A DNA stretch of 32,000 nt from Mycoavidus cysteinexigens (GTDB lineage Bacteria > Pseudomonadota > Gammaproteobacteria > Burkholderiales > Burkholderiaceae): NCBI GenBank assembly GCA_031963245.1, contig JASSUC010000016.1, forward strand, positions 15,800-47,799. Reading direction: 5' to 3'. Numbering within the stretch: position 1 is the first letter of the stretch; every line of letters begins with the position of its first letter. Made by a program: the position numbers and the translations under genes. Below the pieces are notes generated by a model. It was given only the letters and a program-made list of their open reading frames with translations. It was not told the DNA's origin and ran no database searches. This document shows, one piece after another, positions 1-32,000 of the stretch.

Positions 1-487
1 GATAGGGCGCGTCAGCGGCTTTGGTTTCAGCAATTTGCGCTTCATACCGGTCCCCCACCGCCAATAACATGTCTTTGGTGAAATACAAGTCACCTCGCTT
101 TTCGCCGTGATATTCGAGGATTTGAGTTTCAACAATCGAATCGACTGGACAGCTTTCTTCGCATAACCCGCAGTAAATGCATTTGGTTAAGTCAATATCA
201 TAACGTGTGGTGCGGCGCGTATTGTCTTCACGCAATTCCGATTCAATCGTAATCGCCAGCGCCGGACATACCGCTTCGCACAGCTTACAGGCAATGCACC
301 GCTCCTCCCCATTAGGGTAGCGGCGGAGTGCATGCAAGCCTCGAAAGCGTGGCGAGAGCGGGGTTTTTTCTTCTGGGAATTGCACCGTAATCTTGCGTGC
401 AAATGCATAGCGCCCAGTCAGCGCCATGCCTCGGAAGAGTTCAATTAAGAAAAAACTCTTAAAGAAATTTTTAATCGCGGTCAACAT
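1..487 (-). CDS. nuoI: NADH-quinone oxidoreductase subunit I (partial; C-terminus runs off the left window edge)
   Basis: Absent from the supplied ORF track because there is no in-window stop. Hand translation from the ATG at 487 gives 162 open codons: [162 protein letters not shown]. It has two CxxCxxCxxxCP 4Fe-4S motifs and lies directly downstream of nuoH. Confidence 0.9.
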
Positions 488-565
488 AATTCGATCCGTT
501 AAATCGGCTTGGCAAAGCAGCCTGAGCAACACAGCGTCGCCCGATAAGGCTCTGTTACAAGACCG

Positions 566-1624
566 TTATTGCCAAATATTCCATGGTGACATGATCCAAA
601 ACCCTACCACAGCAAGCCAAACAAGCGTCACTGGAATAAAAATTTTCCAGCCCAAACGCATAATTTGGTCATAGCGGTAACGCGGGAAAGTGGCACGCGC
701 CCAGATAAAAATAGACAGCAATAGAAAAACTTTGAGCGCCAACCAAATCACGCCGGGGATAAATGAGAGCACGGCTAACGGCGCATCCCAGCCACCTAGA
801 AAGAGCGTCGCAGTCAGCGCCGCAATGACGATCATATTGATGTATTCAGCCAGAAAGAAAAGCGCAAACGCCATCCCCGAATAATCCACCATATGACCCG
901 CCACAATTTCCGACTCGCCTTCAACCACATCAAATGGATGGCGGTTGGTTTCAGCAATGCCCGAAATAAAATACACCCCAAAGATGGGCAAGAGCGGCAG
1001 CCAATTCCATGACAGCAGGTTAATCCCTAAGCCAGCAAAGATCCCGCGCTGTTGCGAATGAACAATTTCAGATAAATTCAAACTGCCAGCAGTCATCAAC
1101 ACCACGACCAGAGCCAGACCCATCGAAATTTCATAAGAAACCATCTGCGCCGAGGCACGCATGGCTCCCAAAAAAGCATACTTGGAGTTTGACGCCCAAC
1201 CCGCTAGGATCACACCATAGACCCCCACCGATGAAATCGCCATCGCATATAAGAGGCCGGCATTCACATTCGCCAAGACCGCTTGCGCCTGAAATGGAAT
1301 CACGGCCCAGACGGCCAGCGCTGGCGCCACGGTCATAATCGGCGCCAAGATATACAGCCAGTGCGTGGCCTTGGCCGGCGTGATGACTTCTTTGAGCAGC
1401 AATTTAAGCACATCAGCAATCGGCTGTAGCAGCCCTAATGGCCCTACCCGATTGGGTCCTAGCCGCGCATGCATCCAGCCGATCAGCTTACGTTCCCATA
1501 AGATCAAATAAGCGACCGACAAGAGTAGCCCAACGCAGACCACAAGAATGCGTATCAGCAGCCATACTGTGGGCCAGGCAACGCCAAGCGCTTGCATACC
1601 AAGCGTATTGATTGTATCGAACAT
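566..1624 (-). CDS. nuoH: NADH-quinone oxidoreductase subunit H (ND1-like membrane subunit)
   Basis: 352-aa polytopic membrane ORF. It carries NuoH/ND1 signatures ([36 protein letters not shown]; [20 protein letters not shown]) and sits between nuoG and nuoI. Confidence 0.95.
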
Positions 1625-1640
1625 AATGGAGGCCTTTGCT

Positions 1641-4001
1641 TTACGCCCTTTCTATCCGTAACTCGCCAAACAAGCTGCCGAGTTGAGCCGAGGCGTGCGT
1701 TGCCGCAGGCACTCGCGCCACCGTCTCCGGCAAACGTGCATCACGCATCGCCGGCATGGTCACGACCGATTCACCTTGACGCACCCGCACCGCATCGCCT
1801 GCTGCTAAACCAAGCTGGTCGAATAGTCTTGCGGGCAACGATACCCGTGACGCTGCTTGCGCGGTACGGGTCAGTTGTAAAGATTCAGCACGACGCACGA
1901 GCGGGTCGGCATGATAGATTGACACCTCAGGCAAGCGTTCGAGCACCGTGTCGCCAGTTTGCAGCGCTGGCTGATCACTCTGCTTCAGCTTCAGCGACGG
2001 TGAGCTCTGGCTACGATTCGAGAGCCGCGCGGTAATCTCAATGCCCTCAAGAGCGGTAGCACGCACGGCTTCGGCAGTCTCATACGCAAAACCAGGCAAC
2101 TCTAGCAATTGGCCTAGTACCGTTAGAATTTTCCAACCTGGGCGGGCTTCGCCTAGTGCTTGCACAACGCCATTAAAACTTTGCACGGTACCCTGCGCAT
2201 TGATCAAAGTTCCAGCGGTTTCAGTAAACGCCGCCACCGGTAATAACACATCGGCATACTCCAAACCATGCTTGAAGGTGGATAAACTCACCACCATCTC
2301 TGCCTGCGCTAGCGCAGCGCATGCCTGGGCTGGATTTGCGGTGTCATATTCCGCTTCTACGTTAAACAAGAGATAAGCCTTGCGCGGTTGCTTAAACATC
2401 TCTGCTGCAGGCAAGCCGCCCGCCCCCGGCACAGCGCCAACAAGATGCGCTCCGACGGTGTTGGCCGCTTCGGTTAGAAAACCGAGGGTCGCACCGGTAT
2501 GCTGCGCAATCCACTGAGCGGCGGCATAGAGCAAGCTGAAATCTGGATGCTGGACAACTGCATTGCCTAACAAGATCGCGCGTTGCGCGCCTAATTGAGG
2601 AAGACCGAGCTGAGTCGCTATTTTTCTAGCCGCGGTTGAAGGCGTCACGCCGTTAAATGCCTCAGGCACCGCTAGATTGCTCGCCTGCGCAAGCGCGACG
2701 GCAACCCCAGCCAGCTCCTCTAACCAAGCAGACGGAGCGGCAACTAAACGCTGTGCCGTTGGGATCAAGGCATCATCATCTATCGCGTGCAATAAATGAA
2801 TCTGAGCGCCGGCTTTGGCGGCTTGCCGCAAACGTGCCGCAAACAACGGATGATCACTGCACAGTAATGCCCCCACCACCAGTGCGCTATCAAGGTTTGA
2901 TAAAGCCGCAATCGGCATGCCGAGCCAAGGCGCGGTAGGCAAAGTCTCGCTAAAATCACTTTGCCGCAAACGGAAGTCAATATTTTCAGTGCCTATGCCA
3001 CGGGCGAGTTGCTGCCACAGATGAAGCTCTTCCACTGTACTGTGCGGACTAGCGAGTGCGCCAATTGAAGCTGCGCCATGGCTTTGCTTGATCGTGCTTA
3101 AACCCTGCGTGACATAGGCTAAGGCAGTGTGCCAATCGACTTCATGCCACTGCCCATCTTGCTTGATCATCGGCTTGGTCAAGCGCTCGCTACTATTGAG
3201 CGCTTCATATGAAAAACGATCTTTGTCGGAGAGCCAGCATTCGTTAATCGCTTCGTTCTCAAATGGCAAAACCCGCATCACCCGGTGACCTTTAACTTGC
3301 ACCACCAGGTTAGCGCCGACGCTATCATGCGGGCTAATGGATTTACGGCGAGATAGCTCCCAGGTCCGCGCACTGTAACGGAATGGCTTTGAGGTCAGCG
3401 CACCCACCGGGCAGAGATCAATCATATTGCCCGACAATTCCGAATTGACGGTTTGGCCAACGAAAGCAGTGATTTCAGCATGCTCACCGCGGCCTAGCAT
3501 TCCCAGTTCCATCACACCCGCTACTTCTTGCCCAAAACGCACACAACGTGTGCAATGAATACAGCGTGCCATTTCTTCCATCGAGACCAATGGACCGATA
3601 TTTTTATGAAAGACAACGCGCTTTTCTTCGCTATAACGAGAATGTGATTGACCATAGCCGACGGCTAGATCTTGCAATTGGCATTCGCCACCTTGGTCGC
3701 AAATCGGGCAATCGAGCGGATGGTTGATGAGTAAAAATTCCATCACCGCTTGCTGTGCTTTGACGGCTTTTTCTGAGCGGGTTTTGACCAGCATGCCAGC
3801 CGATACCGGCGTGGCGCAAGCGGGCACCGCTTTCGGCATTTTTTCAACTTCAACCAGACACATCCGGCAGTTAGCCGCGACTGACAGTTTTTTGTGATAG
3901 CAAAAGTGCGGGATATAGGTATTCACCTGCTGCGCAGCCTGAATCACCATCGTACCCTCAGGTACTGCAACTTTTTTACCGTCTATTTCCAATTCAACCA
4001 T
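1641..4001 (-). CDS. nuoG: NADH-quinone oxidoreductase subunit G (75-kDa Fe-S subunit)
   Basis: 786-aa ORF with N-terminal Fe-S cysteine clusters ([19 protein letters not shown]; [18 protein letters not shown]; [10 protein letters not shown]; CPVGALT). Operon position matches nuoG. Confidence 0.95.
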
Positions 4002-4013
4002 TTTGCGACCGTA

Positions 4014-5318
4014 TCAAAAAGATTCGACTGGTTGAGCAACCAGACAGCGCTTGTGTTCAATATGATGCTCGAATTCATGCCAATAGTGCTTGAGCATGCC
4101 GCGCACAGGCATCGCCGCTGCATCGCCCAAAGCGCAGATGGTACGACCCATGATGTTTTCAGCGATCGAATTGAGCAACTCAAGGTCATCCGGGACGCCC
4201 TTGCCATGCTCAATCCGATGAATCACCCGGTAGAGCCAGCCAGTGCCTTCGCGGCACGGCGTGCACTGGCCGCATGATTCTTCATAATAAAAATAAGCCA
4301 AACGCAATAGCGCGCGCACCATACAACGTGTTTGATCCATCACAATCACCGCGCCAGAGCCAAGCATAGAGCCCGCTTGCGCGATGGAATCGTAATCCAT
4401 ATCCGTTTGCAGCATGACTTCAGCTGGCACTACCGGCGCCGATGAGCCACCGGGAATCACCGCCTTGAGCTGGCCATTGCCGCGCATCCCGCCAGCACAG
4501 GCTAATAAGGTGGCAAATGAGGTGCCCAGCGGTACTTCATAATTGCCAGGTTTGGCCACATCGCCTGAGACCGAAAAGATTTTAGTGCCACCGTTATTCG
4601 GTTTGCCCAGCTCTAAATATTTCTGCGCGCCAAGCGCGAACAAAAATGGGACCGCGGCAAACGTTTCTGTATTATTAATCGTGGTCGGTTTGCCATATAG
4701 GCCAAAACTTGCCGGAAAAGGCGGTTTAAAGCGTGGCTGACCTTTTTTGCCTTCCAGCGATTCAAGCAATGCGGTTTCTTCACCGCAGATATACGCACCA
4801 TAACCGTGATGCGCATACAGCTCAAATGAAAAGTCTGAGCCAACAATGTTGGCGCCTAAGTACCCTGCTGCGCGCGCCTGTTCAAGAGCCTGTTCAAAGC
4901 GCTCATAGGCTTGCCAGATTTCACCATGAATATAGTTATAGCCAACCGTAATACCCATCGCATAAGCGGCAATCGCCATGCCTTCGATCAGCGCATGCGG
5001 ATTGTAGCGCAGGATATCGCGATCCTTAAACGTGCCAGGCTCACCTTCGTCAGAGTTGCACACCAGATATTTCTGGCCTGGAAACTGGCGGGGCATAAAG
5101 CTCCATTTAAGACCGGTTGGAAAACCAGCGCCACCGCGCCCGCGCAGACCCGAAGCTTTAACTTCGGCAATCACTTGTTCAGGGGGGATGTTCTCAGCCA
5201 AAATACGCTTAAGCTGTTGGTAACCGCCACGCGCGAGGTAGTCCTTAAGCTGCCAGTTCTCGCCGTTCAGTCCAGCCAAGATCAATGGTTGCAGGTGGCG
5301 TTCGTGCACACATGTCAT
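4014..5318 (-). CDS. nuoF: NADH-quinone oxidoreductase subunit F (NADH/FMN-binding)
   Basis: 434-aa ORF with the [23 protein letters not shown] motif and the [12 protein letters not shown] 4Fe-4S motif. There is a 4-nt overlap with the nuoE stop. Confidence 0.95.
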
Positions 5319-5791
5319 CGCGCAAGCTCCTCGAGCAACTGATCAATTTTGTCACGACTCATAAAACTACACATTCGTTTATTGTTCACCAACAACACCG
5401 GCGCATCGCCGCAGGCGCCCATGCATTCGCCTTCGCCCAGCGTAAATTTGCCATCTGGCGTGGTTTCGCCAAAGCCAATACCCAGTTTACGTTTCACATA
5501 ATCGGCCGCGGCCTCGCCACCCGATAAAGCACACGGTAGATTGGTGCAGACGGTAATTTTATGCGTACCCACCGGAGTTGTTTGGTACATGGCATAAAAA
5601 GTCGCGACTTCCTGCACAGCAATGGCAGGCATAGCGAGATAATCCGCCACAAAACGGATCACTTCAGGCGAGAGCCAGCCATGTTCATCCTGCGCGACCG
5701 CAAGCGCCGCCATCACAGCAGACTGTTTCTGCGCCGCCGGATATTTGGCTAGCGCACGATCAATTTCTTTCAAAGCTTCAGCAGAGAGCAT
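5315..5791 (-). CDS. nuoE: NADH-quinone oxidoreductase subunit E (2Fe-2S)
   Basis: Contains 2Fe-2S ligand motifs ([10 protein letters not shown]; [11 protein letters not shown]). The track ORF starts at a GTG at 5803. I place the start at the ATG at 5791 ([13 protein letters not shown]...) because recalled Burkholderia NuoE proteins begin MLSAE. The start is uncertain by 12 nt. Confidence 0.9.
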
Positions 5792-5872
5792 TTTGAAGAT
5801 CACTCTTTTAATTCCATCACCGGCTTAAAAGACAGCCATAAATAAACTATAACGCCTAGGCGCAGTTCCTGA

Positions 5873-7126
5873 TTAACGATCAATTTCACCAAATACAATG
5901 TCTTGCGTGCCGATAATCGTTACCGCATCAGCAATCATGTGACCTTTTGCCATTTCATTTAAGGCCGACAAATGAGCAAAACCAGGTGCGCGTATCTTCA
6001 AGCGGTAAGGCTTGTTAGCGCCATCTGACACTAAGTAGATGCCAAATTCACCCTTTGGATGCTCAACCGCCGCATAGGTTTCTCCAGCTGGCACACAAAA
6101 ACCTTCAGTGAACAGCTTGAAATGATGAATCAGCGCCTCCATATTGCTTTTCATCTCAAGCCGATTAGGTGGCGCAACCTTATGGTCATCGATCATCACC
6201 GGCCCAGGATGTTGGCGCAACCAGTCTATACATTGACGAATAATGCGGGTTGACTGCCGCATTTCTTCAATGCGCACCAAATAACGATCATAACAATCAC
6301 CGTTGCTGCCAACTGGAATATCAAAATCAAGCTGAGCGTAGACCTCATAAGGCTGCTTTTTGCGCAGATCCCACTCAACTCCGGAACCGCGCAACATCGG
6401 CCCAGTCAGGCCAAGTTGCAAGGCGCGCTCAGGGCTGACGATGCCAATATCGACTAAACGCTGCTTCCAGATCCGATTATCGGTGAGTAAGGTTTCATAC
6501 TCATCGACGCAGCTTGGAAAACGTTGGCTAAAATCATCAATAAAATCAAGGACTGAACCCTGACGCGCTTGATTCAGCTTAGCCAGCGCCTTGGCATGAC
6601 GGATTTTAGAGGCTTTATAGTGCGGCATCGCCTCAGGCAAATCGCGATAAACGCCGCCTGGACGATAATAAGCCGCGTGCATCCGAGCGCCTGACACCGC
6701 CTCATAGACATCCATTAAGTCTTCACGTTCGCGAAACGCATACAGAAAGACCGCCATCGCACCGACATCAAGCGCGTGTGAACCCAGCCACATTAAATGA
6801 TTCAAGATCCGCGTAATCTCGTCAAACATCACCCGGATATATTGGGCGCGGACTGGCACGGTAATGCCTAACATCCGCTCAATCGCCATCACATAGGCAT
6901 GCTCGTTGACCATCATCGACACATAGTCGAGACGATCCATATACGGCACCGATTGCAGATAGGTCCTGGTTTCAACGAGCTTTTCAGTGGCCCGGTGGAG
7001 CAAACCAATATGCGGATCGGCGCGCTGAATCACTTCACCATCAAGCTCCAGCACCAACCGTAGTACGCCGTGGGCCGCCGGATGCTGTGGACCAAAATTC
7101 AGCGTGTAATTTTTGATTTCTGCCAT
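5873..7126 (-). CDS. nuoD: NADH-quinone oxidoreductase subunit D (49-kDa subunit)
   Basis: 417-aa ORF starting [31 protein letters not shown] and ending IVFGEIDR. It is a stand-alone gene with its own start, separated from nuoC by 46 nt, so it is not the fused NuoCD of Enterobacterales. Confidence 0.95.
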
Positions 7127-7172
7127 CTTAGCGATCCCAACTTAATCTTCGCTTCATATGTCGTAGCCTGGG

Positions 7173-7814
7173 TTAATTAGGACGGTTTGGCTTCAAGCCA
7201 GCGTAGCCTTCTTCGCGAATGACGCGTGGGATAATTTCGCGTGGCTCAATGGTTACCGGCTGATAAATCACCCGTTTTTGCTCAGGGTCATAACGCATCT
7301 CAACGTAACCAGAAATCGGGAAATCTTTGCGGAATGGATGACCAATAAAACCATAATCGGTCAAAAGACGGCGCAAATCCGGATGCCCGTCAAAGACTAA
7401 ACCGAACAGATCAAATGCTTCGCGCTCATACCAATCGGCTGAACTCCAAATATCAATCACCGAAGGCAACACTGGCAGCTCATTATTTGGCGCAAATACT
7501 TTGACGCGTAAGCGCCAATTATGGGTAATCGATAAGAGATGCGAGACAGCGGCAAAACGAGGACACATCGACTCATCTTGAGCGACAATAAGTTCGCGCT
7601 TAGCAACTTCGTCATACACGGAATAATCAACACCGCACAAGTCAATCAGTTGCTCAAAGCACAACGAAGCTTCATCGCGTAGCGTGCGCATCACATCGAG
7701 ATACTGGTTGGCATGGACCACGGCTGTAATCTGCCCAAACGCATGCGTCATGCGCACATCAGTACCAAAGGTTGCCTCGAGATTCGCCATGAGCGCTGCG
7801 AGCTTGCTTGTCAT
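7173..7814 (-). CDS. nuoC: NADH-quinone oxidoreductase subunit C (30-kDa subunit)
   Basis: The track ORF (7173..7886) would overlap nuoB by 11 nt. Homologues begin at the internal ATG at 7814 ([17 protein letters not shown]..., compared with recalled Burkholderia MASKIETLKANLEAALG). Conserved motifs are [12 protein letters not shown] and [19 protein letters not shown]. Confidence 0.9.
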
Positions 7815-7875
7815 TGAGGAAGACCCCACTTCAAATACCGTATCAAAAATTTTGCTTAACTGGCTTGCAGAGAAA

Positions 7876-8352
7876 TTAGCGCGCAATCGTATTCGTGCGA
7901 GTGATCTTAGCCTGCAACTGAATAATGCCGTAAATTAGGGCCTCAGCCGTCGGTGGGCAGCCTGGCACATACACATCAACCGGCACAATCCGGTCACAAC
8001 CCCGGACGACAGAATATGAGTAATGATAGTACCCCCCCCCATTGGCGCATGAGCCCATCGAAATCACCCAGCGCGGTTCTGCCATTTGGTCATAGACTTT
8101 GCGCAATGCACTGGCCATTTTGTTACACAGCGTACCCGCCACAATCATTACATCGGCTTGACGCGGACTGGGCCGAAACACAACACCGAAGCGATCGAGA
8201 TCATAACGGGACGCACCCGCATGCATCATTTCAACCGCGCAGCAAGCAAGACCAAACGTCATCGGCCATAACGAGCCCGTGCGCGTCCAATTAATCAGCT
8301 TGTCCGCAGTGGTGGTAATAAACCCTTCTTGCAGGACGCCTTCAATACTCAT
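7876..8352 (-). CDS. nuoB: NADH-quinone oxidoreductase subunit B (20-kDa, N2 cluster)
   Basis: 158 aa, [83 protein letters not shown]. This is near-identical to the Burkholderia NuoB I recall. Confidence 0.95.
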
Positions 8353-8416
8353 AACTTTGCGCTCCGCTCCAGATCCGCATTAATCTGCCTTCTGCATTTG
8401 CTATATCTCACCCTGA

Positions 8417-8776
8417 TCACTCCCAGTCGAGTCCGCCTCTTCGCCAGATATAGGCGAAACCCAGCACAAACTCGAGCAGAAAAATCATCATCGCGAGAAA
8501 GCCCGGCCAGCCAATATCTCTAAGCGCCACGCCCCACGGAAACAGAAAGGCGGTTTCTAGATCAAAGATAATAAACAGAATCGCGACTAAGTAATAGCGC
8601 ACATCAAATTTCATGCGCGCATCTTCAAATGCCTCAAAGCCACATTCGTAAGGGGCATTTTTCTCGCTATTCGGGCGATTGGGGCCCAGTATCTTGCCGA
8701 TACCGAGCAATATCATACCCAAACCCGTGCCCACGAGGATAAAGAGCAATACAGGAAACCAAGCTGCGAGGTTCAA
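8417..8776 (-). CDS. nuoA: NADH-quinone oxidoreductase subunit A
   Basis: 119 aa, [20 protein letters not shown]...[42 protein letters not shown]. It is the first gene of the operon. Confidence 0.95.
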
Positions 8777-8858
8777 GACAATCCTCTATCGTTTTAGGCT
8801 GCCAGCGGACATCATCCATGCCCAGCGATACAGACCTATATCCATAAACTCAAACAAC

Positions 8859-8894
8859 AATGCCAGCCGAAGCACACGCTAAGCAGCTGGCATT
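8859..8894 (-). terminator. Possible intrinsic terminator downstream of tRNA-Leu
   Basis: A 9-bp inverted repeat, aatgccagc (8859..8867) and gctggcatt (8886..8894), lies 10 nt 3' of the tRNA. On the minus strand it is followed by TTGTTGTTTGAGTT. The 18-nt loop is large, so support is modest. Confidence 0.35.
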
Positions 8895-8903
8895 GAAAAT
8901 ACA

Positions 8904-8988
8904 TGGTGCCGACGATGAGACTCGAACTCATACGGCTTGCGCCACTACCCCCTCAAGATAGCGTGTATACCAATTTCACCACGTCGGC
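8904..8988 (-). tRNA. tRNA-Leu, anticodon GAG, class II with long variable arm, CCA encoded
   Basis: Reverse complement reads GCCGACGTGGTGAAATTGGTATACACGCTATCTTGAGGGGGTAGTGGCGCAAGCCGTATGAGTTCGAGTCTCATCGTCGGCACCA. The 7-bp acceptor stem is GCCGACG/CGTCGGC. The anticodon stem CTATC/GGTAG encloses loop TTGAGGG. The T-arm is GAGTTCGAGTCTC and the variable arm is long. Confidence 0.9.
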
Positions 8989-9038
8989 ACAGACTATGTT
9001 TACACAAATTGCTGCAAAGCCGAGATTCTAACGTGTTC

Positions 9039-9082
9039 GCAGCGATTGTTCAATGCAATTGCAGCGATTGTTTAATGCAATT
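9039..9082. repeat. 22-nt tandem duplication (2 copies, 1 mismatch) spanning the stop codon of the BamC-like gene
   Basis: 9039..9060 is gcagcgattgttcaatgcaatt and 9061..9082 is gcagcgattgtttaatgcaatt. The second copy holds the last codons plus TAA of the minus-strand gene. The single mismatch turns TAA into TGA in the downstream copy. Confidence 0.9.
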
Positions 9083-10202
9083 GCTCAGCAAGTAGCGATA
9101 AAATGCGCTGCGCTGACGGTGAAACATCTATCTCGCCGTCATCATTGACCACGGCCACGCGAGTTGTGGTCTGAGTCATCGCCCGCACACGCAGCTTGTA
9201 CTGCTTGACCACTTTCTCTTGTTTGCCACGAAAAACTTGGCTCCAAAAACTAGGCTCAGCCTCAGCCGTGGGGTCAACATAACGCACGGTGTAAATACCT
9301 TGCGCACGGTTGCCCTGAGCAACGCTGAAGTTACTGCGTTCAAGTGTATAGCCTATATATAACCAAACTCGGTCAAATGGCTCAGCGAAATCGATTTGAG
9401 TCAAGCTAACGGGTGATGCACTCGGTTGGGTGGATGAGGCTCGCGCCTGGTTTGCCGCTGCGGTTGAAAGAGTTGCTCCAGCCACAGTCTGAGCTTGGCT
9501 CGATTTATTCGGCCCCAACGCCAGCATCAAACGCTGCAAATATTCGGCTTCAAGGACCGGATCATGTGGAGCGCTTTGCCATTGGCTCATTTCTTTGTGG
9601 CGGCCCACCAACACCTCACGCATGCCCTTCTGACTTAATGAGATCGTACTGCCCCCCTGCGGGCGGCTCTCCAGATGCAGGCGATATTGATTCTTTTCGC
9701 CCGTCACATAAGCATGTGAGAACGCTTTAGCGAGCGTGTTGCGGATGACGCCTTGATCAATATTGGTATAAATTTCTTTCCAGTCAGTTTCCATCACACC
9801 CCGCTCAGGGGTATCAAGCGTGAGCGAAAAACCTTGCTCTTGCCAAAACTGACGGATTTGCGGCCACAGTTGCTGCGGGGTTTGCTGCTCGACAATTAGC
9901 CAACGCATTCTGCCTTGACGCTCAATATGCATACCGACAATCGGCTCAAGCGCCCGCTCGAGCGGCACCATAACGGGCTCAGGACGCAGATACGAAGACA
10001 GCGATACCGTGCCATCTGGCCCCGGGGCACGCTGCTGGGCTCTCGCATACGCCATATCAGGCGGAGCCACGAGCGGTGTAGATTTCGATTTTGTTACGCC
10101 TTGATAATCAATGGCATTGGGATTAGGCGAGCTACAACCCGCTATCGCCAGGACAAATATCGAGCGCGTCATTGCGCGCAGCATCACAGTAGATTGGATC
10201 AT
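9072..10202 (-). CDS. bamC: Outer-membrane lipoprotein, BamC (NlpB)-like
   Basis: Signal peptide with lipobox (VLAIAG|CSS). Blocks resemble recalled E. coli BamC: [42 protein letters not shown] against ..[64 protein letters not shown] against [34 protein letters not shown]; and a terminal YKLRV.. block. The start could also be an internal Met (10184 or 10172). Confidence 0.7.
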   Translation of the reverse strand: [376 protein letters not shown]

Positions 10203-10326
10203 TAAAAAACGCTGTTTAAATCAGAAGGATTTTGGAGAAAAGAAGGCAATACTTTTGATTTTAGCATGGCGCTTGCCATGAGCTGACCGATTGTACGCGC
10301 TAAAGCTCAAGAGTTATGATCTAACA

Positions 10327-10358
10327 TTCTGGTGACACTTAATTCTGGCGACACTTAA
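10327..10358 (+). repeat. 16-nt tandem direct repeat upstream of mdtA (possible regulator site)
   Basis: ttctggtgacacttaa (10327..10342) is immediately followed by ttctggcgacacttaa (10343..10358), with 1 mismatch. It lies about 130-160 nt upstream of the mdtA ATG. Confidence 0.8.
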
Positions 10359-10368
10359 TATTGTTTTC

Positions 10369-10410
10369 CGACACCATGCTGTTGAGATTGTTGTTCGACA
10401 CCACGCTGTT
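10369..10410 (+). repeat. 15-nt direct repeat pair with 27-nt spacing upstream of mdtA (possible regulator site)
   Basis: cgacaccatgctgtt (10369..10383) and cgacaccacgctgtt (10396..10410), with 1 mismatch. The 27-nt centre-to-centre distance is about 2.5 helical turns. Confidence 0.75.
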
Positions 10411-10484
10411 CGCTCGGTGAGGATGTCAAAATACGTTACGATACGGCACGACAGTGTGAAAAAGCCAAGAAAGAGGAATGTTCA

Positions 10485-11711
10485 ATGACGGCGGAAAAAC
10501 CTATTACACATAAAAAGCGCTTCTTTTTACAAGCGCTTAAGATAATGCATGCGATGCAGCGGCACGCCTTACTTCTATTCCTCACTTTTTTCGCGCTGGC
10601 CCTTGCCTTATTTATCTGGCGCATATGGCTCCACCCAGCCCACGCCAACTCAGCGACTAAGGCGCAGGGTAGTTCGCGCCTAGACAGCGCTCAGGTGCAA
10701 ACGATACGTGTCGCGCAGGTTACGCTCGGCCAGATGCCAATCGAACTCAATGCACTCGGCACCGTCACCCCACTCGCTAGCGTAACCGCGAAAACACAAG
10801 TCGCCGGCACGCTGATGAAAGTGCTGTTCAAAGAAGGGCAATTTGTGCAAAAAGGTGATTTACTCGCCCAAATTGACCCACGACCCCATCAAATTAATTT
10901 GCAAAATGCACAAGGCATACTGGCTAAAGATCTCGCTTTACTCAAACAGGCTCAAGCGGATCTTAAACGCTACCGCATTTTGTTAAAACAAGATTCAATT
11001 TCGGCGAAGCAAGTGGCAGATCAAGCCTCATTGGTCGAGCAGTATCAAGGCATCGTGCAAGCCGATCGCGCTCAGGTCGATCAATATAAACTTAATTTGG
11101 CGCATTGCCGCATCACCACCCCAATTAGTGGCCGCGTTGGTCTACGGCAAGTTGACGCCGGTAATTATGTACAACCTAGCGATACCAACGGCATTGTGGT
11201 AATTACGCGGATGCGGCCAACCAGTGTTATTTTTAGTTTGCCTGAGGATGCCCTGCCCGCGGTGCTCAAACGTTTGCACTCGACGCAAAAATTACCGGTT
11301 TCTGCTTACGATCGCAACCGCAGCACAGTGCTTGAAACGGGATATCTGAGAACCATTGATAATCAGATCGATACGACAACCGGCACCATAAAATTGCGGG
11401 CCCACTTCGCTAATCAGCAAGATATGCTGTATCCGAACCAGTTCGTGAACATTAATCTACTGGTCAATACCCTACGTGGCATCGCTATCGTACCCAGTTC
11501 AGCGATTCAAAACGGCTCGATCGGCCCTTATGTCTATATTGTCAATGCAGATCGCACCGTCTCTGTGCGTATCCTTAAAACTGGCCCGGTGCATGGTGAA
11601 TACACCAGCGTCAGGGCGGGACTAACGCCCGGAGAGCAGGTCGTGATTGACGGCGCAGATCGCCTGCGTGAAGGCACAAAAATCGCCATTGCACCCGCGC
11701 AACCGGCATGA
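10485..11711 (+). CDS. mdtA: RND efflux periplasmic adaptor, MdtA/MuxA family
   Basis: 408 aa with an AAGAGGA Shine-Dalgarno 7 nt upstream of the ATG and an N-terminal membrane anchor. Blocks match recalled E. coli MdtA ([20 protein letters not shown]; [31 protein letters not shown]). There is an ATGA overlap with mdtB. Confidence 0.9.
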
Positions 11712-14700
11712 ATCCTTCGCGCGCCTTTATTGTACGTCCGGTTGGCACCAGCTTATTAATGCTGGCCATTCTGCTGGCTGGGTTGGTCGCGTTACGCTTC
11801 TTGCCCATTTCAGCCCTGCCGGCACTTGATTATCCGACGATTCAAGTACAAACCTTCTATCCGGGCGCGAGCCCGGAGGTGATGACTTCAGCCGTCACCG
11901 CACCGCTTGAGCGCCAATTGGGTCAAATGCCCGGTTTAAAACAGATGTCGTCGGCTAGTTCAGCGGGCGCTTCCGTAATTACGTTGCAGTTCAACCTTGA
12001 TTTGTCACTGGATACCGCTGAGCAAGAGGTACAAGCGGCCATCAATGCCGCGAACAATTTACTGCCCACTGATCTTCCCGCCCCCCCCATTTATGCCAAA
12101 ATCAACCCGGCCGACGCGCCTATCCTGACGCTGGCGCTAACCTCAGCCACACTCCCCTTAACCCACGTGCAAAACCTCGCCAACACACAGTTGGCGCAAA
12201 AAATATCGCAGGTCTCAGGCGTTGGTCTGGTGAGTTTGAGCGGCGGACAACGGCCCGCTGTGCGGATTCGCGCCAATCCACGCGCCTTAGCCGCCTATGG
12301 CTTAAGCCTTGATAGTTTACGCCTAACCCTAGGCACACTGAATGTAAATACGCCTAAAGGCAGCTTTGATGGACCATCGCGCGCTTACACGATCAACGCG
12401 AATGATCAACTGCAAAGTGCTGACGAATACGCCAACGCAATCATCGCCTATAAAAATGGCCGGCCGATTAAATTAGCCGATGTTGCCACCGTGATTGAAG
12501 GGGCTGAAAACGATAAGCTCGGCGCCTGGATGAACACCACCCCGGCAGTCATTTTGAATGTGCAGCGCCAACCGGGCGCCAATGTGATTCAAACCACGGA
12601 TAGCATCAAGGCCTTGCTACCGCAATTAAAACAAGCGCTGCCAGCCGCCTTGCAAGTCACCGTCCTGACCGACCGCACCACCACCATTCGCGCCTCCGTG
12701 CACGATGTACAGTTTGAACTCCTGCTGTCGATTGCGCTCGTGGTACTCGTCATGTTTGTGTTTTTATCAAACTTCTATGCCACTTTGATTCCGAGTCTAT
12801 CCGTCCCTTTATCGCTGATTGGTACGCTTGCGGTGATGTATTTATGGGGCTTCTCGCTGAATAACTTGTCTTTGATGGCGTTAACCATTGCCACTGGTTT
12901 TGTGGTGGATGACGCGATTGTTATGATCGAAAATATCGCGCGTTTTATTGAAGAGGGTGAGAGTCCATTTCAGGCCGCGCTAAAAGGTTCAAAACAGATT
13001 GCCTTTACGATTATTTCTCTCACCATCTCACTGCTCGCCGTGCTGATTCCACTGCTTTTTATGGGGGATGTGGTCGGCCGGCTATTTCATGAATTTGCGC
13101 TTACTTTGGCCATTGCTATTTTAATTTCGGCACTCGTATCGCTCACCTTAGTGCCGATGATGTGCGCCTATCTGCTGCGCTCGGGGTCTACCCAAACCAA
13201 CCCATACCTACACACATTCGAAGTTAAAACACGGGCTTTTTTCGAGGCCACGATCATGCACTATGGACGCGCATTGATTTGGGTGCTGGCTCATCAGTCG
13301 TTGACGTTATTGCTCGCGCTAGGGACTTTGCTGCTTACCATACTCTTATATTTATTCATTCCAAAGGGATTTTTTCCAGTCCAAGACACGGGCATCATTC
13401 AAGGCATTGCGCAAGCCTCGCAAACTACTTCGTATGCGGCGATGGCACAGCGTCAGCAGGCCCTAGCCGCCGAGATTATGCAAGACCCCGATGTGCTGAG
13501 CCTGTCGTCGTTCATCGGCGTCGATGGGTCAAATATCGCCTTAAATAACGGACGCTTCTTAATCAATCTGCGCCCGCATGGTCAACGCACAACTCAAGCC
13601 AGTGACATCATCCGACGACTGCAACAACGCGTGGCATCGATTGCTGGCGTGTCACTGTATATGCAGCCCGTGCAAGATTTAGCCATTGATGCGACGGTCA
13701 GCCCAACCCAATATCAGTTTATTCTACAAAACGCCCAAGCAGATGAATTCGATGTCTGGTTACCTAAACTCATCACCCGCTTGCAACAGTCTAAAGTCCT
13801 CGCCGATGTAGCTACTGACTTGCAAAACAATGGTTTATCCATTTATGTGAAGATTGACCGCGATAACGCGGCCCGTTTTGGTATCACGCCAGCCACGGTA
13901 GATAACGCACTCTATACGGCCTTCGGCCAGCGCATTATTTCAACTATTTTCACCCAATCAAACCAATACCGCGTCATCTTGGAGGCCGATCCGGTAGCAC
14001 AACAAGGCATGAGCGCGCTGGCTACGCTCGGTTCAATCTATTTGCCATCGACCACTTCTGCCAGCGGCCAAGTGCCACTCACCGCAATTGCTAGCCTCAG
14101 CGAGCAGCGCGCGCCCCTGATCGTCAACCACCTAGGCCAATTTCCAGCCGCCACGGTTTCGTTTAATTTAGCGCCCAATGCATCACTGAGCGCGGCTGTC
14201 CAAGAAATTGAAAAAGCCTGCGCTGAAACTCAGCTACCCAACTCATTTAATCTACGCTTTCAAGGCGCTGCGCTCGCCTTCAAAGCTTCACTCACTAACC
14301 AATTGTTTTTAATTCTAGCGGCGATTATCACCATGTATATCGTGCTTGGGGTCTTATACGAAAGTTTTATTCATCCCGTCACCATCTTGTCAACCCTGCC
14401 TTCAGCCGGCGCCGGTGCGCTCCTGGCATTGATGATCAGTGGCCACGATCTGGATGTGATTGCAGTCATCGGCATCGTGCTACTGATTGGCATCGTTAAA
14501 AAGAACGCCATCATGATGATCGATTTCGCCCTCGAAGCGCAACGCACTCAAAAGCTATCGCCACACGCGGCTATCTATCAGGCCTGCCTATTGCGCTTTC
14601 GGCCAATTCTAATGACCACACTCGCCGCGCTCTTTGGTGCGATCCCATTGATGCTCAGCTCGGGGGTCGGCGCCGAACTGCGTCGGCCGCTTGGCATTGC

Positions 14701-14818
14701 AATTGTCGGTGGGCTGATCATCAGCCAGGTCCTAACGCTCTTTACCACACCGGTTATTTATCTTGCTTTCGACCGCTTAGCACAGCGCTTTAAACGCCAA
14801 GCCCCAAGCATCCTATGA
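11708..14818 (+). CDS. mdtB: RND multidrug efflux permease, MdtB/MuxB family
   Basis: 1036 aa with extensive collinearity to recalled E. coli MdtB ([23 protein letters not shown]; [42 protein letters not shown]; [16 protein letters not shown]; [17 protein letters not shown]; [13 protein letters not shown]). Confidence 0.93.
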
Positions 14819-17800
14819 ATTTATCGCGTCTGTTTATTGCCCGGCCAATTGCAACCACGCTGTTGTCGGCCGGCATCATGCTCGCCGGCATTTTTGCTTT
14901 TTTCAAACTGCCGGTGTCGCCCCTGCCGCAAGTTGATTTTCCAACGATTTCGGTAGAAGCAAGTTTGCCAGGGGCCAGCCCCGAAGTCGTCGCCACCAGT
15001 GTCACCAGCCCACTCGAGCGCCGCTTGGGGCAAATCGATGGCGTCACCGAAATGAGCTCGTCCAGTTCAAGCGGCGCAGCGCAAATTATTTTGCAATTTG
15101 AACTCAATCGTAATATCGATAGCGCCGCACGCGATGTACAAGCCGCCATTAATGCCGCGCGCGCCGATCTGCCCAGTCATCTGAAACAAAACCCCAGCTA
15201 TCATAAAGTCAATCCGGCTGACACCCCGGTCTTAATCCTCGCGCTCACCTCACACACTCTAACGCGCGGCCAGCTCTACGATTCAGCGGCGACGGTATTG
15301 CAACAAGCGCTGTCTCAAGTACCCGGGATTGGTGAAGTCGCGGTCAGCGGCTCCGCCAATCCAGCCGTACGGATTGAACTTAACCCACATGCGTTGTCTC
15401 AATACGGGATAAGCCTTGAAACAGTCCGCAGCGCGCTCGCAGCGGCCAATCAAAATATGCCCAAAGGCGCTCTAGAGCATGGCCCTCAGCGCTATCAACT
15501 CTACACCAACGACCAAGCAACCCAAGCCAGCCAGTACCGTGATCTGATTATCGCTTACCGTAACGGCGCAGCCGTACGGTTAGCCGATGTCGGCAAGGTC
15601 AGCGATGCCGTTGAAAATGTACGCACGCTTGGCTTGTTGGATAACCAACCTGCCGTACTGGTAATCCTTTACCGGCAGCCGGGCGCTAACGTCATCGACA
15701 CCGTTGACCGCGTCAAGGCGCTCCTGCCGCAACTAGAAGCTGCGCTACCTGCAGCGGTGAAGATTACGACCATCGCCGACCGGACTAAAATCATCCGTGC
15801 TTCCTTAAAAGATGCTGGCTATACGCTGGCGATTGCGGTTGGCCTAGTGATTTTTGTGGTCTTCGCCTTTTTACGCAATGCTCGGGCAACCCTGATTCCG
15901 TGCATTGCGGTACCGATTTCACTCATCGGCACTTTTAGTGCCATGTACCTGCTGGGCTATAGCATAGATAACCTGTCGTTAATGGCGCTCACGGTTGCCA
16001 CTGGCTTTGTGGTCGATGACGCAATTGTTGTATTGGAGAATATTTCACGCCATATTGAAGCCGGCAAATCGCCGTTGCGCGCAGCTCTGACCGGCGCGCG
16101 CGAAGTCAGCTTTACGGTACTGTCGATTTCAATTTCGCTGGTCGCGGTTTTTCTGCCTATTTTATTGATGGGCGGCATCGTCGGTCGCATCTTTCGCGAA
16201 TTCGCACTCACGCTCTCACTGGCGATTGGCATGTCGCTACTGGTGTCGCTGACGCTCACCCCGATGATGTGCTCACGCCTTTTACGCGCGCGCAAAAAAA
16301 TCTCCACTGGACAACCCGCAGCAACGGGTCTAGCGCGTATTAGCAAACGCTTTTTCGAGGCATTGCAGCGAGGTTATCAGGATTCTCTCAATTGGTCGCT
16401 ACAGCGCCCCAAACTGATTGGGCTCATTTTACTTGCCACGATTGCGTGCAATATTTATCTGTATATCGCCATTCCCAAAGGTTTCTTTCCGCAGCAAGAT
16501 ACTGGCATTTTAGTCGGCAGCATCCGCGCCGACCAAAATACCTCATTCCAGTTGATGCAAACAAAGCTGGCGCAATCGATGGCAATCATCAACGCCGATC
16601 CTGCCGTCGACACTATCGCGGGCTTTATCGGTGGACGACGTGCCAATGCCGGCTTTATGATCATCTCATTAAAACCCCGCACTGAACGCCAACTGACCGC
16701 GGCGCAAGTGATCGAACGGCTGCGCCCAAAACTCAACGCGGTGGCCGGCAGCCGGGCTTTCTTATATGTCTCACAAGATATTCGGGTGGGCGGGCGGCAA
16801 AGCAATGCGCAATATCAATTTACTTTGCTCGGTGAATCCTCGGCTGAACTCTATCGCTGGGGGCAAAAACTCACAGAAGCACTGCAGCACAAGAACCAAC
16901 TGACCGATGTGAATAGCGACGCACAACAAAAAGGGCTAGAAAATATGATCGTGATCGATCGCGCTAGCGCGGCGCGTTTTGGCATAACCCCCGCACAAAT
17001 TGGCAGCACCCTGTATGATGCGTTCGGCCAACGGCAAGTGTCGACCATTTATAACTCGTTAAACCAGTATCACGTCATCATGGGGCTGGCCCCGCAATAC
17101 ACGCAAAATCCCGCATCACTCAATGATATTTATTTGCGTACGGGCAACAGCAACACCGTGCAAACGATGGTGCCGTTATCCGCATTTGCCCAGTATCAAC
17201 CGGGTTATACGCCACTTGCGGTGTTCCATCAGGGACTCTTTGCAGCAACCACCCTCTCATTCAATTTACCGCCCGATAAATCGCTATCCGATGCCACCGC
17301 ACTGATTCACGGTGCGATGAACGAAATCGGTGTGCCCGCCACCATCCATGGTAGCTTTGAAGGTACCGCCAAAGTTTTCCAGAAGTCATTAGCGAACCAA
17401 CCACTGTTGATTCTCGCGGCATTTATTGCAGTTTATATTGTGCTTGGCATTTTGTATGAAAGCACCATTCACCCTCTGACGATCCTGTCAACGCTCCCGT
17501 CGGCAGGTGTCGGCGCACTGCTTGCGCTGCTTTTATTCAACACTGAATTTAGCTTAATTGCACTGATTGGCGTCATACTTTTGATCGGGATTGTGAAAAA
17601 GAATGCGATCATCATGATCGATTTCGCCATCGCTGCAACACGTCGTGGCAGCACTGCGCGTGATGCCATTTTCAACGCGTGCCTATTGCGCTTTCGACCG
17701 ATTATGATGACCACCTGCGCAGCCATGCTAGGCGCACTGCCATTGGCATTCGGTCAGGGTGAAGGCGCTGAACTGCGGCGCCCGCTTGGCATTGCGATTA

Positions 17801-17904
17801 TTGGCGGCCTACTGGTTAGTCAAATCCTAACGCTGTATACGACACCGGTGGTCTATTTGTATCTGGAGCGGCTACGCGAGCGGTTGGCGCAGCGGCGCGC
17901 CTAA
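14815..17904 (+). CDS. mdtC: RND multidrug efflux permease, MdtC/MuxC family
   Basis: 1029 aa and the second RND paralog in tandem, as in mdtABC/muxABC operons. It carries the same AcrB-family motifs ([16 protein letters not shown]; [15 protein letters not shown]; [13 protein letters not shown]). There is an ATGA overlap with mdtB. Confidence 0.9.
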
Positions 17905-17908
17905 ACAC

Positions 17909-18643
17909 TCACAGCTGGCCACGATAGTGATAACGAGCGTATTTGAACAATCTCGCCACACGGCCAATGCGGGTTGGCTGGGCCAGCACTCGGTAGAGCC
18001 ACTCTAAACCTAAGTATTGCCATACTTTGGGAGCTCGTTTAACCGTACCGCTAAAGACATCGAAGGTGCCACCGACCCCCATATACAATGCATTTGGATA
18101 AATTTGCTGGCAGTTGCGCATAAAGAGTTCTTGTTTGGGCGAACCCAGAGCAACCGTGACCAGCGCGGCGCCACTCTCTTGAATCGCTTGAAACAGTGCT
18201 GAGCGCTCTTCCTCTTTAAAGTAGCCACTATGGCTACCCACAACCTTAACGCCCCAAGCCGCCACCAGCTTATGCTCTACTTTGGCTAACACCTCGGGCT
18301 TACCGCCCACGAGAAATATCGGTATGCGTCGCAAGCCAGCGCTTTTCATCAAAGCTTGCCACAAATCAACGCCAGCGATGCGCTGCAGACAAGATGCTGC
18401 GGCATACTTTCGCTTAATCGAACGAACAATGCTGATGCCATCGGCATATTTGTATTCGGCAGAGTTAATTAACTCGCTGAGGAGCGGATTTTGTTCCGCT
18501 AAAATTATTTTTTCAGCGTTAATCGCAACCAGCATACCTGTTTTCAATGCACCATCGGCCAGCAGGTAATCGACAAATTGAGCTTGCTCCTGAAAACCCA
18601 AAATGCCAATGCCGCGAATCTCATATTTTGGAATAGCACTCAT
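17909..18643 (-). CDS. wecG: UDP-N-acetyl-D-mannosaminuronic acid transferase (ECA lipid II synthesis), WecG/TagA/CpsF family
   Basis: From the internal ATG at 18643 ([11 protein letters not shown]...) the 244-aa product is collinear with recalled E. coli WecG of 246 aa (LVAINAEK; [17 protein letters not shown]; [16 protein letters not shown]; [12 protein letters not shown]; [42 protein letters not shown]). TGATG start/stop overlap with wzyE. The 58-codon upstream extension in the track ORF lies inside wzyE. Confidence 0.92.
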
Positions 18644-19968
18644 CAAACTCCTCCGATTTTTTGCTGCTTGTGCCGGCCAGCTATCAATAAACGGTACAAC
18701 AATTTGGCCAATAGCAGGCATGAGCCAAAGACCAAACAATAGAATCCTAGGCGCGAAACAAAGGAATCTAATCCCTCCCTGACCAAAATAACAATGTGAA
18801 ATAACAGGCCAAAGCAAAAAGCCTGGATCGTGGCGCTCGTATAGCGATTCTGTGTATCTCTGGCCGAGCGATATAAGCCATCAAGCCCTCTAATAATCAG
18901 ACCGACCATCATCGCCCCCAGCACAAAGAGCCACGCCCCCCCCATAATCAGAAACGATCCAATCAGGGTGGGTGAAAGTGCCACGGCAAAGTATTGCCGT
19001 ACCTGCCAAGTAAAATAATTAGCCGTATTCAGCACTAGGCTCGGACGTTCAGGCCATAACCATTGAGGAATATAGACATAGAAATCGCGAACAATTGGCG
19101 CTAACCCTTGGAAATCGATTTCACGATACCTCTCTAATAACAGCGCCAGATTTTCCCAAGGCGAAAAAGTGTCGCGCGTTAGGTAAAGCAGCGTCTCTAT
19201 CCGCTCCGCCCCCTGAACATTGAGCCCGTAACGCTGTAACGCCAGCCACGTCATCACGCCAATCGCCGCCACCCCAGAAAACAGCAGTGTTCTAAGCCGG
19301 ATATGATGATCGGCAATACCAATAAATAAAAACAAGGCGAATGACAAAGCGATATTGGCGCGTGTGCCCCCAACCGCAAAATAACTGAGTACGCCAAAGC
19401 TGATGGTGGCGACAAGAAACATTAGCCAAGATTTAACGCTCGGCCGCAGGAAATAAAGCACCAGCATAGCGGGTATAAAAAAATAGAAAAAGCGCTTAAG
19501 GGGAAGTAAAAAAAGATCTTTAGAAAAGAGGCGTTGGCCATAGCTACGTGAGCTAAAAAATAGCCAGCCATTATTTAGAATAAAGACCAGCAAAGCCACT
19601 ACAGCCATCAACGCCAGCAGCATCCACAGCAAATGAGTTTCTTCACGCTTCATGGTGAGCCAGGATGACCTTGAACGCCAAAACGGTGGCAGCTTAACTT
19701 TGTAGGTTGCGTAGTAAAGCGTATAAAAACCAGCCGGCAACAGCAACGCATACGCTAGATAACGCGGTGGTGAGATAGGCAAACCAAAATGCAGCACAAG
19801 CCAACAAGAGAACGGAAAACCAAGATAAAAAGTGGATAGATAAGCCAGCGAAAAGCATAGATTGAAACTAAATCCGACTAAGCGGAACTCACGATAAACA
19901 AAAGTCAGCACAAAGGCACCGGCTGCCAACCAGAGCATTAAAAGAACCAGAGAATTAGCAAGCGTCAT
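18643..19968 (-). CDS. wzyE: ECA polysaccharide polymerase (Wzy-type)
   Basis: 441 aa from the ATG at 19968, with a GGAGAG Shine-Dalgarno 7 nt upstream. It is collinear with recalled E. coli WzyE ([19 protein letters not shown]; GGTRANI; [60 protein letters not shown]; [10 protein letters not shown]; AKLLYRL). Confidence 0.92.
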
Positions 19969-21052
19969 CGAGCATCTCTCCATTGACAATCGCCAACGCG
20001 CGTTGCCAGCCTGTGATGTAATTAGGATTGAAAAAAGCAATCTGGGTCTGATCTAATTGAGTCATTCGGTGCTGGGTTTCACGCACAATCTCGGGGCTCA
20101 AGTCATCGCCATGAAATAACACTGGTACGCATTGCTCAGCAAGATCTTGCTGGAAAGGGTTTTGCCGGCTGATGACAAATGGGATACAGAATTGGATCAA
20201 CAAGCATAGTGTGCCAACCCCCTGCTGCCGATTAAAAAGAAAATAGCCCAAATCACATTGCATTAAGAGCTTTCTATATTCGTTAAAATCAATCACGGTA
20301 TTGATGAACTCGACCTGCTCCGGCGCAAATAATTTTTCAGCTTCGGCGCGAATCTCATTGCCATATAGATCGTTGCCCGATGGATAGCCAAAAGGCAGCA
20401 GGATACGCACCTGCTTGCCAAATTGCTGGTAAATCGCCCGCAATGCTTCAATATGGCGATTCGAGCGATCGCCAGAGTTGCCCAGCAAAATCGTCAGCTG
20501 CTTACTTGCAGGCTTCGGCAACCGAGGGAGAGTGTGTGCCGCTGGCATACGGGTCGGAAAATAAAGCAGTTGCATCGGAACCTGCGGATAGCGCTGCCGA
20601 TAATAAGCCAGGTCTCCGCGAGTAGCAAACACCCGCCCAACACGCCCTTGTACGCAGCGCCTTAACAAATAAAACAGCCTAAATCGAAAGCCAGTTGCAT
20701 CTTCATAAAGATCTGCCCCCCAAATATGCCAGCTCACTTGTGCTGCGCGAATGCGGCCAGTCAGGAGCAGGAGCCAAATACCTAGATTAAACTGACCATG
20801 AAAAAAGAAGCGCTGCTCACGGCACTTTTTTGCCAGCACGGCTACGGCCTTCGCCAGCGCTCGTTTATCCGCTAACACTCTCACCTGCAATGCCGGGTAA
20901 TTGCCCAATTGCGCCGGCTCTCGAGCAACCACCCAAAAACACAATGGCATTTTAGATGGTGGCAACTCTGGTGCAAGTATGTCATTAAAAAAGCTCAGCA
21001 CCGTCCGATTGTGGTGCTCAATATCAGAACCCAAAATATGGATGACAGACAC
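19955..21052 (-). CDS. wecF: TDP-N-acetylfucosamine:lipid II N-acetylfucosaminyltransferase (4-alpha-L-fucosyltransferase)
   Basis: 365 aa with a GTG start at 21052, directly after the wzxE TGA and with AGGAGGGAG upstream. It is collinear with recalled E. coli WecF (HILGSDIEHHNRTVLSFFND; QRFFFHGQFN; WHIWGADLYE; FATRGDL; LLYFPTRM; LGNSGDRSNRHIEALRA; CDLGYFLFNRQQGVGTLCLLIQ; GWQRALAI). Confidence 0.92.
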   Translation of the reverse strand: MSVIHILGSDIEHHNRTVLSFFNDILAPELPPSKMPLCFWVVAREPAQLGNYPALQVRVLADKRALAKAVAVLAKKCREQRFFFHGQFNLGIWLLLLTGRIRAAQVSWHIWGADLYEDATGFRFRLFYLLRRCVQGRVGRVFATRGDLAYYRQRYPQVPMQLLYFPTRMPAAHTLPRLPKPASKQLTILLGNSGDRSNRHIEALRAIYQQFGKQVRILLPFGYPSGNDLYGNEIRAEAEKLFAPEQVEFINTVIDFNEYRKLLMQCDLGYFLFNRQQGVGTLCLLIQFCIPFVISRQNPFQQDLAEQCVPVLFHGDDLSPEIVRETQHRMTQLDQTQIAFFNPNYITGWQRALAIVNGEMLDDAC

Positions 21053-22315
21053 TCACTCCCTCCTATTGCAATAGATGAAAAATAGGTACACACATAAAGC
21101 AAAATAAACCGCATACGTCGCCGCGTAAGCCTGTACAGTCCCAAGCGCACCGCCGATTGGAATCAACCAGTGCGAAAATAATAAGAGCAAACTAAACTGG
21201 AGCGTTTCTGCTAATACATAAAAACGTAGGGAGGCTTTCACAATGATTAAATAACCGAACACATAAGCACCTACTTTGAACACATCACCGCTCAGCTGCC
21301 ATGCAAAAAGATCGCGCATCGGCCTAAAGTCAGCGGAGAACAATACTCCAATCACCACATCGCGCAATAGCCACACACTGAAACTCAAGCCTAGCGCCAG
21401 CGGTAACAAAAAGCGTTGCGCCCGGCGAATCTCATACGCCAAATCTTGTTTGGTTTTGAGCCTAGCCAGGGTCGGCAGCAAATACACGGTAACCGGTGCT
21501 GTAATCAACTGTAGATAAGCATCCGATATCTTGCTCATGCCCTGCCAAATGCCAACCTCCTGCCAACTATAATGCGTCGCCAGCAACTGCCGTATCATGA
21601 CGTAAGCAAGCGGCAGCGTGAGCGAAGTGATAAGCGCCATTGCGGTAAATTTGAACAAACCACGAGCGAGGGTGCCATCCCATGTGAACTTTAACCCATG
21701 CCACGATATGACCTTGCGTTTAAGCAACGCTATCGCTGCCGGCAAGATCAACAACGCCGGCATCAATGCTAAGCCGATCAGCGCCCCTGCATAGCCACCT
21801 AGACGGCAAGCCAGCCAATATGCCCCCAGACCTAACAGACTGCCACTCATGACCGATAGCGCAGCGCCCTTCGCATCGCACCGGCCTTTTAGAATGGCCA
21901 AACACAAATTAGCAAAGGCAATACCGAATTGAATCAAGGCCACGACTCGCAGCACATCCTGCAAATCTTCGCGACCAAACAATAATCGACTTAGAGGGGC
22001 GGCAGCCCCTATCAGCACGAGCGCCAGTAACCCTGAAGAGCTAAGCACGATAAGTGCAGAGGTGCCAAACAAACGGTGCGAGCGGACTGCATCAAACTGA
22101 AATTCAGCAACGTATTTGGTCACCCCATTGTAAATACCCGCGCCAGATAACACGCCCAACACCGTGATCAGCGTCATAAAATTTCCGGCGCAGCCTACCC
22201 CCTCTGGACCAAAGGTCAGTGCTAATAATTTGATAAGCAGGAGTCCCACTGCCAATTTGATCAGGATGGCAGCCGTAGACCAGACCGAAGCTCGTGCTAA
22301 AGATAGTTTAGGCAA
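21053..22315 (-). CDS. wzxE: ECA lipid III flippase (Wzx, MOP superfamily)
   Basis: 420 aa, collinear with recalled E. coli WzxE of 416 aa (LARASVWSTAA; FGPEGVG.AGNF..LITVLGVL.GAGI.NGVTKYVAE; YSWQEVGIWQGMSKISDAYLQLITA; VYLLPTLARL; MRDLFAWQLSGDVFKVGAYVFGYLIIVKASLRFYVLAE). Confidence 0.92.
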   Translation of the reverse strand: MPKLSLARASVWSTAAILIKLAVGLLLIKLLALTFGPEGVGCAGNFMTLITVLGVLSGAGIYNGVTKYVAEFQFDAVRSHRLFGTSALIVLSSSGLLALVLIGAAAPLSRLLFGREDLQDVLRVVALIQFGIAFANLCLAILKGRCDAKGAALSVMSGSLLGLGAYWLACRLGGYAGALIGLALMPALLILPAAIALLKRKVISWHGLKFTWDGTLARGLFKFTAMALITSLTLPLAYVMIRQLLATHYSWQEVGIWQGMSKISDAYLQLITAPVTVYLLPTLARLKTKQDLAYEIRRAQRFLLPLALGLSFSVWLLRDVVIGVLFSADFRPMRDLFAWQLSGDVFKVGAYVFGYLIIVKASLRFYVLAETLQFSLLLLFSHWLIPIGGALGTVQAYAATYAVYFALCVYLFFIYCNRRE

Positions 22316-22508
22316 AGGCCACTCACATCTGCATTGCTGGGTTCAACTTTATGATTTAACCGCACTCCGTCTGTCCCTGATTAGAATTTTCTATCTTCGT
22401 GGTCTCTACAAACGGGGTCGATATGGCGACCACCCCGTTTACACTCTAAAATTTTCATCCTATTTCTTTAGAGATGTTATTCTAGCGTAGAATGATGCGA
22501 TAAAAAAT

Positions 22509-22526
22509 CTGCTGTTTAAACAGCAG
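22509..22526. promoter_or_regulatory. Perfect 18-bp palindrome in the wzxE/wecB divergent intergenic region (operator or leader terminator candidate)
   Basis: CTGCTGTTTAAACAGCAG lies 58 nt upstream of the wecB ATG. Read on the minus strand it forms a 7-bp stem with a 4-nt loop, followed by ATTTTTTATCGC, which has intrinsic-terminator geometry. Confidence 0.4.
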
Positions 22527-22583
22527 CATTTGTTAAGTCTATCTCTGCATGGATGATGGCTTCAAATCAAAGGCCGACAATCG

Positions 22584-23714
22584 ATGAAAAAAATATTAAC
22601 TGTTTTTGGCACGCGCCCGGAAGCCATCAAAATGGCGCCGGTTGTGCGTGCTCTTAGCAAACATACTCAATTTGAAGCTAAAGTGTGCGTTACCGCACAA
22701 CACCGACAGATGCTTGATCAAGTCTTGACTCTTTTCAATATCAAGCCCGATTTCGATCTAAATATCATGCAGCCAGGGCAGAATCTCTTCTCCATCACAG
22801 CCAACATCCTGGAAAGCTTCAAACCTGTGCTAATGGAATACCAACCTGATTTTGTTCTGGTCCATGGCGATACTGCAACCACCTTTGCTGCCTCGCTAAC
22901 GGCTTATTACTTAAAAATTCCGGTCGCGCATGTCGAGGCGGGTTTGCGCACCGGCAACTTGTATTCACCCTGGCCAGAAGAGGCCAATCGTAGATTAACC
23001 GGCACCCTGGCGCATTTACATTTCGCCCCCACAGCGCAATCACGCGACAATCTTCTGAAAGAAAATATCGCCGCTGAGCGTATCGTGGTAACCGGAAATA
23101 CCGTGATTGATGCGCTCTTAGAGGTTAAACAAAAAATCGTCAGCAACCCTGAACTGGCCACTCGCCTGGCCAAACAATTCCCACAGCTCAATCGCACACG
23201 ACAGCTGGTGCTCATTACCGGACATCGCAGAGAGAATTTCGGCGATGGCTTCGAACGTATTTGTACCGCCATCGCAACCCTTGCCAAACGCTATCCCAAG
23301 GTCGATTTCGTTTATCCGGTTCATCTTAATCCGAATGTGCAAGAACCCGTCCAACGCACCCTCAAAGGCATCAGCAATATTCACCTGATTGAGCCACTGG
23401 ACTATTTGCCGTTCGTCTACCTGATGATGCGCTCAACTCTGATCCTCACCGACTCGGGAGGCGTGCAAGAAGAAGCCTCATCACTTGGCAAGCCAGTCTT
23501 GCTCATGCGAGAAAATACAGAGCGCCCCGAAGCATTAGAGGCAGGTCTCGTACGTCTGGTCAGTACGGATATCGACACCTTGTGCCAACAAGTTAGTCTG
23601 CTGCTTGATGACCTAACCGAATATAACCAGATAAGCGCGCACGCTCATAACTTATATGGAGATGGCAAAGCATCTGAGCGCATCGTGCAAACGTTAGCTG
23701 CCTACCAAGCATAA
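22584..23714 (+). CDS. wecB: UDP-N-acetylglucosamine 2-epimerase (non-hydrolysing)
   Basis: 376 aa, the same length as E. coli WecB, and collinear throughout ([19 protein letters not shown]; [16 protein letters not shown]; DLNIMQPGQ; VLVHGDT.TT; [21 protein letters not shown]; [10 protein letters not shown]; TGHRRENFG; YPVHLNPNV; [28 protein letters not shown]; [10 protein letters not shown]). Confidence 0.95.
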
Positions 23715-23804
23715 TTAGACACGGGTAAAACACGGTGGGCAATTCACTCGACCCGCATCATACATTGATCAAGGGTTGGCAAATTTTTTGCTTAAAAAAT
23801 TTCT

Positions 23805-25100
23805 ATGAAACATACGAATTTTAAGAAAGTATGTGTAGTCGGTCTTGGCTACATTGGCCTACCTACTGCCGCGATACTGGCGTCCCGAAAAGTCAAAGTG
23901 GCCGGCGTCGATATCAACTCCCACACAGTCGACACGATTAATGCGGGAAAGATTCATATCGTTGAACCCGAGCTTGACATTATCGTGCGCGCGGTGGTGC
24001 AAGAAGGCTATTTAAAAGCTTCAACGCAACCTGAAGCAGCCGATGCATTCATCATCGCCGTACCGACACCTAGTAAGAAAGATCATCAACCTGATCTAAG
24101 TTATGTGCGCGCAGCAGCCGAATCAATCGCACCGGTACTCAAGCCAGGTGATTTGGTGATCTTGGAATCCACTTCCCCCGTGGGCACCACCGATCAGATG
24201 ATCGCTTGGCTCACCATAGCTCGACCCGATTTATCCTTTCCTAACCCCCAGCAAGAAAACGACATACCTGATGTCAATATCGCGTATTGCCCTGAGCGCG
24301 TGCTACCCGGCCAAGTCATACGTGAACTGGTGCAAAACGATCGCATTATCGGCGGCATAACAACCCGCTGTGCCCAGCGCGCGCAAGCGTTATATCGTGT
24401 CTTTGCGACAGGAAAACTGCTGACCACCAACGCCCGCACAGCAGAAATGGCTAAGCTGACAGAAAACGCTTTCCGTGATGTCAATATCGCATTCGCAAAT
24501 GAGCTTTCGCTGATTTGCGACCAACTCAGCATTAATGTATGGGAGTTGATTAAACTCGCCAATCATCATCCCCGGGTGAATATACTGCAGCCGGGTCCGG
24601 GCGTCGGCGGCCATTGTATTGCAGTTGACCCTTGGTTTATCGTCAGTCGCTCACCTGAGCAGGCAAAACTCATTCGAACCGCCCGACAAATCAATGACCA
24701 TAAGCCAGAATGGGTGATTAACAAAGTTAACGAAGCGATTGATCAATGTCTGGCAAGTGGTCAACGTGCGGTCCGCCAAGAAGTTGTCGTTGCCTTACTG
24801 GGATTAGCATTTAAGCCTAATATTGATGATTTTCGAGAAAGTCCGGCAGCGCATATTGCAAAAAAACTACTCGCGACTTCAGAGGCGCGCTTTATTGTGG
24901 TTGAACCTTTTATTGACCAGTTGCCAGCCGATCTAGCTCACGCCCACTTGGCAGAGTTAGAGCCAGCGCTAGCCGCAGCCGATGTCATCGCCGTCTTAGT
25001 CAAGCATGATTGTTTCAAAGCCATGATCAAACTGCTTAACCCCCCAGCACGCCTAATCGATGCTGTAGGGATCTTAGAAGACGCTGAGCATCTTCAATAG
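23805..25100 (+). CDS. wecC: UDP-N-acetyl-D-mannosamine dehydrogenase
   Basis: 431 aa, collinear with recalled E. coli WecC (VVGLGYIGLPTAA; GVDIN.HTVDTIN.GKIHIVEPEL; IIAVPTP; LESTSPVGTT; VNIAYCPERVLPGQV..EL..NDRIIGG; RTAEMAKLTENAFRDVNIAFANELSLIC; INVWELIKLANHHPRVNILQPGPGVGGHCIAVDPWFIV; GLAFKPNIDDFRESPA). Confidence 0.95.
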   Translation: MKHTNFKKVCVVGLGYIGLPTAAILASRKVKVAGVDINSHTVDTINAGKIHIVEPELDIIVRAVVQEGYLKASTQPEAADAFIIAVPTPSKKDHQPDLSYVRAAAESIAPVLKPGDLVILESTSPVGTTDQMIAWLTIARPDLSFPNPQQENDIPDVNIAYCPERVLPGQVIRELVQNDRIIGGITTRCAQRAQALYRVFATGKLLTTNARTAEMAKLTENAFRDVNIAFANELSLICDQLSINVWELIKLANHHPRVNILQPGPGVGGHCIAVDPWFIVSRSPEQAKLIRTARQINDHKPEWVINKVNEAIDQCLASGQRAVRQEVVVALLGLAFKPNIDDFRESPAAHIAKKLLATSEARFIVVEPFIDQLPADLAHAHLAELEPALAAADVIAVLVKHDCFKAMIKLLNPPARLIDAVGILEDAEHLQ

Positions 25101-25114
25101 CTTCTTTAACCGTC

Positions 25115-25166
25115 ATCAAATAGAGAACGTCCCCTCAATGATCAAATAGAGAGCGTTCCCTCAATG
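25115..25166. repeat. 26-nt tandem duplication (2 copies, 2 mismatches) spanning the stop codon of the beta-helix gene
   Basis: 25115..25140 is atcaaatagagaacgtcccctcaatg and 25141..25166 is atcaaatagagagcgttccctcaatg. The second copy encodes the gene's last residues IEGTLSI plus its stop. The extra copy would read IEGTFSI plus stop. It fills most of the 41-nt spacer between the convergent wecC and beta-helix genes. Confidence 0.9.
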
Positions 25167-27253
25167 CGGACTCTAGTACTGGATGGCGGTGCAACCGCAT
25201 CAAGCTGACCTTCCTCGATACGCCCTGTCTCAAGCAAAAATGAAGGCGGGGTAAAAGCGGCTGGAGCCAGTAAAATTTTGCCGCGCACAAAATGGACATG
25301 AGTGGCTTGATAGTGATTCACCCCATCCACTAACTGAATATGCGCTACGTTTGCGTGCGCTACGATGCTACGGTAAGGTCCTAAACGCCAATGGATCAGG
25401 CGATCATTGCCAACGCGAGACAATAGAGCGCCTTGATTGGCGGTATTTGACAAGACGGTATTACCGGCTAGGGTGAAGTGCTGCTCAGCGGTACCGGTTA
25501 AACATAGGGCAACATTTTCAATACGGCACGCATCTAATGTCATGTTATGCGCTGCGATCCACAGAGAAGCACTTGCTCGATTGCCCTCAAAAGTGCAATT
25601 ATTGAAGAAAATAGCACTGTGAGCATAAACCGAATTTCTTTCGACTGGCGGCAAGTGCGTTTGGCAATACCGGCCGAGATGATCTTCTGCGCTGCTGGTT
25701 AAATCATGCCGACTATCCAGCCTGAAACTACAGCCATTGAAGGTATTCAACCGGCAAGATAAAGCCGTATGCTGAACCAAGGTCAGTTCACTCGCCACCG
25801 TGCAGCCTCGCAGTTGAACTCCATCCGCATTAAGTCGCATAATGCCGGTATTGGGCCGGCCCTCCACTGGCAACACATGGACATCATCCAATGTTAGGTC
25901 AGTGACTTTCTCATTGGCAATAAAAAGTGTACAGGTGTGGTTGCGTACCGTAATGCGTTTGGCTGAAGCCCCCCACTGCTTGCCTGAATTAGCAAAAGAT
26001 ATCGCACCCACATTCCCTGAGTAGACTAGGTCATGCTCATATTGCCCGTGCGTCACAAAGGCGCCATCATGATCACCATTGCTATGACAATTTTCTACGG
26101 TGCAATATGCACTCGAAACAAAATCATTCAGATGCCGAGCATTGGCAGAGCTACACTCCAGAATATGCCCGTAAAGACAATGGATATGCTGTGCTAAGTA
26201 ACCCGCACCGCCATACTTGATGTTGACCGGATTGGTTAATGAACACCGTTCAGTGCGAAAGAATGTGCACCAGCGCCTGATAATGGCGCTCCAGAAAGTT
26301 CCCTCTGCATGAATTGCCGATACATTACAGGACACCGCATATTCAAACGCAATCGGGTGAGAGCCGGTATTTGGAGCCGTGCCATGTCCGCTAAAGCGCA
26401 TATTGCTAATATGGACCTGTTCAATAACCCTCACCTGCGCCCACCGGATCTGCCGCCCTGCTGATAAAGGCCAGCCATTTTTATAATTGACCCGAACCTG
26501 CTTTGCATCAATAATTTGGGTAATTTGGACTAACTTTTGCAGTTCTTTGGCTAAACGCTCGCCCGGTGCGTCAGACTCAAGCCGATACCACTGCCCAACA
26601 GAAAATTTGCTTGCATCACTAACCGGAAAAATATCAGTCTGTTCCGGCAAGACTGCATGCAAGGTGACCGTATCCGTATTGGCAGCAGGCTTACCACTAA
26701 AAAACAGCACCGCCGCCAAAGCGTTAATCTGTTTCGCACCAACCGGCTCAATCCCGAGTGTAGTCACCGTTTGACCTCCAAAATCCAGCGTCAGGTTGCT
26801 ACGATAAAAATGGTGGCGACGAACAAAATTGAGTGGCGTATGCGCCTCGATACGATGAATCGTAGGATCATTCACCATCGCCGCCAGCGCATCATCTGCA
26901 TTCGTCTCTGCATTAAAAACACCAAATTGCCTAAAATCGACAATCCCTTCATGCAGTTGAAGCCAGCGACCTTTAGCCTGGCTCACAGCAGCAATAACCG
27001 TGCCACCGTTGATCATCCGTTCAGAAGATGCATCCCAATAAGCCAGCATCCCGCCGCCGTCGCCAGCACTGTAATAACCTAATGTGATAACCACCGTACC
27101 GTCCCCCGGCTGCGTAAGACCTAATGCGATCAAAGCGGCAACTGACGTAACCGGTTTGATCGCATTTGCCGACAGGGTTGATTTTAAAGGCGCTAGAGCG
27201 AATCCACCGGCGGCCATGCCTAGAACTGTGCTTAAAAAATAACGGCGCGTCAT
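25142..27253 (-). CDS. Tat-signal secreted right-handed parallel beta-helix protein (pectate-lyase fold; putative periplasmic or extracellular polysaccharide glycanase/lyase)
   Basis: Start placed at the ATG at 27253, with a GGAGAGGAGAG Shine-Dalgarno about 8 nt upstream. This gives MTRRYFLSTVLGMAAGGFALAPLKSTLSANA|IKP, which has the twin-arginine consensus (T-R-R-x-F-L), a hydrophobic core and an AxA cleavage site. The N-terminal domain resembles pectate-lyase-superfamily or tailspike N-domains (GYYSAGDGGGMLAYWD...NGGTVIA...GRWLQL..G.VDFRQFG). The remainder is a series of PbH1-like coils of about 22-25 aa (HISNMRFSGHG; VSCNVSAIHAEG; CSLTNPVNI; CTVENCHSNGDHDGAFVTHG; ITVRNHTCT; LTLDDVHVL; VQLRGCTV; NTFNGCSF; FFNNCTFEG; MTLDACRIEN). 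Function is inferred from fold and context only. Confidence 0.6.
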   Translation of the reverse strand: MTRRYFLSTVLGMAAGGFALAPLKSTLSANAIKPVTSVAALIALGLTQPGDGTVVITLGYYSAGDGGGMLAYWDASSERMINGGTVIAAVSQAKGRWLQLHEGIVDFRQFGVFNAETNADDALAAMVNDPTIHRIEAHTPLNFVRRHHFYRSNLTLDFGGQTVTTLGIEPVGAKQINALAAVLFFSGKPAANTDTVTLHAVLPEQTDIFPVSDASKFSVGQWYRLESDAPGERLAKELQKLVQITQIIDAKQVRVNYKNGWPLSAGRQIRWAQVRVIEQVHISNMRFSGHGTAPNTGSHPIAFEYAVSCNVSAIHAEGTFWSAIIRRWCTFFRTERCSLTNPVNIKYGGAGYLAQHIHCLYGHILECSSANARHLNDFVSSAYCTVENCHSNGDHDGAFVTHGQYEHDLVYSGNVGAISFANSGKQWGASAKRITVRNHTCTLFIANEKVTDLTLDDVHVLPVEGRPNTGIMRLNADGVQLRGCTVASELTLVQHTALSCRLNTFNGCSFRLDSRHDLTSSAEDHLGRYCQTHLPPVERNSVYAHSAIFFNNCTFEGNRASASLWIAAHNMTLDACRIENVALCLTGTAEQHFTLAGNTVLSNTANQGALLSRVGNDRLIHWRLGPYRSIVAHANVAHIQLVDGVNHYQATHVHFVRGKILLAPAAFTPPSFLLETGRIEEGQLDAVAPPSSTRVRIEGTLSI

Positions 27254-27293
27254 AAGTAATCTCTCCTCTCCCTTAACACGCATCATATTCGAA

Positions 27294-27316
27294 AAAATTG
27301 ATTTTTTATCAATTTT
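27294..27316. promoter_or_regulatory. AT-rich 9-bp inverted repeat in the divergent promoter region between the beta-helix gene and the GT4 transferase gene
   Basis: aaaattgat (27294..27302), then ttttt, then atcaatttt (27308..27316). This is a possible operator; the sequence alone gives no further support. Confidence 0.25.
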
Positions 27317-27425
27317 CCCCTATAAGTGGAGACGAGTAATAAATAAAATTCGTGGGTCTTCTGCATAATGAATCTGATGAAAGAAGAGCTTCTTTAAACG
27401 TGTTGTAGCTAGAAAAATATTGACT

Positions 27426-28556
27426 ATGCTTAATTTCACGCTCAGCTTTACTGTCTCAACCCTGGTCATTTTTTTGATTGTGCGTTATCAGCATTTGCAT
27501 GGCCATTTATCGGCTGATCACAGCCTGTCCGGCCCACAAAAAATCCATCAGCAATCCGTACCACGTATCGGCGGCATTGCGATCCTCGCCGGCCTCACCG
27601 TAGCCGCCGGTCAGCTTTACCGCAACGATCCGCGCCTTTCGTTGAACATATTATCCCTCGTCGCCTGCGGACTGCCGGCTTTTTTAGCAGGCCTCACCGA
27701 AGACTTCACTAAACGCGTAACGCCATTCATTCGCCTCAGCTGTACGATAGCTGCCGCCGGCCTGGCCTATTTCTTGCTTGACCTTTATGTGACACGCACC
27801 GGCATTGCCCTGCTTGACTCGGTCATCGCTTATCCGGCTCTCGGCTGCCTCTTTACCCTACTTGTGGTCGCAGGACTGGCCAATGCGATTAACTGCATCG
27901 ACGGCATTAATGGCTTAGCTGCAATGATTACGTTTTTGATGTCGGCATCGCTTGCCTACGTTGCACAGCAAGTCTCTGACACGCTCATACTTTCGGCAGC
28001 ACTGATTATGATGGGCGCCATTCTCGGTTTTTTTATTTGGAATTTTCCGACTGGACGGATTTTTATGGGCGATGGTGGCGCTTATTTCATTGGCTTTATG
28101 TTAGGTGAATTATCTATTTTATTAGTCATGCACCATCCTGAGGTTTCTGCTTGGTACCCTGTCTTAATGCTACTTTACCCAATTTTTGAAGTGTGTTTCT
28201 CAATCTATCGCAGACGCTTCTTACACGGCACCTCAGCCACCTTAGCAGATGATCGGCATTTACATACATTGATTTACAAACGGCTCATGCGTCCAACGGC
28301 GAACGCACAAGGTACGCGCACGCTGACCCAGTGTAATGCACTGACTGCCCCTTACCTTTGGCTGTTATATTTGATTGCAGGGGTGCCGGCAACACTCTTT
28401 TGGCAGCATACCGCCGTGCTAGTTTGCTTCGCTATAGTGTTTATCGCAGCTTACGTCTGGCTTTACGCCAGTATTGTGCGGTTTAAGACACCATGGTGGC
28501 TATTGTTTGGCCGACATCGCACACGCATGCAAGCAAACGTTCCCACTAATGATTAG
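27426..28556 (+). CDS. Polyprenyl-phosphate N-acetylhexosamine-1-phosphate transferase, glycosyltransferase family 4 (MraY/WecA/WbpL family); probable initiating enzyme of the locus
   Basis: Polytopic membrane protein carrying the family motifs: PRIGGIAILAG; LTEDF (the D-D/E-D Mg site); NAINCIDGINGLA (NxxNxxDGxDGL); IFMGDGGAYFIGF; D..HLHTLI (the HIHH equivalent). By eye it is much less similar to E. coli WecA than the neighbouring Wec proteins are to their E. coli counterparts. The start is the ATG at 27426 or the TTG at 27420. Confidence 0.8.
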   Translation: MLNFTLSFTVSTLVIFLIVRYQHLHGHLSADHSLSGPQKIHQQSVPRIGGIAILAGLTVAAGQLYRNDPRLSLNILSLVACGLPAFLAGLTEDFTKRVTPFIRLSCTIAAAGLAYFLLDLYVTRTGIALLDSVIAYPALGCLFTLLVVAGLANAINCIDGINGLAAMITFLMSASLAYVAQQVSDTLILSAALIMMGAILGFFIWNFPTGRIFMGDGGAYFIGFMLGELSILLVMHHPEVSAWYPVLMLLYPIFEVCFSIYRRRFLHGTSATLADDRHLHTLIYKRLMRPTANAQGTRTLTQCNALTAPYLWLLYLIAGVPATLFWQHTAVLVCFAIVFIAAYVWLYASIVRFKTPWWLLFGRHRTRMQANVPTND

Positions 28557-28686
28557 CCTACGCTAGCAACCGGCTTAAGGCTATTCACCCGTAGCAAGTG
28601 CTGTCAGCCCTTCACGCCCACACAACACTTCGCTTAGAAAATTTTACGGATATACATCATAGCGTAGCAGCCGCATCAAGGATGCT

Positions 28687-29820
28687 TCAGGCAAAGTAGC
28701 GGGTAACAGCGTCTATCACAGCGCGGTGGGTAATATCTGTCATGTTATAGAAAAGCGGCAGCCGCACTAAACGCTCACTATCTTTGGTTGTGTATCTATC
28801 CTCACCATGGAAGACACCAAACCGTTGCCCCGCGGGAGAGCTATGCAGTGGAACGTAGTGAAAAACAGCCAGAATACCGGCGTCGCGCATCGCGCTAATA
28901 AAAGCATTACGATCTTTAATGTCACGCAGTTTGAGATAAAACATATGTGCGTTGTGGTCACAGTCTGGCGCAATAGCCGGTAGTTCAATGTGCCCTTGCT
29001 GCGCCAAAGACTGAAATGCCTGAAAATAGCCGTGCCACAATGCAAGACGGCGCGCGTTGATCTGCTCGACTGCCTCTAGCTGCGCCCACAGATAGGCTGC
29101 CTGTAAATCAGACATCAGATAGCTAGAACCGATGTCTCGCCACGTATATTTATCCGTCTGACCACGCAGGAATTGGTTGCGATTTGTCCCTTTTTGACGA
29201 ATAATTTCCGCTCGTTCGATCTGTTCAGCCTGGTTGATCAAGATAGCGCCACCTTCCCCACCCGCGGTATAGTTCTTGGTTTCGTGAAAGCTGTAACACC
29301 CAATGTGGCCGATACTCCCCAGCGCACGACCTTTATACGTGGCAGCGACCCCTTGTGCGGCGTCTTCTACCACCCACAGCTGATGTTGGTCAGCAATCGC
29401 CATAATTGCATCCATCTCACACGCAACGCCGGCATAGTGAATTGGCACGATCGCTCGAGTTCTGCTGGTGAGTGCCGCTTCAATCCGGGTCTCGTCTATA
29501 TTCATGGTGTCAGGACGCACATCCACAAAGACAATTTTGGCACCACGCAGCACAAACGCATTAGCGGTGGAGACAAAAGTAAAACTGGGCATCACCACTT
29601 CGTCGCCTGGCTGAATATCGAGCAAGATAGCCGCCATTTCCAGCGCTGCCGTACAAGAGGGGGTGAGCAGCACTTTGTGGCTGTGAGTATACTGTTCAAA
29701 CCACTGTTGGCAGCGTTGCGTAAAGTGACCATCACCATTTAGCACATTACTGGCTAACGCAGATTGGATATGGCCTAATTCAGTGCCGACCAGAGCCGGC
29801 GTATTAAATGGAATCATCAT
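28687..29820 (-). CDS. wecE: dTDP-4-amino-4,6-dideoxygalactose transaminase (PLP-dependent, DegT/DnrJ/EryC1 family)
   Basis: From the ATG-ATG at 29820/29817 (MMIPFNTPALVGTELGHIQSA) the product of about 377 aa is collinear with recalled E. coli WecE of 376 aa. Long identical runs include VLLTPSCTAALEMAAILLDIQPGDEV.MPSFTFVSTANAFVLRGAKIVFVDVRPDTMNIDET; HYAGVACEMD; VVEDAAQGV; YKGRALG.IGHIGC.SFHETKNYTAGGEGGA; KGTNR.QF.RGQ.DKYTWRDIGSSYLMSDLQAAYLWAQLEA; and EDRYTTK.SERL.RLPLFYN. The start lies 1 nt after the wecD stop. The upstream extension in the track ORF overlaps wecD. Confidence 0.95.
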   Translation of the reverse strand: MMIPFNTPALVGTELGHIQSALASNVLNGDGHFTQRCQQWFEQYTHSHKVLLTPSCTAALEMAAILLDIQPGDEVVMPSFTFVSTANAFVLRGAKIVFVDVRPDTMNIDETRIEAALTSRTRAIVPIHYAGVACEMDAIMAIADQHQLWVVEDAAQGVAATYKGRALGSIGHIGCYSFHETKNYTAGGEGGAILINQAEQIERAEIIRQKGTNRNQFLRGQTDKYTWRDIGSSYLMSDLQAAYLWAQLEAVEQINARRLALWHGYFQAFQSLAQQGHIELPAIAPDCDHNAHMFYLKLRDIKDRNAFISAMRDAGILAVFHYVPLHSSPAGQRFGVFHGEDRYTTKDSERLVRLPLFYNMTDITHRAVIDAVTRYFA

Positions 29821-29821
29821 C

Positions 29822-30571
29822 TCACTTATATAGCCAATAGGAAATTCCGGCCAGCTGAGCGCCACTGGCAATATAAAGGCTCATTGCACTCAGGTTGCTG
29901 GTTTGAGTTGCCACGCTTAACTGCTTGACATTGCGCGCCGCACACCAGTGCCGCGCAGCCTTGATTAATACTTTACCTAAGCCGCGGCCAGTCAAATCGC
30001 GGCGGACGGCTAGCAAGCCAATACGAGCTGCATCGGGCGTCAACTTGCGCACCGTGACAAAACCATGAATGCCGCTGGTATCTTCAATCACCAGGCAGGC
30101 ATGATCGAAAAGACCACGCACCGCATTTTCTGCCCAGACTTGGTAGAAGCGATCACGCTCCTCCTCCGTGTACCAAGGCGCACGAAAGCGGCTAGCAGCA
30201 AATAGCCCTTTGGCGACGGCACGTATAGCCAAGATATCCGGTTCAGAGGCAATCCGATAATTTTGCGTATCGGCTAATGCGTTAATCGGTAAGCTGAAAT
30301 CAGCCTCACCTTCGATAAATTGGAAGCCAAGCTTAACCAGCTGATCCAATAAGTCAAGTCGATTAGCTGGAATCTTGCTTTGTATAATATCGAAGTCTGT
30401 CAACACAATTTGCGCTAGCGACGTGCCTTGACGATCAAAAACCAACCTAGCGCACTTGCAAGCGAAAAATTCACTCTCCCATGCGAGCGGCTCAAGTTCG
30501 GCGCGCAATGGGTGCTCTTGATTACATGGTGCAGGTGCGCGTTGTGGTTCAATGATGCGATCTGATTGCAC
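29822..30571 (-). CDS. wecD: dTDP-fucosamine (dTDP-4-amino-4,6-dideoxygalactose) N-acetyltransferase, GNAT family
   Basis: 249 aa from a GTG at 30571 with a GGGGAG Shine-Dalgarno 8 nt upstream. It is collinear with recalled E. coli WecD/RffC (LEPLAWESEFF; LGFQFIEGEADFSLP; SRFRAPWYTEEERDRFYQVWAENAVRGLFDHACLV; ARIGLLAV; VATQTSNLSAMSLYIASGA....YWLYK). The N-terminus is about 20 aa longer than in E. coli, so the start is uncertain. Confidence 0.88.
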   Translation of the reverse strand: MQSDRIIEPQRAPAPCNQEHPLRAELEPLAWESEFFACKCARLVFDRQGTSLAQIVLTDFDIIQSKIPANRLDLLDQLVKLGFQFIEGEADFSLPINALADTQNYRIASEPDILAIRAVAKGLFAASRFRAPWYTEEERDRFYQVWAENAVRGLFDHACLVIEDTSGIHGFVTVRKLTPDAARIGLLAVRRDLTGRGLGKVLIKAARHWCAARNVKQLSVATQTSNLSAMSLYIASGAQLAGISYWLYK

Positions 30572-30722
30572 TGCAACGCTCCCCTGTTTAGAATTTTTTA
30601 CCCGTTCTCTACCAACGTTAGCGCATAGCTAGCATTCGTTCAAAGGCCCCCTCGACTCCGAGAGGCTTTATTCTAGCGCAAAATTATCTGAGAAGATTAC
30701 CGGGAGGCACTAAAAGAAATAA

Positions 30723-30748
30723 CGGCATATCTTTTAAAGAATATGCCG
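30723..30748 (-). terminator. Probable Rho-independent terminator of the ankyrin gene
   Basis: The stem cggcatat (30723..30730) / atatgccg (30741..30748) lies 53 nt downstream of the ank stop. On the minus strand it is followed by TTATTTCTTTTAGT. Confidence 0.5.
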
Positions 30749-30800
30749 CCCTATATTTTACAGAAACCATATTTTAATTTTAAAGTCTACTGCAATTTCC

Positions 30801-31385
30801 TTATCTGTCGAATCCCTCATCAACAATTCTGCTGAGCTCTGGCAATTCACATTCATATGCAATATCGACTATAGAATTTCCCTCTCTATCTTGTCTATAG
30901 AGAATGTCAGTTTTGCCATCATCAATAGCCTTGTTAACTAAAAATTCGGCTATCTTATAATGGTTGGGTTTGTAATTTTCACTATATGATTGGATCTGTT
31001 CGGAATAATTCTCACCGTGTAACATTTGACATGCAATATGTAACGCCGTCAACGAACTCATATCCTGCTCACCTGTTGGGAATTGATACTCATTACATAA
31101 AACTTTAACTGCTTCAAGTTCGCCCGCCTGAACTGCTTTATGGAGAACATTACTTGCACGGTCGTCAACGTTGGCTCGATTGCCTGGTACTCGTTGCAGG
31201 GCACTCCCTCTCGCCGAGATTCCTTGCCTCCATTCTAATATAGAGCGGTCCGATTCGAGAATATCTCTAATCAAATCAACATTACCATTATCAATTGCAC
31301 TTAATAGATCGTTAATCGCGTTATACTGCACTTGATGAAAACTAGCAGACTGGACTGAAGAGTGATTAATTCCGTGGATTGGCAT
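30801..31385 (-). CDS. Ankyrin-repeat protein (eukaryote-like domain; candidate secreted effector)
   Basis: 194 aa with an AAGGAG Shine-Dalgarno 8 nt upstream of the ATG. ANK-like helix-turn-helix repeats are present (LLSAIDNGNVDLIRDILE; NVLHKAVQAGELEAVKVLCNE; TALHIACQML; IAEFLVNKAIDDG). It has a Ser-rich polar N-terminus (MPIHGINHSSVQSASFHQVQ) and no signal peptide. It is visibly more AT-rich than its neighbours. Confidence 0.7.
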   Translation of the reverse strand: MPIHGINHSSVQSASFHQVQYNAINDLLSAIDNGNVDLIRDILESDRSILEWRQGISARGSALQRVPGNRANVDDRASNVLHKAVQAGELEAVKVLCNEYQFPTGEQDMSSLTALHIACQMLHGENYSEQIQSYSENYKPNHYKIAEFLVNKAIDDGKTDILYRQDREGNSIVDIAYECELPELSRIVDEGFDR

Positions 31386-31751
31386 ATGCTTAGCTCCTTT
31401 AAGATAATTCTAGGCAAAAAAATAAAAACCTTTTATCATTTATAAGTACAGAAATTTTTAATAATAGGCTTCTTCAAAGGCTCACGTTGTGGACCTGTCT
31501 AGAAATATAGCTTACGATAAGTATAAAAACAAGGGATGCGTATTTTAGTGTGGGGCGCAAATGAATTGTCCGATATTTAGCACATCAATTGTCCAGTTTT
31601 TGGGTGGCGTATGGCCCCCGAAGCCGGGTATATTGGCTGCAGGAAATCCGGAAAATGAGATTTTGAAAGACCTACACAGAGTGGCAGCACAAACGCGTTA
31701 CGCAGGCAGAAGCAGCGTAGATATTACGGATACGCGAGCACACACTGTAGT

Positions 31752-32000
31752 CTACTTAGACTGCCGATACTTATCCTGCCCCTTTGTGTAGAGGAAAAAT
31801 ACATATACACACAAAGCAAAATAAATCACATAAGTCGCCGCATAAGCTTGCACCGAGCCAAGCGCACCACTTGCCGGAATCAACCAAAACGAAAATAAAG
31901 TCAGTAAACTGAACTGAATAATTTCTGCTAACACATAAAAACGTAGCGAGGCTTTAGCAATGATCAGGTAACCAAACACATAGGCACTGACTTTGAACAC
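31752..32000 (-). CDS. Second WzxE-like flippase paralog, C-terminal 82 codons only (continues beyond the right window edge)
   Basis: (V)FKVSAYVFGYLIIAKASLRFYVLAEIIQFSLLTLFSFWLIPASGALGSVQAYAATYVIYFALCVYVFFLY aligns residue-for-residue with the wzxE C-terminus at 21053..21300 (VFKVGAYVFGYLIIVKASLRFYVLAETLQFSLLLLFSHWLIPIGGALGTVQAYAATYAVYFALCVYLFFIY). The nucleotide sequences are also clearly alignable. The initial M in the track is a window-edge artefact (a GTG codon for the conserved Val). Confidence 0.85.
   Translation of the reverse strand: MFKVSAYVFGYLIIAKASLRFYVLAEIIQFSLLTLFSFWLIPASGALGSVQAYAATYVIYFALCVYVFFLYTKGQDKYRQSK

Follow-up and report, generated by a model that had tools for sequence, protein, structure and literature searches.

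Reviews describe enterobacterial common antigen (ECA) as restricted to the Enterobacterales (E. coli and relatives), and the locus studied here raises the question of how a set of ECA genes comes to stand in the genome of a betaproteobacterium, and whether it is in use. The locus lies in a stretch of 32,000 nucleotides of Mycoavidus DNA, which was analysed as a whole and is called the window below. We consider it quite probable that an ECA-type (Fuc4NAc-ManNAcA-HexNAc), Wzx/Wzy-dependent surface-glycan pathway was acquired horizontally by a Mycoavidus ancestor from an enterobacterial-type donor, that it was combined with an initiating transferase of host type, and that selection has kept it since.

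The host belongs to the Burkholderiaceae, has a G+C content of about 50%, and is an endosymbiont of Mortierellaceae (soil fungi). NuoD of the window is an exact match to a protein of assembly GCA_016097855.1 (contig JAAAIM010000227.1), MdtC matches a protein of the same assembly at 100% and is about 70% identical to Paraburkholderia, and the closest relatives of the wec genes and of the flanking genes alike are Mycoavidus genomes. The preliminary description was right that the genome is not enterobacterial, that nuoC and nuoD are two distinct genes, and that a tRNA-Leu precedes nuoA; its Burkholderia-like core is indeed that of the Burkholderiaceae, but the organism is Mycoavidus and not Burkholderia proper. 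The left border of the island is the native mdtC, whose stop codon is 4 bp from that of wecG (Table 1). The right border, as seen in strain B2-EB, is the native block merR-pheTS-infC (pheST/infC).

Table 1. Features of the window, with positions counted from its first nucleotide
Feature	Position	Strand	Match or context
tRNA-Leu(GAG)	8904-8988		upstream of nuoA
mdtC-like RND pump gene, native left island border	14815..17904	+	85-86% to Mycoavidus B1-EB, B2-EB
wecG (rffM), UDP-ManNAcA:lipid I transferase	17909..18634	-	NF002980, 374 bits vs cut-off 323
wzyE, ECA repeat-unit polymerase, 441 aa	18643..19968	-	NF002820, 575 vs 510; PF06899
wecF (rffT), dTDP-Fuc4NAc:lipid II Fuc4NAc transferase (GT56)	19955..21052	-	NF002753, 539 vs 470; NF052570, 536 vs 525; PF07429
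wzxE, lipid III flippase	21053..22315	-	NF011679, 607 vs 325; 60% to E. coli WzxE
wecB, UDP-GlcNAc 2-epimerase	22584..23714	+	TIGR00236, 505 bits vs 210; 63% to E. coli
wecC, UDP-ManNAc dehydrogenase	23805..25100	+	NF008286, 664 vs 459; 63% to E. coli
secreted beta-helix protein gene, 714 aa	25142..27286	-	no assigned family
host-type polyprenyl-phosphate HexNAc-1-P transferase (MraY/WecA family)	27420..28556	+	PF00953
wecE (rffA), dTDP-4-keto-6-deoxy-D-glucose transaminase making dTDP-Fuc4N	28687..29817	-	NF008687, 657 vs 375; 73% to E. coli
wecD (rffC), dTDP-Fuc4N acetyltransferase	29822..30571	-	NF008212, 284 vs 219; 44% to E. coli
second wzxE-like flippase gene, 3' end only, leaves window	31782..32000	-	

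The eight wec genes, previously described as full-length, intact and collinear with E. coli, were all confirmed. In BLASTP comparisons with the E. coli K-12 proteins (NC_000913.3), they gave collinear matches at 44-73% identity, including 60% for WecG (RffM), 54% for WzyE and 53% for WecF. All eight proteins score above the NCBIfam ECA equivalog cut-offs, and the ECA-specific Pfam families PF06899 (WzyE) and PF07429 (GT56/WecF) are matched end to end. Among PDB sequences, WecB matches the E. coli entries 1F6D/1VGV with 513 bits and 5DLD with 466 bits. Of the sites that are invariant in Enterobacterales, 79%-100% are retained; WecF keeps 95% of the sites invariant across 76 Enterobacterales, and WecD keeps 41 of 41. 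The start of wecG is likely Met62 of a 302-aa ORF that reaches 18817. The second WzxE-like fragment, of which 73-76 aa are seen, is 76% identical to the WzxE of the window, 75% to that of B2-EB and 67% to that of E. coli; wzxE is duplicated in some strains.

In E. coli K-12, the cluster, which lies downstream of rho, runs wecA-wzzE-wecB-wecC-rffG-rffH-wecD-wecE-wzxE-wecF-wzyE-wecG. The Mycoavidus island shares with it eight orthologues, the order within two blocks (wecD-wecE and wzxE-wecF-wzyE-wecG), and the implied chemistry (UDP-ManNAcA, dTDP-Fuc4NAc, Wzx/Wzy assembly). It differs in that it adjoins nuo/mdtABC, wecB-wecC is inverted and placed between the two blocks (wecB being opposite in orientation to wzxE-wecG), wzzE, rffG and rffH are missing, wecA is replaced by a Burkholderiaceae-type transferase, and a secreted beta-helix gene is added. 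Judged from its sequences, the island is thus a chimera: eight of its genes are of enterobacterial type, the initiating transferase is of host type, and one further gene encodes a secreted beta-helix protein.

The ninth gene had been called a GT4 initiating transferase. It does belong to the Pfam family Glycos_transf_4, i.e., the MraY/WecA-type HexNAc-1-P transferases, but not to CAZy GT4. An orthologue of enterobacterial WecA is ruled out by its 28% identity to the E. coli protein and its score of 80 bits to TIGR02380 (WecA), for which the cut-off is 326. Named proteins of Paraburkholderia, Caballeronia and Mycetohabitans are 59-62% identical to it, and its B2-EB counterpart 76%. By this homology the enzyme is host-derived and outside the transferred gene set, and it is presumed to be the initiating enzyme.

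The beta-helix gene, which the preliminary description did not include, encodes a protein with a twin-arginine-like signal (RRYFL). Its matches are weak (PF13229; phrog_4250 'EPS depolymerase', E=0.007; PDB 6c72, a glycoside hydrolase, E=0.53), its structure model has a pLDDT of 32, and its orthologues carry the precomputed annotation PF27114 Phage_tail_beta; it may be a glycan depolymerase of tailspike-like type. The protein is 80% identical to the B2-EB protein with a dN/dS of 0.12, and the gene is inherited together with the island.

A problem that arises with such a locus is that an enterobacterial contaminant contig might have been joined to symbiont sequence in a fungal assembly, and GCA_016097855.1 is indeed a non-bacterial assembly in which a 48-kb bacterial contig carries eukaryote-style gene calls. 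However, the junction between the mdtC stop and wecG is also found in the finished chromosome of the cultured strain B2-EB, and the island occurs in at least four further independent assemblies or read sets (L002, L003, L083/L084, L093). In addition, no enterobacterium exceeds 58% identity in WzyE, and the composition is host-like. The independent assemblies refute the artefact, the probability of which we regard as negligible.

The island nevertheless has a foreign origin. Outside Mycoavidus, the Wec proteins have their closest relatives in Enterobacterales (53-58% for WzyE). A search of 1.84 billion representatives gave only 163 matches to WzyE, and no Burkholderiales beyond Mycoavidus occur. 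The complete B2-EB chromosome carries the island at the identical site and in the identical gene order, and dS between the window and B2-EB is 0.66-0.94 for the wec genes, in line with the 0.49-1.28 of native genes. These results support the earlier proposal of an old horizontal transfer of ECA genes into a betaproteobacterium. Amelioration to the host was also proposed, and both G+C content and codon usage of the wec genes are host-like, although the latter is a weak test: the RSCU correlation with nuo is 0.88 for wec and 0.80 for mdt, but already 0.77 for E. coli wec. WecG is 77% and WzyE 80% identical to the B2-EB orthologue (95-97% to BRE MAGs for WzyE), and dN/dS between the window and B2-EB is 0.09-0.26 for all 10 island genes (WecE 0.09, WecG 0.16). 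Together with the retained invariant sites, these ratios support the argument from intact frames that the pathway is in use.

Among relatives, the island is present in B2-EB and other Mycoavidus assemblies but absent from the type strain B1-EB. In B1-EB, no wec remnants are found within 10 kb downstream of mdtC, where the island site holds IS elements/transposases and RT, HNH and NACHT-WD40 genes, and protein searches found neither WzyE nor the polyprenyl-phosphate transferase (PNPT). Native genes give the tree (window,(B1-EB,B2-EB)), with seven of eight proteins in agreement and a bootstrap of 221/300 for MdtC; the polarity, with loss in B1-EB, is read from a tree of three lineages and eight linked genes, and the pairwise identities of MdtC disagree with the other seven proteins. 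Given this tree, the likeliest history is a single old gain, vertical inheritance under selection, and subsequent loss in B1-EB. In this history, the ancestor shared by the sampled Mycoavidus lineages would already have carried the island, at the site that lies between mdtC and merR-pheTS-infC. In L083, a related MAG, homology with the window ends at the PNPT gene, wecE and wecD not being adjacent, and in L093 the island is split by a NACHT-WD40 gene; the island is thus undergoing rearrangement. The island is dispensable for endosymbiosis, since B1-EB, which lacks it, lives in its fungus all the same.

Which donor gave the genes is less clear. In a concatenated NJ tree of the eight proteins, Mycoavidus stands beside Sodalis in 48/50 bootstraps, a grouping that is robust to gamma correction and to the use of slow sites, and 6/8 single genes give Sodalis, Lonsdalea or Symbiopectobacterium. 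This would suit a scenario in which a Sodalis- or Pectobacteriaceae-like enterobacterium (e.g., an insect or soil symbiont living alongside) passed on the genes fairly recently and evolution in the endosymbiont was then fast, and the acceleration is real, since the Mycoavidus stem is long for native MdtC too. However, those three genera have some of the longest enterobacterial branches, and the actinobacterial outgroup alone also joins Sodalis, in 44/60 bootstraps, so that the grouping behaves as long-branch attraction. Moreover, once the outgroup is added, Enterobacterales form a clade without Mycoavidus in 60/60 bootstraps, raw distances from Mycoavidus to all enterobacterial families are nearly equal (0.53-0.57), and a recent date is excluded by the dS of about 0.9 that separates two island-bearing lineages of Mycoavidus. 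We therefore hold this scenario to be improbable; the Sodalis affinity failed its long-branch control, and no donor family can be named.

The same rooted tree, in which Mycoavidus is not part of the enterobacterial clade, itself supported at 100%, could instead mean that the module is older or wider than Enterobacterales and came from an unsampled or non-enterobacterial lineage. In this direction point the 6/8 Mycoavidus proteins that keep fewer enterobacterial-invariant sites than any left-out enterobacterium, complete ECA-type operons in Actinosynnema, related WecF-WzyE or WzyE in Kineosporia and Amycolatopsis, further ECA-type clusters at 62% and 38% G+C, and wec sets in Pasteurellaceae, the sequences of which were left out of the trees. 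On the other hand, Mycoavidus is much nearer to Enterobacterales (0.63) than to the actinobacterial set (0.97), the outside position could stem from attraction between two long branches, and both conserved blocks are in enterobacterial order. Such a donor is unlikely, though somewhat less so than a Sodalis-type one, and an enterobacterial-type donor is preferred.

For the proposed pathway, the gene identities are established by sequence, and the glycan structure, chemistry and linkages are those predicted from E. coli by orthology. The native PNPT would load HexNAc-1-P, presumably GlcNAc-1-P, onto undecaprenyl phosphate. The acceptor of WecG is GlcNAc-PP-lipid, to which it would add ManNAcA from UDP-ManNAcA made by WecB and WecC. 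WecE and WecD would turn dTDP-4-keto-6-deoxyglucose, presumably supplied by native RmlA/RmlB, into dTDP-Fuc4NAc, from which WecF would add Fuc4NAc; the trisaccharide-lipid would then be flipped by WzxE and polymerised by WzyE. The claim that every repeat-specific step is encoded was overstated, because BLASTP with the E. coli K-12 proteins found no wzzE, rffG or rffH in the gene set of the window, which leaves the synthesis of dTDP-glucose to native rml genes. Such genes are listed for B1-EB, a strain without the island, and are documented for that strain only (Sharmin 2018, supplementary table). Cyclic ECA requires WzzE, according to the title of PMC13432762, and without WzzE the product should lack modal length control and a cyclic form. 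The anchor of the polymer may be either lipid A-core, as for an O-antigen, or a phosphoglyceride.

ECA had been taken as a hallmark of Enterobacterales, as in reviews, but ECA-like sets have been reported in Pasteurellaceae and were found here in Actinomycetota, which makes it a softer hallmark than was stated. The former (the H. ducreyi cluster, Banks et al. 2008; H. parasuis SH0165) likewise have wec homologues for a putative ECA-like glycoconjugate, but Pasteurellaceae are Gammaproteobacteria near Enterobacterales, and the H. parasuis genes, compared by description and not by sequence, are dispersed rather than in a single island. The Actinomycetota operon (in Actinosynnema, wecB-wecD-wecE-[wecF::wzyE::wecG]-wecC) has the same enzyme families and three-sugar logic in a lineage far from Enterobacterales, at 44-49% identity to the Mycoavidus proteins. 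However, it is farther from Mycoavidus than Enterobacterales are, its glycosyltransferases and polymerase are fused in one polypeptide (Kineosporia has a WecF::WzyE fusion), its host is Gram-positive with 74% G+C, and no wzxE adjoins the operon in L091. As to whether the locus is already widespread and annotated in the family, the B2-EB protein bears the name 'ECA oligosaccharide polymerase' in NCBI, but the locus is not widespread there, and the literature searched held no discussion of it. The system itself is known and has already received the ECA label from automatic annotation in NCBI; what is new is the host lineage, Mycoavidus.

A surface polysaccharide is also known from another endofungal member of the Burkholderiaceae: the O-antigen of Mycetohabitans (Burkholderia) rhizoxinica ensures intracellular survival in its Rhizopus host, in the words of the title of Leone et al. 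(2010), and a statement in Sharmin (2018) makes LPS and EPS key to the recognition and stability of that symbiosis. Unlike the Mycoavidus product, this O-antigen is an ABC transporter-dependent galactofuranose homopolymer (Sharmin 2018), unrelated in chemistry and genes. As a functional analogy only, its role suggests a possible reason why Mycoavidus retains the island.

[quoted passage not shown] The preliminary description had read them as a set of eight intact wec homologues, and profile searching bears this out: all eight Wec proteins score above the NCBIfam equivalog cut-offs, which are curated thresholds for each ECA function, and they are 44-73% identical to, and fully collinear with, the E. 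coli K-12 proteins translated from the annotated wec cluster. UDP-ManNAcA synthesis is covered by the epimerase WecB (TIGR00236, 505 bits) and the dehydrogenase WecC (NF008286, 664 bits against a cut-off of 459), both of which are 63% identical to the E. coli proteins. The formation of dTDP-Fuc4NAc from dTDP-4-keto-6-deoxyglucose is covered by the transaminase WecE (NF008687, 657 against 375) and the acetyltransferase WecD (NF008212, 284 against 219), which keeps 41 of the 41 enterobacterial-invariant sites. Both ECA-specific glycosyltransferases are present, that is, WecG for ManNAcA (NF002980, 374 against 323) and WecF for Fuc4NAc (NF002753, 539 against 470, with an end-to-end match to the GT56 family PF07429), as are the dedicated flippase WzxE (NF011679, 607 against 325) and the polymerase WzyE (NF002820, 575 against 510, with an end-to-end match to PF06899). 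The G+C content of the window is about 0.45-0.55 per kilobase up to wecD and falls to 0.42 at the right end. Scans of the island for promoter-like sites (18, where shuffled sequence gives 20.2) and for terminator-like sites (24, where it gives 17.5, sd 3.8) yielded counts at or close to background.

Gene content of the window, in window positions
Feature	Position	Strand	Remark
nuoH to nuoA	566-8776	-	nuoC and nuoD are separate genes
tRNA-Leu(GAG)	8904-8988		
BamC/NlpB-like lipoprotein gene	between tRNA-Leu(GAG) and the mdtABC-like pump		
mdtABC-like RND pump	10485-17904		
wecG, wzyE, wecF, wzxE	left block of 17909-30571	-	
wecB, wecC	after wzxE within 17909-30571	+	
Beta-helix gene	25142-27286	-	714 aa
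Glycos_transf_4/MraY-WecA-family transferase gene (PNPT)	within 17909-30571	+	
wecE, wecD	right end of 17909-30571	-	
Ankyrin-repeat gene	30801-31385	-	194 aa; just beyond wecD
Second wzxE-like gene, 3' end	31782-32000	-	leaves the window edge

The genome carrying these genes is not enterobacterial, as had been proposed from the sequence: nuoC and nuoD are not fused, and the flanking pump protein MdtC groups with Burkholderiaceae, being 85-86% identical to MdtC of Mycoavidus strains B1-EB and B2-EB and about 70% identical to that of Paraburkholderia. In a scan of one genome per species, WzyE is 95-96% identical in two metagenome-assembled genomes (MAGs), Mycoavidus cysteinexigens BRE-AD073 and BRE-NVP60, below which the identity falls straight to 53-57%, in Enterobacterales (including Limnobaculum, Yersinia, Serratia, Proteus, and Sodalis) or in records that cluster with them. 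WzyE of strain B2-EB, which is 80% identical to that of the window, bears the NCBI name 'ECA oligosaccharide polymerase [Mycoavidus sp. B2-EB]'. The genus Mycoavidus belongs to the Burkholderiaceae (Betaproteobacteria), and thus the host lies outside Enterobacterales. On the basis of the WzyE and MdtC matches and this placement, the host is a betaproteobacterial fungal endosymbiont, in which the wec genes are phylogenetically foreign.

Several public records touching on these comparisons need care. NuoD of the window exactly matches contig JAAAIM010000227.1 of assembly GCA_016097855.1, whose accession series we take to be that of Mortierellaceae fungal genomes. The gene calls of this assembly look eukaryote-style, with products shorter than the gene ranges (for example, a 372-residue product over the 1304-bp nuoF range), and the symbiont genes are therefore mis-modelled in the public record. 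A record labelled 'Pseudomonas lundensis I31' (JAWQUI010000007.1) carries a Serratia-like wec cluster that groups within Serratia in the trees, and 'Martelella alba' is the label of one WzyE; the two entries seem to be mislabelled, contaminated, or reclassified and not evidence of real ECA in Pseudomonas or Martelella.

The position and order of the island are identical in the window and in the complete chromosome of B2-EB (AP021872.1), where nuo, bamC, and mdtABC are followed by wecG-wzyE-wecF-wzxE, wecB-wecC, the beta-helix gene, the gene for PNPT (polyprenyl-phosphate HexNAc-1-P transferase), and wecE-wecD, and then, to the right of wecD, by merR, an HU/IHF-like gene, pheTS, rplT, rpmI, infC, and thrS. 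In the type strain B1-EB (AP018150.1), mdtC is followed instead by transposases, a reverse transcriptase, an HNH gene, and a NACHT-WD40 gene, and no wec genes or remnants were found within 10 kb beyond mdtC. Protein searches likewise recovered neither WzyE nor PNPT from B1-EB, whereas MdtC of this strain was recovered. This absence agrees with a published scoring in which neither B1-EB nor AG77 has the 'antigen flippase and polymerase' (Sharmin et al. 2018). The island is thus present or absent at a fixed site, with Wec proteins that side with Enterobacterales against a flanking MdtC that sides with Burkholderiaceae.

In 7 of the 8 native proteins that flank the island, B1-EB and B2-EB form the closest pair, with the lineage of the window more distant from both, and an MdtC tree rooted with Paraburkholderia joins the two strains in 221 of 300 bootstraps. 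Since the island occupies the same site on both sides of this root, it would most simply be ancestral to the sampled Mycoavidus and have been lost later in B1-EB. Between the window and B2-EB, dS of the wec genes (0.66-0.94) falls within the native range (0.49-1.28), and all ten island genes have dN/dS values of 0.09-0.26, compared with 0.02-0.18 for native genes. A compositional comparison of the wec genes with the left part of the window gave the host-like result that had been foreseen, with no anomaly of the island in G+C, GC3, RSCU, or tetranucleotides; however, this comparison has little power, given that the wec genes of E. coli are themselves similar to the host (RSCU r = 0.77). No integrase or repeats were noted at the island borders in the window. 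The host-like composition is consistent with an old, ameliorated insertion. Together with the native-range dS and the low dN/dS, it points to an island that is old, vertically inherited, and under purifying selection. The proposal of an old horizontal transfer into a betaproteobacterium is accordingly supported by the phylogenetic incongruence, the shared site in B2-EB, and the dS values, and the purifying selection on all ten genes argues that the pathway would be in use, as had also been suggested.

To place the donor, a concatenated neighbour-joining (NJ) analysis was made of the eight proteins (2816 columns, 79 taxa). The Mycoavidus branch is long, with 0.53-0.57 substitutions per site to every enterobacterial group against 0.42 for the deepest inter-family distance. 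Without a root, Mycoavidus is sister to Sodalis in 96% of bootstraps (48/50), a result that holds under gamma correction and with slow sites. A Sodalis-like donor was nevertheless rejected: when the outgroup, which consists of Actinomycetota WzyE-family proteins found through a 50%-clustered library, is added alone, it joins the same Sodalis branch in 44 of 60 bootstraps. Any long branch is thus drawn to Sodalis, so that no donor family can be named. With the outgroup as root, Mycoavidus falls outside a monophyletic Enterobacterales in 60 of 60 bootstraps. The Mycoavidus Wec proteins lie at a distance of 0.63 from Enterobacterales against 0.97 from the actinobacterial set, and in six of the eight, fewer of the enterobacterial-invariant sites are kept than in any left-out enterobacterium; WecF and WecD keep 95-100%. 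Attraction between the long branches of Mycoavidus and the outgroup could hide a nested position. What holds up in these NJ comparisons is that the Wec proteins are closest to Enterobacterales and that they nest within none of the sampled families.

The gene set differs from the enterobacterial one in its accessory parts. No match to E. coli WzzE, the chain-length regulator needed for modal length and cyclic ECA, was obtained by tblastn in the window or in three other Mycoavidus loci (L001-L003), and no Wzz-type gene is called across the full B2-EB island. Similarly, rffG and rffH, which encode dTDP-glucose 4,6-dehydratase and Glc-1-P thymidylyltransferase, have no matches in the window or these three loci, and none are called in the B2-EB island. 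However, rmlA, rmlB, rmlC, and rmlD are listed for B1-EB (Sharmin 2018, supplementary table), and thus a native route to dTDP-4-keto-6-deoxyglucose would exist in the genus and account for the dispensability of rffG and rffH; their function is probably supplied in trans by the native rml genes, the listing being that of strain B1-EB. The PNPT of the island belongs to the same superfamily as WecA, but its score with the WecA profile is 80 bits, far below the cut-off of 326, and it is 28% identical to E. coli WecA. It is 59-62% identical to proteins of Paraburkholderia, Caballeronia, and Mycetohabitans named 'MraY family glycosyltransferases', and for this reason we regard it as a host-type gene. 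The island is a chimera, with foreign genes placed beside or around a host-type, presumed initiating transferase.

The beta-helix protein has a twin-arginine-like signal (RRYFL), no family assignment, and weak similarity to beta-helix proteins, phage tailspikes, and EPS depolymerases; its PDB and PHROG sequence links are weak, and a single-sequence AlphaFold model was unusable (pLDDT 32). Both lineages of Mycoavidus have kept the gene, with dN/dS values of 0.12-0.17 that indicate purifying selection, and the protein might cut or trim the glycan.

The right half of the island is plastic. For example, a NACHT-WD40 gene splits the PNPT gene from wecE in the Mycoavidus locus L093. In another locus, L083 (JASSUM010000033.1, from a BRE MAG; 1-1431), the homology with the window ends at the PNPT gene, and the expected position of wecE and wecD is taken by a protein of 612 aa whose C-terminal domain is phage Gp53-like. 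The NACHT-WD40 genes are very large (1461 and 1675 aa, in the stretch 13273-21981 of the B1-EB locus and at 11302-16329 of L093), and that of B1-EB accompanies the IS transposases, reverse transcriptase, and HNH gene where the island is missing. These genes may be involved in rearranging the island locus.

Flippase genes are duplicated around the island. The contig stops about 156 bp beyond the window edge, and the 73-76 aa seen of the second WzxE-like protein of the window are 76% identical to the window WzxE, 75% to that of B2-EB, 68% to a paralogue in the Mycoavidus locus L002, and 67% to E. coli WzxE. In B2-EB, this position carries no such gene. The L002 paralogue lies in a segment of about 2.9 kb between wecG and mdtC (12150-14745), which is also found in L003, L083, and L084, all from the closest Mycoavidus MAGs, and is missing from the window and B2-EB; the paralogue is a full-length protein of 417 aa with 66% identity to the main copy, and in L002 the next gene encodes a Fic-domain protein of 399 aa (motif HPYYDGNGRAAR). 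In L093, only the wzxE paralogue of the segment is seen, cut by the locus end. The ankyrin-repeat gene of the window has a low G+C content (0.40) and no B2-EB counterpart at its position; in B2-EB, wecD is succeeded by merR and the pheTS block. Ankyrin-repeat proteins are typical of host-interacting effectors in intracellular bacteria.

ECA has been described as 'restricted to one order', Enterobacterales, and as partly defining it (Rai & Mitchell 2020, PMC7439462). Precedents outside this order include Aeromonas hydrophila 209A, flagged in the ECA literature as a possible horizontal transfer, and published ECA-like gene sets of Pasteurellaceae, namely a cluster in H. ducreyi and nine dispersed wec genes in H. 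parasuis. In addition, proteins of the WzyE family occur in Actinomycetota: in Amycolatopsis WzyE stands alone, in Kineosporia it is fused to WecF, and in Actinosynnema there is a WecF-WzyE-WecG triple fusion. The Actinosynnema operon (GCA_039533475.1, 74% G+C; locus positions 7061-14340) consists of wecB, wecD, wecE, the fusion gene, and wecC; the fusion is a single protein of 1023 aa that is 44-49% identical to Mycoavidus WecF, WzyE, and WecG. Three further clusters were observed. A Logan read-set cluster of 38% G+C (L095, 483-8816) encodes a GT56 protein, Wzx, a WzyE-like protein, an extra GT1-family transferase, a WecG-like protein, a PNPT, and an RmlD-like epimerase; its proteins are 34-35% identical to WzxE and WzyE of the window, and this gene content suggests a four-sugar variant of an ECA-like cluster. 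Another Logan cluster (L094, 62% G+C; 273-3377) has wecF-wzyE and a truncated wecG adjoining lnt. The third (L089, 25.5% G+C; 1-12103) has the order rho-wecA-wecB-wecC-rffG-rffH-wecD-wecE-wecF-wzyE-wecG, lacks wzzE, and leaves no room for wzxE; it is probably from an AT-rich, reduced enterobacterial-type symbiont, and its gene set looks like that of an ECA pathway in partial decay. In the literature searched, no paper was found that links Mycoavidus with ECA, the single co-mention being incidental, or that describes ECA-type clusters in Actinomycetota; one paper mentions both Actinosynnema and ECA, and it merely cites an rffG paper.

Mycoavidus is thus a new host lineage for the known ECA system, with a variant architecture rather than a new mechanism or kind of system. 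As predicted from its genes, this architecture lacks WzzE and combines an initiating enzyme of host type with an added secreted beta-helix protein and duplicated flippases. The novelty is tempered by the precedents outside Enterobacterales and by the labels that the NCBI pipeline has already given to the B2-EB genes as ECA genes, and the glycan is a predicted product. A wider, joint claim would be that Mycoavidus displays the Fuc4NAc-ManNAcA-GlcNAc polymer as its main surface glycan in hyphae, replacing the Burkholderia O-antigen, and that the ECA module is not an enterobacterial invention but an old, mobile cassette for three sugars, of which Betaproteobacteria, Pasteurellaceae, and Actinomycetota carry deep-branching copies. 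We consider this joint claim rather unlikely; if it is true, the textbook view that ECA defines Enterobacterales is wrong at the level of both gene and glycan.

Published tables that score Mycoavidus as lacking the flippase and polymerase are corrected, in that the scoring is true only for B1-EB and AG77. The statement that ECA occurs only in Enterobacterales has a clear exception in this betaproteobacterial fungal endosymbiont, whose ECA-type pathway is complete and, by its sequence, under selection. The cultivable strain B2-EB with the island and the related type strain B1-EB without it form a natural experiment, which could show the role of an ECA-type glycan outside its usual envelope, that is, without WzzE, without an enterobacterial WecA, and inside a fungus; surface glycans have been reported to matter for the related symbiont Mycetohabitans. 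Finally, the actinobacterial operons and the Mycoavidus island together suggest that the evolutionary origin of ECA needs to be re-examined.

Follow-up and report, generated by a model that had tools for sequence, protein, structure and literature searches.

Degradative periplasmic enzymes encoded together with biosynthetic genes are known from synthase-dependent polysaccharide systems, AlgL, BcsZ, PslG and PelA being examples. Among Wzx/Wzy systems, the closest described case is WceF of Pantoea stewartii, whose structure we take to be PDB 6TGF and whose counterpart in Erwinia amylovora is presumably AmsF. WceF, of 736 aa, has been reported to carry a Tat signal and to form trimers of a tailspike-like beta-helix; its gene lies in the stewartan Wzx/Wzy cluster, the enzyme cleaves stewartan, and mutants give longer EPS (PMC7949094). 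The colanic-acid cluster of E. coli, also of the Wzx/Wzy type, contains WcaM, with a Tat-type signal and a predicted beta-helix. As for enterobacterial common antigen (ECA), we know of no enzyme that specifically degrades it, and a search of titles and abstracts for ECA in combination with depolymerase or tailspike found none.

The gene analyzed here lies in a wec locus of Mycoavidus, a betaproteobacterial endosymbiont of Mortierella and not an enterobacterium, within a stretch of DNA of 32,000 nucleotides (the window). The original prediction had presented its product as a candidate glycanase dedicated to the ECA locus. The features considered are the following:

17909..22315, minus strand: wzxE, wecF, wzyE and wecG (flippase, Fuc4NAc transferase, polymerase, ManNAcA transferase); equivalog matches above cut-offs
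22584..25100, plus strand: wecB and wecC (UDP-ManNAcA precursor genes); TIGR00236 505 bits and NF008286 664 bits, above cut-offs
25142..27253 (stop codon included), minus strand: coding sequence of the 703-aa Tat-signal beta-helix protein, PF27114 family; based on the ORF, full-length homologues, the structural model and dN/dS
25970..26212, minus strand: run of invariant motifs, codons 348-428, a candidate catalytic groove; invariant alignment columns, with a putative catalytic role
27161..27253, minus strand: twin-arginine signal peptide MTRRYFLSTVLGMAAGGFALAPLKSTLSANA, codons 1-31; based on sequence, family-wide RR and low pLDDT, with predicted cleavage before I32
27261..27274, minus strand: strong Shine-Dalgarno sequence AAGGGAGAGGAGAG, ending 7 nt from the beta-helix ATG
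27298..27312, no strand assigned: palindrome TTGATAAAAAATCAA in the divergent intergenic region between the beta-helix and GT4 genes; from alignment, identical in 5/5 Mycoavidus loci
27420..28556, plus strand: divergent GT4 (MraY/WecA-superfamily) initiating transferase; Pfam Glycos_transf_4, and ECA_wecA at 80.5 bits against a cut-off of 326
28687..30571, minus strand: wecE and wecD (dTDP-Fuc4NAc transaminase, acetyltransferase); TIGR02379 662 bits and NF008212 284 bits, above cut-offs

The parallel with WceF extends to size (~700-736 aa), Tat signal, tailspike-like beta-helix and location in a Wzx/Wzy cluster among glycosyltransferase and precursor genes, and it gives the idea of a cluster-encoded glycanase a precedent (PMC7949094). 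However, no sequence relation between the two proteins was detected, with no WceF chain among the PDB sequence matches at E <= 1 of either the Mycoavidus protein or its family profile, and WceF was not among the best 50 Foldseek matches of the Mycoavidus model. WceF homologues are consistently found in Pantoea/Erwinia EPS clusters, whereas PF27114 is otherwise catabolic or unlinked; the polymer would be ECA-type instead of stewartan, and the host is an endofungal betaproteobacterium. Cleavage of the own product and an effect on chain length, shown for WceF, are here proposed. AlgL, BcsZ, PslG and PelA are more distant parallels, with other folds and families, Sec instead of Tat and other export pathways. 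The comparison with WcaM made in the original prediction stands as a likeness in architecture but not as homology: WcaM has 464 aa as opposed to 703, an NCBIfam match is absent, and the hhalign probability was 1.2%, with the signal peptides alone aligning.

Gene, signal peptide and fold of the beta-helix protein

The beta-helix ORF is intact on the minus strand of the window, and full-length homologues of its product reach E = 0. An alternative, longer ORF could start from an ATG at 27286; an indel puts it and the beta-helix start in different frames in Mycoavidus sp. B2-EB, and gene callers assign 703 aa to every orthologue. The strong Shine-Dalgarno sequence that had been predicted was found at the expected place, and is kept in four of the five Mycoavidus loci and partly in B2-EB. 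The palindrome upstream may include a -35-like TTGATA and/or constitute a regulator site. It was detected by alignment only; a scan of positions 24900-27600 for consensus promoters and terminators gave nothing exceeding shuffled expectation and left it unflagged.

The N-terminus of the protein (M-T-R-R-Y-F-L-S, a hydrophobic stretch and S-A-N-A followed by I) matches the (S/T)RRxFLK Tat consensus, and according to the AxA rule the signal would be cleaved before I32, after Ala31. An RR-x-hydrophobic-hydrophobic motif is present in 38 of 42 aligned family members, R3 and R4 being at least 90% conserved in the family, and residues 1-30 are of low confidence in the AlphaFold2 model, as expected of a signal peptide. 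The twin-arginine signal of the original prediction is therefore borne out by the consensus match, the AxA site and the arginine pair kept across the family. The mature protein contains 15 Cys (2.2%), 33 His (4.9%) and 39 Asn (5.8%).

The model (pLDDT 86.8, pTM 0.86) shows ~50 short strands from residue 134 to residue 698, and can be assigned with confidence to the right-handed beta-helices. Foldseek matched it to beta-helical tailspike depolymerases over 550-740 alignment columns, so that the earlier estimate of at least 10 coils, judged from the strands and these long alignments and not from a count on the coordinates, appears reasonable. The top matches were the capsule/O-antigen tailspike depolymerases K64-1 S2-4 (9k4a), the NTUH-K2044-K1-1 K1 lyase (7w1c), AP22 gp54 (4y9v) and LKA1 gp49 (4ru4), with E = 1e-13 to 1e-9; including Fri1 gp49 (6c72), the range was E = 1e-13 to 1e-6 with TM 0.4-0.5, and BFVD tailspikes matched at up to E = 1e-17. 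The structural check suggested with the original prediction returned a confident model with depolymerases as its best matches. At the sequence level, the PF27114 profile has weak links to 6c72 and 9k4a, the similarity covering the N-terminal cap and first coils (for Fri1 gp49, residues 38-120, E = 6e-6). Differences with tailspikes are the low identity (10-13%), the Tat signal that replaces the virion-binding domain, and the chromosomal location of PF27114 genes in cellular genomes, with 1 viral contig match.

Weaker Foldseek matches corresponded to GH28, GH87, GH110 and PL6 (E = 1e-6 to 1e-3, TM 0.14-0.23), which have the general fold in common with the Mycoavidus protein and differ in their motifs. 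The expected HMM assignment to a Beta_helix, pectate-lyase or GH28 family failed, all scores being below threshold: Beta_helix reached 21.4 bits (threshold 25.9, E = 2e-4), PF12708 12.8 bits (threshold 27, E = 0.1, residues 387-459) and NosD 10.8 bits (threshold 23.6), with 0 Pfam or NCBIfam matches above threshold for GH28, GH87, GH110, PL6 or the pectate-lyase superfamily. The proposed pectate-lyase-like N-domain is only loosely supported, in that the match to the Fri1 gp49 cap favors it and the sub-threshold PF12708 match, located at 387-459, does not.

A homologue search with the protein gave 465 matches, the best outside Mycoavidus with 44-50% identity over 92-100% of the query and E-values down to 1e-213. 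The family label, PF27114 "Phage_tail_beta", comes from the precomputed Pfam match of two orthologues, P0001 (95%) and P0002 (80%). PF27114 is a large uncharacterised family; its members are beta-helix proteins of ~700 aa with a Tat signal, which databases often call "peptidase C14" or hypothetical, and our literature search found no paper mentioning the family. Its motifs GGAGYLxQ, NARHLND, GD, THGQYEHDL and ANSGxxWG follow one another on successive coils, with invariant columns at G348-Q355, N371, R373, H374, D377, D394, H402, Q404, E406, H407, D408 and N422-G428, so that invariant Asp, Glu and His residues occupy consecutive coils of the beta-helix. The window protein keeps every family-invariant column (347-355, 371-377, 401-408), which suggests a substrate shared with the rest of the family, not necessarily ECA.

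The wec locus of Mycoavidus and the origin of the gene

Eight wec/wz equivalogs (wecB, wecC, wecD, wecE, wzxE, wecF, wzyE and wecG) score above the NCBIfam cut-offs in this locus, and the window WecF is 53% identical to that of E. coli. The GT4 protein was rejected as a WecA orthologue, given its sub-cut-off score and 28% identity to E. coli WecA. ORFs for wzzE, rffG and rffH were not found in this locus, in agreement with the absence of WzzE noted in the original prediction. Its description of the gene arrangement was also accurate: the beta-helix gene is divergent from the initiating transferase, with a 166-bp gap, and convergent with wecC, the stop codons being 41 bp apart, and comparison with the wec cluster of E. 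coli K-12 corroborated that such a gene is lacking there. Neither transporter nor catabolic genes were found beside the Mycoavidus beta-helix gene. A literature search linking Mycoavidus with ECA returned no paper, and a published gene inventory of M. cysteinexigens lists flippase and polymerase as absent (PMC5877345); against that inventory, an ECA-type cluster is present in this betaproteobacterial fungal endosymbiont.

The slot between the divergent GT4 gene and the convergent wecC is identical in all five Mycoavidus loci, including that in the 1.88-Mb genome of B2-EB. Other parts of the locus vary, one of the loci (L008) having a NACHT-WD40 insertion and an extra flippase gene. Within Mycoavidus, the beta-helix gene is under purifying selection (dN/dS 0.11-0.15). 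Its dS to B2-EB is 0.98, equal to that of wecC, wecF, wzxE and the GT4 gene, and its G+C content equals that of its neighbours; on these two grounds, there is no support for a recent transfer of the beta-helix gene alone.

In a neighbour-joining tree the Mycoavidus protein groups with Yersiniaceae with 100% bootstrap, and the wec genes are also closest to Yersiniaceae, the best matches of WecF being from Serratia, Yersinia and Rahnella. A relative-rate comparison between Mycoavidus and Yersiniaceae, made with co-transfer in mind, gave the beta-helix protein a far higher rate than WecF within Yersiniaceae. The Mycoavidus copy belongs to the proteobacterial (Yersiniaceae) branch of the family and would have arrived by horizontal transfer, like the Enterobacterales-type wec genes around it; since then, it would have been kept in one slot of the cluster, with an upstream region of its own that faces the initiating transferase.

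Relatives outside Mycoavidus and their gene neighbourhoods

A scan of 185,579 species genomes identified 416 PF27114 relatives, the majority in actinomycetes. The scan listing comprised the best 80 and the neighbourhood survey the best 77 loci among the 416; Mycoavidus sp. B2-EB carries the gene, yet it is not among the matches listed in the scan. Genes of the wec type were located within 10 kb in 2 of these best 77 loci, both from Mycoavidus, and in 0 of the other 75, and polysaccharide-synthesis genes were not linked to any relative outside Mycoavidus in the same set. A lack of co-occurrence with polysaccharide loci, which the original prediction had named as refuting it, is thus what these best loci show outside Mycoavidus.

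The prevailing arrangement, in 54-69 of the best 77 loci, is that of a conserved catabolic locus. In actinomycetes, it consists of two tandem paralogues at the head, an IclR regulator, a GFO oxidoreductase, a sugar ABC importer and sugar-acid pathway enzymes, along with a class-III aminotransferase, a lactonase-type amidohydrolase, an enolase-superfamily dehydratase, an SDR and a fumarylacetoacetate-hydrolase-family enzyme. We tentatively liken these enzymes to an oxidative/non-phosphorylative 6-deoxyhexose or uronate pathway to which a transaminase would be added. As clues to the substrate, this locus provided 0 NCBIfam equivalogs past cut-off, and the additional Pfam matches were generic. 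The Yersiniaceae homologues (Rahnella, Rouxiella, Ewingella-like and Serratia-like, all of them ECA-producing) are located outside the wec cluster, with psiE/pgi, a LacI regulator, or Tc toxin genes plus a gsp cluster as neighbours. In the Ewingella-like case the gene faces the LacI regulator, which is beside PTS and SIS genes, and the Serratia-like copy adjoins a gsp type II secretion cluster. The gene is absent from most Enterobacterales. By analogy with these contexts, PF27114 would normally serve extracellular glycan breakdown. Since the relatives are catabolic or unlinked and the Yersiniaceae copies lie away from wec, the enzyme is not a general component of ECA clusters; at most, there would have been a co-option to the ECA cluster in one lineage.

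Possible substrates and roles

Starting from the observed gene, signal motif, fold, family membership, conserved linkage and purifying selection, we infer catalysis, substrate and final location of the beta-helix protein. It probably cuts polysaccharide, and it is plausible that it acts on the product of its own cluster. By analogy, we tentatively favor, with a confidence somewhat below even, a depolymerase of the WceF type, periplasmic or on the surface, recruited for trimming the wec-locus product. This Tat-exported tailspike-fold enzyme, hydrolase or lyase, would, as WceF, fold in the cytoplasm and lose its signal after Ala31 upon export; the groove of invariant NARHLND, GD and THGQYEHD coils would bind an ECA-like Wzx/Wzy polymer in the periplasm or at the cell surface, and its cleavage would limit or reshape chain length without a Wzz co-polymerase, or free fragments. 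The initial idea of an ECA-locus glycanase thus holds as regards the Tat signal, the tailspike fold, the invariant residues and the stable linkage to a wzz-less wec cluster, and fails as regards a general link with ECA. M. cysteinexigens has been reported to possess Tat but to be devoid of sugar importers, chitinolytic enzymes and several components of the T2SS (PMC5877345), which speaks for the periplasm as end-point and against a role in nutrition; the T2SS statement is weak evidence, because the inventory proved unreliable with respect to flippase and polymerase. Counting against a depolymerase of the locus product are the fact that synteny is conserved anyway in reduced endosymbiont genomes, the possibility that adjacency to wec is a side effect, the genes having come together or one after the other from a Yersiniaceae-like donor, and the catabolic actinomycete context, the Yersiniaceae copies off wec and the lack of the gene in most Enterobacterales.

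These same facts could indicate that the protein has kept its ancestral job and attacks an exogenous glycan, for example a wall or storage/surface glycan of Mortierella, during colonisation, transmission or exit, its position among the wec genes being fortuitous, a result of horizontal transfer from one type of donor. The original prediction had already raised a host polysaccharide as a caveat. We consider this the main rival, of lower probability than the first reading but serious: the catabolic locus predominates among the best 77 loci, the Ewingella-like and Serratia-like copies have the regulatory, PTS/SIS and gsp neighbours described above, and, since the beta-helix gene and WecF both point to Yersiniaceae-like donors, their co-arrival is plausible. 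Several carriers are also fungus-associated or mycolytic, such as Ewingella on mushrooms and Oerskovia and Cellulosimicrobium on yeast walls, and Mycetohabitans enters Rhizopus with secreted glycanases. However, the tie to a fungal polymer is conjecture, no transporter or catabolic partner has been kept beside the gene, and a chance insertion in the middle of a ~12-kb cluster of a 2-3-Mb genome is improbable, as is retention across dS ~1. In addition, host-invasion enzymes, sugar importers and T2SS parts are reported as lost in M. cysteinexigens (PMC5877345), and because of the loss of T2SS parts a Tat substrate would stop in the periplasm.

The beta-helix fold is common to epimerases, lyases and binding proteins, and Foldseek gave weak PL6 lyase matches; these facts, along with Tat export and a gene next to the uronic-acid precursor genes wecB and wecC, would also fit a polymer-modifying enzyme, such as an AlgG-like uronate C5-epimerase on ManNAcA, or a non-catalytic glycan-binding or export scaffold protein. 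AlgG offers a parallel, being a beta-helix epimerase of the periplasm whose gene lies in a biosynthetic operon. We regard such a role as improbable, given that the best structural matches are depolymerases and not epimerases, and that the importer and catabolic enzymes of actinomycetes call for chain cleavage; the profile scans gave no match to any alginate-epimerase family, and those that did appear, Beta_helix, Pect-lyase_RHGA_epim (PF12708) and NosD, were all sub-threshold. Least credible by far, and contradicted by the present results, is a peptidase, an adhesin or autotransporter passenger, or a prophage tailspike remnant, as database names ("peptidase C14", Phage_tail_beta) and weak PHROG matches might suggest: the Peptidase_C14 domain is absent from the window protein and all 42 family members in Pfam; the Pfam/NCBIfam scans revealed no barrel or adhesin domain and gave no support to a NosD-like copper protein; and 1 relative appeared among 2.9 million viral contigs, with no phage genes near the window gene or the related loci inspected, and with a Tat signal and no virion anchor in the protein.

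If the enzyme does cleave the polymer made by the wec locus, ECA research would gain a reagent, and there would be a case of a glycanase controlling chain length in place of a Wzz co-polymerase. A more far-reaching proposal, which we put forward as a long shot, is that PF27114 as a whole has ECA-like polymers with a high content of ManNAcA and amino-6-deoxyhexose as its specific substrates. Were this true, the Mycoavidus enzyme would be the first dedicated ECA depolymerase and would set chain length in a Wzz-less pathway borrowed from Enterobacterales, and the actinomycete locus would be a hitherto unrecognised utilisation locus for bacterial surface polymers. Should a Mortierella glycan be the target, the protein would be a candidate of a rare kind, an enzyme directed at the host in a symbiont from which such functions are reported as lost. 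For the family, the analysis presents PF27114, often mislabelled "peptidase C14", as a probable family of secreted tailspike-fold glycanases without a characterised member, and as the marker, in many actinomycetes, of a conserved orphan locus for polysaccharide utilisation.

The wec locus of Mycoavidus

The gene under study lies inside a cluster whose wec genes were named with NCBIfam models, at scores above the curated cut-offs.

Genes of the wec locus (window coordinates and strand)
17909-22315, minus strand: wecG, wzyE, wecF and wzxE (NCBIfam)
22584-25100, plus strand: wecB and wecC (NCBIfam)
25142-27253, minus strand: beta-helix coding sequence, an open frame of 703 codons
27420-28556, divergent from the beta-helix gene: GT4 transferase
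28687-30571, minus strand: wecE and wecD (NCBIfam)

Whereas the 12 wec genes of E. coli K-12 are collinear and have no comparable gene among them, the Mycoavidus cluster occupies both strands, with the beta-helix gene convergent with wecC; wzzE, rffG and rffH were not found in the window's wec locus. The GT4 protein, the initiating transferase of the cluster, was considered as a WecA orthologue and rejected, since it scored 80.5 bits where the cut-off is 326 and is 28% identical to the WecA of E. coli. As mechanically called, wecG and wzyE overlap by 175 bases (18643-18817) and wzyE and wecF by 86 bases (19955-20040), because these frames begin at TTG or GTG codons upstream of the probable true starts; in orthologous loci the genes are called shorter, at 244 aa and 441-442 aa. 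Further neighbours in the window are the nuo operon, bamC, mdtABC and a gene for a 194-aa ankyrin-repeat protein (30801-31385, minus strand), which directly adjoins the wec cluster. In intracellular symbionts, eukaryote-like proteins with such repeats are typical effector candidates.

Orthologues of the beta-helix protein are 95-96% identical in M. cysteinexigens metagenome-assembled genomes (MAGs) and 80% identical in Mycoavidus sp. B2-EB, and the G+C content of the window (around 49%) agrees with the 48.9-49.0% published for M. cysteinexigens (PMC5877345). The WecF of the window is 53% identical to that of E. coli, and its best matches outside Mycoavidus (55-59%, in Serratia, Yersinia, Chania, Brenneria, Rahnella and Rouxiella) belong to Yersiniaceae and Pectobacteriaceae. 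Given these orthologues in Mycoavidus and the WecF relatives in Enterobacterales, the locus is a rearranged, Enterobacterales-derived cluster of the ECA type, carried not by an enterobacterium but by a betaproteobacterial endosymbiont of Mortierella. A literature search found no paper linking Mycoavidus with ECA.

The arrangement in which the gene is divergent from the GT4 gene and convergent with wecC is identical in the five Mycoavidus loci. Pairwise dN/dS values of the beta-helix gene are 0.11-0.15, and at 0.98 its dS to B2-EB is equal to the values for wecC, wecF, wzxE and the GT4 gene (0.85-0.98). Given this constant arrangement and equal divergence, the gene has travelled with the cluster since before the Mycoavidus lineages split, and selection on it is at least as strong as on the wec genes, even in the 1.88-Mb genome of B2-EB. 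A palindrome, TTGATAAAAAATCAA (27298-27312), lies between it and the GT4 gene and is identical in all five loci, including the divergent B2-EB; a consensus scan called no promoter in this upstream region, and the palindrome may serve both genes as a -35 element or as the site of a regulator. Elsewhere the locus varies: in a related Mycoavidus MAG locus (L008), a 1675-aa NACHT and WD40 gene of eukaryotic, NLR-like type (3497-8524) stands between wecE and the GT4 gene, and an extra Polysacc_synt flippase-like gene (19421-20671) follows wecG; both are absent from the window.

A predicted tailspike fold in a cellular family

The start codon is preceded by AAGGGAGAGGAGAG, 7 nt upstream. A second, in-frame ATG is present further upstream, at 27286; its counterpart in B2-EB is out of frame because of an indel, and all orthologues are called as 703 aa. 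The N-terminus, MTRRYFLS-TVLGMAAGGFALAPL-KSTLSANA/I (the slash marks the predicted signal peptide boundary), fits the Tat consensus, with a hydrophobic core followed by an AxA site. The twin arginine is characteristic of the family: conservation of R3 and R4 in the family alignment reaches at least 90%, and RR-x-hydrophobic-hydrophobic occurs within the first 40 residues of 38 of 42 members. The mature chain contains 15 Cys, 33 His and 39 Asn. The original prediction had described a Tat-exported beta-helix protein rich in these residues, and this description was correct, as the open frame, signal peptide, composition and fold model all agree with it.

Pfam alone would not settle the fold (Beta_helix at E = 2e-4, below threshold, and PF12708 at E = 0.1). 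An AlphaFold2 model built on a 42-sequence alignment (pLDDT 86.8, pTM 0.86) has about 50 short strands between residues 134 and 698, with disorder limited to the signal peptide and one loop, 519-535. Its top PDB matches in Foldseek, with TM of 0.4-0.5, are phage tailspike depolymerases, the best being K64-1 S2-4 (9k4a, E = 2e-13), followed among the leading matches by the Klebsiella K1 capsule lyase 7w1c, AP22 gp54, LKA1 gp49 and phi297 gp61; GH87, GH110, PL6 and GH28 enzymes match far more weakly. Comparison with BFVD agreed in placing tailspike depolymerases ahead, and the family profile reached two tailspike sequences, 6c72 (E = 6e-6) and 9k4a (E = 3e-5). Many positions of the family alignment are invariant, mostly on successive coils, as are five Cys.

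Invariant motifs of the family alignment (residues of the Mycoavidus protein)
348-355: GGAGYLxQ
371-377: NARHLND
393-394: GD
401-409: THGQYEHDL
421-428: ANSGxxWG

A carbohydrate-active role had been tied in the original prediction to conserved acidic residues and, with these motifs on the coils, the protein does have conserved Asp and Glu, along with His.

The protein belongs to an uncharacterised family, PF27114 ('Phage_tail_beta' in the precomputed Pfam assignments). A protein search retrieved 465 relatives, those outside Mycoavidus being 44-50% identical over nearly the full length, and 416 were found among 185,579 genomes, taken one per species. Most of those from the protein search come from actinomycetes (Streptomyces, Nonomuraea, Micromonospora, Microbispora, Kribbella, Oerskovia, Cellulosimicrobium and others), with a few from Rahnella and Rouxiella. 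Despite its predicted tailspike fold the family is cellular, with a single relative among 2.9 million viral contigs. Hundreds of members (homologues P0005-P0120) bear the public-database name 'peptidase C14', which is probably a propagated misannotation, since a scan of 42 members showed no caspase (Peptidase_C14) domain in any of them.

Genomic context of the relatives

In actinomycetes the homologues are two tandem paralogues behind an IclR regulator. On their 3' side lie genes for a GFO/IDH/MocA oxidoreductase, a CUT1-type solute-binding protein with two permeases, and NAD-epimerase-like, DHDPS-like, 2-hydroxyacid dehydrogenase and fumarylacetoacetate-hydrolase-family proteins, while a divergent operon encodes a class-III aminotransferase, an enolase-superfamily dehydratase, an Amidohydro_2 protein and an SDR. 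The 77 best family loci were queried by tblastn, within 10 kb, with the proteins of this locus and nine wec proteins of the window: each of the former was found in 54-69 loci, and the latter in the two Mycoavidus loci only. The actinomycete locus is thus built as a polysaccharide-utilisation locus, with secreted depolymerases, oligosaccharide import and intracellular catabolism. Its proteins gave no match above cut-off to equivalog models; we infer that the enzyme set resembles non-phosphorylative oxidation of a 6-deoxyhexose or uronate, plus a transamination step. The locus stands as an orphan catabolic locus conserved in many actinomycetes (L005, 1-18187; L006; L007; 54-69 of L012-L088).

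Neighbour-joining places the three Mycoavidus proteins with all other proteobacterial members, apart from the actinomycetes, in 200 of 200 bootstraps. These other members are all from Yersiniaceae (Rouxiella, Rahnella, Ewingella-like contigs and a Serratia/Chania-like contig). One homologue lies between psiE and pgi, one has a tandem paralogue, and none of those inspected is inside a wec cluster, though these genera possess one. The Ewingella-like copies (L010, L092) are divergently paired with a LacI-family regulator, followed in L010 by a double-SIS protein and a PTS EIIBC, a context suggesting that in Yersiniaceae the gene may respond to sugars. On the Serratia/Chania-like contig (L091, 1-22103) the homologue has Tc insecticidal toxin genes (TcA/TcB-type) on one side and an apparently complete gsp type II secretion cluster on the other, with a transposase fragment adjoining it.

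Possible role of the beta-helix protein

WceF of Pantoea stewartii, a 736-aa protein with a Tat signal, forms a trimer of tailspike-like beta-helices. Its gene belongs to the stewartan Wzx/Wzy cluster, stewartan is the polymer that it cleaves, and mutants produce larger EPS (PMC7949094). The Mycoavidus protein is like WceF in architecture and genomic setting, and WceF is its closest functional precedent, although neither WceF nor the colanic-acid protein WcaM of E. coli is a sequence relative. By analogy with WceF, and because the locus has no Wzz, the reading we tentatively favour is that the protein trims the ECA-like polymer of its own locus: it would fold in the cytoplasm, be exported by Tat, be cleaved after A31 and then work, either in the periplasm or on the surface of the cell, as an endo-depolymerase. 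This is supported by its stable embedding, by the absence of catabolic partner genes beside it and by a report in which M. cysteinexigens has Tat but neither sugar importers nor chitinolytic enzymes, with several T2SS components also missing (PMC5877345). The gene inventory in that report is weak evidence, since it counts the antigen flippase and polymerase among the absent genes, which the wzxE and wzyE of the window contradict.

The comparative evidence does not point to ECA in particular as the substrate. The catabolic context throughout the family, and the fact that its other members show no wec linkage, favour the main rival reading, in which the protein would keep an exogenous substrate, in the symbiont a host glycan, and would be found in the wec cluster because both came from Yersiniaceae-like donors. 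The position of the gene in mid-cluster and the lifestyle of the symbiont argue against this, and we consider it somewhat less likely than trimming of the locus polymer. That the protein is a polymer-modifying epimerase or a binding protein seems improbable, and a peptidase, an adhesin or a prophage relic, which the domain scans and the viral-contig search contradict, is least credible of all.

As WceF shares both architecture and setting, a cluster-encoded, Tat-exported, tailspike-like glycanase is already known as a concept. We know of no dedicated glycanase for ECA-type clusters, and what is new here is the different protein family, the ECA-type cluster and the betaproteobacterial endofungal host.
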